Assembly (NCBI GenBank): GCA_963924565.1
Contig: OZ004609.1
Span: forward strand, 16,182,001 to 16,246,000
Length of the DNA: 64,000 bases
Direction of reading: 5' to 3'
From: Ascidiella aspersa
Lineage: Eukaryota
Below are positions 1-64,000 of this stretch, piece after piece; positions within the stretch are counted from its first letter, which is position 1; each line of letters opens with the position of its first letter. The translations under genes and the position numbers were made by a program. The notes beneath the pieces were generated by a model, which made no database searches, was not told where the DNA came from, and worked only from the letters and a program-made list of their open reading frames with translations.

Positions 1-3000
1 TTCAAAGCAGAATATCGGCAACTCATTCATAATGCTTGCTTTCAATGCGGCGTTAGCTTTTTTTCGGGCGACCAATTCATTCGCGATAAGCTTCGCCTAA
101 TAATCAAGTGTCAATAGGGTGTATTTACCGCCGCAAATTTAAATGCGAAATCTTGAGGCAGTCTACGCCTCTCTGTTAGCACCTGTCGTGCACTTGCTCC
201 AACCAGCATACCAACATCAGGCCTAAACATGTAGCAAAACTTTCGATTTAATAGTTTGCGTATTGAGAACATAATAATGACTTTCATATTGTTTGAAACT
301 ACAGATTTAAAGCCTGTTTTAACAGTGATTGCTCGGACCAAGCCATGGTAAAAAATACCGTGTAAAAGTTTGCAAAAGTATAGCAAACCATAGGCGTTAA
401 ACCATTTTTAGTCTTTAAGAGAATAATAATATTTGCTTTTCAAACACGTACCCTGGTCAAAATTTAATAAAATGACCATACGCATTATCTACGTAAATTC
501 TATTTATCAAATATATGTTTCGATCATTCCCCAAATTCTACGCCATATTTGAACCCCTTTCGCATCAAAGGCATATTTTAAGTGGGGAAGTTTTCGGCCC
601 GTATCTATTTTTGCTTGCAGAAACAAGTTAAGGAAAATGAAAAACAAAATATATAATATAAAGTACACAATGTACAAAATATTAAAAAAAAAATTGAAAA
701 AAAAACAAAAAAAAATTAAAATAAAGTAAAAATTGAAAATAAACACCAAGCCCTGAAAATATACCCCCTGACAAAATATACAACAACCGCACAACCCGTC
801 TAGTTGCACTCTATTTTAACAGTTGATATGTCATTGGATTTTTTAATTGGCTCAGCTTAGAAAGGCCCACGTGCCAAATGTGGTCCTGGGAGCCTGTCGA
901 ACTATATTTTTTGCCAACTTAAACTGCATGTAATTGAAAAAAAATCGTTTTACAGTATGTTTTAGACTGATATGGCAGTGTTTTGGGCACCAAGCCGCCG
1001 TGTTATATTTCACCTTAAAATCAAATATCCTGAATCCACCATTTTTTATAGTGGGCCTTCAATAGCCCTGAAAAGAGTACTTTGGGCAAAAAGAAAGTTT
1101 TCCGACCACTGCTGTAATCAATGCCTTTAAATGTTTTAATTTTGTCCATTTTTTAGAATAGTATAATGACGTCATTTGGTGGCACATCGGGTATCTGCTT
1201 TGGAATAAAATGTCAAGTATCGGACATCCCTAGGTGTACCATATATGCCAAGCAATAGGGTAACACACAACACGTGGGCGCCAGGAACTATGACCTCAGT
1301 GTATATTACTTTTATGTTTTTGATCTCTACACAAATTTTTTGTTTAATTAAGTTCTGACTATACTAATAAAACATATAAATACTTTTTGTGTGATATTAA
1401 ATGGATAAATATAGACTTATGCTTTAAGGGTCATATAATCTATATATGAAAAGATGTTTCACTCGCTATCCCTCTAAATCTTGTCAAACACTTCGTTCGT
1501 TTAAACCAGTCGTTCCCTATCTCTGGGGTCGGCGAGGATGTTCGAAGGGCTGGTTTCTGTTAGACTCGCGCGCAACAGAAACCAAGGGTAAAAGCATAGA
1601 ATGAGTGAGCGCTAGGGCATCTGCGCGAAACGCGAAAAAATACGAATGCTTGCCAAAACTTTGGTTTTACATGGGTGACAAATTAAGCACTATAGAAAAA
1701 TCCCATATTGCTCAATACAAAGATACATCAAGATGTTTGCAATGTGCTGTGTTCGTTTGTCCTATGTTTCGATCCCTTGTTTTTTCAAAAACTTATTAGC
1801 TAAAGTCAATTAGAACAATGAAAACAAAACTGGCAAAAACATTTGCATTTCTGAGCGGATTGTTTAAAAAAATGCCTGGTTTTACGCATGGGTGAAAGAA
1901 AAATAATTTTCTTACAGGAACAATTTAAAAATTTCCTACCGGATTACATGAAGAGATGTTACGAAGTTACGTCATAAAAGGGACGTCTAACAAGTAACCG
2001 TAGGAAACATAAGGTTATCGTTGGATACCGTTCACAGTGAAGGGTTAGCACGGAATTTTTTTAACTATTGTATCAAGTTTGACCGGCCAATATATTCCAA
2101 AACCAGTTTTTGGTATAACTGACATACATTGTTTTATACCAAATGGATTTCTAGGTGATATAAAAAGTCTTCTGTTTCTTGTATTCAGTTACAATGGCCT
2201 AAATGGCAGAATACTTACTATACACACTACACGTGGTACACGTGGTTTGTCGCGGCATTAAGTACTCTTTTCAGAGTTATTGAAGGCCCGCTACGTTAAA
2301 CCACTATACGAAAGCAGGGACGGATCCAGGATTTTTGCTTTGAGTTGGGGGCATTATTTTATGACGTCACAAAGTTACGTCATAAAACAATTATTCTTAG
2401 AAACACCTGTTGTTTTCGAACGATTACTTGCGCAAATATGAAGCTAAAATTTAGTTTAATTGCGCATATCGCTCAAAAAATTGGGTTTATTTGTTTTAAA
2501 TTGGCAAAATTTTAAGTAAAGGATACGTGACGCGTATGGCCCATAAAAGGATTCGAGTATTGCTCAAAATAACGGCATTTATAGTATAATGTAACTGAAA
2601 TTGGGCTGTAAATGGATGACTTAAGTAAAAATAAAAATACACAAAAATTCCTACATTTGACGTCACAAGTTACATCATATTTTAAGTAATTTAAGAAACG
2701 TGTTGTTCTCGCACAAACCGGTGTGGTATTATGCAACTAAACCAAGTATAAAAAATAATACCTACGTCATACGTTCAAACAAGCTAAACTTCAAACGATT
2801 AGCTCATCCAAATTTTGTATAAATCTTGTCTTTTGGCCCAGATGTGTCTATTGCAGTTTTACATATTATTTCTAATTTTGTCGACTTTGTTAGATCGAAG
2901 TATTAAATAAAAAGGTAAAATACATGTTTGCGACTATGTCGGCCACAGAAGCAGCTAGAAAACCGAAGAAATTAATGAAAAAATATATTTAAAACAAAAA

Positions 3001-3710
3001 TCCTTCAAGTGATTTTGTTTAAAGATCTATTTGACAGAAACAACCTCTGTTGTTTCCACACATATTCAATCTAATATTTTTTTTAACACGAATACGAAGG
3101 AACACTGCGCACTACAGCGGGAATTGATTTTGTCGTGCCATTCTGAAAGAAGTAACTGAAGTCCGAAGCATGTTTTTTACTGGGGGAAAAGGCAGTGCTA
3201 GGCAAATAGATTGTTTATTATTTTATAAAGTACTCGATTTTGATCATAGGTTTTTTGTGTGTTTGCAGTTTTACCTTGACTGGCAGCGCTTAATTACACC
3301 TATATTGACTTAAAAAAGCAATCACGATAGTTGTAATTCCTGTTAAATCGACAAGTATGACATTCGTATGGGCATGTCAGGAGATAGCCTACCACTCAAA
3401 TACACTATATTTTTGTCTGTTTTAATTATGTAATACTCTGTGTTGCACAAACCTAATAAGCACAAAAATGCGATGCCTACTATGGCATGTTTGTTGTGCT
3501 GTGTGACTCAGAACCTTGGAAATTAATTTTCAATAAATTGGTATGTATAATTGCCTCTATTTTCGAGCATCTGATATTTTTATGCCCGATTTGATCTACT
3601 TAGTAACTTACTAGTTTTTATATTGTGAGGTACCCATAGGTGTAAGGATTAACAATAGGTTGGCTTCATCACAACTGCCTATCGGGAATCGGCTGTTTCG
3701 TCGATATTTG
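1..3710 (-). CDS. Tentative multi-exon gene running off left edge (possible membrane protein); best-supported exons 222-183 and 96-1, weaker candidates ~1327-1239 and 3710-~3633
   Basis: ttag|...|gt exons read RPDVGMLVGASARQ|AKLIANELVARKKANAALKASIMNELPIFCFE in phase; other candidate exons are hydrophobic (AHVLCVTLLLGIYG; ANLLLILTPMG). Full chain not closed. Confidence 0.35.
740..803 (+). mobile_element. 3' end of second copy of the Helitron-like family
   Basis: accccctgacaaaatatacaacaaccgcacaacccgtCTAGt vs accccctagcaaaatatacaaaaaccgcacaccctgtCTAGt at 57368-57409. Confidence 0.65.
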
Positions 3711-5772
3711 GACTTTTTTGGAAGACTCATAAAAGTATTTTAATATGCTATAGATATGAGGCTAAGTTACATAAATACACTACCAAACAAACGTTTACTG
3801 AAAGAACCCCACATATATCAAACAGCATTTTACATATTTTTCAAGTTTTTATTTTAGCGTTCCTTTGCACTGTTTGTGTGATGTTTGTATATTAGTCAAA
3901 AAACACGGCCTGTACTATAAATGATTCTACAACAAAATTAACAGCAAACGTACACCGTCATGAAAGGTTAAGAACCGCTAGTATAACGTTCCTTTTTGGA
4001 CAACAACATTGTAATAATGCCTATTAAATTATGTGTACATTTTACAGTTTTGTACGTCGTTGTGCATTTACATATTATATGTGTAAAGAGGTTTATTGGA
4101 AATGCTTAAGTCTGTCCCAAAAAAATCTTTATTTTTTTAATTTTTTTTATAGATCTGATGCATTGTGTCTACAATGTCAACAAATGTTTTACGTATTTTA
4201 TATTAATCATCCCGATCGTACTAGCATCGACCAATTAAAGAATCGATTATTACCGCTGAAAGATTAGCTGTTGTAGTAGGAAATTTCAATCCACCTTCGG
4301 CTTTTGACCAATTTGCATTCTTGCCAAATTTGGAAAAAAATAAAAAAAGGGTTTTCTCCACCTGGTTATACTTTCTGAATTTATCTGCCTAACGTTCGTG
4401 GTAGAAAATGCAATGGTCGCTCTTTCCGCCAGGGAAATAACTAAACCATTTGAAGCAGTATAACACTTATTCGAAAGTCAGAAAATAATCGACTAATCAC
4501 AAGTTTGTTGATTTATGAAGTTATACTTGTAAAACATAATATGGCAACCATGGCCGCTGCCCCTCTCCCGGAACCAACCCTTACGTTACAGCATATTACT
4601 TCACAATTTAAATTCATTTAAGAAAAAAGCAGTTAGGGTATTGATTCGGCAACAGTCTGTTCGGGCCCATTTTGTTTCAGCAATCTAAAGCTTTTGTACT
4701 CTATTACAAAATAGTAGTGGATATCAACAATATAAATAAACTCACCACAACCATTCAAGTAACCCAATAAAGACATTAGGTCAAGCAAAATCAATTAAGG
4801 TAATTCACCATTTAACGAAATAAAATTCATCTGAAGAAAAACAAATCAAAACAAATACACCTTGACTGTATAAACAATTTAAATGTATATACAACCAACA
4901 AAATAATACCAATATTTTCAATTGAATTATTTTTTTTTGGCAATATAGCTTAATAATTAAGCTAACGGTCTTTTACAACCGCATTCATATTACCTTCACG
5001 ACAGCAGCGCTCTTTCTTAGACCACCCAGGCTTAAGCGTTAGTTTACCGTACACTTCTGCCACTTGTAGGCCTGTAGGCTATATGCCAGGAAATTATTTA
5101 ACTAAGATCACATATTAGTTACTAAACAGCAATCGTTACAATATTATAAATACATTACAATTTAAAAAAAACTTCTCTAGCTTTTCTAATTTGCCCGAAA
5201 AGTAAAACAATAAGTTGCTACCATGACTTGCAATTACTGTCCAATTAATTTGGGTAATGCATTTTTTCGCATTTTGCATTAGTTTATCGTCTTCAACTTT
5301 AACAAGAAACGAACTATATGTTTTTGCTCTTCGCGTGGTCATACTTGACCCTATAGGTTCATCTTGATAAATGCCATTTCATCATAAAAATGCCATTTTG
5401 AGAAAGGCGAATGAATCATTTTTGAGAAAGGCGAATCATCAAAGTTTATTAAGATAAACGAAATTTTTTTCGAAAGCTTCGCTGCAATCTCCTTAAATAT
5501 GTTTAGGCTTTAGTTTTTAAGGGTAACTTGGCACACTAGAACAGCAGGTTTCTTAAGTTAAATTGTATGTCACGTTTCAGGTAACCTTGTGAGGTAATCT
5601 CTGCAAACGTTCATACCCATTCCCCGCAAAGAAAAAAGGGATAGATTTGCCCCTAGTGTCTCCTAAGTTTTACAACCGGTATACCCTTTCGCATTCAACT
5701 AAAACTTTACGCTAGGAAAGCGATAATAAAACTTAATCCAGAGGAATCTTGATGTGATCCAGTTTGTTCTTA

Positions 5773-6352
5773 TTAAGTTGATAAATTTGTCGACAGCTTC
5801 GGGATTTCGTAACCGAAAAGGTCGTAGTCGGGCTTGTATAGTTGTATCAGCTGATTGGTTTTAGCAATCGAAATGTTTGAAAAGAGTTTCACCACAGTTG
5901 AGTGCTTTGTTGAACTGGCCCCTGACTTTTCATATCCGACAGGATATTTAACGTTGCTCGGAGCGTTGATCCTTTTAAGAATATACCTAAAACATTGGTA
6001 TGATAAAAAAGCATATTAAATTATAGCTTCCTTCACTCTCAAAAGTATGAATCTATGAACATGTGTGTGTTGGGTATAAAATAAATGTATGCAAGTATAC
6101 GCGCAAACGCTGGTGTTTTTATTTTTAAAATAGCTTTACCTTGCGTCCTCTTCAATTGTTTCCATATGAGCGATAACGTCATACTTGACATGACACGGGT
6201 AACAGAGAGTGGTAAAATTTTGCCAGTGTCGAACCTCCACCGACTGCGCGTTTTTTGATCCGTGATTAATGATGTCCTTCGTGACGTCAGAATTGGCGGG
6301 ATCCACAATGTAGGAAATATACTCGTCGAATGTGGCGTAGAGTTTGTAATTT
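5773..6352 (-). CDS. Sulfotransferase C-terminal exons 9-10 (6352-6140, 5986-5773)
   Basis: ATFDEYISYIV...HWQNFTTLCYPCHVKYDVIAHMETIEEDAR|YILKRINAP...LYKPDYDLFGYEIP; TAA at 5775-5773. Confidence 0.92.
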
Positions 6353-9300
6353 CTGTAAAAGGTTTTGTATATATTCGACAAACATTGACTGTTAATATTT
6401 AGAGCGATTGTACACACTAATACATTTCCTAATTTGTTTATATGTGTGACCAGTTTTTTTTTTACAGTTTGGTTTTGGTGACCGCTAAGTAGTTTTAAGA
6501 AACCGCAAGTGTTTCCTTTAAATACCAAAAGTTGCAAGTCCAAAATTTGGGAAACCGCTGGAGAAATTTAGGGGACCGTTTCGGTCCCCCAAAACACCTT
6601 AAAAAAACACTGTGTGTGACTAACAGTTTTTATCTTGGTTCATTGTTGCATCACAGGGCCACCAGGCTATACCGCCCCCCCCCCCCCCTAAACCATACTT
6701 TTAGAAAATAAAATTTGCAAACTTTTTCCGTTTCACTTAAATCTGTTTAGCCCAAATGCGATATGCATTCTATAGCATCTAGAGCTGTGTGACTCATAGG
6801 CTAATCTCTAGTGCAAAGTGAAAAAGTTTGCATTTATGTAGTTAAAATGAGAAAAAGTTTCTCGGTACCAAAGCAAATTGATACCGTGCGTGCTATGTGT
6901 ATAACGTCTTTGCAATATTGCTGTAGTATCAGTAACACCTCAGATGGTTTATTATGGCTATTTTTTATAACATTAATTGTGACGTCATCTATTAAAATTT
7001 CAATGTCCCCCCTGACATAAAAACGACATTTTCAAAAAAACATAAAACATAACATTTGCGGGCAGTTGTGTGTTCTATATGTCTTAGTTGTAAAGTAATC
7101 AACTATAGTTTACCGATAATATATTTAGATTAGGGCCTAACCTTTAGGCCAATGTTTTACACGTTTTTGTAAAACATTGTTTATTTCTTCAAACCCTTCA
7201 ACGACACGTTTAACGTATCCTCTGATTTTTTTCATTTCTAATAACCTCAGAATAAGCCAAATGGCACTGTAATTTGTGCAGCTCTATAATTGAAATGAGG
7301 GTGGGGATTTAAAAATCAGTTTAATTGAGTAGGTATTCCATTCTAAAAAGCTGCTGAAAAAACCAAGGACTCCTTTGTCAGTCTGAACTCCTCTTTAAAT
7401 AACATTTTGTTAACGTAAAACTACGATAAATTATATGCGTCAATTTAGCTGTCAACTCAGGCAGGATAGCACCCGACGTTTGACAAAGCAAACAATTATG
7501 TTAACACCGTTAACCTACCTGTAATGGTAGGCTGGTGCTGTGTATATTTCTGGTGGATCCGGCCGTTTTAGGATTGTGGATTCAGGTTCGATAGAGGTAT
7601 TTGCATTTTTCCCTGTACGTTTTGAAGACAAAAACAGAATAAACGTTTTGCCAGTTTGGACAAAAAAGTTTTTGTAATCAGCAATTTGCTGTAAAACGTC
7701 TCTTCACATGATCGAAGATAAAGAAATCCTAAACTTAACCTTTAGCAATTACACCTACCGCTGCAATAGTACCATATTTTAAGATATTTTGTCGTAGATG
7801 GACAAGGGTCGCTTTGAATCCATTTAGATGTAGCTTCGACAACGCACGATGTTTTCATATTGCACGCGACCAACACAGCCGATGATGCAGTTTCTGCACT
7901 GCATTGCAAATTGTAGATAGAACCGTTTTTTGAACATCTGCAGACACAAAATAGCTCCTAAAACATAAGATAAAGGGTTGTATTTATTTTTTTTTGATCT
8001 TCACCACGAGTATCTTTTTTAATTTGTAAAGAGGATTGAAACCATTTCAAGGTCATTACATTTTTTATATTGAAAATGGAAATATAGGACCTCGTCTGTC
8101 CACGAAACAAAGAATAAAGTTGTTTTCAGCACCTAGGGGACTGTTACTAAGAAGTTTATAGGTTAAAATAAAGTTAAAATTTACATTAAAGTTAAAATTT
8201 GTTAATAAAGTCAAAATTTGTCAAATTATGACTTTTGACAAAGTTTTTGTGTTTCTTGAGAGTAGTTTATATAAATATTGTCGTGGAAGCATTGTAAATC
8301 AGGAACTGCGACACAATTAAACCATATTAACCCGTAAAAGCAGGCAAAATGTCAAAATGCCCACTTGGATCTGCAGTAACTTTTATCGCAAATTATCCAT
8401 TTTTTTTATTGGTTGTTACAAAACGCTTCCTCTTCATAAAGATCAACAGTTTGAATTTTAGGAATAGCCTACTGACATTCTGTAATACAAAAATGCCTAA
8501 GCAAGCTTAATCTATCGCCAAAAAAAACGATGCACTTTTTAAAATCCATAATACACCTTGACTTTGCAACAAAATATCACGTTTGGGTCTGAAATCGACA
8601 AAATATTATGTTTGGGTAACTGGCATCAATTCAAGGAAGAACTGTGGCCTCTACAAACAAGCAATTTAGTTAGGTTAAAATAAAGTTAAAATTTGATAAA
8701 AATAAAGTTAAATTTTTTTTTTAGGTTAAAATAAAAATGGCCCTAGTTATTACCATTTCAGTCACGGTAAAAGAGTAGTTGGGAAGCAAACTGTTCAAAG
8801 ACCATTTAGTATTCCAATCTTAAAGTGTTTTCAATTGATATGTGTTATATGGGTTCTGTACATAAATTAAAAAGTCTCCAACTCATCTGGCCTGTAAATC
8901 ATTTGTTCTGGAATTTCACAACGGCCGCTAGGTTCATTTTAAGTTAATTCACCAGGACATGTAGCCATGGTTTCAGATTCTGGAAATTGTTATTAAAATG
9001 CGTAGAACAAGTCTTTCTATAAGAAGAAGCCGAGATTATGTTACTAAAATACTTAATATATCTCAGCATTTATGAGCCGTGGCCATCGCCCCCTGGTGGG
9101 ACATGGATCAGTATTCAGGTGGCCACCATCTTTTTTATTATAATATTTTTAAACATTTTAACACAAATTTGTCGTTTGCATTATGAGTTTACAGATCTTC
9201 TCTGTGATTTTATGTGAATTATTTTTCCAATTCGTGAGCAAGGGGGTAACATGGTGTTGCGAACACCAAAACAAAGTTTTACTTTTAACTTGTCGTGATA

Positions 9301-12300
9301 AGGGGCGCACTCTTTGTCACTTATTCCCTGAACAAAACAGAGATCAGATTATATCTTAAGCTGGGTGTGATTTTCTGACCGTATTGCGCAGCCACGCCAG
9401 ACTTAAGAAATCTCAGCTAATTAATCAACCTTCAGACCTCGACCCCGGAAGCCTAACTTTCAATTTTGTTGCAAATTTCCTTTTTGAAAACATGTACATT
9501 TACACTCAGTCTGTAGGTCTAATAATTGTAATGTTGGCTTTTGATTAAGCGTTTTTATGAATATTTCAGTTCGGAACTCACTCTAACTATACGAAGTATA
9601 CAAAAATATTGTTGGTGACTTAATTCAGTCTTTATTCCCATCAAAACTTATTTGGTGTCCCAGATGGTTATGGTGCTAAATTGTTTAGAAGTTTGTTAAA
9701 TTTGTTGCTTTTTAATCTTTGTATGACAATTATCGCAATTATGTTCATACTTAGTTTGAAAGTATTGATTTGAATTGAGCAAAATGAGTATAGTTATTAA
9801 TAATACCGGATTAATACTTTACAAACTCTATAAAAATAAATAACAAGACTAATAGAGGAGCTTTTATATTTCGACCTACTTTTTTAGGGTATATAATACT
9901 TACATTTGCCTGTTTGTTCTTCCATAAAAGCTAGATCCGATGTGAATCAATTCACCAGCAGGACAACGTAATTGCCGAATGGAGCGATCACAAATCGTTA
10001 CTTCCGTCATTTTTGATATATCTAAATTTATCGGTTTTATTAAAACGTCACTGGCTCATTGTAACATATGTACATCTGGGAAGAAGGTTTGGATTCACTA
10101 TTCACTTGTCCATTTATATATTTCAAAAACATATGTCAGTGGAAAATAGCCCTTTTAAAGTTAAACATATGCCTATCTAGATAAAACATATTGTGCGGTA
10201 AGTGCGAAACTTTTATTTCTTTGAAATATTCAAGGTCAACAGTATTACTGCAACATTTAAATTTAAATTAAACTTAATAAAAGTTGTGCTTGCTGCACAA
10301 AAAACACCAAAAAAAGAATATAATTAGACGCTATTTTACCTATAATAGTCGTTATTTCAGGGGTGGACAAACTTTCAGCTCGCGAGCCGGATTTCAAACT
10401 TAGTATAGTTTAATAAAGAGCAGCATAGAGTGCATTAACATGTGGCTTATTTTCCACGATAAAGTATGGTCTGTTACGAGGGATACAACACAGATAGCTT
10501 TTATAACAGGGTCACAAATGATGACGGGTATAAGGGGTTTTTAACTAACGAAGTCATCTGAAACCACTTTAACAACCAAACATTCTTCCGGTGTGTATAT
10601 TTAAAGCAGTCGCATTGTAAAAATACGGATGAAAAACAATCCTGTACTAGAAATATGGATAATATTTTTTACCTAAATGAGGCACAGACAATATGTCGGA
10701 GAGCGACTGTTAGATTATTTAGTACCGGCTTAGTGCACGAGTAAAATATACACATGTGGCTGCTTCAAAGCTTGTTTACAGTAAATATAGTCTATATGCG
10801 TACTTTTTCCAATGTTAGATTGATTTATAATAACGTGAATCGTATTTCATTTATTTTATTTTTGTTTTAAAGTTGTCTGATTCGTCACTTACTTTAACAC
10901 TTATAGGTGGTACAGGGTAAACTGAACTAAACAGACCTTTACACTCGTAGATAATCTGTAGGTAGTTGGGAGCAGTCCCGCAGCCTTTTAGTGGAAAGAG
11001 TGCAGGCGATGACACAACTTCACAATTCGTCTTTCCGTCGCACAACTGTGAGACGACAAACCACGACCGCGGAGATGAACATTTGCGAACCTTCATATCT
11101 GATGTTGCGTCGTCCATACAGCTTAAAAGTATTAAAATAAATTACTTTAACAAGGCGATTCAACGCACTATGTGTTCCTCGCCTACCTCAGGGTCAGGTT
11201 GCGAACGATTGTTGAACAAATTCGTAAAATGTTTATTTACTAACAAGGTAATGATTTGATTACTGATAAAAATTGGCTTTGGATTCCTAAAACACAAATT
11301 TTATGTACAATATTAGTCTCGTAGGCATAGCATTAGGAGTACATTGGAAGCACGATGCCCCTAAAGTCTTCCTGGCGCATATTGCAACACTTTGGCGTGG
11401 GGTTTCGTAAACAAACTCGTTTATCTATGGGAGGCCACAAATCAAAGAACACATCGGTCGGGTTGAAACGTAATCGCAGATACAAATAAAAAAGTAGCCA
11501 ATGTGCAACTGAATACGAGTCTAATTACAGTTTAGGAAAGGACCTTAAAACGTTGAAGCGAATTACAATAAAACGTTTATTGAGTTTAAGTTGGCAATTT
11601 TTTTTATTTTACAAGGGACGTGACGCAATGCACAACCCAAAAAATGCACATTTATCGATTGGAAAAAATATAGTTAGATTGACCCATCAGCAGTGAGACT
11701 ATACAGGAACCTATACGGAAAATAAAAAGTTATTTTTTTATCTTGTTATAGGTTTAAGTTTCGCCTAACGCGGCATTACCAAGGTGATAAATTAGCATGT
11801 GCCTAACCAGACTACCAGTGATACCTGGGTAATGAATGGGTGACATTTTTGCTTTGTATTTTTAATGTGTAATTAAATAAGTCCCTTAAAATTAAATAAA
11901 TACTTATACTTATATCCACTTACGTTAAGCCGTCCTGTCTTCCGAAAATCGCGCTGTGAATCTTTATTACGTGTTTTTCCTGTTGGCACTCAAGCATAGC
12001 AACTTCGTGATGACACGTCACTATTTCTCGCCACCCCCTTCCCAAATCTATGGGTAGAGTGCATAACAAGTCGTTTACATGATTCAAAATAATGTTAAAG
12101 CCCATACAGAAGTAGGTATCATTTTGAAAGTTTCGAATAACTCTTTATTCATATTCAACATCTAAATGAATAAAGAGTTGTTCGAAACGTTCAAAATGAT
12201 ACCTATACTTCTGTATGGGCTTTGATATTCTTATTACGTCTTACTACAACCTCCAACCATTATGCTCCAAAATAATGTTGTATTTAGCACTTCCGTTTAG

Positions 12301-14714
12301 ATTACAGGCAGTCTTTTATAATCAATGTGTAATTGTTATGTGCCCAATGTGTGTCCTAAATTAAATTTTACTTAATCCAAATAAAACGCAAAACGCGCAT
12401 TGCTGGACAAGGACTCAACATGTATTTTCATGTTGCCTTACTATTATATAATCGACAAATACCATTTGGCTTTTGTCAATATTCAAAGGGGGACGAAAGG
12501 CACAGAACATTTCCAAAAGGGGAGCACGCTAGAAAAAACGATTAGAACCACTGGTCTATATCTATAAGGTCTCGTTCGTGACCAACTCAATAAAAACACG
12601 TCATCGCTGGCAAAGTACTACCGAATAATAGCCAATTTATCTAGGCAAATGAGAAGTAACATAACGAAGTTAAACTGGTCCAGAAAACGATTTATTACGC
12701 ACCTATATCGTTGTAAACAACCCGGATACATTTAATGCTATGGTAATTGCACATTGGCGTGGTAATTCGACTGGCAAAAAATAGCCTCTATAAGTGACTT
12801 GCTTTGTGACGTCACGCTATGGCGAAATTTTGTAACGTCATATTTAAATGACCACAAAAAATGCCGGTGACTGCTCGGAAGCATCATGATTTTTAGCCTA
12901 AAACATGTTTAGCTTGTTGAAAAACCCCAGCGGTAGCTTAATTAGTTGCGTCGTGTTTTAACGGTAATTGCATCACACTTTTAACAAATATACAAATTCA
13001 ATCACGTTGAATCAGTATAATAAAACCATATAGGTTCAAACCTATACTACCTTGTGCTGGATTTTTCCATCGATTTCCATATTTACGAGCAACTTCATAA
13101 GAAAATTGTGAAAATACGGAAGTCCTTTTGTCCGGAGGTTTATAAACCTTGTCCAAATAGGCAGACGTCAATCTCTCAATTGGCTCACGAACAACCATCA
13201 TTTTCAAGGAGTCATTGTACGCTTGAAAAAGTGTCTTGTTCGGTGCAAACTGAATAAATTCTAACTTTGCGCCATGAGATTGGCCCTGTGTTTTAACATA
13301 GGTTTTTCAGTTATATAAAAATGAAAAAAAATGTAAAAAAAATTACGACTATAATTGTGTTCACACATTGGTTTGATAAAGAATTACAGTTTTAAAAAAC
13401 GTAATATTAGCGCCATTGTATATTTGTTTAACGAGGATCTATGAAATCTTTCTATAGTGTACTGGCACATTTACCTACTTTACGTGTCCTAACTTCGATA
13501 TCTCGGTCATTTGCAAATCAAAGTCCCGTTTTAGCTGGCCTAGTTCACATTTAATACAGTAAAACGTTATTGTTTGTTGTGCAAACAATACAACGCCTTT
13601 AGAATCCGAATATTGCCGGGTCAGTTCTCGAATTGTATACTGAGCGTCCATAGTTCACGCAAGTACTTGAATAATTTAAAAACAATATAAATATAAACAG
13701 TTGCTTGTGTATAGGCCTTTAAACACTTTAGCCTTTAACGTTATATGTTTTACCTGCTTAATGTGTTCAGTAGAGTTCGCCATTCCACCAAGAACCATTA
13801 AAACCTTTTTCCAATTACTACAACCAGACTTCGGTACTTCGCAGTAAATTAACTTGTGTTTTACCGAAGTAAAGTACCAAGGTGTGGGTTTGGGCAGGGT
13901 GTTAACCCAAGGTACGTAGGTAAGGTTTTTAAAATTGATTCCTGTAAGGTTCGAAAAATGTTTTAAAAAATTACTCATACCAACATATTTGCTAAAGCAC
14001 AATCACCCACATGTTTTGTAATGTAATTTACATCATATTTCTCGAATATTTCTAACTTCTTCAAAACATACGTTAAGTATACACGTCGATACATATATAC
14101 ATAATTTTATTACCCATTTTCCTGCACGTCTTTTCCAGATGCATTCTCCGTTGTCGCATTCTTTCGTCTATCCTTGCCATAAACTGATCGTCTGTCTCTT
14201 TGACAGTTAAATTGGTCGCCGCGCCAACAGACTTACTCTGACTTGTCATCCTTTGAGAACTAGCATCTAACGAAATGTTGCCATCATTCGTTTCACGGTT
14301 CGCTTGCACATATGCTGTGTTTATCCTGCTTGATTCACTGCCATCCGTCGGTTTATCTTTAGTTAACATGCGCAAGCTTTGTGTCGCAGTGTCAGTAAAA
14401 CTTTGCTGATCAGGTGTAGTTGCGGTAGGATTTCGGCGTGGTATTTGAGGTGAGGTGGCTGGTTGTGTATCCTTAATCAGTTGCCTTGCGGTTGAAGTTT
14501 CATTTAGATCACTTGCTTGAAAAAAACGAGTCCGTTCGGCTGTCGACTGTATCGTCCAAATCGTTTGTTGGTTATTAATCTTTATTCCAATTTGAATTAA
14601 GACTTTGGAAACGGTGGCATCAATAACAAATCGCACACAAACCGAAATTAACAGGCAAGCAACCAGTAACCAACCGATCCTTTTTCGAAAGTGTCTTTGA
14701 ATTTTTCGGGGCAT
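5773..14714 (-). CDS. Carbohydrate sulfotransferase (Sulfotransfer_2, CHST8-14/HNK-1ST family) with two internal SUEL lectin domains; 10 exons: 14714-14114, 13941-13754, 13285-13051, 12047-11924, 11121-10937, 10021-9904, 7937-7759, 7612-7519, 6352-6140, 5986-5773 (2151 nt, 716 aa)
   Basis: Basic N-tail + TM (RKRIGWLLVACLLISVCV), S/T-rich stem, 5'-PSB motif YCEVPKSGCSNWKK, 3'-PB motif VREPIERLTSAY, C-terminal HWQNFTTLCYPCHVKYDVIAHMETIEEDA and LYKPDYDLFGY. All nine introns GT-AG with compatible phases (1,0,1,2,1,2,1,2,2) and no internal stop. Confidence 0.9.
7519..7612 (-). CDS. Pro-rich linker exon joining lectin cassette back to sulfotransferase C-half
   Basis: cag|GKNANTSIEPESTILKRPDPPEIYTAPAYHYR|gtaggt; phase 1 in, phase 2 out, exactly what exon 6352 requires. 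Confidence 0.8.
7759..10021 (-). CDS. SUEL/Gal_lectin domain 2 (exons 10021-9904 and 7937-7759; both absent from the ORF track)
   Basis: TICDRSIRQLRCPAGELIHIGSSFYGRTNRQI|CSKNGSIYNLQCSAETASSAVLVACNMKTSCVVEATSKWIQSDPCPSTTKYLKIWYYCS; YGR and DPCxxTxKYL hallmark motifs, 8 Cys. Confidence 0.9.
10937..12047 (-). CDS. SUEL/Gal_lectin domain 1 (exons 12047-11924 and 11121-10937) inside the sulfotransferase
   Basis: VTCHHEVAMLECQQEKHVIKIHSAIFGRQDGLT|CMDD...KCSSPRSWFVVSQLCDGKTNCEVVSSPALFPLKGCGTAPNYLQIIYECK; 8 Cys in SUEL spacing. Confidence 0.88.
12091..12229. repeat. Near-perfect hairpin/palindrome (~60-bp arms, 13-nt loop), probable MITE
   Basis: aaagcccatacagaagtaggtatcattttgaa...ctctttattcat / atgaataaagagttg...ttcaaaatgatacctatacttctgtatgggcttt. 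Confidence 0.85.
13051..13941 (-). CDS. Sulfotransferase exons 2-3 (13941-13754, 13285-13051): PAPS-binding 5'-PSB and 3'-PB motifs
   Basis: KHKLIYCEVPKSGCSNWKKVL and MMVVREPIERLTSAYLDK; canonical splice sites. Confidence 0.93.
14114..14714 (-). CDS. Sulfotransferase exon 1: cytoplasmic tail, signal-anchor TM, Ser/Thr-rich stem
   Basis: ORF 14073..14714; ends ...LEKTCRKMG|gtaata (phase 1). Confidence 0.88.
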
Positions 14715-15609
14715 TACTCCTCGATATTTTTTTATACATTAACCATTATGTTCAGATATTTTTGTAATTAACTATATTGCCTACAGTTTTCGACTAGTCG
14801 TAACGTCTTACTCTGTTGCAACCGCTTTACTGTCTGCTCATGAGAAAAAAAAAGTTTTACCAGAAGGATAGTTAATCTTTAACAGCGCATAATACGCTCA
14901 ACAACTAGCCTATTCTTGATTATGCTTAAATGACTCAACATTATAATTAACCAAAGCCTTTGAACAGGTGACCTAAACCTTTGCCTGACACAGTGAATTT
15001 GTAATAGGTGACTACCACACAGCATGTATTTCATTAGGTTACCCGCTTTCAGTAAATTGGTTAGGCTTTAGGTACGAGCTATAAACACCATGACGCAATA
15101 CTGTTTGTTAATCGTTAAAGTGCGGTTAAGCCCATCCTTAAGATTTAGTAACGTTAAGTGTAAGCTGTTTGAAATTGAATCGTGAAAACGATAGAGAGGG
15201 GCTGTTTAATACCAATGTACGAATTTTATTAAATCGTTGTAGCCTTACAATAAAAGCATAATAAACTAAAGGCCATGAAGTTTATAAAAGTGGCCTTACG
15301 GCTGCACTCCACTATATAGTGATACGAATATTTCAGAAAAGGAAATTGACATTAATGATATAAATAACAATACACCACAATGCGAGAAACTAGTTTATAA
15401 TTGTGAATACGTCATTATATTACGGCCATGCATTAAATTTTAACGAAAAATAGATGCGAAACGCTTCAGAGCTTCGTAGGCTACCAATCGTATGTGGTTT
15501 CATCTATGTTTTTTCAGGGCATCCTTTTTTTATTGTCGGTCCTGTTCGTCAGACGCCAGATATTTGGAGAAATAACTTTGTCTTATTTTGCTTTGTTTAA
15601 GAAATGCAA

Positions 15610-15923
15610 CAGGGGTACCCAAACACGTCGATCGCGATCGACCGGTCGACCGGCACATTCCACCTGGTCGATCGCGTCGAATATGCGTTACGTCATTACA
15701 GTAGTTGTCGCGCACAAGCGGAACATTAAATTGACAAATAGTTGTCTGGACAAGCCTAATAAAAAGTTCTTTGACGTAACAAATTAATCTTATTCGCTGT
15801 CTTGAAATGCAATTAACGCCTCAAATGTGTATCCAGTGTTCTTGTGACTTTTTACTGAACCAGTCTCTACGTCTCTAAAAATATTTCAGTCGATCGTAAT
15901 CAAACATAAGTTTGCTGCACCTG
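15610..15923. mobile_element. hAT-like MITE
   Basis: Ends caggggtacccaaac ... gtttgctgcacctg; subterminal gtcgatcgcgatcgaccggtcgac palindromes; no clear TSD. Confidence 0.65.
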
Positions 15924-17612
15924 GATAGGTGAACTTAAAAATAAATTATTAGTTTAAATTAATCGATCTTCGTGGACGAAGGACGTTTCTAACAACATAG
16001 TGATATAACTAAAAACTAGCACTCTTTCTTGTATTAGGCTTGAAGTTCGCTTCCTGTAAATGTTATGAACATTCCTAGTTACTTTATGTAAACATTGCTT
16101 AACGTTATTTTGCCTATTGCTTTGTACAGTCGTGTTCGAATAAAGATACCTGACGTAAAACAGAATAATTGCAAGCGAACGTCTATAACCAGTGCTACAT
16201 GGCTTAATTCTCTTGTCCCTCAAGGGTACGTCTGACCTGCATTTGATTCGGAGACCACGCTGGACCTATATAATTTGACAGTGCGTCAATGAACTATGTA
16301 GATTGATATCACTGCAAACATTGTTTAATAATAGCTCACCAAACCCAGTTGCTGAGGCAAGTAAAACTAACGACCAGCCAGATGAATTTTCGCCATGATA
16401 GGTAAAATCAATGCCGCTAGCATGTAATTTCGCATTGAACAGTAGTTATTAAATTTCGGTTGCTGTGTTGCTTTCACAATTGGATAATATTTCGTTACTG
16501 AATCCAATAATGCTGCGCACATACGAATATTCAATTGAATAAAAACACATGACAATTTAGCGCATTTTGTACAAAAAAATATTTTATACGACGTAACAAG
16601 GTATATTAGTGTTTATGGCATTCATCTTGATTTGCAACAGCAGCATAGCATAACTAAAACAAAACTATGATAATATTATCCATGGGCATGACCAGTACCT
16701 ACATTTTTACGGTGATTTTATAGTCACATTGAAAAAAAAATTAACAACTCCCTTAATTTGGAGTAGCACCGTTAAGTAACAGAATGTTTGTATCACTACA
16801 AACGATTATTTTAAGAATTTGAAACAAAACAAATACAATTCCAACTTTTCTACGTGACTATTTGCATTTGACATATTGCTTATTTGAGATTATCTTTATT
16901 CGTAACAAATAAAACTTATTTACTTTTCAAATCCAAGCTATATGACGTAAGGACATTTTAAAAGTGAAAAAAAAATATTTTTTTTACTTGTGACCATAGT
17001 ACTTTAATTTGTTTACCGGAGTTGATTGCGCCCGGGGCGCAAAAATAAAGTTTTTAATCTACTTAGTTTCGGTGGATTGCAAATAGACGCAAAGAGCAGC
17101 TAACCAACGAAAGCCTTAGAAATACATCGACTGTAAACTAAATGTAACTGTAAACTCATATTTTCACGCTGCTTGCTATTTGTTTTGGATAAATAAATCT
17201 TACACAGTAATGGTTATTATCAAGATGCTAAACTTGTCTTGCCTTGAGATGAAATTAAAACTTATATCGTTGTTAAAGTTTTAAATGCTATGCTATAAAT
17301 ATATATAAAGCTTTTTGAAACGTTTATATGATTTGTAATGGAACAGTAAAAAAGTGAAGAACACAATTGAGATGACAAAAAATTGAAATGTCCACAATAA
17401 CGTTTAGAAAGAGTCACGAACTAGCAATGAAAAAAATAGATGCTTAAATTTACCGTTGGTAATGTGCATTATTCAAGTTTTTGACTTTTGTACGTTTGAG
17501 CACCAATAAAGATCAAAAGATCTTATAGAAATTAAACTGTAATTAACAGCTGATAAAAGCAACACAGTGGGACAAGCTGTTCATATTATTTGCTGTAAAT
17601 TGCCTGTTATAC

Positions 17613-20600
17613 TCAGACCCATGTTTCTGGTAATTTGCTCTGGTCGCATTTCCACGAAGTTTCACGACTTTTGCTATGGGAAGTAGAATTTGTGCCAAAA
17701 TTCATCGGACTGTTTTTCGGAAGATAGCCGGACGATGTCCATCGAGAACTGCTACTGCGTATTGCAGCGACAGTGAGGTTCATGTCGTCCTTGCTATATC
17801 GCCTCCCATTACGATGATTGTAAGGCATTTTAATCCCATTGCCTGGCGAATTTTGGGCTGTGTCAGTGATGTTGTTTATAGTTTTATCGAATACGTTCGT
17901 GTGAGTAGCGCTTTTTAAAGCTTCTGGCAAATCAATGCATTTTAACGAAGGATGTAGATTGTTCCTACTATCATGCAGCGTAACGTTTCCATCTTCTTGT
18001 TCTTGCTGTGTTTTAGTTTTTCGGTTAGCATTGTTTTTATCCTGAACCCTGCGAGTAGATCTTGGTAATTCCTTAATTTGCAGTCTGAAACGATGGTCTG
18101 AATTTGGGCTGATTTCAAAAGATCCATTAGAAGGGCTAAAATCGGTGTGACCAACTAGAGATAACGAATGTCCAGATTCCTCCGTACGGAAGCTAACGTC
18201 TCCATGTTTGTGGTTTGGCTTTGTGTGCAAATAAATTTGGTTTAAATTCTTAAGTTGGTGTTTCGATGACCCCTTTGTGCATTCGTTTAAGTGAGATCCT
18301 AGATTGGATTGCGGTTCGATGTTTGTTATAAGAGATGATTCACTTTGGTTCACGGATGGATCACCGTCACATAATTGAACGACTTTGCTCGAAGTGCGAG
18401 TGTGAAAATGCTGCAATGTTGCAAGGTGTCTTTTTTCATTTATGCTGCCACTGTTAGTATTGTTGCTATTGTTCGTGTTGCTACTTGGTTCAAATCTTAA
18501 TTTGGAAACAAAGCGGCGTGGTTTAGGTTTGTGATCATCTGTTATCGAACTAGTCTTACCATAGTCAACTTTGTGCGGACGAAGTTGTGCGCGATTATCA
18601 TTGTGCGATTGCTCACTTTCCTCACTTGTGATGAATGAGTCAGACGAATTAAAAGTTTCACCACTATTCGATTCTGTTTGTCTGACGCTGAACCCCCCTC
18701 GGCGTTTGACAGCGTGTATCGAATCGCTTTCGGTCATTTGCGATGAAAAAGTGAAAGTGTCCATGGAGATTCCAGAGTCAGACAACTGGGCGATGTAAGA
18801 ATCTTCTGTCATGCCCTCACTTATATTGCCATGTAGTTGGTCCTTAGAATTACTGTCAATAAATGGAGCTGATGAAGTAGGCGTTGCTTCTCGCTGTTTT
18901 GGTAGAGTTCGTTCGTACTCGCTTGGTTGTAGAATGTCCTGGAGATCGTCCTCTGTAAACGACATCGACCTATTGTCCATTGCCTGTTTGCTTATTGCAA
19001 TCGACGAATTTGTCGGAGAAGCACGCTGAGCGTCTCGTAAAGTCTTTATGACTGTTTGAATCTGCAAATATTTGAAAATAAAAATATGCTTTTGTAAAAG
19101 GTAAGTACAAACTTATATACGGCATTGTTAAATTGACTAAAAAGCGAAAGCTATTAATAAATGCAATATATGCCCCCCAATTTTTTGTAAAGTGTATGTT
19201 TATAAATATTGAGACCGTTTGATGAAAAAAGGTAAAAACAGGTAATATTTGTTAAAATAAACAGAAATAAATATTTCGCGTATAAAAGCATCGTTTTTGT
19301 CAGGGTTTAAATCACCGTCCGAAGCGGCAATGTTTTTAATGTAATAGGGTCAATTGTCTTCTAATGCGAAATCAAAATCAAACGCAAAACGCCGTTTTTC
19401 GTTTCTTGTTTGGTCGACTTTTGCTGGACGTTAATTGGATATTTCTGATTATTTTTTATTATTAATTGTGACGTCATTACAATCGCTATTTTATGACGTC
19501 ATATCCGTCAATATTTTATGACGTGATTAACGTCAGATGAAAAAACGGGAAATTCCTTAAGTTAAAAATTCGGTACCTCACTTTTTGGATTTCTGGGTAC
19601 GTCCCTGATCCTGTTCGAACATATATACTCAATTAAAGGGGATTAACAGCTCGTATTCAGCTGCTGAGACGTTTATATACACCATGCGTATTCTGTGTAC
19701 AAGCTTTAACTTGATTGTTTTCGCTGTTTAATCAAACGTTTTCCGAGTCACTTGATGAAAGCCAATGACAACAAAAAATACTCGTCTAGGGCAGGTGGAT
19801 AGTGCGCATCTGGTTCTAACTTTGGTAATCACGAAACCATGATGCATAGATTAACGCCTCAAAAAAACCTTCAGGTAGCGTTTACCAACAAAAATTTTCA
19901 CATGGTAACTTCGGAATACCTCGAAACCAAGGGGTGTGTTAAGAATAAAGTTCACATTTTTACCAAACCAAACCCCAATTTTTCTAGACGTGGGAATTCC
20001 TATCGTGCGACATTAAGCAGTGAACAACGACCGAGCGGCGCTCTTGCGCCACTATGCGGACGAAATCCTGCTGTATTAAATCGTAAATAACCACTAAGAC
20101 AAATCGCTTTATTAAATCAACACCCGATAAATGAGTAATGCAATTTGTTTTGTGGTTTGTGCACTTTTATATAGTCATTCTGACCATTTCATGTTATATC
20201 TTAAGTAACACTTTCATAATTCCAAAACTTTTTTATACACCTCTGTACGTTTTATTTCGCTTGTCGCGAATTTTGATGTGGTTGACGAGCAGTTATCTAC
20301 CTCTAAGGTCAATTGCTCGTACAATTTAAACGTTTAAATAATCATCCATAAAAGAAATAAATTGTGCAAATTTAACGTTTATTGAATGTAAGTTATGCCA
20401 ATTTAAACCGAATAAAAGTTCATACGCGCTTGTGTGAGTCATTTGGCGCAATGCCCTTAAATACTTCGCGACTTGATTTCAGTTTCACATTTGTGCACGC
20501 GCCACAAGAGGTCTAAAAGGTTGGTTCACGCCATAACGTTATAGCGTATTTTTACATAATCATGTCGTAAAAGGGGAACTTGTATTTGCATTCCTGTAAA

Positions 20601-23600
20601 CGTTGAACATACGGCACCTCTTTTAAATAATAACTTAATCCTAGTGTCTGGCCTTTTGTTTCAACAAACAGATAGAGATTCAGAGGCGTAGAAATACAAA
20701 TAAAATACCACACATATATTATAGATAAACAATAAGATTAAAATTCGTAGCTACCTTTTTGAGTTCCGCAACCGATGGTTGAGTTTCGACCAATTTCGGT
20801 TCTTCTTCTATACTGCTACTGCTGCTATTTCTGCTGTTGTTGTCATTACTGTGCTTCGTCATATCAGAGCGGCTTAAACTAGATGGATTTGATTGCTTGA
20901 AGGTGGGTCTGCTTGAAGTAAGTTAGCACAATCGTAAGGTTCAAAGTTTAAAGAAAATAACAGCACAATAAATCGTAGGTTTTAAAGTTTAAAATTTTGT
21001 ACAAAGCTCGTTGCGTAATCGTTAGATCTGCTTTATGATTAGAAAAGCGTCTGTGTGAATACAATTTATCGTAAAGCTCAGGAGAATTGCGTCATCAACC
21101 AAATACATGGCATTTTAATATATGCCTATTATAATATATCATTGACCAAATACGGAATTTTCCTGGTTTACCATCAATTATGATTTATCTCGGTTGGAAA
21201 GCGACGCAAAAATGATTTTTTGATAGAAACATAAAAAAATTGAGTCAAGCAACTCGTTGATAAACAACTACGAAAATAAAATTATTGTTTTAAATATTTT
21301 GAATATTGTTTATGTTGCGTGGCAGTGGTGATAAATTATTTAAAAGATCTGTAATCTAACCGTTTAAACTTTAGTTTGCCGCTTTTTGCTTGTTGTTCTT
21401 TATCAATCAATACAGATACGTGGCCTGTAGCTTGCTGGTAGCTAAGTCGCATCCCGGATTGTGGTTTTGAAGGCAACAATTCTATTTTTTTCTCTTTAAC
21501 TTCGCTGTTTTGACAGCTGCAGTCGATCGTAACCTCCCGTGGAGCGGCCCCAGGGGAGTCATTTGGGTTGTTGCAGTTGTTATTGTTGTTGGGGTGATTA
21601 TTGTTCGTCGAAAGGCTGGATTGCATAGTCAGCATTTTGGATTTTTCCCTGAGGTAAAAATAACAACGTCAGGAGTTTCAGTAAAATGAAACAAAAAAAT
21701 CAGACTGGAAAAACTTAAATGCCTTTTTTGTGTATTTTACATATTAACACACTTTTTTTCTAAAATATAAAAATATTTAGATGGACCACTCGACCTTGTT
21801 TAAAATATTTTACCCAACTTTTAAACTGCCATTCTTTACAGAGCTTCTATTTACCATCGGTAAAGATCAAGCGATTTAAAAACGTATTCACCTCATGTAA
21901 TTCGCCGCCTTTCTTCGCAACAGGAAATCCACTGCTTCGGGGTCATTTTCGTTTAACGTCCGGAGCATTTGGTCGTGATCATATTTGACGATCTGACAAC
22001 AATAGCCTATATAAAACACTTCCGGGAAAACAATTGCGAAATATTTCTAGGCGCCTAATTAGAGATGTGTGTGTAAGAGGTGGATTCGATCATAATATAA
22101 ATGCGATCTTGGGCAGTATTGTGTGACTTATAGCGACTTCATAAGATCATTCCTTTTTAAAATGTTGTCACCTATCACGATACGTTACAGCTCTTAACTA
22201 AAAATAACGAAAAAGACATGTAATAATGAATAACCAACAATATTATCCAAACGCAACTGTACTATATGATCAATAAAACGTTATGTGAAGTCACTTTACA
22301 ATTACCAATATGTAATTATAAATCAGGCTCCTATGTGTACACGGAAGTTTGTTCATTATAAATTAGCATTTTCGTATCTAATTGACTTACCTGAAACAGT
22401 TGTGTATAGTTTGTGATGATTTCTTCCACAACTGTTATAACGGCGCCACTGTCTTCTGCTTTCTCCATGCTTTGTATCTGATGAAATAACGATGTGCATA
22501 AATTAAAGGGTTTTTTATTGTGCGCCGTAATTTGCTAAACGAGCTTCCGATGAAATACAATTGCTAAAATTTGAATGTTTGAGAAACGGTTCTAACAATG
22601 CAAAACCGCAAAAAAACATTAGATTTGTTTGCATGATCACTACAATGAATATCTCTTCTACCAACAACGTTATGATAAAAACTTTTTGTAGGATGAATAT
22701 GTACGAACCTGATATGGATTATCGTTGCTAGTCTGAGTTTTCTTGTAACGATGCAATATGTTGGGGCCGAAAATAGTTGCCAGATTTGAAGCTCCCATCT
22801 TATTTCCGGTAACCTGAAAACATTCATGTAAGTAGTTTTTATACACGTTTGTAAAAAAGTGCTCCATATACACAAACAACATTGTTTTAAGAAAATGATG
22901 ACGCATAGCAATAGTTGACGCAAAAAAATTAAAAACTAAAACTAAAGGTCGAAGGTATTTTGAGTATTGTGAACGAGCCATTTTGAAATACCCCAAGTCC
23001 CTGTCACGGCATTTGTAAAATAAAAATCCGAATAAAGTAATTTGCGAAATTGGCAAGTGGAGTCACAGTCAAAGTCATTTTTATTACAAGTCAACCTTGT
23101 GCGCTATTTTGATAGCAACCAACAAAAATAACTTAATGCTTTTACTAGAAGAAATTGAAATACAAAAATAACCAAGTTTTATTGTTTATTATTTTAAGAC
23201 ATTCTGTCTGTTAATTGGTTTGCCTAAATCCAAGTAGAGTAATTCTTACAAAAAGAATGTAGTAAAGTCACGTCAGTTTCAAGAGATTTAAAAAGAGTGA
23301 CTTCAGCACACTTGTTTAGGTAATCAGAATGCTTTGATTTAAATTCAAGTAGGCCAATAATGATAGAGATGTCAGCCATTAAATACCAGGATTGAAATTA
23401 CTGCTGTAGGAAATCTTCAAATTGCATGCATTCATGTGGTTCATATAGACGTATGTAATTTCATAATACCGTTACTTGTAAATCAAAGTTTAGTCATATG
23501 TCATAAACCTTAATATATTTTTTTAATACATTTTTTAATATTACCTTGTTTCTAAAAGTGTCAATACTATCCTCTGAATGAGCGGCAACAACAGAAAGAA

Positions 23601-26600
23601 AGTTCAGCAAGGTGAATAATGTGTCTCGGTTGGTGAGAGGTAGGAGCCATACAAGACTACGTAACACCTGTAAGCGGTCACCTTTGGCCAGTTCTAAACA
23701 AATTATTTAAGAGTTCAGGTTTCGCATACGTATATAGAATATCGTGCCTAGCGCATTTTTACGAATGCTTAGTGCCCCAAAAGTTGGTTTGCTAAATATC
23801 TTTTAATTCATAAAGCACAATATTGACGAAAAAGAACAAGGTGCTACTTTGTACAAAAGCCCTTATCTCGCATACTTGCAGTTTGAATGAACGCGTGGTA
23901 AAGATCGCGCGTCAGCAGAGCTTCGGGGAGGTCCCGAAAGAATTCTTTCAGCAGCGCGGCCACGTCATGTGGATTGTAATCCTCATCGATTGTAACGTCC
24001 ACCCCGCGATCGAATTCTTCGCGAAGCTAAGATAAAAGCAAAAATCATATTAATATAATCTACTTCCTATAGTGCTGTGGCGCTGTTGTTTTAGCACCAC
24101 AATTATATCGGTCGAGTGAGAGCACTTTAAGCAGCACATCGAAGGATGACTAATATTATAGGCGCGGCAAGATTCAATGGTTTGCCAATTCCGCCCGATT
24201 GATTCCGAGACTGTGATCAATTGTCCATGCTGTTTTGAGCAACCACAACTTACATGTCACTTTATAAAACACGCTGGTGCTTTCAAATCTCCTGCTATGG
24301 CGGCACCGAAGCGGCATAATGACAGTAATCTTGAATTTTAATACCTACATATGTCAACAAAAACCTTTTATCCATAAAATATTGTTGCGTAACCACGCCC
24401 AAATCTATGCATCCGCGGTTTTAAAAAAGGTTTCGACTAACACTATGTCTTGAAATACGCTTTCGTACCTGCTTTACTCGTTTCTTCGATCCAGCCACGC
24501 GGAATATTCCTGTTGTGTTCAGACCTGAGAAAAAGTAATAGACAAATAGAGTTTTCGAAAAAAAAAATCTAAGTACATTGGTCATTGATTTCCAGCTGGG
24601 TGACGAGGCACCCCGTGGTGCCGTTTTAACGCTAAAGGGGCCGTGTTTCGAAGTCTTGTGGGTTCCCATTTTGTTCTATTAATCAGCTTCTTGTTACAAT
24701 TTTTTGTGTGCGATTGGGGTGCAACAAATCAAGAATGTTTTTCTACCCGTTGTACAGTTAGTGTGTACTGTTCGGTCAGATTATTGTGACATCACAGGTA
24801 ACCACTACGACTTAAGTCAATATCTTAACTTAAGTGCACTTAAGTCACTGTTTCAAATGACTTGACTTGACTTAAGTCATTTGGGCAAATGACTTATGTT
24901 AAAATTAAGCGTTTTCATTAGGATTTGTTTTTTTAAATTGAGCTATTTACTAAAATTTTTGCACATAAACAATTTGCTTGCCTAATGTTGCATTTTGCCT
25001 AATTTTTTGTTCAGCCATTGCTCATAATTGTACTAGCTCAAAACATTTTAATAGTTTAACGTTTTATTTTTATGACAAGGACATGACTTGAAATTGATGT
25101 GCTCTAATTATGACTTGACTGGGACTTGGACTTAAGTTTTTTTTTAAATGACTTGTTTACAACACTGGGAATCATTGACATAGGGCCATGAATAACAAGG
25201 TGGGATCTGTCGATATACAACTTCTTACCGTATTTAGTAATGTGATCGCAGCACTTCTGTACCACATATGGCACCTGCGCCATAGTTGGTGGCAGAAGAG
25301 AGCGCTTCTTCTCACTTCGCTGATTATGAGTTTTCCCCGACACCGAAAGTGACAGGGCTTCAAGTAGTTGCGATTGATAGGGATCGATTTCGTTGAGTGA
25401 GTCGGCGGCAATGGCACCCTGTAAAACACGTTTGTTTAACCTATTGGTGCAATAATAATAAGGCCGCCTTTCTATGATATTACCCTCAAAATGATTATGT
25501 GATGCGTGAAAGATGGCCTCCTTTGATGTAGTGTAACATTTTTCGCACAACCTAAAATGGCAGAACTGGATTTCTAGGCGAATACTGCAATCCACATTTC
25601 ACATAGTCTAACACCAACTATAAGGTAAATCTGAACCTCTGTTCTAATCCTATGGCATTAGTTTCTATTTCAAAGAAGTGATCTAGTGTTTGCGCGACGT
25701 TATTATTTATTTCCGATTTGTTTTTAAATTGTTTTAGGCATAGTTGAAATTTATAATAATTGTTCACGCTTTTTTACTAAGCATCGGTTTTTCATCTGGA
25801 CTCCATAGTAATTATTCTGTTTTTGTATTTTGTAATGAGAATTTTACGTAAAGCCCTTCTTTTGTTTTTCTTTCGCGCCAATTTTTAAGCAGAACTGGTG
25901 ACGCCTTTTTGGCGTTAACGCCTTACGAAAAATCTGTTATTGTCACACTTTCTATATTGGAAAGCTGCTTTACTCTTATTACTAGGTAATGTAACAGATA
26001 AATACCCTATAGCGTTATCAGTGTGTATAAATCACTAGTGTGTATTGAGGTCGTGTATGTCAGCCTGCCTGCCTGCATTCCTATTGCGAATAGGCCATTT
26101 TCCATAATAAAAACAAGTTCTAGGGCACACTTAAGAATCTTTAGAGTCACACAGATTGAGGATCATGTAGTAATAATCATTATGTTTTACATAAGGAACA
26201 CCAAACTGCGGTTACTGTCATAATACACATAAATTACACTTGAAATGTTGTGATATGCAATTTCTCACTTAATTTCGATGTAGTTTTAAAGTTTGTGTTA
26301 AATATTTAATTATATTTTTCCTTCAAATGATAACAAGTTAGATTTTTACGTACGGTTATCCGCCCCGAAATGGAAAAAGTTTGGCGATTTCTGTTTTATA
26401 CAAATACACATGAGATAACTTTAGACGAAATACCAAAATAAGGCTAAGTCAATGCATTACACAATCATTTTTACACTTTGCTGACAGAATCAGTTTAAAA
26501 TCGAAAGATATTTAAAAAAAACAAACAATGTTGAATGCCGGATTCATGGTATTGAAAATTAAAAGAAACAGCATACGAGGGTTGAACAACAAACTGGTCG

Positions 26601-29600
26601 ATGGCATGAGGAAACCTCAGCACACAACTGGACAACGAATATTAATCGTGTGGCAAAATTCTAACGTTGTAGCTCTGGTGACATTTCGAATTATCGAGTC
26701 AAACGAAAGATTGTGTGGTTTTCGCGGTCGTTCTATCCTGAGCAGAGCAACATAGCCTAATGGCAACCAGTTATGCAGTAGTTTTACATTACGATAACAT
26801 GGTGTCGAATTGTTTTCTAAACTTTCTGTTGTTTAAATTATCGAACATAAAATAATGCCTTTATGTTTTGGCAAACGACATGTGTAAGAAAATAATTGTG
26901 TGAAATAACTCGGCTAACTGTATACCAACATATAACGAAAAAAAATATCAAATAAGATTCGATTCAAAAGCAACAAGATTTAAAAAAAACTGTCGTATGT
27001 GTGAAAAAACAACGATTAATACTTTATGTTATTTCAAACTATAAAATTTAAGTAATACAAATATGTTAAGGTGAAGTTTATAATAGTTTGTTTCAAATTT
27101 CGCAAAACGCTTTTCTGGAAAGTGCAAAAAAAACACCGTTTCTGAGTGTGTGGTTATTGCCAAGAACCCTATTCGTGGTATGGGGTTAAATCAATAATGA
27201 AAGTTAGAAGGAACGGTATTCCGGTAAAATCACAACTGAAACATTAAACGGTAAAAATATATTATATTTTCATAAAAACATGTCCCATAATTATATTTGA
27301 TGCCTATCTTAATCATCTAACTTTGTATCGTAGGTACGTTAAACGTTTCGTTGTGGCTTTTTATTATGTTTTGCTCTTTGTAAAAATAGTGCGAATGACA
27401 ACATGTCTGGAAAGCACAGGACGATTAATTGTTCTTATATGGCTATAGTCAGCTCGTTGCGGAACCTGTCTTTAAGTTCCTCGAAACTTATCTCTAATCG
27501 CACCGTAAAGCAGATCATTTTTTCAGTAAGCAAAGACATTTTTGAGGCCCATACACTTTAAAGGTCTGTATACGGACCGCGTGCCGCGAGTTGAGTAGAC
27601 CTGCAAATACCATTGTTCGCTTCGCGCAAATGCTTTGACGCCATCTCTTTGAGTAAGCTGAAAACAGTAGGTGTCCTAATCTACTTGCTTTATGACGAAA
27701 TGCTTTATGACGAAAGACTTTATACCGGAAAAAATTAATGTCGACCCCTTTTCATGCGAACCATTTTGTAAGGGTCGTTATATATAACATATATGTTTTA
27801 TATTCGACATTTAACGGACGTAGCTTAATTGCCACTGCCATATACCACAAAAAGAATCATGAATACATCATACTTCCTTTTTTGTTATCATAAGATTATT
27901 TTTTAAGCTTACCCGTCGTTTAAGAGGTCTTGCAGCTATCGAAGTAGTGTTTTGGCTCATGTTGTTTGAAATGCTGTTTAGAGTTGCTTTGGTGTCAGAT
28001 ATAGTCTCGTAATTTGGGCTTCGAAAAACGTTATCTGGATCGGTAGGAGAGTACTCTTGCAGATTTAAACTTTCGCATGACGATGCCCTTAGCAAAACAC
28101 AAACGAGCAATGAAAATAATGACACGCGTATATAAATATCTGGATAAACAATCACCCCTGTTTCAATTTTGTAGTGCTATTGATATTTTAATTTTTGACA
28201 TTAAACAAATAAGGCTTTACCTTGCGAAACACAAAATGTTTTGTTATTCGTGACTGCCGAAAAATCATTTGAATAAAAGCGTAAAACGTGACAAATTACT
28301 ATCTGAGCACAAAAACGATTTACAAATTAAGTTTCTTGCTCGGCGATTAGTCGTGCGAGTTTGTTAGCAAATGCTTATTTTCTCGTCACGCGAAGTTACA
28401 TAAATGTAATTCAAACATTCCATTTACTTTTTGAGGCATCTCTGAACGGAAATATTAACGTTTTTCGTTTCGGGTTGCAAGGGAATGCTTGTCGCGCTCC
28501 CAGAACAACTGCTACTGCTGTAATTTCCGTCTTGCTGCTGGTTTGATGGTGCGACAGGAGGATTGTCATTAAGGGCATCCCTATCGGCGGCACCCGGCAA
28601 TGAAAAATCAAGTGTAGCGGCAAAGGTGGCCGACTTTTGAAGTCGAAGCAACTGGTCGTTCTCGACTACTTCAACCAGGGGAATGCCGAACACATGATCG
28701 ATGCCTGTTTAGCATTCAACAAAAAAACAAATTATTGTCGGGGTCACAAAACTTTAGGAATATTGTGCATAATGCTGATACGTATTTTGGCCTCCTAACA
28801 TATGAGTTTTTAGATTGAACCCCGAAACATCCAATGTTAGGCATACCATATTTTTGTAACTTTAACAAACCAGGACGGTTTCATACAATCAGCTGATCTA
28901 GTATGTTTTGGGTGGGCATTTAGACATCTCAAAAATCGTCAGGACGTTTAACTGAAATAAGCCTGTTGTTGCCAGTTAAAGCTACGCTTGAATGTGCGAT
29001 GAAATTCATGAATAAACACATTCAGGTTTTTGTACAGAATAAAGATGTTAACTGTCTCAACAAGAAATTTCTTTTTCATATCAAAAGAACAAGATCCCGT
29101 TACAGAGACATAATAAATACTTACACGTTTAATATAAAACAATGAAACAAAACTGCACATCAGACCTTTCTCTATATAAACAACGGCATGTTAATATACG
29201 TGGAGTGAAGGACAGTTTTGGTTAACTGAATGCCAGCGGGATATTTTTGTTGATTGACAATGACGTTAAAAAACGACACTATCCAGGTTAAAACAAAATT
29301 TATAATAAGCGTAACTCATATGCACCAACATACCGTAAACACGTTACATAAGAACTCGAGGTAAGAACATGTGCTCGTGGGGGGATTTACCATTAGTTAC
29401 AAAATTTTAATCTTGAGTTTTGGTCACGCGTAGTTGCAGATAATGTGTGGGCGTTTGTCATTAAATAAGCACAAATTTATGAACCGGTACCTTTGTCTTT
29501 GGTCTTATCTCTCACGGAAAGGTGAACGCCGTACTTTTTCCTCATCGAAATTTTTCGATTAAGAATCTTGGATTCGTCTTAATATACATGGTAAAACGAC

Positions 29601-30242
29601 AGGTGCGTTAGGTTCAACAATAAAGGCTATTTTTTCATAATCAGAGGTGCGGAGTCGAAGTTGAACTCAGGACTCGATCGAGTTGGTTTGTTTGGCTGGA
29701 GTCGAAATGAGAACTCGAATAATACTATGTAAACTATAGTTTGTATATACTAGTCCCGAGTCGTGTGCGCAGTAACTAATTCGAAACCGCAAACTGTAAA
29801 TCGTAAGGGTGGAATATTTCCCATCACCGTTTCGGAGTGGGTGAGTTATAAGACACCCATATGAGTGGATTACTGGATATCAACCTTATTTAGTTGGGCG
29901 AATAGGACTCGATAAATTATTTTCTCAACCGAGTCTGACTTGAGTTGTTTTAAATCGACTCCGCAACCCACGTTACAATAACGATTTATTCGACATCAAG
30001 TAACGGCTAACCGTGTATAGTTTATTTGTTTTTACTCAGCTATTTCACTATGCAATCTGTAATCAGTATTTAAAACCCCACTCACCTTTGGGAATAGATA
30101 CAGTAATGCCCAAGTCGCTTTCCGCAAGTCGATGGACGGCCACTTTTTGTAAGGCATCGCACTCCAACTCCGATAAACTTTGTAGCCTGGTGCTGCCCAG
30201 CTGCATTTTCCTGCCACTCATATTACTCCAAGTGCAGTTGCC
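17613..30242 (-). CDS. ARHGAP6: Rho GTPase-activating protein, ARHGAP6/ARHGAP36 family, shared exons: 30242-30086, 29577-29491, 28704-28428, 28087-27913, 25418-25229, 24524-24469, 24026-23876, 23693-23545, 22813-22709, 22477-22391, 21992-21892, 21648-21361, 20908-20755, 19061-17613
   Basis: [28 protein letters not shown] (ARHGAP6-type N region), [19 protein letters not shown]...[11 protein letters not shown], RhoGAP core [74 protein letters not shown]-terminus LPETWV*. All junctions GT-AG and in phase. Confidence 0.93.
24808..25170. mobile_element. MITE remnant with gacttgac/gacttaagtc subterminal repeats
   Basis: Repeated gacttaagtca / tgacttgact units, ending gacttgtttacaacactg. Confidence 0.55.
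29642..29970. mobile_element. MITE with gttgcggagtcg-type inverted ends
   Basis: cagaggtgcggagtcga ... tcgactccgcaaccc, internal gagtc/gactc repeats. Confidence 0.7.
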
Positions 30243-30629
30243 CTGGAAGACGAAAGTGTACAAACATTGCTGAACAAAACAAAAATCGATAAAATAATCG
30301 ATCACAAAATGCGCAACTTAATTCGCACAGTTGACAGAAGAATAAAGGGCCCTAAAATGTTGTTCAAGTATTTGCCATCTACCAAACTGTGCATTCATAT
30401 ATGAGCTACATTTCAACTAAATATAAGTTTTAATACTTTGTAAACAGCCATAGAGTATGCTTGGCACAACGCAAACTAATGTGACAAACCAATGATCGCT
30501 TTGTATTGTTCTCACCGATATTGTTCCATCAACCCCAAATGCCGCTGGTGAGTTAAATAACACATCTAAGCCAAACAGCAACTGTGACTTAATCATTCTC
30601 AAATGCTTTCTAAGGCAAACAACTTTCAC

Positions 30630-30666
30630 CCCAGAAAATACTGTGTGCTGCCTCCCTCGCTGTTTC
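30630..30666 (-). CDS. Putative 37-nt exon (KKQRGRQHTVFSG) linking exon A2 to the shared ARHGAP6-like exons
   Basis: cag|...|gtgaaa; phase 2 in, phase 0 out, resolves the A2-to-30242 phase mismatch; loosely resembles residues preceding GDFTW in vertebrate ARHGAP6. Confidence 0.5.
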
Positions 30667-33600
30667 CTGTTTACGTTGCTTGAGACGAGTTGCATTAAGA
30701 GGGACACGACAACGTTATACGCAGGGCGCAGGCTTGTATGTCTGGTCACAATCACATGTGCAGTAAACGTGACGCAAACAGCACAACTACTTTTATAGTT
30801 CTACGATACTGAGCTTAACGAAGGAAACTAGAACAGTTTTTGACTACAGGATAAAAATGCCGGTAATGACTAAAAAGGACGTGCGGTCGAATACTAAGGT
30901 AAACGCCAGACAATCAAGCGAAAGCAATAAAAAAAATCGTAGCTAGTCAGCAGAAAAACGCAATTTCCTGATCGCAGATGTTATTTTAAACCAGCAAGAT
31001 CAGCGGTTCTACAGTTGTAAAACAAATCATTACTAATAGTTCAAAAATAACGTTTAAGCCTATTTAAGGAAAATATCTTAAAAAACATCCAATTTTAGGC
31101 ATATCAGTTATTTTTATAGGGCAGTGTCACGCACCTTTTAACCACAACTTAGAAATACCGTTTAAATATCCGTAAAAGCTCACTTTAAGCAAAGCTTCAA
31201 CAAAACATTTTCGCCTAATCCTTTTTGCAAAGCGCCTTCTTTGGTTACTTTTGGATTTCAATACCGTTACCTTCAAATGTATGTTTCAATGCTTTCAAGT
31301 TTACTACACCGTTGCTACCAAAGCGACTAGCCGACTATAAGAGTAAATATAATTGTGATTCCGGTGAACAAGTGAATTTCAGTTGTCTAAATGCGTGAAA
31401 AGTGAACTTCATTTGTTTCGTTGGAGGTCTCTTTTAGTTTCTAAATTTGCTATTTTTAACAACTCTCTTATAAACTGCTACAATTTGTCACTGCAGTGAT
31501 ATCTAAGGTTGCACTAATATGAAATCTGGTCGTGTAAAATCTAAACATGTGCCAAAAACTTAGGTTTGTTGGTTTTAGGCCTATCCTGAATTATCTTCGT
31601 TTGCAAATGATTGCTGAACCTAATTTAATTTACCTAACAGCTAGTGATTTGAATGTCTTTGAAGTTTCATCATGTATTACTTACGAAAAACTATTTGATT
31701 TGATATACAGTGAGAGCAGGTTTGATCTCAGTTTTGTAAAAAAAAAATATCTGTGTTAGTTGTGACATCTATACCAGTCTTGTAACAACACTTTTTTACT
31801 GCAGTAGTGGAAATCGATGTAGTACAACACGCACACTATCAAAACTTCAGTCTATCGCGTTTGTTAGTGCAGAGTCCTTCATGTTAAATAAAGAAATAGT
31901 GAACACTCCTTATTACCTCAAATAAACTCTCCTCGAAACGTAAGTGTTTAGCAGTCCGTCAATACACTATAAATTTAAAGCCAAAATCCTAATTTAAGCA
32001 GTCTGTCCATAACAAAATTTGTCAAAAAAAGTATTCCGCCTTTTGGTCAGCTTACGAATTACGAAACTTAACTCGGAATTAGCCTTTGCCAAATAATACG
32101 TTTATCCTATTCTTTCGTAAAAAACGTCCACTAAAACATGTCTACATGTTCTTAACAAAAAAACTGCTTGACGTAAAGCACAATTGATTAAAAAATATTT
32201 GATCTTTTGACGTCGTGCTCAGGAGTTTGTTTAGTACGAGAGTAACGTCTTCAAACAGAGCACGCATAGAAAGACGCCTTTTCAAGCGGTGGTTGAAAAA
32301 AGTAATAGGTCCTGATGTTTGTTAATCGAGATCACGAACAAATCGAAAAATTAAACAATAACTCTCTGCCAATGGTTTCCAACCCGTTTTGTTTAGAGCA
32401 ATTCGAAGACAAATATATTGGGACACCAATACAATCATTTCGCTTAAGGGATTAAAATTTTTTTTGTGTGTATTACTAAAATCACCAAACAATGGCATGT
32501 ACTTTCCAAGAAAAATCTATAATTTTGAAATATTGAGGTTTGACTAGCTATTACTAGATTGTTAAATATAACGGATAAATAAATCGATTGAATAGGCAAG
32601 TGAATTGCACAAAAGGATAGCAACATATTTGTCTAAAATCCATTTGGCGAGATTAGTCGGCCAGTCGATATGATCGTGCGTTGCAAGCGAACAACTGGAG
32701 CAGGGTACATTGAGCCTTGTAGAGAAGCTTCGCTTGCTCCCAAAATATAGTAAAAAGAAAGGTTTTTAATCCCAGGCAAATAGTGGAAGGCAATTTCGCG
32801 GTGAATCCCCATTGTAGTGTTTACGACGTGCTTAGCCAAGTGTAGCGGCGTTACAGCCTGGTAACTCGATCCATTTCAAACAAATTACACATAATTGCTT
32901 TTTTTAAACGATAATTTTGAAGTGAACCCAGTTTTAACAAAACGGTAGGCTTAAAGCTTGTAACTGCACAAAGTCTAAGCGTTTTAAATATAGCACTTCA
33001 ACGAATATGTTACGCTAATCGTATAATTACTTTTTCATTACATGTTAAGTTGTCACATTTATTTTTAAATCATCGGCTAAAAAAACGCGACTTGAACAAA
33101 CTTACGAGAACATGGGAAAACATAAGGTTACGGACATAGTTATTACTTTATATTACTTAACATAGCCGGAACAACGACAGTAACACTTAAGCATTTTTGT
33201 TTTTCCAAGTTTAAGGCACCAAAGTAAACTGGTAAATACCCTACACTTCTACAGTATTAAACCTGGACAGGAGTATAACGTTACTATAAAATTCCACAAA
33301 TCATTTTAATGAAATTCTACAATCATTGGTATTAACACGAGGTTTCTGTAAACTTGAATACACGTGAATGGCATCACGTTACATGTAGCCTAATACGGTT
33401 CCAAAAAATAGGGTTTAGTCCAAGCATTTATTATCATTTTAGAGCAACATAGTATTAGACTGGTAAAAGCCCTATTACACATAGGCATAGTAATCAACTA
33501 AAATCAAGACACGATGACCAAATGCAAAGAGCTTATCAACTTTTTACACGGGGAGATTTTACAAAATCTCACCTCTTATCTAAAATAGTAAAACATAAAA

Positions 33601-33980
33601 ATACTGTATAATATATACAACTTCTTCCAACAACAAAAAGACAGCACCATACATCTCCTTAAAGGCTGTTCCATCACCAAACAAATATTAAGACAAAGAA
33701 GTCAAATTAAATTCCAAATTCGCAACACACGTTTCTATCCAATTATTGCGTATTACTTTGCAGTCGAAACTCGGCACATTTCGAAAAAAAGGACTGATTA
33801 CATTTGCAGTGTAATGTCTCTGACCCTGCTTCAACCTTTTACCTTTTTTGTTCTTACGTTTATTCCTTTATAAAAAAAATAATTTTCTAATCAAACTGAA
33901 AAACATTAAATGCTCGCTTTAAATAAAAACAAGCTTTTTCGCTTGGATGCCCCTTACTATAAGAGCATAGTCAAACTTAC

Positions 33981-35282
33981 CACAAAACCACATTGCCTCT
34001 TTTTCCCGGCAGCGCCGTTGACTTCCCTGTGACAGATTTTACGACTTTCAAACTTTGACCGCACTGCCTTAATCCAAGGGCTGGGGCTGCGCAGTGTTTT
34101 GTTGTTGCGCTTCTGTTCACTTCCTGATTGAACCTTTCGAGCGTGGGTCGGAGACCTGAAAGCGCATTCCTTTTTCGGCAGGGAACGCATTGCTCGTACT
34201 CTGTGTCTTCTGATGCTCGATTGGCGAGGACCATTAAAGCGCAAAGCTGGGTGCTTTTCATTAACGTTCAGTGATTTTTGTTCAACACTCGACTGGTTCC
34301 CAAAACCAATCGTCGTAGACAAGATATCTCTAGCCGTTTTTCTTTCTGCACCATTCAAATAATTTTTCTTTATGTGTCTCTCTTTGGAGAGTTCGACTAC
34401 ATCAATGCAGTTTGGAAAACCGTAGGTGTCTGCACAATTACGAGCACTGTCTTTACTCCTACGCCTCGAAAATCGAGCAGAAGCGTTCGCTGTTTTATCG
34501 TTAACAGCGGTAGTAAATTGTTGAGGGCCCGTAGAACGACCTCTTCTTCTTTGACTATTATAGAAAGAAGTGGAGCTACCTGTACGTTGCCGCACTGAAC
34601 GCCCTCTCGATCTTCTACGAATGCTGTTAGATGGATATCTTACCTGAAAGTTGTTACTGGAAGTTCGACTTCTAAACGATCTTTGATCAACATCACAAAA
34701 ATCCTCAATTTTACCAGTACTTTTTGTAGTTTGGTCCGAGCTCAAGAATTCTTTTTCAGGTTTTTGAATTAGGTCACCCAGTTCTGTATTGCAATATGAG
34801 TTGTCTTGGAATTCTGGTGGAGGCTCCAAGGTACAGTCGATCAGGTCGCTAGGAAGTTTAGAGATCGCCGATATTGGGGCAGGAAGAGATTTGCTGTAGC
34901 TGCTCGTACAGTTTTTTATTGATACACCTGGCCTGGACACATCATTGATGTTGGGATGGCATTGGTCGCTTGGCTTTTTTAAAGTTTTTGCCCCAAATAC
35001 AGATAACATTCGCTTGAACGGGGACCGCAGCTTTTTTGCGACGCTTGTATCTTGCATCACTGTGTTGCTAAAGTTGCGCGGCAAGGATAGTGTAGTAGAC
35101 GTCCTGCATGGGTCCGTTAAATCAGAGTAAGGGTTTCCCGAACAAAAAGATTCACTGCGACCTGCGCTAGCTCTGTCAGCGGCAAACACACGACCGGCTT
35201 CGATCAAATGTGTGTTGTTGCGAAACCAGAAACGTACGCTTCTCCTTTTAGGTTGATCTTTCTGTGACTTTTTTTCTGCCAT
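33981..35282 (-). CDS. ARHGAP6: ARHGAP6-like alternative first coding exon B (434 codons, Arg/Ser-rich, likely disordered)
   Basis: 441-aa ORF; strong donor GTG|gtaagt at 33981 is phase 0, matching acceptor of exon 30242 (predicted 1575-aa isoform). Confidence 0.75.
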
Positions 35283-36709
35283 TGGTCATCCAAAATTTAA
35301 ATCTAATCAAAAAGATCGCAAATAACAAAAACAAAAAGCAGCCATCGCTGAACGGCAACGTAGTCAGTTAAGTTTGTATTTGGCCATCGTGTAAAAACCA
35401 CGCAAGTAATTAGTGCACAGTCCCTGTTACAACATAATGTATGGGCCGTAAACTTTTTAACGCCTGAAGCGTCTTTACATTAAAGTACCAGTTATTGCTG
35501 GTGTATTTGTCAACATAAATCAGTTCAAAGCAAAAACAGCTGCAAAATATAATTCGCCCAAAGAATGTCAATTGATTCACAAGAAACCACTGCAAGCCCA
35601 ACGATAGGAATGCACACTGGACCTGCCGATCGCACGAACAGCGAGTATTCTAAAACGGAAGCAATTGTTGCGCATTCTCCTTGCAGTACCGCAAATTACT
35701 TATCCCTTCCTACAGTAAAGTTCAGGTCGCACGTTTGACGGAGTCCGTCACTTAACATAGCAATTGCAACGAAGACAGTTGCAAGGGGACCTAAAATCGA
35801 CTAAATAGTAAAACCTGCTTGATCATTTTGTGTTGATACCTATTTAGCTCTAACGTGTCGCACTCAACAATCAAAACTGTTTTATGAATACATATTAATA
35901 TAAAACTAAATCTTCTTGCAAAACTGTCCATGCCGGCAATACTTACAAAATAATACAAAACAACATAAAAACATGAAAATACAAGTCATGTTATCAGTAA
36001 AACTTCGCTGCACAAATAACAATCGCGTCTTTATTACAGTAGGAAGCAACAACGTTAATAATAACGAGCCCTTTGTTTGTACAGAGAAGTTTCTAAACCC
36101 CTTTAAAAGTATTAAACTTTAAACTTACTTCTGGTCCCCATATTCGGTCGGCCATATCTTCAGTGTCAGTGATTGGAGACGTAGCCGCTTTACCAACTTG
36201 CTTGAGAGACCGACGAATTCTACAGTTTAATTGCATTTTGGTTAATAGGCTATATGATAGGTCTAAAGCAAATTTACCATATAAACACGGGCCTATCCTC
36301 TTTCTTATTTTAAATGAAATGATTTATATTTTTATGTTTGTAATATCTACAATGCATATTAAACATCGGTCTACTGTCTAAAACTGTAACTGGACTCCTC
36401 ACATTTAACAAAAGATCATTTAAGGTTGGTTTAATTCATTTACATTCTACAAAGAAAATATTCTTAAATGGCAGATGTTTTGGACGAGTTATCAAATAGC
36501 GATGCAAACCTAATAAGAAAACACTGCACACAAACTTTGTTATATTAGTACGGCTCCATGGAAAGTACAACACTTGCTTGCTGGGAATGAGTACTACAGA
36601 GTTTTCAGTAAACTTAGCTAAATCATTACACAAGAAACGTCTGTTAATCTTTACCTTTTTCTGCATCTTTGTTGCTGTTTTACATTCAAGTCATGACTAG
36701 TATATGCAA

Positions 36710-36758
36710 CGCAAAGTAAAGCATTCGCATAGCTGCAAAGTAAAGCATTCGCATAGCT
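36710..36758. repeat. 24-bp tandem duplication
   Basis: gcaaagtaaagcattcgcatagct x2. Confidence 0.85.
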
Positions 36759-39474
36759 TATATGCGTTAGAACGGCCGGACGATACAACTGACAATTATG
36801 AAGGAGTCACAAACTGTACGGCTTTAGGTGGTTTACAACATTTCGGTGCTATATTTGGCTGACGTATTAGGTGTTTGTTTAGAGTAAAATCACAATTTAC
36901 CGATGGACTCCGGGCACGTTGTTTAAAAACACCTCCCGTCGTGCGCCAAACTCAGGTATTTTGGTAGTTTTGTACATACTACCTATATGCGAATTGGATG
37001 GCGATTATTGCACGTGTATGTAAGTTGTTAACCTTTCACCAAATAATTCAAAACTTGGGTTAGGGTTAGACGAAGTGTTTTTAACCAATGTTTGCAAAAA
37101 ACTATTTTCTCCAGAGGGTTAAGGGTAACTGTTCGCTAAATCCTTTATATTTGAATATACCTGAGACTAAGCTATTAATTAATTGTCGCTTTGATGGTTT
37201 CGCACTAAACAAAGATAACTATATGGACACTGGAATTTTAGCACAGTAAAGTTACACCCGGAAAGACAAACACTTAAAAAGATAAGGCACTGGCCTAGGC
37301 TAACCCACATAAATCTTTATACAGCACATTGCGACTGAGTGGAAAAAGCACGCTTATCGCTTTTAAACTGACATCCCTAAGTAATGACCTCAATTGCTTG
37401 GTACCGCATCTTGTTTTCAAGAAATGTTTTTGGGATGACAATGTTTGTGTATCGCCGAACAGAAATAGATTCTATATGACGAATGGAAAGAGGTAATTTG
37501 ACCAAAGCCGCCTTTTCACCTTTTACGACTGTTTTATTTTCTGCAATAACCATAGAGCAGATTCGGGGCGTGGCATAGCGCACAGGGTATTAGTCCTTCA
37601 AAAATATCTATTAATGCTGACTAAAATAGAACACGTGATGCGCAAAATCGTTTTTCAAAAGGAAAACAAAATGGTTTAACAGCAATAACCCAGTCGTTGT
37701 GACGTAACAAGGAATAGCATTTGCACTCACGAGTTACTCCCTGTTAGTACAAAGCTATTTACTAAACAGTACAATATTTTGAAAAAAAAGTTACAAATAT
37801 CGTTTTCGATATTGTGAATGTTATGACGATATATTTCATACAGTATAGTCAAATCCCGGACATATAAGCAGATTTTGCCATTTCTTCCCGACGCAGATTT
37901 CAACACTAAATTCCCTGACATGTCAAAGAAAACCCTGACGTATGGCAACCCTAATAGAAGTACAACTGACTATATTTTGAGTTAGATAACTTAAATGTCA
38001 TAACCTCATCATAGACCATTTCTTCAAAGCGAAAATAATTGAAACTTGGTTGCAAAAGTGTGCAATTCCCAATCATTTGTCATTCTCAAAACAGTAAAGC
38101 ATATTCAAAGCTTCCTAAATTGAGGTTCGCAAGTAAACCTACGCCAAGCGTTAAAAGCAGGCTGGCAAAATCTTGCCTGCCTTCTGGTGACAAGCATTTT
38201 CGGCGGAAATTCTTCGGTTTATTGGTCGAGCCGAAAAATTTAAATGATGTGTTGGTCAAAGGAATGTATCAACCTTGCCACGTTTCAAGATTATTAAGAA
38301 GTAAATGAATCAGCAAAAAGTTGCGCAGAAGGCGCAAAATTTTTTGTGACATAAAGAAATACAAATGGGGTATGCTGAAGTACAGCCTGGGGGACTGGGG
38401 GTGCACGTCTGCTTTTCTTACTCTAACAGTGTTACATAGATAAGCTGTTGGGGCGAACGTATGTGCACACATGCAACTTGAAATCAGATTAAATAGCGAG
38501 AAAAAATTCTTAAAATTGGGGGAACATTTTTTTTTAATTGGGAGAAATTTTTAATAAAAAAATAACGGTGTGTTATAATCCAAGTTAATAGAAACTGTTT
38601 GCCAAATGTAGAGTCACACAGTGAAGTGCAACATGCCATAGTATGCATAATACCTCTTGCCTCAATAGATATGGTTCAGAGACACAACCACAGCTAAACG
38701 AGACCAAAGTTTACGCGAAGCGCGAAAATTTTTTGCGTTTACGTAATTAAAACAGCCAAAAATATACTTTAAGCCTTAGATGGAACAGCTTGGCCTAGCA
38801 CATCCCCGTTATGCCCATGCGAATGTCATATCTGTCTATTTAACAGAAATGGCGACTATCATAAATGCTTTTTTAACTCAATAAAGAAGTATTTGCCAAA
38901 TCACGTAAAACTGCAAATACACCACAGTTTTATCGAAATTTAGTACTTTTTAAACTAATAAACAATCTATATGCCAAACTTTTTCAGAATGGCACAACAA
39001 ATTATTTCCTGCCAATTTTAGTGCATAATGCTCCTACATATTCAGCATTTAAAAAAAAATTGGATTGAATATTTGTAGAACAAGCACACGTTTGTTTGGA
39101 AAATCGATCTATCAAAAAAAAAATTAAAAAATATTTTTATTTTTTTATTTTTTATTTTTTTGAAGCAATTTCTTCGGTTTTCTGTCTGATTCTTCGGCCG
39201 ACATAGTCGCCAAGTCGCCAGCTTTCTGCCATACTGGGTAAAAGTATAAATAAAATCTAAAAAAAATTTAGTGACTTTAAAAATGCAAAAAACAATGCAG
39301 AAACATTATTTCTAAATTCTAACTGATTTGTTCTAACAAATAGCCTACTTTTAATGCAGACAATAAAATAATTTTATGTTTAATGCGGTAAAAAGATAGT
39401 GATAATGTTTAGTATGTTTAATAGAGGTCACCAATTAAACGTTCGGGAAGCCATGTTATAATTTAATGACTTAC

Positions 39475-41729
39475 TTGTTAATCTTTCCTTTCTTTGTTGT
39501 GCCAGTGCGAGATAGTTCTATGTTAAGGTCGGGGGCATCTGTCGGGTCAACTCGAGATTGCTTCTTAAGGTATTTGTCGCTGGAATGTCTCTGTACTTTG
39601 TGCAATCCGCTCCATTCGTTTAGGCTATCTTCAGAGCTGTCCTCTGAACCGCAGGACATGTTAGCTCCAGTTAAAACCATAGCATTCGGATTATTAAGAG
39701 TCTTGTAGTGACCTAATGGTAATCCATTATCTTTTTCTCGAGTTAGGGATGCGTGATATGTTCTACGTTCTACGGATAGAAATGGACGTGGTTTATCGCA
39801 TTCCTGGGAAGAGAAACTGCTATGACCACGAAGTTCGACCTGCTTTGGAAGACGCTGAGCACAATCCATGGTCGCTCTTCGGGTCGGTATTTGAGTGTTG
39901 CCCTCAAATAAGAAAAACTCGGGTTGACCTTCTTCACTTTCTGTAACATAATAATATCATTGCTCAAAAAAGTTCAGTATTGTGCTCATAACACTGGTAT
40001 AATAGATACACTCATCTATATCTACCAATGGATGTTTAAAACGCAGAAAACTTACATAACACGTTAAGCAGTAAATTTTAATATTATTACAATGAATTAT
40101 GATGTTTTATTTTCTTATCACATAACCAATTTTCTTACCTATGTTTTTAACAGATAATTTGTGAAAAGGTTGACTTCTAAGACTAGTTGAAGTTTTAATA
40201 GCTTCTGTTTGATTTTCACAAGTGCTTCTGTTAGGTGTAACGGGGCTAATTCGTGAGGTTTTTGCGTTACTAGACTCACAGAAGTTTTCCGATCCGAGTA
40301 ACTTTACACCAGTTTTTTTTTTTCTGTGGTTATTTGAATAGTTTAACTGGCTGGCGGTAGAATTGCGCAGTAATGACTTTGATTTTTGCGTTTCTTCCAA
40401 ACTCACGCTGCGTCGAAAATTAAAAAACAATGATTTTGTAATGGGAAATTTCTTTTTCACTTGGTTTACATTGGGTTCGGTCGAACGACTTGATATTTGT
40501 GGTGTCTTGTCACCATTCCAGCGTTTTTCCTTAGTAGTATGGCAAGGACCGTCGCGTGAACTGGTAACGGCAGTATAGTCGTCTTGACAAGTCTTGCCTT
40601 TTATATCTGCTTCTTGTAAATGGCTTGGTAAACTCTTAGCGGAAGAAATCTTTCGTTTGGTTCCTGGGATAAACAGTTGAGCAAACTTGAAGGGACTGGA
40701 TTGTGTCAAACTTGAAAAACGCTTGTGTCGGCGAACGGAAGTAGAACTTTCTTCGTAGTCTTGAATTTGCTGATCGCTAAGCCAAGTGTTAATTCGCTCT
40801 GTTTCGTCCTGTTGTCCCTGCGTATTAACAGGACGACTTATATCAAGATTTCCGTATAATTGAGTGCTACTGACCTGATTAAATTTTAAAGCACAGTTTT
40901 CAGATTTTACGCTGTCTTCTTGCAAAGACCGATGTCGTGATATTACTGGACTACCTCGTTTTACTATTACTGGGTTGTTTAGTACATCTTCCAGTTCAGT
41001 CGACTCAGAAATAGAGAAATGACCGTGATAGATCTCGCCGTAACTTCTAGACTTGAGCAGCGGTTTGATATGTTCATCTTTAAGTACGACGCGTGCTTTT
41101 TGTTTCCCTGCTGTGTTTGCGTTTTTCGTGAGTTGATTGTTGTGATTTCTTTCCAGCAATGAGCCACGTTGAGTAGAAGGTGCGATTAGCGTCGATCTGC
41201 TTTCCCTGGAAATGTCTTTGAGGCACTCTTGCGTTCGTGACTCACGAAGAAATTGAGGTGATATCGGTTGATCGTTTCGCCGTTGCTTCCAACTACCAGA
41301 TAACCCGTGTTTGTCTGCACCTGGCAAGCACTTCACGTCGTTCCATTCTCTATATTTTACTGTTGACTTTTCTCGGAAATCGTTGATATGACTGCAATGA
41401 CTTCCTGGTCTTACGTCATGGTCGGAATAATGCTGTGCAACCTCGCAGACGCCTGTTACATCATCTTTATTGGATTTTATTTCGTAGTTTCTATTGTTGT
41501 CGCAAACGTTGCTATCAAAATCCGATCCTAGGCTTTCCAGTAAACGGTTTACGTTTGCCAGCACTGCGTCTAACTCTGCTGATTCGTCGTGTGTCTTCTG
41601 CATTGTTTCTGTATCGTCCAACTTCTTTAGGTTGTCGAGCGAAAAGTAGTCACCGGATACCTCTCGTGCTAAATATAAATCCCGGTTTGGCTGTCGCTGT
41701 TGGTGATTTGACGTAGAGCTTTCGCACAT
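39475..41729 (-). CDS. ARHGAP6: ARHGAP6-like alternative N-terminal exons A1 (41729-40139) and A2 (39940-39475)
   Basis: 540-aa and 132-aa low-complexity ORFs joined in phase 1 (KNIG|gtaag ... cag|ESEEGQPEFF); A2 ends AA|gtaagt (phase 2). Confidence 0.7.
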
Positions 41730-44700
41730 GTTTGCTCTATTTATTTTTCTATTTTTTTTATTCCTAACTAAAAAAATAGTATAATAGTTTTACCTCTACC
41801 AATGTGAGGAAAATTGCACGAGTTTTCAAGTTTTACCATAAATGCTTACCTCTTCTTTTATATCGTTGCTTTTCCACAAATACTCTTTAAATATTTAAGG
41901 TATCTGACAAAAAATACTGATGGCAACAACTATCTTGCCAATAATGGCGGCAAAACTGTGCCTAATCCTTAAACCTAAAGCACAGACCATTTTTAATGTA
42001 AGATCGAAAAATCTGTTGAAGAAAACAGGGCAACAATCGATTGATAAAGCATTATTTTTTAACACTGTAAATATCACTAAATTTAACATTGTAAAATACT
42101 AAAATTCACTAAATGAATTCCAATACTCTGCGAAGTCTAAGTTAGGTGATTTGCTGTTCTGGGAGTCATGCAATTTCCGTCCCTTATTAGTGACAGAGAG
42201 AAGAAAAAGCCAAAAAATAAAATAAATATAAATACTTACTATGAAATAGTGAATTAATAGCTGAACGTTAAGTAGTTCATTTACAGGTGCCTCAAGAGAG
42301 ATTCTTAGGTGTGGCGCAGAACTAACCTTTGGAAAATACTCTATTCGTCTTATAAAAAGGCAAGCAGGCAAGCGTGCAAGACATGATGTAGCCTACACTA
42401 CATCTATTATAAAACTAATCATATTATGGTATTTACCGACTGATTTTCCTTGTAATAAGGGCATCTGTTGTTCTATAGTGCGCCGCAATTAGAAAACATT
42501 TGAGAACCAATGTATACGATTGTAACTTAACGAACGGGCAATTTAACTGTATAGCACTTAAAAATGCTCTCTTTCAAACCACCCCAATCATGTTGCACGT
42601 TAAGATAAAAAAAAAAAAAAAACTTTTACAACTAAGTAGAGAGATCTATAACTGAAAGTTTAAAACTGTTATGGAGAACCGTCTGTTTTGCTAATCGCAA
42701 CGAAAACTTTTACATGAATACTACCTAAACACTTTCTAACATGTATAACACGCTTGCTTTTAAAGTACTGCTTTAAGTTTAATTGGTTTGACATTAAAAT
42801 ATATTTCCATCGAAAGGGCAACCCATAAAACTATACGTCGAGAATAACAAAGGTCAGTTATTTTCCAACCGATGGTTCGGCAAACATATCTACAAAAGCG
42901 GACAAATACGTTCTTCTGTTGGATCGTGACATTCCTATTCTAAATTTTTGTCCGAGATCAAGAAAGTTTTGACTCTCAAGCTTCTGGCCGTATTCATAAA
43001 AGCATTTTTTTATTTTTATATTCTAGTGTTAGTTTTTCATATATCCGGCACACTACTTGGCTAAGACAAATTTAGGATAAAAAGCTTTTCTGATAAATTT
43101 TACCATACTGTTTCACTTGCTTAAGATTCAGAACAGTATTCACAATAACAAGGTTTTCAAACCATCAGTAGTAGCAACAAAACGGCTATTTAATACAATT
43201 TTACTTAATCGACAAGGCAAATATGTTAATGTTGTACATGAATAGCTTAAACAAATTAAGACTAAAAGATTAAGGCAACAAATAATTTCATACAAAATCA
43301 CTATTGTGAATGACCAAAAAAGCGAAAATTGTATACTCAGTAATGCAATTTTGAGTATAAGGCCTAAAAAATTATTTACTGCTGTAAAACAGCATTTGGT
43401 GGATGACAACATTACGGATAAACCATTGTGGTAACTGATTTCGCTTGGTGTGTTTCAAGTTTTCATACAGTTTTTGTTCATAAGAGTGTCCATCGATTTT
43501 ATTAATTACATTTCTTAACAAGCCAATAATTATTGATATAATTGAGACTTTCACAGAAGGTTAAAATAATAAAACAATACAATTAGTGGTTGTAGTTACC
43601 AAGAGATTTAAAAATGACCGGTATAAATAAATTTATAAAGTTTTAAATATACCGTTATTCATTGAACAACTAAAGTCGAAGTGAAAACAAATCGATAACA
43701 GACGAGTTTCTGCTATCGACATTTCTTATAACGGTAAAGTAATACGCAGTGCGGATCTTATTTTGAAGGCTTCGTTACACTTTAAAGATAAAATTTGTTT
43801 AGTGTGATAAAAAACGCTTTGGGGGAAACCAAGAAAGCACATGTTTGCGAACAAACATTCTTGCGTAGGTTGGAACTTATAGGTGGAAGGTTTTCTTTGA
43901 CAACTAAGGATGATAACTTGTGATACGTTATAATCCTCCATATTAAAACACTTTAACTAATGCGATTCATTACGTGACCTAATAAATAATAAGTCGGTGA
44001 TATAAGTTACAAGTAATTTCTCGTACAACGCTTACAAAAATTATTTTTATAAAATGCGACCTGATGCATTTAAAGTATACCACGAAGCCTACTCTTATTC
44101 CTACTAGCAGCTTCCGAAAGCTACCGATTTAAGGACAAAGTTTACAACCAGCAACGACCATTTTGGTTTACGAATGTTTTGCCAACTTATGTTTTACAGT
44201 TCGATTGTCGCTATAAATAGCAAACCACACCTCTATATATGGCAATATTCAAAAGCAATGCAAACGAAGTAGCTGGGACATAAGCGTAAGTGAGGCGCGT
44301 TCCTTATGATCACAACATTCTTGTTTAGTTGAAATTGTGTCGTTGCAATTACATAATGAACGTCTGTAAAAGTGTTACATGCACAGATGATCATGAATTT
44401 ACCATGTAACATTTTATAAAAAGTCCTATATTAGCAAACAACAACGCTTTTATGTCGAGCGTTCCAATTAATTTAAACTGATTTGCCAGAATATAGAACG
44501 GTACTCCCTTGCATGGAAGAGAGGACAGTTAGCAATAATCAAAACTGGTACACGTACTTAAAATCACATGTGTTAGAGCAGTATTACAACTTCAAGCCTC
44601 CTCTAATATTTGCTAATTTATTTCTTCTCAGGTGAAACTTAGGTTCAAACAGCACTGAACTTACATTCTATTCACAACAATAACTTAGGGCCCCACGATG

Positions 44701-47700
44701 ATCCTGATGACGTCATATGTCAAAAAAGTAATGTGACGTTTAGCGCCAGTGCGAGGTATGTTTGTAGCAGTTGATTTAGTAGCGGAGTTAACGACTCGAG
44801 AAGTTAAAAAAGATAAGGCATCGTCGCCGCTGCGATTTCCCGCCCGGGTGCGTTAAGGAGAAAGAGTGGGTCCCTCCCAATACCTAGTAACCGATGCGAG
44901 GAATGATGGATTGTATTAAAAAAACTTAACCGCTTCTACATTGCGACGCGAGGCCCAAAAGAGATTCTTGTAGAGTTGTTCGCTGACACAATTATTTTTA
45001 GGGCGAAACAGCTCTTCTTATCATTTCGATCAATAACATAAAAGCAACAAAATCTTCGCTCATAATGATCGTTATGCCACGGATCCGGCAACCTAGAATG
45101 CCAATCGACTGAATAATTCAGTATATGTTGTATGCTAAGGCAGAGTTCCCAAACTATGCATCGCGGCGTACTGGTGCGTCGTTTTAAATTTAAAAGGGCG
45201 GCGCAAAATTATATCGCTTCGTATCTAAACTCAATTGCAGAAATATGCTTTCACATATATTACAAACATCACCTGGCATGCTCATGCTTAATTCTAAATC
45301 ATTATCAAAAAAAATTACATCGATTAATTTTGATTAATGCTACAAACAAACAAATAAATAACAAACAATCGAGATTCCGAACGCTGTTTGAGTCGTAAGT
45401 ATATAAACTTTTCCGAAGGCGTCACAGAAAAAAGTTTGAGAACCAATTCGATAAGACACACGACATTATAGTCACAAAGGTACAATAGGTGAGAAAATCT
45501 AGTTGCCATTTTTTTATGTCAGGGGATAGCAAATAATGACATAAAAAGCCGATCTATTCGTTAGAATGCAACCTGACTAACTAGTTATAAACACTTATAA
45601 ATGAACATCGAATTGTGTCTAGCCTACATTTTGAGCAGTCGTTCTCAACCTTTTTCGATTACGGCACGACACAGAAAAGATAAAAAAAAACTGCCTACCC
45701 TTATTAGCAGTTTTACTAAGTGGCCGTTTACCGGAAATTCTAAGAATAATCGAAATTAAAACAACACACTTAATTGTCACATCAAAGGGAAATATTTCTT
45801 GATTTATTGTCAGACCCCGTTTGTTTACTATAAAACTGATGGCAACTCCAAAAAACATATTACAACAAGAAACAATGAAAAGCACTGGGCAAATATCACA
45901 ATTATAAATTATGCCAACCATATATTCTACACAAGGTCTCAAGTGATTTATTAACTTTAAACTAATAAAGAAGGAAGTTCTGACACTAGTTTAATTTAAA
46001 CAAATTTAAAACTTGTTGTCCATGCCCCTAGACATCACAATAGAATTAGTTTATAATATCAAACGCTGAAACAGGATCTCGGAATTCGTTTTGTTCGTAG
46101 TTCTAATAGTGAATGTATTCCTTACACTTAAAGTAAAGACGTTCTTTTCATCACATCGTGTTATTAGCGACCGGGAGAGGATCCGATCACGAGGTCATGG
46201 TCCAGTCCAAACGACATGTTTGGCATATTTTACCAACATTAACTTTTTTCCATTTATTGAATGTATTTCAACAGAATTATAGGTTGCACAGTTGTCCACG
46301 AGTTAGACAGGGAACAGAATGTTTTAAGTTACTTCGCGTTATGACGTAAGTTTGTGAGGTTATCTGTGAAAATGCTCATACTCCTGAAAACAAATTCCTA
46401 GATTCGTCCTGGAACGTGACAAAGTTTTACGAAACCTAGGAATGACAGCACGACGACGGTCAATGCACGAATTTCACTTTAGTATGTTTGCTGGTGAACC
46501 TGTAAATATCCAGACATCCCATCACAGAAATAAGTTGTACTGGGTGCCATCGCTCAATCATAACATAACTTAACAACACAAGAAAAACTGTGTTTTGTTA
46601 AATTTGTGACTTTTCCCTTCATTTCAAAGGCCAAACACAAAACACGGAAACGATTTAGGCACGATTAAGCGCAAAACATTGTAGCTTCTTATTTAAGTAA
46701 AATAAGCTTTCTAAAGAGAAGACAATAATACGAATTTGACACTAGATCTTCAATTAAAGCGATAAGATGATAAATCTAATTCTAATCTATATTTTAATTG
46801 GCTGATGTGCCTTAGTCCTAATTCTGATATCATTTCTGTTTTTACCAAATATTCTACTTTGTCCACTTGCGTGTTTTTTAGTTTTCAGTCAAAACAGGTT
46901 TTCAACCATTCAGTTGATTATTTGGTCGGACAAGTGACTTATCTTAGTGTATTAATTTTGCCATTCATATAGCGATATTGTGATTACTGATTAGATTAAA
47001 TGTAATTCTAGTTTTAGCAGTTTAATTTCTGTTGACAAATTCGTTAATTCTAATCTAACTTGGTAAAACTGAAAAGTTGTCATTTCTATGCTAATCTTGA
47101 TAAAAAAGCTATAAAATATATAATTGTCCCAGTAGGCAATGAAAGTTTGCTATTTACTTTATAAATAATAGTTCAACCCGCAAAACAATTTTACTAAATT
47201 ATAAAGTTAAGCATAAGTTCCCAGGATTCTCCAACTAACGTAACTAAGATAAGCTCACCTACTTAACTGGCATGCAGTAACATGGATAATGCGGTGTACA
47301 ACGCAATGACAAACAAATAGTGTTTATAGGAATACATATAGTGCATAAAACAGATGGTATGCGAAATTTGCAATAATAATTTACAAACAAAATATTCCCT
47401 GACATGTTGGTAAATACATACTCTATGTTATTACCGTGTTTAACTACGCAAAGATAGGCACTTGAAGGGTTTAATATGTCTTTCCTAACTTGTCAAACAA
47501 GCTCAGCTCGTACCACACACGGTGTTGGCGCTCTATATTTTAGCTACAACTAGCTGCACGTTTAAATACATATTCGTTGAACTAAGTCGAAAAGAATTAG
47601 GGAAATGTACTAGATACATTTTTTGTGCCTCACACAGTTTAAAAAATGTATATAAGAAATAAACTTTTTGAAAACATCAAAGTGTTTTCGCCGACCACAA

Positions 47701-50700
47701 GCAAACAAAGTAGCGTGAATTATTAAACTCAAACTCACCAGTCCGGTTGTCTACGTTATACCAAGAAAGTTGTATTAGAATAACTTACTTCTAACTTGCA
47801 GAATTATTTTATGATATGTAAAAAGCTATTTTCCTCTCTCGAATTGTTTTATATGCGTTTTAGGCTATTTGTTTGTTACCACCTGAATTACACTTATGTG
47901 AAAACCGAAAAGGGTAAAACAAGTTTTACTGTGCTTGTTGTTAAACACCTTAGAAACATTTCTCCTCCTTCGTGCTCAAGCAACATAGTCTAAAAGCTTT
48001 CTATAAAAGTATCATTTGCGAGCTAGCCATTCGTAAAAATGTTTTATCAACGAACCAGTACAAATATTTTCCTTCGGTTAGTAGGTCACAGTGGGCACAC
48101 TCTGCAAACACTCGAATAAAGTGAAATACGGGCATCACTACTTTGTAAATAGTTATCTGTATTCTATGCATAAACACTTAGCTAACAAAAAGCTTTATTA
48201 CACAGCCGACGTTACCAAAACGTATTTCAGGCGTTTCCGTGTGACTTAACTAAGCATAACACAGCAGGAGGTATAGAAGCGAAGGGTTCGCAGCACATTT
48301 GCTGATTTCTCTCAGACCACCTGCGGAGTGAAAAATCCTAATTGATTTCAACGATTTTTTGCAGAGGATAACTCATTACAAAGGCCGCTCGAGGTGGTCT
48401 GTTCTCATTCGGTACGAACGTCTTGTCTACAGCTGGAATTAGGCAACGCGCCTGTATTGCCTGACAGCAAAGCACAACAAGCGCCCTAGCTGCAGTGATT
48501 AATAGGAGCGTTTGACAAGCCTTATCACATTGTAGCAGATCATGTTAACTTTATCACACGTTATTGTTGTTTTACCCCTCGGCTAGCATAATTTTTTAGC
48601 ATAATTCAGACATACCGATGTTGGTTTCTACGTTTTTACGTATAATAAACAATTGACGACCAAGGGGAAATACAATGGTGATTTGTGTAAGAACGAGCTA
48701 CCGCTGTGAATAGTATCGCTACGTGCCACCTCCGTAGATAGAGTTTTCAGGGATTATAATCGGGAAATAGGCTGCCGAAGCACGTTTCGCGCATTTTTCT
48801 GTAATTCATTATTTAGCGAGAGAACACCATTAGTTCAACTCAAGATTAAACACTGCTGCATTTGCTAATCTAACGTTTATACACGTGTCGTACCAGTAAT
48901 GTGGTTAGTAAAACGTAAGTTTACTTAGTTTACACTGAGACCGTTTTCAAACAATGAACAATTTTTTTAGGGCTATTCGTTCTTAAATATGTCGATCATT
49001 GCTACAACTTTTAAACTTCTCCGCTGCTGTATAATTGTCAGGACACACCTAATATTTTGTTTCGCAACTGTTACCATTTGTATACAAAGAACAAGTAGTG
49101 ATGGACTGCGCAGGTAAAAGCAATTACAAATGTGTTCGTGACATTGTATATCTTGTTTAGCAAACGTTAATGGGTATTGCAATGTAATTGTAGCTAAATG
49201 ACGAGATACGCGCTGCAGGGAGCATTTGTTGAAAAAATTCAGTAGCACTGCTATACTAACAAACCCGCTTAGTAGAGCTTTGCCTCATACATAACTGCAA
49301 GTGAGCTTTTTTGACTACATGTGCTAAATTCCGATTGTTGTCACTGATCAGCTGACCTACCACCTGATAACTACGAACCCCGAACTATCTTTACTGAATT
49401 TCATACATGTATAGTACAGCACAGCGCGTATACAGTTTGTTTATAAACGCTGCTTCGGAAGTACCCAGTGCTGCTGAATAGCATTACGTTCCCCCGTCTG
49501 CCGGGAAGCGCGAACCATTTAAAGGGATCACATGTTGCTGTGTATGATTTTGACAGTGTGGGCAAACTTTTGTCAAAAAAAGATTGTTGAATACTGTTGA
49601 ATACTGAAGGATTGATCTCAGTTTACCAAAAGTAGATTTTTATTGCCGATGTGTTGTTATTATTTGTCGGTTTTAGGTAAACAATATTCTCATGTTTGAA
49701 ATAACACGGGTTTTACAGCATAATAGGATTTCGGACTGGTAACAGCACACTTTTGGTAGCGTCAAAACATATTCCAGGGTTGCCATACGTCTAGGTTTTC
49801 CATGACATATCATATAATGTAGTATTGAAAGGAGGGAAAATGTGCTTAAATGTCCGCGATTTTAAATATATATGTAATAATTTCTTGGAACCATTCTAAT
49901 ATAAAGAATTGCAACCATTAATCACCTATTGAGCAACTGGTATGAAAACACCTTCTTCGAGAGGCGGTGTTCCAAGTACAGAAAAATTTCTATTTAATAG
50001 TTTTAAATTATACCTTTATCATTTTCACTTGTTTGGTGTTTTCATTTAAATGATATATGGTTTTGTGTTTTAATATACCGTCTATTTTTACCAAATACGA
50101 TTTAGCTAAAATTAAGGGGGGGTTAAGTCATCAAAATACTGCAATACTTACTTCACAACTTTTTGGAGGCTATTACTCCCTTCAGTGATTTTTCAATTAT
50201 TTAATATTTTGGCGAAATTTTACGCTATACATTTAGAGCTATAGGGATAGTTTGCCAAAAAACGCACCATTACACGTAGAACATGCCATTTTGTAATGTT
50301 ATGTATGTCTATGCCCAAACCATGGTTGCCCAGTCTGAATTCTGTGGCACATGCACACCTGATATTTAAAAAAAAAACTTGTGTGCAATCCTATAGTGCA
50401 CACTTAACTTAAAATATAGTGCATCTATAGTGCACACTTAACAAAAATGTATTATTGTCGTAGGATTGGTAGGATTACTTCCCTCAGGTGTGCAAAAAAC
50501 ACGATTTCACACCATGTACACCTTAAAACTTGGTGCTACAAACCCGAGATATCGTCGTGAAGTGCCATTCAATGCAGTCTGGATGGTTTCCAGCAAAAAA
50601 TGTAGAAAACCCCTGAGTAGAATTACAAACTAGATTTTGCAGAATATATCTAGAATACATATTTGTTATTTTATCTTAAAGTATTCCTCGCTTGTAACCT

Positions 50701-50761
50701 TCCTATTTAAACTATAAGTAGGCCTACTTCCATAATTTATTCGTCTTGACTGGCTTTGTAT

Positions 50762-51007
50762 TAGGGACGTCCGATAATATCGGATGGTAACCGAAAACCG
50801 ATGCCAAGTGATAGTGGTATCGGTACTTGCCCGATACCAGGGTGGTATGGGTGCCGATAAGCTCAACAAATTTTCTTCAAACGCTTCAATGTTTTTTTGC
50901 TTGTTAGAGAATAGTATTGACGTCATTTGCTATCGGATCGCAATAGTTTTTGTCAAAAAAATCGGGTATCGGTTTTCAAATAAACCGTAAATTATCGGAC
51001 ATGTCTA
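50762..51007. mobile_element. MITE with tagggatgtccgata-type inverted ends
   Basis: tagggacgtccgataat ... attatcggacatgtcta; internal ccgatac/gtatcgg repeats; another end (tatcggacatccctag) at ~1218-1233. Confidence 0.7.
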
Positions 51008-51746
51008 CTTCAAATATACAGTAATTAGCTTCTATACATCACACAACTAATATTTTATTTACAGTGTCTCTCGTTAGTCTTCATAAATTTGTTATCCTTA
51101 AATTTGTCTTTTCGTAAACATGCATTTTTGTTTGATTGGATATATAGTAACATATTGTGTTTTTTCTTTAACTAAATGCTTTCAGTGATTTCACGAACTA
51201 ATTTAAAAAAATGAACGCAGTTGCAGTTTGTATTTTCGTTAAGAAATTAAATTGAAAACCCTGTCTGCAACTATACCTTAAATACATAAATATAAAGTGT
51301 TTTTTTGCCACCTTTTTTACTACACAGAAGTTTTCACTGTCGTGAAATGCAAATTTAACTTTAAAAAAAGCACAAATATGTTCTCACTTGTTTTTGCAAG
51401 ACCTTTTATATTTAATATTCTAAATATTTTTGATACGTAGCTATTGTAAAACATTAAAGAATCAAAAAACTACATTTTTAGTTTAAAAAAAATGAGAAAG
51501 CTAGATGAATTCGAAAAAAAATAGATCGAGGTGTAAAAGCTTAGCGCTGGTAACCTTGTCTATGTCATATTTAGGGCGAATATTCTTTGACCTAAAGTAT
51601 GAAAAATTTTGACCTAAAAATATTTGTTTTAACAAGATTTTTACCTAATAAAATACTGTAGCGACACTACACTGACCCGGATTTATCGAAGCGTTATGTT
51701 TGCTTTTTTCTTATTTTTCTCGTGCCTTTTTATCGCCGGTTCTATA

Positions 51747-51783
51747 CACTGATCTCTATAAAACGGTTTTATAGAGATCAGTG
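51747..51783. repeat. Perfect palindrome (18-bp arms, 1-nt loop) within a ctatag-rich element
   Basis: cactgatctctataaaac-g-gttttatagagatcagtg. Confidence 0.85.
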
Positions 51784-53216
51784 GTTCTATAGTGCAAAGT
51801 TCATAGAAATTATACTTCTATAGAGATTTCTATAGAGACTTTGCTATAGTGTGTTCTTTTTGATTCGGCGCACCTGGAATAAAGACTTACCATCGCCTTA
51901 ATACAATAATTTAAACCAGTGCTCCAAGATTTAACGCGGAAAATGTGCATGTATATCTAATCAAGGCAGGTACTTTGACCTTATGTAAAATATAGGTGTA
52001 CTTGTATAAACATTCTTAGGTAAAAATAGCTTCTGTTTACTAAAAATTACCCTTAAAAACGTGAGTAACGCACGTCCGGGAAGTCACACGGTTTGCGCAG
52101 CATTAACCTAACGCAGCTCTTCTTCACCGGTGCGCTATGGAAGCTGCCAGGTGCGCCGCGTAAAAAGAAAAAAATAACGTAATTATATATGACATTATTT
52201 TTTACTTTCCTATTAGGCTTATAGCTCATAACCTCCACAGTACTTTCAAGTAGAAGACACAATATCTACAAAGCAACAATATTTAAATCAGAATAATGTA
52301 TTAACATAGTATAAAGACCACCGACATAATATAGCCAAATCGCAGTAATAACCATGACAGAATAAGATCTAAAATTGTGTAGGCAAGGCCTAAACATGTC
52401 TAAATAAGTCCTAAATTATTCGGAATAAGTTCTGAATAGACAAAATAACGCCTAAAACTGTAAGAAGAGGGTTTTTAAGAAATAAGGGCAATTTAAGAAA
52501 TGTTGATAAAATTTCGACGTTTTTTTGTCAATCGCCGTAGTCATGTTTTCTATTGTTATGCAAATTTACCTTGGCGTTACAATGGATTTGTAATGTCAAA
52601 TATTAGTGCCCTAAATCTGCGCTTTCGTTACCAGTGGGCTGCTGAGATCTTTTAGCTTAGGGGTTCTTTTAAAATAACTCACAGATGGTGCAAAGAGACA
52701 ATTAAATGTTAAACCTGCAAATTAGGCGAAAGTTGTTTTAATATCTTCGTTTTTCTTTAGCTAAACGTTTGTTTGGCAATGAAGTTGTAAGTCAGCATCG
52801 AACATTCAAGTTGTTTATATGTCACAATTACGAATTGTACGAAGGTGGGTTGTAGACTGCTATAGCTGTAAATTCATTGTCATTCCAGAAATATGATTTT
52901 CACATGTGATAGTGTGTACGGCGCCTTTTTCACTGAAGCTTTTCTTCAAACGATAAAAATGTACTAAAACAATAAATACGTTCTCGCGTTTGTGTTTTGT
53001 AAAATTGTGTTTTACTTTTGGGTTTTTTATTAATGACCTAATACAATTTTGTTTACACAAAAATATATTACCTGTTCCACGATACAAATCAATTTATTTA
53101 TCGTCATTTGGTTTGATCAATTTTTCGATGTAAAGATGCACTGTTATTCAGAAAAATTTTTGCAACATAGTTTTGTCCATCCTATCCGATTTTATTTGAT
53201 TTCATTTACTCATTAC

Positions 53217-54607
53217 TAGGGCGATTATTTTTTTACCTAAAAATTAAGAAAATTTGACCTTTAAAATTTCAATTTTGACAAATTTTGACCTAAAAATAAT
53301 TTATTTTGACAAATTTTTTTTTTTCTGTTAGAAATACATTGTTATATAAATACGAATAGTAAACATATTGGACACACTTCATGATAACTTTGCAAAAGTC
53401 AAAAGTGAAGTGTGCTACAGCACCAAGATTGTTTCAGTGAGAAAAATGCTGAGTTGTTTAAGACCAGGGGTCGGCAACCTTTTCCTAGTCGCGGGCCAAC
53501 ACCAAACTCAGAAAGGTCTTTGTGGGCCGCACAAAATATTAACTCAGAATTGTGTTATTAAAATGTTAGAACAACTTTTAATTAGGCGGACCTCGTATCT
53601 TTTTTTGCACTTAAAAACGATAATTACATTTAAGGAGGCAGTAAAGTGTAGGCGCAAAGCGAGAGAAAAGGCGTTGTTTGGTTTAAAATTCGAGTCCAAA
53701 CTTCGTCATCCATACTACTAATGAAAAGTGCAATAAAACTTATTTGAAGAAACGCGATAACTTTAACAGTTAATCTTTGTTTAGCGTTTGTTAGCCTTTA
53801 AGTGAGCGCGCACGTGGCGGGCGAAGCGAGCGCGATTTTTTTTAAGTATACCGGCATTTCTTTTAAATTTCATTTTCTTTTAAAGTTTTTATTACATTGC
53901 GTCTTCCATTAACGGTAAGGAAGCGCTGATCTAGTTCAGAAGACCGCATCAACACGTAAACAAGCCGGACGTAGAAAGGATTCGCGCGAAGCGGGGAATT
54001 TTTTCAAACTTACGTAGTTAAATAGCCAAAAAGTATTTGAAATGGACTCGTATCTAGTTAGTCAAAGAGGCGGCGGGCCGAATAAGTTACATTAGCTGGG
54101 CGCATCCGGCCGGGGGGCTGTAGTTTTCCGACCCATGTTTTAAAGTTTAGGTCTTACAATAGCATCAAATTGGGGCTTTCTGTCGCTGACTGATATCCTC
54201 AAACGCTCACATAAATTGGCATTTGGGAGTCTCGTTCTATGCTTGATTCTTTTACAAAATTCATTAACACTAACAATTGATATTCACATGAAAACACGGT
54301 AGAAAGTTTATTTTTTTAAGACTACATTAAAGATCCGCACAAAACGCTGAAAAGATCCGGAACCGGATCGCGATCCGCCAATTGAACATGACCGGCCTAT
54401 ATCAAAACTAAATTTTTTGATTCAATTGAACGACAAATTTTAAGAAAACTGAACGAACACTTTCAAAAAGCTGACTACAGTTTTTTTTTAATTTTGTAAA
54501 CGATTTATGTGCATTTTTATTCGATTTTGACTTGACAAAATTTGACCTAACGTATAAATTTTGACAAAATTTTGACTTTTTCTGACAAGTCAAAAATATT
54601 CGCCCTA
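53217..54607. mobile_element. Non-autonomous hAT-like element with 8-bp TSD
   Basis: TIRs tagggcgattattttt / aaaaatattcgcccta; TSD ctcattac at 53209-53216 and 54608-54615; subterminal aaaattttgacc repeats; partial copy at ~51572. Confidence 0.85.
53465..54137. mobile_element. hAT-like MITE nested in the 53217-54607 element
   Basis: caggggtcggcaacct...gcgggcc ... gggccg...tagttttccgacccatg. Confidence 0.75.
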
Positions 54608-55519
54608 CTCATTACTAAGGTCGCGTTAGGAATCTTAGTTACCTTCGATTGTAAAATTACTTTTTTATAAATTCCTAATGGTTTGATAATAATTTCAGGC
54701 AACCCTGTTTGTTAACTGTGTGAGTGTTTTCGCCAGCGTAACAACGTTCTGCACAAAAACAGAATATTAGTCCATACTCAGGATGAAATTAAAGCGATTT
54801 TAAGCGAAAGAAAACTGCATAAAATCAAACGAGAGCCCAGTCAAGTTATATTTTTAAAAGAATGATTGTTCTAGAAGTCAATAATTGAGTGTTTAGATTT
54901 AATTGAAGTTCTGCATTATGATTGATAGTTGGCGCAAAGTTTTTTTTTTAAAGAAAATCATTTACTCTAAGGTTGTGATGAAACCTATATGTGTTTCATT
55001 ATATCGATGTGAATGGATGTCTTTAAGCCTGTTTGTCGTTAACAACATTAAATTATTAAGTTACTCAGGTAAGTTGTTAAAGACTACTTTTTTAAGCCAG
55101 AGGGTCTCAAACTGCCCGTCGCGGCGTCCTGGTGCGTCGTTTTATTCTCAACGATCGCAACGATTTTCCGTATTAAAACACCCGCTTTCAAAAAATATTA
55201 TTTGCCTGACGGGTATATTCATTATTACAAAACTGTACCAATTTATCACAATTATTCAATTTGGCGTGCGAGAAAGATGAGCTTGATGCCTGGATCGGTC
55301 AGTTATATCAGTGACCATATTGAAGGCAGTACTTGTTATAATAAGTGCACGGCACTAGTTATATATGGATAAAAAATATAGGAAGGTAATGTTACGGCCA
55401 AAACGCAAATATACGATTTAAGGTGATCTTCTTGCCAATGAATGTTGCACTGAATATGTGAATAATAGAAATCACCTTGACCCTTGCAAGATAAATGTCG
55501 ACCTTAATTCCTGATCAGT

Positions 55520-56041
55520 AACAGCAAAATAATCTAGCAAAGCTAGCAATTCAGGTCAGACACATTAACCAGATCTTAAAAAGATATATATATATTTCGC
55601 CAACTAAAGCATCGTCAGTATATCTGAATAAAAACAAACGCAACAGTATAAGAATGAGTCCGAAAACATTAAAGTTTAAATAAAACAAAGTAAAATAACT
55701 AAAATATAAAAGCTGTTAAATAGTAATGGCATCCAAGTTGTACAACCCCTGTACAGAAGCATAAAGCCAGAATCAATATTCAAAAAATGGTACTGCTCCA
55801 AATTAAGTAGTTGTCTAGTTCTTATCGTTTTCTTACGCCTCTACTCCATTTTTTCTTTTTGCCTTGCCGTTTTTGTGCCGTTATTTTGCGTTGCCGCGTT
55901 TCTCTCGACCCGTTCTTATTGCTTCTGTACAGGGGTTGTACAACTTGGATGCCATTACTATTTAACAGCTTTTATATTTTAGTTATTATGTGGCCCGAAA
56001 AAAAAAATTTTTTTTTGGACACATGTTGTTTTTGTCCGAAT

Positions 56042-56077
<36 letters not shown>

Positions 56078-57584
56078 CAGTCAATTTTTATGGCTCACTT
56101 TTGACAAGGAAAAAAACATAGTTGGAACATGAAATTTTCACAACTGTTAAATACCCTCCCAAAGTTGTTTCTAATATAAAAAAAAATTGCCTAGGTTCTA
56201 AGGGGTGGTTTTTAGGGGGGTAAAACTGTCATTTTTTGTTAATTTTGGTTTTCGGCACTTTTCAGAGATGAAAAAATGTAAAAAAAATCTGATATATTTA
56301 TGGATGATGGATACATGACATATACAATGCTAAGTAACAAAATTTTAAACATTAGCCCTGAACTGTTTATCCGGGGGGTCAAACAGCACAACACTTTAGG
56401 AAATTTCAATGATATATTTACACTAGAAGGAAATGACATAAAAATCTGAAAATTTCACAAATGTTAGAGAACCATTTAAAGCTGATGTTAAATTAAAAAC
56501 ATTTTACCTCTTGAAAATAGGGGAGTATTTTAGGGGGGCAAAATTAAAATTCGGCCATTTTTGTGTTTAGAGGTGTCTAAAAAACTAAAGAAAACATTGT
56601 TAAATAGTTTTCAATTATAAAGAAAAATTATAGGTTGCTTCACAGCAAAATTTTGACCTTCAACTCAAAATAATTAACCCATGGGGGAAAATAATTAACC
56701 AAAAATATAGAAATTAAAGTGATTTTTTGATGGAAAAAAAATTGCAAACAAAGTGGTGTACACTGCCTGGCAGATTTTTTATTTAAACTTGCGGCGGTAA
56801 AATATGTTGTTTTGTAAGAGCAATAAGTTAATTACTAAGACGAGACACTTTGCACAATGGATGTTGCACGCGCTCGACAAAAAAAGCACAGCAGGGAGCC
56901 AGCCGCTTCGCGGCCAGAATAAGGCAAGCGATATGAACAAATTCTGTATTGAAGGTTTTATGCCGCTAGATTAGAGTAGATAGCTGTAACGAACTAAATC
57001 GAACACATCACACTATTGATTTTTGTCCCCAATTAGAGGCGTATAGGGGTGCAAGAAAAAATTGTCAAATATTTTTCAATTATAAAGACAAGTTATAGGT
57101 TTGCTTCGCAGCCAAATTTATATTAAGACCACTGGCAATCAATCTTGTAAAAGTGCACCATGTCCAACCTATAACACGCAACTTCGGGCCACATCCGCTT
57201 TTGCCTGCTAAAGCACCGAAACTGGAAGCACAACATTGGGAGTATATGGACACTGACAAATAAGACCCGTTGAAAGAATATAGAATAACCAAGGAATAAC
57301 ACCCTGGTAAAGTATAGTGGAACTGCGCTATACCCCCCCTGGTATAATATAGTAGAACCGCGCTATAACCCCCTAGCAAAATATACAAAAACCGCACACC
57401 CTGTCTAGTTTTACTTTGTTTTATTTAAACTTTAATGTTTTCGGACTCATTCTTATACTGTTGCGTTTGTTTTTATTCAGATATACTGACGATGCCTTAG
57501 TTGGCGAAATATATATATATCTTTTTAAGATCTGGTTAATGTGTCTGACCTGAATTGCTAGCTTTGCTAGATTATTTTGCTGTT
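55520..57584. mobile_element. Foldback element with ~240-bp near-identical inverted arms; right arm split by an insertion
   Basis: 55520-55695 is the reverse complement of 57409-57584 (one mismatch seen) and 55696-55761 of 55920-55985. Confidence 0.85.
55986..57408 (+). mobile_element. Non-autonomous Helitron/Helentron-like element
   Basis: Inserted between A and T of the foldback arm with no TSD, ends ...gtCTAG; subterminal ~30-bp tandem repeats; same 3' end seen at 763-803. Confidence 0.7.
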
Positions 57585-59185
57585 CTTGCCAATGACTCAT
57601 TAAAATTCTTGGTTTATATTTTTCATGAAAGTGGTGAGAAAGCCCTAATGTGTTATTAGCAGCGAGGTGAGACCAATAACAGCATGAAGGCCAATGAGCT
57701 TATATTAGACGTCAAGAAGAATTATTACATACGCAATTCGTGAATAAACCCACTTTTTTGTTTAAAAGTTTAACGCTCTTCCTACTCGTAACAGTCCTGT
57801 GTATGTCACACTTTCGTATGTTATTTTAAATGTAATGTGCTGTTTTTATATGCAGTTCAACTTTTGTACACAAATAAGTAAATAAAATTTATTAAAATAC
57901 CTATCGCTGGGTGCGTCGCAAGATTATTAATTTTTTTCCAAGGGCGCTGCGAGGAAAAATGTTTGAGAACCGACTTAGATAAAGAAATTTCGTTACGTAA
58001 ATCCATCCCTAGTTGCAATCAAAGGCGGATCCCGAGTAGAGGAAACCAGGTAATGGACCCCCAACACTATATTTGTAGCCACTATAACTATGTAAACGCA
58101 AAAAATATTATTATGGTATGTTTAAGGCGAAGTTGGCGTAGGAAATCTTACTAAAACCAACCTTATAAAAATCCAGACGCTTGACTAGATAACCATTTGG
58201 TTTTCAAAAATACATTTTCCTTTTTTTCATGCAAAATAAATATAATTGATTGGTTCACCGTAATCACCTAACATTTAGCTATAGGCCTTCTTCTATTCCA
58301 AAAGCCGCAAGAGCAACCAAACTTTTCCATGTGTGTCATAGTGCTCCAACCCATAACTAACAAAAAAAACAAGCTATAACAGTCCTCGCAGGTATCTGTT
58401 TTGCTGCTACGCTAAGATTTTTTTTAAAAAGTTTAGATTCCTCTGAATGAATTTACCTTGATTATAATTTAGATTAGGTTAATTGAAGCGGTGATACATC
58501 CTTCAACTTAATTTCATATAACCTAACTGACAAACAACAACTGAATGACAGGTACCGCTGTTGTACAATTCTTTTCTGACACCACATCACAGTTTTAAAG
58601 TTTACGCTTCTTTCCGTGAAGTTTTCTGGAATTTGCAATTATCATTGATCTAAGGCACATAGAAATACAATTTCCGCAAAGAAGTGAAACGTAAAACAGG
58701 TCACAATATGACAAACCACAGAAAAAAGGTCGAAGTTCAAGTTTAGAGGTCGGAGTTCAAGTTTAGAGCACGTAAACGGAAAACACAAACAAGAATGTTT
58801 TATATGAACTGGCGAACAACTAAAATGTAAGTTAACATTTTAAGTCAAAGCCAACACAAGTATGTGCTAGCCAAAGTACATTGCAGTTTGTTGTTTTAAA
58901 TTAATTAATCTTACAATATTTGTCAACCGACAATATATCAAACATTGTTGATTATCGTGGTAAATACGATTTATAAATAGGCCTAATGTCAAATAGTGAT
59001 ACAAACAACGCCGGTTTTAGGAATAGGTAACGTGTACCAGACACACAACAACAAAAAATAACTTTTTATATATATTGCATTATGAAATCATTTATAACAA
59101 AAAAGCAAGTTGTTGGTATCATCAATAGGTCGCCACAGTGTGGGTATCTTCAAATGTTAAATCAACTGTGAGAAAGTCTCCTCAA

Positions 59186-62100
59186 TCACGCCCATTCTAT
59201 TCCGGAAGTTGGCGCTGCTAAGATGTGAGGCAGCTGCATTTGGTGCCTGGGAAGGATTCCCTGTATAGTTGGTAGGGAAGCAGGGAAGGCACCGCCTTGT
59301 GGCAAAGTCTGGATTGGTTGGGCACCCACGTAAACTATTTCGCGCGCTTGAATCATGCCACCCTCCGAGAGTACGAATGATGCTTGTTTAAGGTGGGTTT
59401 GAGCGCCCCCGCTCGGTGCTGTGAGGTAGTGCCCGGCAACGGTGCCACTGTTGAGGGAGGCGAGGTCTGGTAACGAAATCGCTAGTCCGGGATTTCCCAA
59501 AGGTAGGCCTGCAGTTGTCAATGGCGATTTGCCGGGAGTTGCGGCAAAGGGCAGCCTCTACAAAATTTGCAAAGCATATGACCTAATTAGATTTTTATCT
59601 TCATTTATAAAAAAAAAACAATGGGACATTCATGAGTTTTCGTTTTCGATACGTACCAGAGTTGTTGCGGAACGTACGAGCAACTGTTGTTGTTGACTCC
59701 GCTCATACGGAGTCCATCTGGGCTTTGGAGGTTTTCCCTCTAGAATATTTCTATGTCGTTGACTTGCCAAATGCTATAAAAATTATAAAAAATATGAATT
59801 AATTACCAAAATTGTTATCCTGACTTTATTCTAAGTTTGACATTACCTGTGAAAGTTGTATATCGGAATTCAGTGTTACTTTGCAAATGTTGCACCGATA
59901 TTGTTCCTAAAAGACAAATTACGTAATTATGAATTATAAAGGTTTTATACGATATAAGTAAATTGTAACGACACAAGGTTTTCCGATTAATCTGGCTAAG
60001 TTCAAAAAGCAATCATAACAAAAATGGCAAAAGATGTCGATACGTGTAATATATTAGCCTTTTTTGAAGCAAGAATAGTTTATCAAAGTGGAAACTGATA
60101 TCGAAGTAAATTGTAACATAACGTCAATATACAAGCCGTGGTAACTTTACTGTTTTGTACTAAATACATAGTTTTCTCTTTAGAAATGTTTTCGGTTGTT
60201 TGGATACAACACATGTTTTTCCTTCAAAAATATAAGGTGCCAGCAATAAAAGCTGAGAATTTTTATAATTTGTGAAACGAAAATGACGCAAACAAAATCA
60301 GTCAGGATGATCTTAAAACTTTAAAATATATATTACGAGCAATGTTCCTTCCAAGGTGATGAAACAAAGTGCATGAATATTGGTGACACAAAATCAAGGA
60401 GAAACTATGTAAAGTACAGGTGTATTTCGCGTTTTAGTTACTAATAGTGAGGTGAGGTGAGGTTAGTAATTTGTTTATTCATCTGCGGCAAGGAGACAAA
60501 AATAAAACGAACGGGAATTGGGGAAAGAGATGGTAGTAGAACAGGTTAGAGATAAGGATGTACAAAACTACCGAACTTTAGGCGTTATCAATTGAGGCTG
60601 ATGGCGAAATGACTTTTGTTTTCCAGCTTGTTTTAAGTATTGTTTTAAATTACCTTATTTTAATTCATTTTGACTATGCTTCATTCGAGTACTTTTATTT
60701 CTGTTGACTGATTTGTATGTACAGAAAACCGATGATACTTTTCCGCACGGCAAATATTATAAGATTGAAGACTAAGAGAACTGATTTAGTTTAAACCTAT
60801 TACGTTTTCGAATATTACTATTAATCGTTACCGCACGAAGTTTTGGCTTTTCTTCTCTCCCGGGTTTTGGTGGAGTAGGAATGCCTTGTAATGTATTCTT
60901 GTGTCGGAGGCTGCTTAAATGCTGTTTCATTTGATTGTCCGAGTTTACGTAAACCTCACACGTCGTGCAATGTAGCGACTCCTTCAACACTGCGTAAAAA
61001 TTATCAAAATGTAGTAGACTTGTATGGAACTGACGGTCTTATGATGAGGGCTAGCATAAATCATTTGCCAAACCTGCCGTGCTTTAACGTTGTTCATGAG
61101 TCGATTAAACACAAACGTTGACCAAAAATTAAGAGTTATAAGTATTAAATACCAAACATGTTCAATTAGATACCAGTCAAACTATATACTATGCACCAAC
61201 CAACATCTAATATTGGAATTAGTTTAAATTTCAATAAAAGTTTATCAAGTAACGTCTATCAAACAAAGCAAAGAAGTAGGCTACAAATAGTTAACTAACC
61301 TCTACTTGGTGGTTTGTCAATCTTGGTGATGTATGATGGCAGCGGATCGGGCAAAATAACCTCCTGTTTGGAAGGTGAAATACGATTTTTCATTGAAGAG
61401 TCTCTACCATTTTCGCTGTTGCATGACACCCCGGCGTCAAATTTCTGAGATAAATCATCACAGTTTCCGATCGTTTCGGTAGTTCCATGGCTGCTACCGA
61501 CCATTTCGCTTGACTGCTCGCTGTCATTTGAGCCAATTTGGGCTTTCTACGTGAAACAGAAAGCGGTTTCAAGCCACATACATCTGATTTATCGGGGCTT
61601 TGGTATTTCTTTATTAAATGTGCTTGTTAAAGCTTTACTAGAACTAAAAGCCGATTTTGTTACAAAAAATATAGACAGTGCGATTTATATTTTATTAAAA
61701 ATTTAATATTTCAGGTGATTCAAAAATCTTAACCTACCTCGTCAGTAATGGCTGAGGTTGCATTAGACGATAAGTCGTTAGTTTTGCTTAACGTGTCGTT
61801 TCCAGGAAAATCCGTTGCCGTGCTGGCGTTTAACGCATCAACGTTGTCTGCGGTGCTGAATGGCAAACAAAAGTCCGCTTTTGGAACAACAACACTGTGA
61901 ACAGCATCAGCGAAGTTTGTCGTTTTTACTAATGTTGTCGGGATATGCAGCGATGGTTGCTGACAGTGTCGTGGTGTTTCTCCATCTTTGGCTTGTGTGT
62001 TGCTGGACGACCGTGTTTGCGTAACTTGGCCATCATTATGAATGACAGTGGAATTAATAGTATTACAGTCCTTTGCGTTATCATTGAAATTCTGGGAACG

Positions 62101-62762
62101 GGCATAAGGGTGATATCGAACAGTTTGGTCGGCACCCAAATGAGTTTTAACAGTAGAGCTAACGGATATGAGCGGACTGTCGCCATTGGGCCTGTTGTCG
62201 CCAAGGTTGCTCTGGTCTGTGTCAACGGCTCCACTTTGTATGCTAATCGCACCTTCTTCACGGATCGACGATTTCGAGCTTTGTGCCGATGGTGTTTTGG
62301 CAGCTAACTGATAATTGTTGTCTGCCACTGCCGAAAACGTCTTTAATTCACTCGCTTTAATGTCAATGCGAGACTTGCCTCTGTTAATGACAGCCACCGA
62401 GACTTCCTCTGCACGACCTGTGAATTTAAGTAAAATACATGTTAAATTTGTCATCCGAAAAGGTATCGAATTAAAGTTAGTACATAAACAAAATCAAAAA
62501 ATGTAACAACTTAATCACTATGCCCAATGCCAAATCAAAATCTGTACGATTGAAAGAAGAAACCAATCGCGACACATTGTAAAAGGTGTGCCAAACAGAA
62601 CTTACCACATAAGTACATTCATTGTAAAATTCGATGATCTAATTCTAATGCATCAGATAAAACTATGCGAACGCAACAAAACTCACCTTGATCAAGACCA
62701 ACACGATTCTCGAGCAAGGTACGCGAGTGCTTTTTGGTCTTGATACGCATGTCACACTGAAC
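59186..62762 (-). CDS. ZNF385: ZNF385-like matrin/U1-type C2H2 zinc-finger RNA-binding protein, 3' part; exons 62762-62687, 62417-61738, 61546-61300, 60989-60832, 59906-59847, 59773-59657, 59557-59186; 5' exons not identified
   Basis: LHCTTCEVYVNSDNQMKQHLSSLRHK and YRCNICKVTLNSDIQLSQ|HLASQRHRNILEGKPPKPRWTPY, matching the ZNF385 terminal finger + KPxKPxYxPY signature; Ala/Pro-rich tail; all junctions in phase. Confidence 0.82.
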
Positions 62763-63682
62763 CTAAACATATTTTATCAGAAATACACAGAGTCAATCAT
62801 ATTATAAAAATAACAAATTGAGTTAATTTCATAAAACTTAGTCTAAGTCGAAGCGTAACTGTGAAATATCATTAAAAACATGACCCTCGTGGCAGGTTGA
62901 CAAAAAACAAGTGTAAAGTGTCATCTACATACAGGCTAAGTGTGTTTTAGTAGCATATATATATAACTGCAACCTATTAATCACATGTTCCGTCTTAAGA
63001 TAAGTTGCGTAAACTAGTTAAAATCAAATTTGAGTTTTTAGTTGAGTAACGCAAACATTCGTTGAACTGCTAACTGCTCTTTTTGTACTAGATGTTATCA
63101 TCGGAAACTGCACCTTCACATAAATTCGAAACTTGCTGTTTCACCAAACTTGTTTTTTGTCTTTGCGCGTCGCACACTAACATACAGACTGTTGCTATAA
63201 TAATCGACCACGCTTGTACATCGATATTTTGTCAACAAAAGAAACAGGGTTGTTGATTCCTATACTCATTAGAATAGTTCGATGGTGCCATTTCACTACA
63301 ACCTCAACTCTCTCATATATATAATTGTGTCATCCTCTACTACAGTCTACAAGTATAGAAATCACAAAAGGGTATTGCTATGCTCAACGCAAGAACATAA
63401 TTATTAGTACAATTGCAGAATAAAGAAATTCAAACATAATTTGTATTTGAATGCCCTTGCTTTTTATTTGCAGAAAGTTTGTGTAAACCTTTAAATTGCT
63501 TTTTTTGTATTTTAATCACCAAAAATAATGTCTGGACTTTAGAAGCCCCTATCGGCAACAAGTTGGTTTGTAATTCTATATCAGTGCTCGCTTCTGCGAA
63601 TCTGGTTTACGTTCCTGTATGTCTACTACATTTTTATAATGTTTTTAGCTCAAAGGAGCCGCGCGTCTCGTCGCACCATCTA

Positions 63683-63723
63683 AAACGTTTTGGCAACTTA
63701 AATAAACGTTTTGGCAACTTAAA
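63683..63723. repeat. 21-bp tandem duplication
   Basis: aaacgttttggcaacttaaa(t) x2. Confidence 0.8.
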
Positions 63724-64000
63724 CAGCCCACCAAAGGTTGTTTTTCGCTTTGTGTGAATCGATAACATCTTTGTAATGAAGCTTTCGTATTGAAAGTAGC
63801 AACTGTCAAACCCAAAACTATAAAATATAAACGAAACTGTGTACGGTGTGTTTTGTAAGATTACTTCTTTATGGCGTCACGTTTAGATTTAATCTTGTGA
63901 CGTAATGTTTTAACGTAACTTTGTGACATCATGCTATGAAGCGACTTTGTGACGTTATCTATGATTCCGAAACAACAATCCCAGACCCGCGCCTGACCGG

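Follow-up and report, generated by a model that had tools for sequence, protein, structure and literature searches.

A predicted ascidian Golgi sulfotransferase with two SUEL domains inside its catalytic domain

Carbohydrate sulfotransferases of the CHST8-14/HNK-1ST (CHST10) family (PF03567), including the expanded C4ST-like set of ascidians, have in common with the gene described here a type II topology, the 5’-PSB and 3’-PB motifs, an HW..CxPC motif and C-terminal motifs. To our knowledge, the Golgi sulfotransferases for the unusual sulfated polysaccharides of ascidians are largely unassigned, and the acceptor choice of such enzymes is poorly understood. Additional modules do occur in related enzymes: the WSC domains of WSCD1 and WSCD2 precede the catalytic domain rather than lying within it. 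These sialate O-sulfotransferases are likewise Golgi type II proteins with an extra named module, but form a separate sulfotransferase clade and carry WSC, not SUEL (PMC9304399, accessible text).

The rhamnose-binding lectins CSL3 and SUL-I (PF02140) show the fold, eight cysteines, tandem pairing and two-exon design of the lectin domains reported below. SUEL domains usually bind rhamnose or galactose. EVA-1/EVA1C and latrophilin carry them on cell-surface receptors, often, as here, with the sugar-binding Glu missing (PMC2430599, accessible text). The functional precedents are glycosyltransferases (GALNTs, MGAT4A/B, POMGNT1 and, with PA14, B4GALNT3/4), in which a non-catalytic glycan reader selects the acceptor or senses the product, the principle that we propose here; in the accessible part of PMC13018970 these enzymes have other folds and no SUEL domain, and the known Golgi lectin add-ons bind their own enzyme’s product and favor glycoprotein acceptors.

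The gene described here differs from each of these systems. Compared with CHST8-14/HNK-1ST enzymes, the loop behind its 3’-PB helix holds ~230 additional residues, made up of the SUEL pair plus a linker. Unlike CSL3 and SUL-I, its SUEL domains are embedded in an enzyme and have no signal peptide of their own, their sugar-binding Glu and Asn are replaced, and SUEL1 lacks DPC-K. They would also face the Golgi lumen from inside a catalytic domain, in contrast to the receptor-attached domains of EVA-1/EVA1C and latrophilin.

Gene structure and the sulfotransferase domain

The window is the whole 64,000-nucleotide stretch of Ascidiella aspersa DNA that was analyzed. Splice reconstruction on its minus strand, from position 14714 to 5773, joined 10 exons into a single 716-aa frame with GT..AG borders at 9/9 introns, and placed the five inner exons exactly where the original prediction had them. 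The encoded order is membrane anchor, stem, first half of Sulfotransfer_2, SUEL1 and SUEL2, linker, and second half of Sulfotransfer_2. Exon 1 (14114..14714; aa 1-200, ending in phase 1) encodes the N-terminal tail, transmembrane segment, stem and first helix of the catalytic region. Exon 2 (13754..13941; aa 201-263, ending in phase 0) carries the 5’-PSB motif PKSGC at aa 237, and exon 3 (13051..13285; aa 264-341) the 3’-PB motif REPIERLTSAY at aa 296 and the next helix; its phase 1 end is the insertion point. SUEL1 is divided between exon 4 (11924..12047; aa 342-382, phase 1 to 2) and exon 5 (10937..11121; aa 383-444, phase 2 to 1), and SUEL2 between exon 6 (9904..10021; aa 445-483, phase 1 to 2) and exon 7 (7759..7937; aa 484-543, phase 2 to 1). 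Exon 8 (7519..7612; aa 544-574, phase 1 to 2) is a Pro-rich linker, of differing length among species, that leads back into the catalytic domain. The second catalytic half follows in exon 9 (6140..6352; aa 575-645, ending in phase 2), with the motifs HWQ (aa 617) and CYPC (aa 625), and its C-terminal part in exon 10 (5773..5986; aa 646-716 and the stop codon). An AATAAA lies at 5450, downstream of exon 10.

Exon-by-exon Pfam searches gave the split PF03567 match and the two PF02140 domains that had been expected. Four of the 10 exons exceeded the curated Sulfotransfer_2 cut-off of 22 bits: exons 2 (E 2e-9) and 3 (E 1.2e-7) before the cassette, and exons 9 (E 5.4e-8) and 10 (E 3.2e-5) after it. 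SUEL_Lectin was above cut-off in exons 5 (E 6.5e-9) and 7 (E 1.6e-11), and each domain begins one exon earlier, in exon 4 (E 0.03) and exon 6 (E 0.016); exons 1 and 8 had no relevant Pfam match in this search. The motifs PK..C.NWK and R.P.ERL.SAY, which we take to be the PAPS-binding 5’-PSB and 3’-PB, are both present and align with those of fish CHST8 and CHST11-like proteins and of three ascidian paralogues. The sole hydrophobic stretch (~aa 12-31, behind the basic tail; hydropathy up to 2.55) provides a type II anchor, although the transmembrane segment and stem are poorly conserved (19% and 9% identity to orthologues). The gene is predicted to encode a membrane-anchored, PAPS-dependent carbohydrate sulfotransferase, likely of the Golgi, and its earlier identification as a CHST8-14/HNK-1ST-like type II protein whose post-3’-PB loop accommodates a pair of SUEL domains holds. 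Literature searches returned no source on HNK-1ST catalytic residues.

A catalytic-domain tree, built from a 26-row subset of 101 rows that has no named vertebrate row for CHST9, CHST10, CHST12, CHST13 or CHST14, placed the protein in its own four-protein group, separate from fish CHST8 and CHST11-like (their group, 100/99). This 26-row tree does not support orthology to vertebrate CHST8 or CHST11, as there was no grouping with the fish proteins; the acceptor specificity of CHST8/CHST11-like enzymes should therefore not be transferred to this one.

Conservation, structure and origin of the SUEL cassette

The same architecture is found in Clavelina lepadiformis (two records, XP_076824633.1 and CAK8686212.1), in Ciona intestinalis (XP_002125445.1, LOC100186940) and, in part, in Ciona savignyi, and the UniRef fragments H2Z449 and F7AFN1 span both cassette borders. 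These orthologues are automated, uncharacterized gene models; the Clavelina protein matches PF03567 with 153 bits in two stretches. Word-seeded protein searches returned orthologues from these three species only. No stolidobranch, thaliacean, larvacean or non-tunicate case was found, which is weak evidence, as the library of 50% clusters omits even full-length orthologues. There was no comparable insert in 97 sulfotransferase-only matches, and no convincing SUEL match at 16 metagenome loci and four own-genome paralogue loci (one reached E 0.0097). The A. aspersa genome holds at least 30 SUEL and at least 63 sulfotransferase matches, and among the matches listed these are interleaved at this locus only.

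This recurrence bears directly on another reading, in which exons 4-7 form an independent lectin gene within an intron, or the assembly has been misjoined here, so that the fusion would exist only in gene prediction. There are reasons to consider it. An in-frame ATG is present at 12105, read-through past the exon 7 donor meets a stop within a few codons, no junction reads were obtained, and repeats between exons 3/4, 6/7 and 8/9 interrupt the DNA contigs of two samples. The original prediction saw neither a start codon nor a signal peptide for a separate lectin gene. The ATG at 12105 sits in a high-copy hairpin repeat (12088-12232), and no signal peptide follows it. None of the 13 ATG frames in intron 3 combines a hydrophobic core with a phase-1 donor, intron 7 lacks a poly(A) signal, and the exon order and border sequences recur in the three other species. 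On these grounds we discarded the idea of an independent lectin gene inside the intron, and consider this whole class of explanation very improbable. The conserved exon order indicates that the architecture is real among ascidians.

Structural models of the Ciona orthologue, with moderate scores, predict that both catalytic halves fold as one sulfotransferase domain from which the cassette is looped out. The AlphaFold2 model (mean pLDDT 78.8, pTM 0.63) has ranges such as 141-648 that align to solved sulfotransferases at Z 5.5-7.7 (all <8), and in the Atlas model residues 87-653 match a carbohydrate sulfotransferase with TM 0.62 by target. The listed Foldseek matches include no sulfotransferase, and an Atlas feature search gave no usable match for residues 86-661 and only leads <0.9 for the cassette. 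Sequence searches of solved structures gave 12 matches, all SUEL, and no solved structure of this sulfotransferase subfamily. The SUEL fold itself is modeled clearly (TM 0.90 by target to the LAT-1 lectin domain; Z 13.6-14.9); EVA1C is structurally nearest to the tandem cassette (TM 0.66), and the region of the exon 8 linker is disordered.

Each SUEL domain is an exon pair with phases 1-2-1. Plain paralogues in the same genome have predicted intron positions in common with this gene, and in two of them a predicted phase-1 intron falls in the same loop as the insertion point. The phase-2 donor 14 nt past the Arg of YGR recurs in all SUEL first exons found at four other loci of the genome (7/7), most of which also have a phase-1 acceptor (6/7). 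Because the 1-2-1 pairs coincide with an intron position shared by paralogues, the SUEL domains likely came by exon shuffling, of which the gene would be a clear example into the catalytic domain of an enzyme.

The original prediction knew of no described enzyme with this architecture. We likewise found no published description of a SUEL-containing sulfotransferase in the searchable literature; however, the architecture is already in public databases as uncharacterized models, and lectin add-ons to Golgi enzymes are known.

The canonical sugar-site positions in SUEL1 and SUEL2

All six SUEL domains examined have eight cysteines. In the accessible parts of PMC3269628 and PMC2430599, the sugar-binding Glu directly follows the first Cys (CSL3 Glu7, latrophilin Glu42). 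That position is His354 in SUEL1 and Asp456 in SUEL2, and neither domain has the canonical Glu. It is present in one of seven orthologous domains, as against 168/210 other SUEL domains (~80%) and all seven first exons at the other own-genome loci; the Asn of the site is lost in 6/6 complete orthologous domains. SUEL1 is the more altered: FGR replaces YGR, so that the site has lost its Tyr along with its Asp-Pro and Lys, and the DPC-K motif is absent (DPC-KYL is degenerate, with Asp, Pro and Lys replaced). Its Clavelina counterpart retains Glu and Lys. SUEL2 retains YGR, DPC and KYL, apart from a Gly replaced by Ser, and keeps Tyr477 and Lys534. The combination that marks a functional rhamnose-binding lectin, YGR and DPC..KYL in both domains, is not found here, since SUEL1 is degenerate. 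Net positive charge is modest, and in SUEL1 it is not conserved.

These substitutions argue against the earlier proposal that SUEL1 and SUEL2 are ordinary rhamnose/D-galactose lectins and anchor the enzyme on a polymer rich in Gal or Rha, which we judge quite improbable. In its favor are the SUEL fold with eight Cys in each domain, the retained YGR, Lys, and Asp and Pro of DPC in SUEL2, and the Glu and Lys of Clavelina SUEL1; a pair of weak sites close to an active site might also have an additive effect. Ascidian tunic galactans, however, are L-galactose polymers. According to the accessible text of PMC2430599, the canonical RBL site does not bind L-fucose (6-deoxy-L-galactose), so tethering to such galactans would need a remodeled pocket, and the rhamnose Kd of the latrophilin-1 RBL domain changes from 1.78 mM to 144 mM in E42D and 141 mM in E42Q (~80-fold weaker). 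With the Glu in 1/7 orthologous domains, canonical rhamnose/galactose binding is unlikely for either domain, and canonical rhamnose binding was rejected on the loss of Glu and Asn.

SUEL2 also has conserved residues of its own. Trp523, Gln525, Ser526 and Trp539 are invariant in the three species, but are found in 2, 2, 11 and 0% of 230 other domains, and the first three belong to the sugar-pocket loop. Together with the kept Tyr and Lys, they fit a retooled pocket.

Possible roles of the cassette

We tentatively favor, at somewhat less than an even chance, a Golgi sulfotransferase in which the shuffled SUEL pair interrupting the catalytic domain serves as an acceptor-selecting tether, with a remodeled SUEL2 pocket holding a glycan other than free rhamnose or galactose. 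The enzyme may sulfate an ascidian extracellular-matrix glycan, such as a tunic polysaccharide, a glycosaminoglycan or a glycoprotein glycan. By analogy with the lectin domains of GALNTs, MGAT4 and B4GALNT3, SUEL2 would hold the target glycan or its sulfated product, leading to selective or repeated sulfation of a polymer or glycoprotein, and the more degenerate SUEL1 would be chiefly a spacer. In favor of this model, heparin binding is reported for human EVA1C, a tandem SUEL protein (PMC3269628, accessible text); against it, the latrophilin-1 RBL domain did not bind heparin (PMC2430599, accessible text).

Alternatively, in a fusion that is equally real, the SUEL domains may bind protein rather than sugar, and so dock the enzyme on a specific acceptor protein, on another Golgi enzyme that works with it or on a further copy of the same enzyme. 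The accessible text of PMC2430599 argues for non-carbohydrate ligands of RBL domains without the Glu, which is missing from 6/7 orthologous domains, and latrophilin lectin domains solved with TOL-1 and teneurins are among the top structural matches, the best single-domain Foldseek match being the protein-binding LAT-1 lectin domain. Set against this are the invariant SUEL2 residues of the sugar-pocket loop and the kept Tyr and Lys, although the site Lys has a structural role too (PMC2430599, accessible text). We regard protein docking as possible but somewhat unlikely.

A more specific form of the favored glycan-reading model is itself unlikely: that the Trp-x-Gln-Ser pocket of SUEL2 has been retooled to read L-galactose or a sulfated glycan, which would make this a candidate enzyme for the tunic sulfated L-galactan, with the reader turned on and off as the phase-symmetric cassette is alternatively spliced. 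If a new glycan is bound, the protein would combine sulfotransferase activity with a reader placed inside the catalytic domain, and would represent a new SUEL specificity with possible use as a probe for marine sulfated glycans. Ciona LOC100186940 offers a model-organism handle, as the cassette is a clean, deletable in-frame module and the lineage-specific invariant residues of SUEL2 can be mutated.

The reading frame permits the cassette to be left out. As originally predicted, the frame is lost when exon 3 is joined directly to exon 9, but the linker exon is not obligatory as had been concluded from this: of 31 possible skips among exons 4-8, seven keep the frame, including three that drop the linker and one that removes the whole SUEL cassette (exons 4-7) to leave 514 aa. 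Thus, neither cassette nor linker is obligatory by frame, and a plain isoform may be produced too. We therefore considered whether the main transcript skips exons 4-7 and encodes a plain 514-aa sulfotransferase, the lectin form being minor or tissue-restricted; this is compatible with either ligand model.

The RNA data came from ~6% of one raw run with the same species label. In this sample no splice joint was seen at any exon border, the joints listed all lying in intronic repeats. Read depth amounted to ~four reads in total over exons 3, 8 and 9 (exon 3 ~two, exon 8 two) and zero over exons 5, 6 and 7, with exon 4 masked by an adjoining repeat. A two-fragment calculation gave skip:inclusion likelihood ratios of 1.8, 19.6 and 122.7 at mean inserts of 220, 280 and 350 nt, and so depends on the insert size assumed; with a 12-nt placement limit, neither isoform fits. 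These scarce reads lean weakly to cassette skipping. A largely skipped cassette nevertheless appears fairly improbable: no skipped form is found among the two and three cluster members of the orthologues, and conservation of SUEL2 (49% and 48% identity to orthologues) equals that of the first catalytic half (44% and 50%).

Gene structure and predicted fold

Scripted assembly of the minus strand between window positions 5500-15500 joined ten exons (14714-14114, 13941-13754, 13285-13051, 12047-11924, 11121-10937, 10021-9904, 7937-7759, 7612-7519, 6352-6140 and 5986-5773) into a single open frame of 716 aa, with GT..AG at all nine introns and phases 1,0,1,2,1,2,1,2,2. Per-exon Pfam searches assigned positions 3-42 and 74-117 of Sulfotransfer_2 to exons 2-3 and positions 143-186 and 188-252 to exons 9-10, with one SUEL domain on each of the exon pairs 4+5 (SUEL1) and 6+7 (SUEL2). 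The original prediction was correct on exons, frame, introns and domain order, and the split sulfotransferase match and two SUEL domains that it expected were both seen. Its argument that the frame obliges inclusion of inserted exons is weaker than claimed, as 7 of the 31 possible skips among exons 4-8 stay in frame, among them loss of the entire cassette to give a 514-aa product. The sole hydrophobic stretch, at about aa 12-31, is preceded by a basic tail, and the PAPS-binding motifs line up with those of named CHSTs.

The proposed AlphaFold check was run on the Ciona intestinalis orthologue. With a 103-row alignment, AlphaFold2 gave a mean pLDDT of 78.8 and a pTM of 0.63; the two catalytic halves and two SUEL domains were confident, and the stem and the linker came out as disordered. 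In VIA-align comparisons the cassette resembled CSL3, SUL-I and latrophilin domains (Z 13.6-14.9); ranges taking in both halves aligned with many sulfotransferases (Z 5.5-7.7, rmsd about 4-5.7). Atlas's own model agreed with a sulfotransferase fold across both halves. This moderate but consistent similarity suggests that the modelled halves together resemble that fold.

Orthologues and origin of the cassette

An exon 9 query returned, as 1 match among 12 candidates, a 728-aa protein of Clavelina lepadiformis in which the two domains are combined (XP_076824633.1, CAK8686212.1), collinear with the window model over its whole length. The Clavelina protein in turn retrieved C. intestinalis XP_002125445.1 (LOC100186940). 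Its cluster also contains another RefSeq entry and a fragment extending from SUEL1 via SUEL2 into the second half of the catalytic domain; a Ciona savignyi fragment spans the first half into the start of SUEL1. All are automated, uncharacterised gene models. Both domains occurred in 5 of 156 proteins, all from the C. lepadiformis and C. intestinalis clusters; 97 had the sulfotransferase only and 54 SUEL only. Four SUEL-bearing proteins grouped together in a quick 101-row catalytic-domain tree (SH-aLRT 99) and, at 92/89, just below the tool's bar, in a careful 26-row subset; fish CHST8 and CHST11-like sequences fell outside. As judged from these predicted proteins the architecture is conserved, its absence outside these species being weakly tested. 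The C. intestinalis linker carries a four-Arg run after SUEL2 (about aa 465-470), a possible proprotein-convertase site; neither the window protein nor the Clavelina one conserves it. Two unnamed proteins, P0030 (675 aa) and P0106 (653 aa), have two tandem Sulfotransfer_2 domains and may be fused gene models.

As originally supposed, the architecture appears undescribed: no account was found in the full texts searched, which included only a minority of subscription papers. WSCD1/2 (PMC9304399) are a precedent for a Golgi sulfotransferase that carries an additional module. Neither of the two parts is new, nor is the working principle; what appears undescribed is the insertion within the catalytic domain, the use of a SUEL fold in a Golgi enzyme and the remodelled pocket.

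Splice sites predicted elsewhere in the genome suggest how the cassette arose. In two of four plain paralogue loci (L002, L004), a phase-1 donor lies six codons past the YG ending the post-3'-PB helix, with a phase-1 acceptor ahead of the TFEEF helix; the window donor lies eight codons past its YG. At L001 the predicted phase-1 donor is earlier, and at L003 the intron is absent. Across four other SUEL loci, predictions gave a phase-2 donor 14 nt past the YGR Arg in 7/7 of the first exons identified, shared by exons 4 and 6 of the window gene, with a phase-1 acceptor in 6/7 of these first exons and a phase-1 donor in 3/4 of the second exons identified. The simplest account would be insertion of a phase 1-1 module into a pre-existing phase-1 intron. 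This genome has a greatly enlarged Sulfotransfer_2 family (at least 63 exon-level matches), with tandem clusters at C6:8.79-8.82 Mb, C6:14.41-14.43 Mb, C3:28.73-28.79 Mb, C9:15.82-15.87 Mb and C1:11.62-11.63 Mb. SUEL exon pairs that are nearly identical and have the canonical Glu form arrays at C7:27.44-27.54 Mb and C5:19.15-19.18 Mb; these are likely multi-domain rhamnose-binding lectin genes.

The sugar site and the proposed role of the cassette

The CSL3 site is reported to comprise Glu7, Tyr27, Asn74, Asp79, Gly83 and Lys86 (PMC3269628). With E42D or E42Q, the latrophilin-1 RBL domain reportedly has a rhamnose Kd of about 140 mM, against 1.78 mM without the change; that domain is described as binding neither L-fucose nor heparin, and the authors lean towards ligands other than carbohydrates where the Glu is missing (PMC2430599). 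Of the other SUEL domains among the matches, 168 of 210 have this Glu (77-81% without duplicates), as does each of the seven SUEL first exons identified at other loci of the genome. At its position SUEL1/SUEL2 have His/Asp in the window protein, Glu/Gln in Clavelina and Ser/Gln in C. intestinalis, with Pro in C. savignyi. Loop 2 is scrambled in SUEL1; SUEL2 keeps Tyr477 and Lys534. SUEL2 shares 49% and 48% of its residues with its orthologues, beside 44-57% for the catalytic halves and 19% and 9% for the stem, and its Trp523, Gln525, Ser526 and Trp539 are invariant (2, 2, 11 and 0% in 230 other domains). The module is therefore constrained for something, though from sequence probably not classical rhamnose or D-galactose binding.

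We tentatively favour, over all rivals, a Golgi sulfotransferase in which the cassette would select the acceptor and SUEL2 would bind a non-canonical glycan. Glycan-binding modules on Golgi enzymes have precedent: the lectin domains of GALNTs, POMGNT1 and MGAT4 are reported to bind their own enzyme's product, and the B4GALNT3 PA14 domain sulfated glycans (PMC13018970); heparin binding is reported for EVA1C (PMC3269628). Candidate acceptors, none favoured over the others, are tunic sulfated L-galactans (PMC10609765, PMC8747265, PMC3366676) and ascidian dermatan or chondroitin sulfates, Ciona reportedly having seven or eight C4ST-like genes (PMC3127831, PMC13731937). A protein-docking role for the cassette ranks second and is rather unlikely. 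The canonical Rha/Gal binding first proposed is not supported by comparison with the orthologues, where the Glu occurs in just 1/7 domains; it ranks fourth, as a slim prospect.

Between these two we place the improbable reading that the cassette is mostly skipped, which the in-frame 514-aa product would allow. In about 6% of one RNA run, depth amounted to some four reads' worth on exons 3, 8 and 9, these pairs having their first mate on the plus strand, the orientation that most stranded libraries give for minus-strand RNA; in this sample depth was zero on exons 1, 2, 5, 6, 7 and 10, exon 4 was obscured by a repeat and no exon-exon joint was listed for the gene. Calculated from binned depths alone with a 20-nt placement limit, the skipped transcript fitted two fragments 1.8, 19.6 and 122.7x better than the full one at mean inserts of 220, 280 and 350 nt, but at a 12-nt limit neither fits. 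This amounts to a hint of skipping rather than a result, and nothing else speaks as strongly against constitutive inclusion. Last, and very improbable, comes a nested gene or artefact. A separate lectin gene is unlikely: its sole in-frame ATG (12105) lies inside a hairpin repeat, and a search of intron 3 gave no signal-peptide exon. Two samples of the same study, one perhaps the source of the assembly itself, gave DNA contigs that match the window over exons 1-3, 4-6, 7-8 and 9-10, and break at repeats between these blocks.

Repeats and neighbouring frames

A high-copy fold-back repeat at 12088-12232 (to about 12273) has nested inverted arms (40 nt, 95%; 27 nt, 89%) and a summed contig depth of hundreds of thousands, where unique DNA has about 50-100. 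It resembles a MITE; it sits some 40 nt away from the acceptor of exon 4 and could influence whether that exon is included. Other high-copy repeats are found around 6470-6660 and 8100-9000. Upstream on the same minus strand (about 17600-59600), a set of long open frames resembles the exons of a large RhoGAP gene; PF00620 matches weakly at 22673-23062 (E 6e-4), and Pfam gave nothing for ten other long frames.

What the first reader, a model, noticed from the sequence alone, without database searches (positions are those of the whole stretch)
7759..12047. Lectin cassette is built from symmetric phase 1-1 modules: exon-shuffling signature and potential 0/1/2-lectin isoforms
Each SUEL domain is two exons with an internal phase-2 intron at the same position (just before the third Cys) and is flanked by phase-1 introns. 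Hence skipping domain 1, domain 2 or both (13051->7612) keeps the frame; skipping both restores a near-conventional CHST. Phase 1-1 modules are the classic signature of extracellular-domain shuffling; the shared intron position implies tandem duplication or capture of a two-domain rhamnose-binding lectin. Inference: splicing could switch substrate targeting.
Basis: partly seen in the sequence, partly recalled or inferred. Interest (0 to 1): 0.72.

Follow-up and report, generated by a model that had tools for sequence, protein, structure and literature searches.

The report
Sea-squirt sulfotransferase with inserted lectin domains
A sea-squirt sugar-sulfating enzyme carries two lectin-fold domains inside its catalytic domain, an old and conserved fusion whose exon layout would allow skipping them, but nothing found shows that skipping happens, and the domains lack a residue needed for ordinary sugar binding.

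Summary
A 10-exon minus-strand gene encodes a 716-aa type II carbohydrate sulfotransferase (PF03567). Two SUEL domains (exons 4+5, 309 nt; exons 6+7, 297 nt) interrupt its catalytic domain. Each has phase-1 flanks and a phase-2 intron just before Cys3. The fusion is old: Ciona intestinalis and Clavelina lepadiformis have the same two-domain protein, and a C. savignyi fragment has the same junction. Six genomic fragments suggest the same phase-1 donor, so a class 1-1 exon-shuffling origin is plausible. The isoform switch is unsupported. Frame compatibility follows automatically from 1-1 modules, and no 0- or 1-domain form turned up in limited searches. Double skipping leaves a 76-aa segment where ordinary CHSTs have 41-44, because exon 8 is part of the insert. 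A 303-nt chimeric skip was missed. Five of six SUEL domains lack the Glu needed for rhamnose/galactose binding, yet half of SUEL2 is as conserved as the catalytic exons. Best reading: a constitutive, non-canonical recognition module. Transcripts and activity are untested.

The parts
14114..14714 (-). Exon 1: short cytosolic tail, single transmembrane anchor (about residues 13-31), Ser/Thr-rich stem; followed by a phase-1 intron
   Evidence: hydropathy; N-terminus and last 30 aa align with orthologues
13754..13941 (-). Exon 2: catalytic domain start with the 5'-PSB-type motif (YCExPK); followed by a phase-0 intron
   Evidence: PF03567 E 2e-9, profile positions 3-42; motif
13051..13285 (-). Exon 3: 3'-PB-type motif (RxPxxRLxSAY) and following helix; ends at the phase-1 donor where the insert starts
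   Evidence: PF03567 profile positions 74-117; same donor column inferred in 6 of 6 genomic fragments
11924..12047 (-). Exon 4: SUEL1 N-half (Cys1, Cys2; His instead of Glu at Cys1+1; FGR instead of YGR); phases 1-2
   Evidence: PF02140 profile positions 1-21
10937..11121 (-). Exon 5: SUEL1 C-half (Cys3-Cys8; DPC motif and Lys lost); phases 2-1
   Evidence: PF02140 E 6.5e-9; PDB alignments
9904..10021 (-). Exon 6: SUEL2 N-half (Asp at Cys1+1; YGR kept); phases 1-2
   Evidence: PF02140 profile positions 1-21
7759..7937 (-). Exon 7: SUEL2 C-half (DPC and KYL kept, Gly after Cys7 replaced by Ser); 33/60 and 32/60 identical to the orthologues; phases 2-1
   Evidence: PF02140 E 1.6e-11
7519..7612 (-). 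Exon 8: Pro-rich linker that also belongs to the insert (absent from ordinary CHSTs; longer in orthologues); phases 1-2
   Evidence: no Pfam match; loop lengths; alignments
6140..6352 (-). Exon 9: catalytic domain resumes (TFxEF-type helix, HW..LCxPC motif)
   Evidence: PF03567 profile positions 143-186; 44/71 and 41/71 identical to the orthologues
5773..5986 (-). Exon 10: catalytic domain end and stop codon
   Evidence: PF03567 profile positions 188-252

Best explanation
This is an ascidian gene for a Golgi type II, PAPS-dependent carbohydrate sulfotransferase of the HNK-1ST / CHST8-14 kind. Before Ciona and Clavelina diverged, a class 1-1 SUEL module was shuffled into a phase-1 intron that splits a connecting segment of the catalytic domain, between the helix after the 3'-PB motif and the TFxEF helix. 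The module was present, or became present, as a tandem pair, and a Pro-rich linker (exon 8) grew behind it. The pair is a fixed, constitutively included part of the enzyme. It most likely no longer binds rhamnose or galactose in the canonical way. Instead the better conserved SUEL2 serves as a non-canonical recognition module that binds a protein or a sulfated glycan and so selects the acceptor or partner of the enzyme. Shown here: gene structure, phases, domain content, conservation, residue losses. Inferred: the shuffling route (about 0.75), constitutive inclusion as the main form (about 0.8), enzyme activity (about 0.85), and the recognition role (about 0.5).
For: One open 716-aa frame with 9 of 9 GT-AG introns. 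PF03567 is split at profile positions 117/143 around two PF02140 domains. The same architecture occurs in C. intestinalis XP_002125445.1 (661 aa) and Clavelina lepadiformis LOC143470401 (728 aa), and the same junction in the C. savignyi fragment H2Z449. All 16 Cys and the 12-residue spacing between the domains are kept in 3 of 3 full proteins. SUEL1 and SUEL2 separate on a six-row tree with support 96/95. 6 of 6 unspliced fragments have G, S, C or R (the residues an xGT codon can give) at the donor column, about 1e-4 by residue frequency. Residues of exon 3 plus exon 9 give 44 aa, the ordinary loop length of 41-44. The catalytic motifs are intact. The Glu at Cys1+1 is absent in 5 of 6 full domains and in the C. 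savignyi fragment, and E42D, E42Q and K120R abolish or strongly reduce sugar binding (PMC2430599). Exon 7 is 53-55% identical to the orthologues, against 38-62% for the catalytic exons and 34-39% for SUEL1. Precedents for SUEL domains with other ligands: latrophilin RBL binds teneurin (PMC13197933; structures), and the EVA-1 orthologue C21orf63 binds heparin (PMC3269628).
Against: No transcript reads were available, so constitutive inclusion rests on gene models and on sparse searches: 2 hits of 221 candidates, and 7 hits of 8000 scored, which missed most ordinary CHSTs. The members of the two orthologue clusters (3 and 2 sequences) were not seen. The DNA of the six fragments was not seen and they are not independent. 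Whether they carry SUEL domains downstream is unknown. Clavelina SUEL1 keeps Glu, Gly and Lys, so one domain may still bind sugar. The AlphaFold model of the Ciona protein is poor (pLDDT 52.6), so the geometry between SUEL and the active site is unknown. No ligand is identified.
Confidence: 0.6

Rival explanations
1. Regulated alternative splicing makes 0-, 1- and 2-SUEL isoforms (and a 303-nt chimeric skip) that switch substrate targeting.
For: 4 of the 15 skip combinations of exons 4-7 are in frame. The acceptor before exon 6 is pyrimidine-poor (0.35) and the exon 3 and exon 5 donors are non-consensus. A 145-nt hairpin (z -11.5) ends 40 nt upstream of the exon 4 acceptor.
Against: Frame compatibility is automatic for 1-1 modules. 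All 5 single-exon skips shift the frame. Constitutive introns of the same gene have similarly weak sites (intron 2 acceptor 0.41, intron 1 donor 5/9). No strong long-range inverted repeat brackets a domain; the best arms between introns are about 70-83% complementary and AT-rich. Both full-length orthologues have two domains, and their database names carry no 'isoform X' suffix (the naming convention is recalled). Double skipping still leaves about 32 extra residues.
Confidence: 0.12
2. The SUEL domains are working galactose/rhamnose lectins that hold the enzyme on galactose-rich acceptors, as the ricin domain does in polypeptide GalNAc-transferases (analogy recalled).
For: SUEL2 keeps YGR and the Lys in 3 of 3 species and the Asp of the DPC motif in 2 of 3. 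Clavelina SUEL1 keeps Glu, Gly and Lys. The fold matches SUL-I, CSL3 and latrophilin RBL.
Against: SUEL2 has Asp, Gln, Gln at the Glu position, exactly the substitutions that remove binding in latrophilin-1. Window SUEL1 lacks Glu, Tyr and Lys. The residue at Cys1+1 of SUEL1 differs in 4 of 4 species (H, S, E, P).
Confidence: 0.13
3. The insert has only a structural, oligomerisation or Golgi-retention role, or is a tolerated passenger, and does not affect acceptor choice.
For: The canonical pocket is lost, and SUEL1 evolves fast (34-38% identity, long branches). The linker after SUEL2 varies from 38 to 84 aa.
Against: The SUEL2 C-half is conserved at the level of the catalytic exons, including lineage-specific residues outside the fold core. 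This fits a conserved interface but does not say with what.
Confidence: 0.13
4. Artefact: a separate lectin gene nested in a CHST intron has been spliced in on paper.
For: The orthologues are predicted models, not sequenced proteins.
Against: Models from three other species join the same parts at the same place. The SUEL exons begin at an acceptor with no signal peptide of their own. Joining exon 3 to exon 9 directly shifts the frame.
Confidence: 0.02

Closest known systems
Ciona intestinalis XP_002125445.1 (LOC100186940), Clavelina lepadiformis LOC143470401, Ciona savignyi H2Z449 (fragment)
   Same: Same architecture and insertion site; 46-55% identity in the catalytic parts; 16 Cys conserved. 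These are probable orthologues, already in databases with both Pfam labels.
   Different: The two full-length ones are annotated only as 'uncharacterized'. The linker after SUEL2 is 62 and 84 aa against 38 aa here, and stems differ in length.
HNK-1ST family sulfotransferases CHST8/9/10/11 (Pfam PF03567 Sulfotransfer_2)
   Same: Type II anchor, stem, 5'-PSB, 3'-PB and HW..LCxPC motifs; 30-33% identity to fish CHST8, fish CHST11-like and a beetle CHST; nearest Atlas clusters are CHST9/10-like.
   Different: The catalytic domain is interrupted by about 235 aa (SAY-to-TFxEF distance 278 against 41-44). No subfamily orthology could be assigned.
Tandem SUEL/RBL proteins: fish CSL3/CSL2, sea-urchin SUL-I, EVA-1/EVA1C; latrophilin RBL
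   Same: 8-Cys SUEL fold, tandem arrangement.
   Different: Here the domains sit inside a Golgi enzyme, and the sugar-binding Glu is replaced as in EVA-1. Each domain is two exons, against three in snakehead RBL and one in rhamnospondin (PMC3269628).
Enzymes with an appended glycan-binding module: plant beta-galactosidases with a C-terminal SUEL domain (5IAZ); GALNT ricin domain and WSCD1/2 sulfotransferases (both recalled, not tested)
   Same: A catalytic domain joined to a lectin-fold accessory domain.
   Different: In those cases, as recalled, the module is terminal or lies beside the catalytic domain. Here it is inserted inside it.

Membership tests
HNK-1ST / CHST8-14 family (PF03567) | Single N-terminal transmembrane anchor and stem (type II) | tested here: met
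   one hydrophobic stretch, peak 2.55 at residues 13-31
HNK-1ST / CHST8-14 family (PF03567) | Sulfotransfer_2 profile match above cut-off | tested here: met
   4 of 4 catalytic exons exceed the 22-bit cut-off; orthologues 158 and 153 bits
HNK-1ST / CHST8-14 family (PF03567) | 5'-PSB Lys, 3'-PB Arg/Ser and HW..LCxPC motifs (motif names recalled) | tested here: met
   compared with 3 ordinary CHSTs
HNK-1ST / CHST8-14 family (PF03567) | PAPS-dependent sulfate transfer to a glycan | not testable with these tools
   needs an enzyme assay
A particular subfamily (CHST8/9 versus CHST11-14) | Orthology by phylogeny | tested here: inconclusive
   32.5, 29.8 and 32.8% identity to three references; the 5'-PSB motif is nearer CHST8; too few sequences for a tree
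SUEL/RBL domain (PF02140), fold | Eight Cys and SUEL fold | tested here: met
   8 Cys in 6 of 6 domains; Foldseek best E 3.4e-14 to SUL-I with the Ciona model
Canonical rhamnose/galactose-binding lectin | Glu at Cys1+1 (E42 of latrophilin-1, E7 of CSL3) | tested here: not met
   His and Asp in the window; absent in 5 of 6 full domains; requirement from PMC2430599
Canonical rhamnose/galactose-binding lectin | YGR motif and DPCxGTYKYL motif with Gly and Lys | tested here: inconclusive
   SUEL2 keeps YGR, DPC and Lys but has Ser for Gly; SUEL1 has FGR and lacks DPC and Lys
Canonical rhamnose/galactose-binding lectin | Measured sugar binding | not testable with these tools
   needs a glycan array or ITC
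Class 1-1 shuffled module | Phase-1 introns at both domain boundaries | tested here: met
Class 1-1 shuffled module | Same intron pattern in donor genes, and a phase-1 intron at this site in SUEL-less paralogues | not testable with these tools
   no animal genome collection; the six fragments show only the donor, and their downstream content is unknown
Alternatively spliced cassette | Skipping keeps the frame | tested here: met
Alternatively spliced cassette | Skipped transcripts or proteins exist | tested here: inconclusive
   none among the hits, but these searches are insensitive and no RNA data were available

The most novel reading that the evidence does not exclude
An ascidian Golgi sulfotransferase uses lectin-fold modules grafted inside its catalytic domain to read a non-canonical ligand (a sulfated glycan or a core protein), and regulated two-exon skipping, including a 303-nt skip that builds a chimeric domain, switches which acceptors get sulfated.
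Probability: 0.08. Interest if true: 0.72.

Novelty: new variant of a known kind. Interest (0 to 1): 0.42.

Why it matters
How Golgi sulfotransferases choose among acceptors carrying similar glycans is largely open. Ascidians have expanded CHST repertoires and unusual sulfated glycans (PMC13731937 passages). An enzyme with a conserved, removable lectin-fold pair inside its catalytic domain gives a direct handle in a CRISPR-tractable model (Ciona LOC100186940): delete the module and see whether acceptor choice changes. It is also a clear case of exon shuffling into, not beside, an enzyme domain. The parts and the shuffling mechanism are well known, and the architecture is already visible in database annotation, which limits the surprise.

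Tried and rejected
Homologue search with exon 3 alone: 0 of 10 candidates passed. Four of the 11 hits (P0009-P0012, 1480-2779 aa) were dropped as spurious because Pfam showed unrelated domains. Alignments that mixed exon pieces with full proteins were misaligned and not used for inference. No solved CHST8-14-type structure was found by sequence. A model of a CHST11-like hit (pLDDT 72.8) matched sulfotransferases only at Z 5-7.7 (HS2ST 3F5F: Z 6.6, rmsd 4.2, 172 aligned) and gave no residue mapping, so the idea that the insert sits in the HS2ST acceptor loop (residues 180-191) was not adopted. Complex prediction of the SUEL pair against the two catalytic halves gave no answer (score 0.00, alignment not used) and counts neither way. 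Long-range inverted repeats that could loop out a domain: nothing convincing. Further SUEL or CHST exons in the window: none among 2905 six-frame segments beyond the known exons. A missing linker exon or retention of intron 7: rejected (146 nt, stop in frame). An Atlas search with the SUEL pair alone and a listing of cluster members gave no result, so these questions stay open. Searches for a prior description (mostly listings only) showed none. Tetsukawa 2010 was not held and Rizzo-Valente and Pavao 2025 was not read; either may mention this protein.
Full report
What is there. The finding lies in a minus-strand gene of 10 exons (14714 to 5773). With 9 of 9 GT-AG introns it reads as one open frame of 716 aa, with intron phases 1,0,1,2,1,2,1,2,2. 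Exon 1 gives a short tail, one transmembrane stretch and a stem. Exons 2, 3, 9 and 10 match Sulfotransfer_2 (PF03567) at profile positions 3-42, 74-117, 143-186 and 188-252. Exons 4-7 match SUEL_Lectin (PF02140) twice, and exon 8 matches nothing. The lectin-fold pair therefore sits inside the catalytic domain. By homology the window is from an ascidian; the species was not determined.

Check of the observation. Exons 4+5 are 309 nt and exons 6+7 are 297 nt. Each pair is flanked by phase-1 introns and split by a phase-2 intron in the codon before Cys3. No nearby alternative splice site changes these phases while keeping the frame open. The two domains are homologous (25 of 104 identical; score 84, shuffled mean -12.9, maximum 24 of 500). 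Of the 31 ways to skip exons 4-8, 7 stay in frame. All 5 single-exon skips shift the frame.

Relatives. A search of cluster representatives with exon 3 gave 11 hits; 4 were dropped as unrelated. One of the other 7 (P0006, later named C. savignyi H2Z449) runs from the catalytic N-part straight into the start of a SUEL domain. With it as query, 2 of 221 candidates passed: C. intestinalis XP_002125445.1 (661 aa) and Clavelina lepadiformis LOC143470401 (728 aa), both labelled PF02140 + PF03567 and 'uncharacterized'. They align with all ten window exons and have two SUEL domains at the same site. A profile search over proteins of 107-1274 aa gave 7 hits among 8000 scored candidates: these three and 4 ordinary CHSTs from fish and a beetle. 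No 0- or 1-domain form appeared. That search missed most CHSTs, so the absence is weak evidence. The other 6 hits look like single genomic exons read into the intron. At the column where the window's exon 3 ends, 6 of 6 have G, S, C or R, the only residues an xGT codon can give; by residue frequency this has a chance of about 1e-4. That suggests a conserved phase-1 donor, but their DNA and downstream exons were not seen and they are related to each other.

Origin. Phase-1 flanks are the accepted mark of shuffled extracellular modules (PMC8001218, passages). SUEL2 domains are 48-49% identical between species, SUEL1 domains 34-38%, and SUEL1 against SUEL2 26-37%. The two groups separate on a six-row tree without outgroup (96/95). 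So the pair was in place before Ciona and Clavelina split. The shared internal intron fits both duplication in place and capture of a tandem lectin, and might simply be ancestral to SUEL genes. Snakehead RBL has three exons per domain and rhamnospondin one (PMC3269628, passages), but positions were not given, so this stays open.

Does skipping restore an ordinary enzyme? Only roughly. From the SAY motif to the TFxEF helix, 3 of 3 ordinary CHSTs measured have 41-44 residues, the window protein 278, and the double-skip form 76. The residues of exon 3 plus exon 9 alone give 44. The insert relative to ordinary CHSTs is therefore exons 4-8, bounded by phases 1 and 2, and cannot be removed in frame. 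The linker behind SUEL2 is 38, 62 and 84 aa in the three species. In a model of a CHST11-like hit the site maps to the segment between two helices; that it is a surface loop is inferred.

Is there a splicing switch? The frame allows it, but that follows from any 1-1 module. Splice sites of exons 4-7 are not clearly weaker than those of the other exons, and no strong inverted repeat brackets a domain. A 145-nt hairpin ends 40 nt upstream of the exon 4 acceptor (z -11.5, 0 of 200 shuffles as stable); it looks like a small transposon remnant (inference) and could affect that acceptor. The orthologue names carry no isoform suffix, which by the recalled RefSeq convention means a single annotated form. 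No RNA data were available. I put regulated switching at about 0.12.

Are the domains lectins? They have the fold: 8 Cys in 6 of 6 domains, and matches to SUL-I, CSL3, latrophilin RBL and EVA1C by sequence and structure. The canonical pocket uses Glu7, Tyr27, Gly83 and Lys86 in CSL3 (PMC3269628), and in latrophilin-1 even E42D, E42Q and K120R abolish or strongly reduce rhamnose and galactose binding (PMC2430599, passages). At the Glu position the window has His and Asp, Ciona Ser and Gln, Clavelina Glu and Gln, and the C. savignyi fragment Pro. Window SUEL1 also lacks the Tyr and Lys. Against this reading, Clavelina SUEL1 keeps Glu, Gly and Lys. Yet the SUEL2 C-half is 33/60 and 32/60 identical to the orthologues, in the range of the catalytic exons, so it is under selection for something. 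SUEL domains that bind proteins (latrophilin-teneurin; PMC13197933, passages) or heparin (C21orf63) are precedents.

Mechanism. Most likely a constitutive two-SUEL enzyme. The catalytic halves, with intact PAPS-binding motifs, close around the insert; the Atlas model of the Ciona protein aligns to an ordinary CHST across residues 37-653 (TM 0.62 by the CHST). SUEL2 then binds a protein or sulfated glycan that selects the acceptor or partner. The anatomy is shown; activity, ligand and geometry are inferred. My own model of the Ciona protein was poor (pLDDT 52.6).

Novelty. Both parts and the shuffling mechanism are known, and the architecture is already implicit in database labels. Six literature searches showed no paper on it; 0 papers hold the three accession terms. 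Most results were seen as listings only. Passages of PMC13731937, PMC12403961 and PMC5612238 did not mention it. Two papers on ascidian sulfotransferases (Tetsukawa 2010; Rizzo-Valente and Pavao 2025) could not be or were not read, and no supplements were read. Verdict: a new variant of a known kind; a real, conserved insertion of lectin-fold domains into a sulfotransferase domain, with the isoform switch unproven and unlikely. Interest 0.42.

Noticed in passing
window 12088-12232: A near-perfect 145-nt palindrome (arms 89-95% complementary; RNA fold -96 kcal/mol, z -11.5) in intron 3, ending 40 nt upstream of the exon 4 acceptor. Single copy in the window; MITE-like by inference.
   Followed up: partly
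window 17613-41789 (-): A large multi-exon RhoGAP gene upstream on the same strand (PF00620 at 23494-24026), with long Ser-rich open frames at 17613-19112, 33957-35285 and 40107-41789 that may be its terminal or alternative first exons.
   Followed up: no
window 59186-62493 (-): Exons of a gene with a matrin/U1-type C2H2 zinc finger (zf-met, zf-C2H2_jaz at 60772-61038); ZNF385-like by recall.
   Followed up: no
P0013 residues about 465-475 (Ciona orthologue): The linker after SUEL2 holds a run of four Arg, a possible furin-type site (inference). It is absent from the window protein, whose linker is shorter.
   Followed up: no
window 8147-8219 and 8664-8737: Short AT-rich 18-nt tandem-like repeats occur twice in intron 6.
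   Followed up: no
P0002-P0005, P0007, P0008 (protein search hits): Six diverged exon-3 fragments share a subfamily motif after the 3'-PB helix with the fusion proteins. They may mark further orthologues or SUEL-less paralogues; their downstream exons are unknown.
   Followed up: partly
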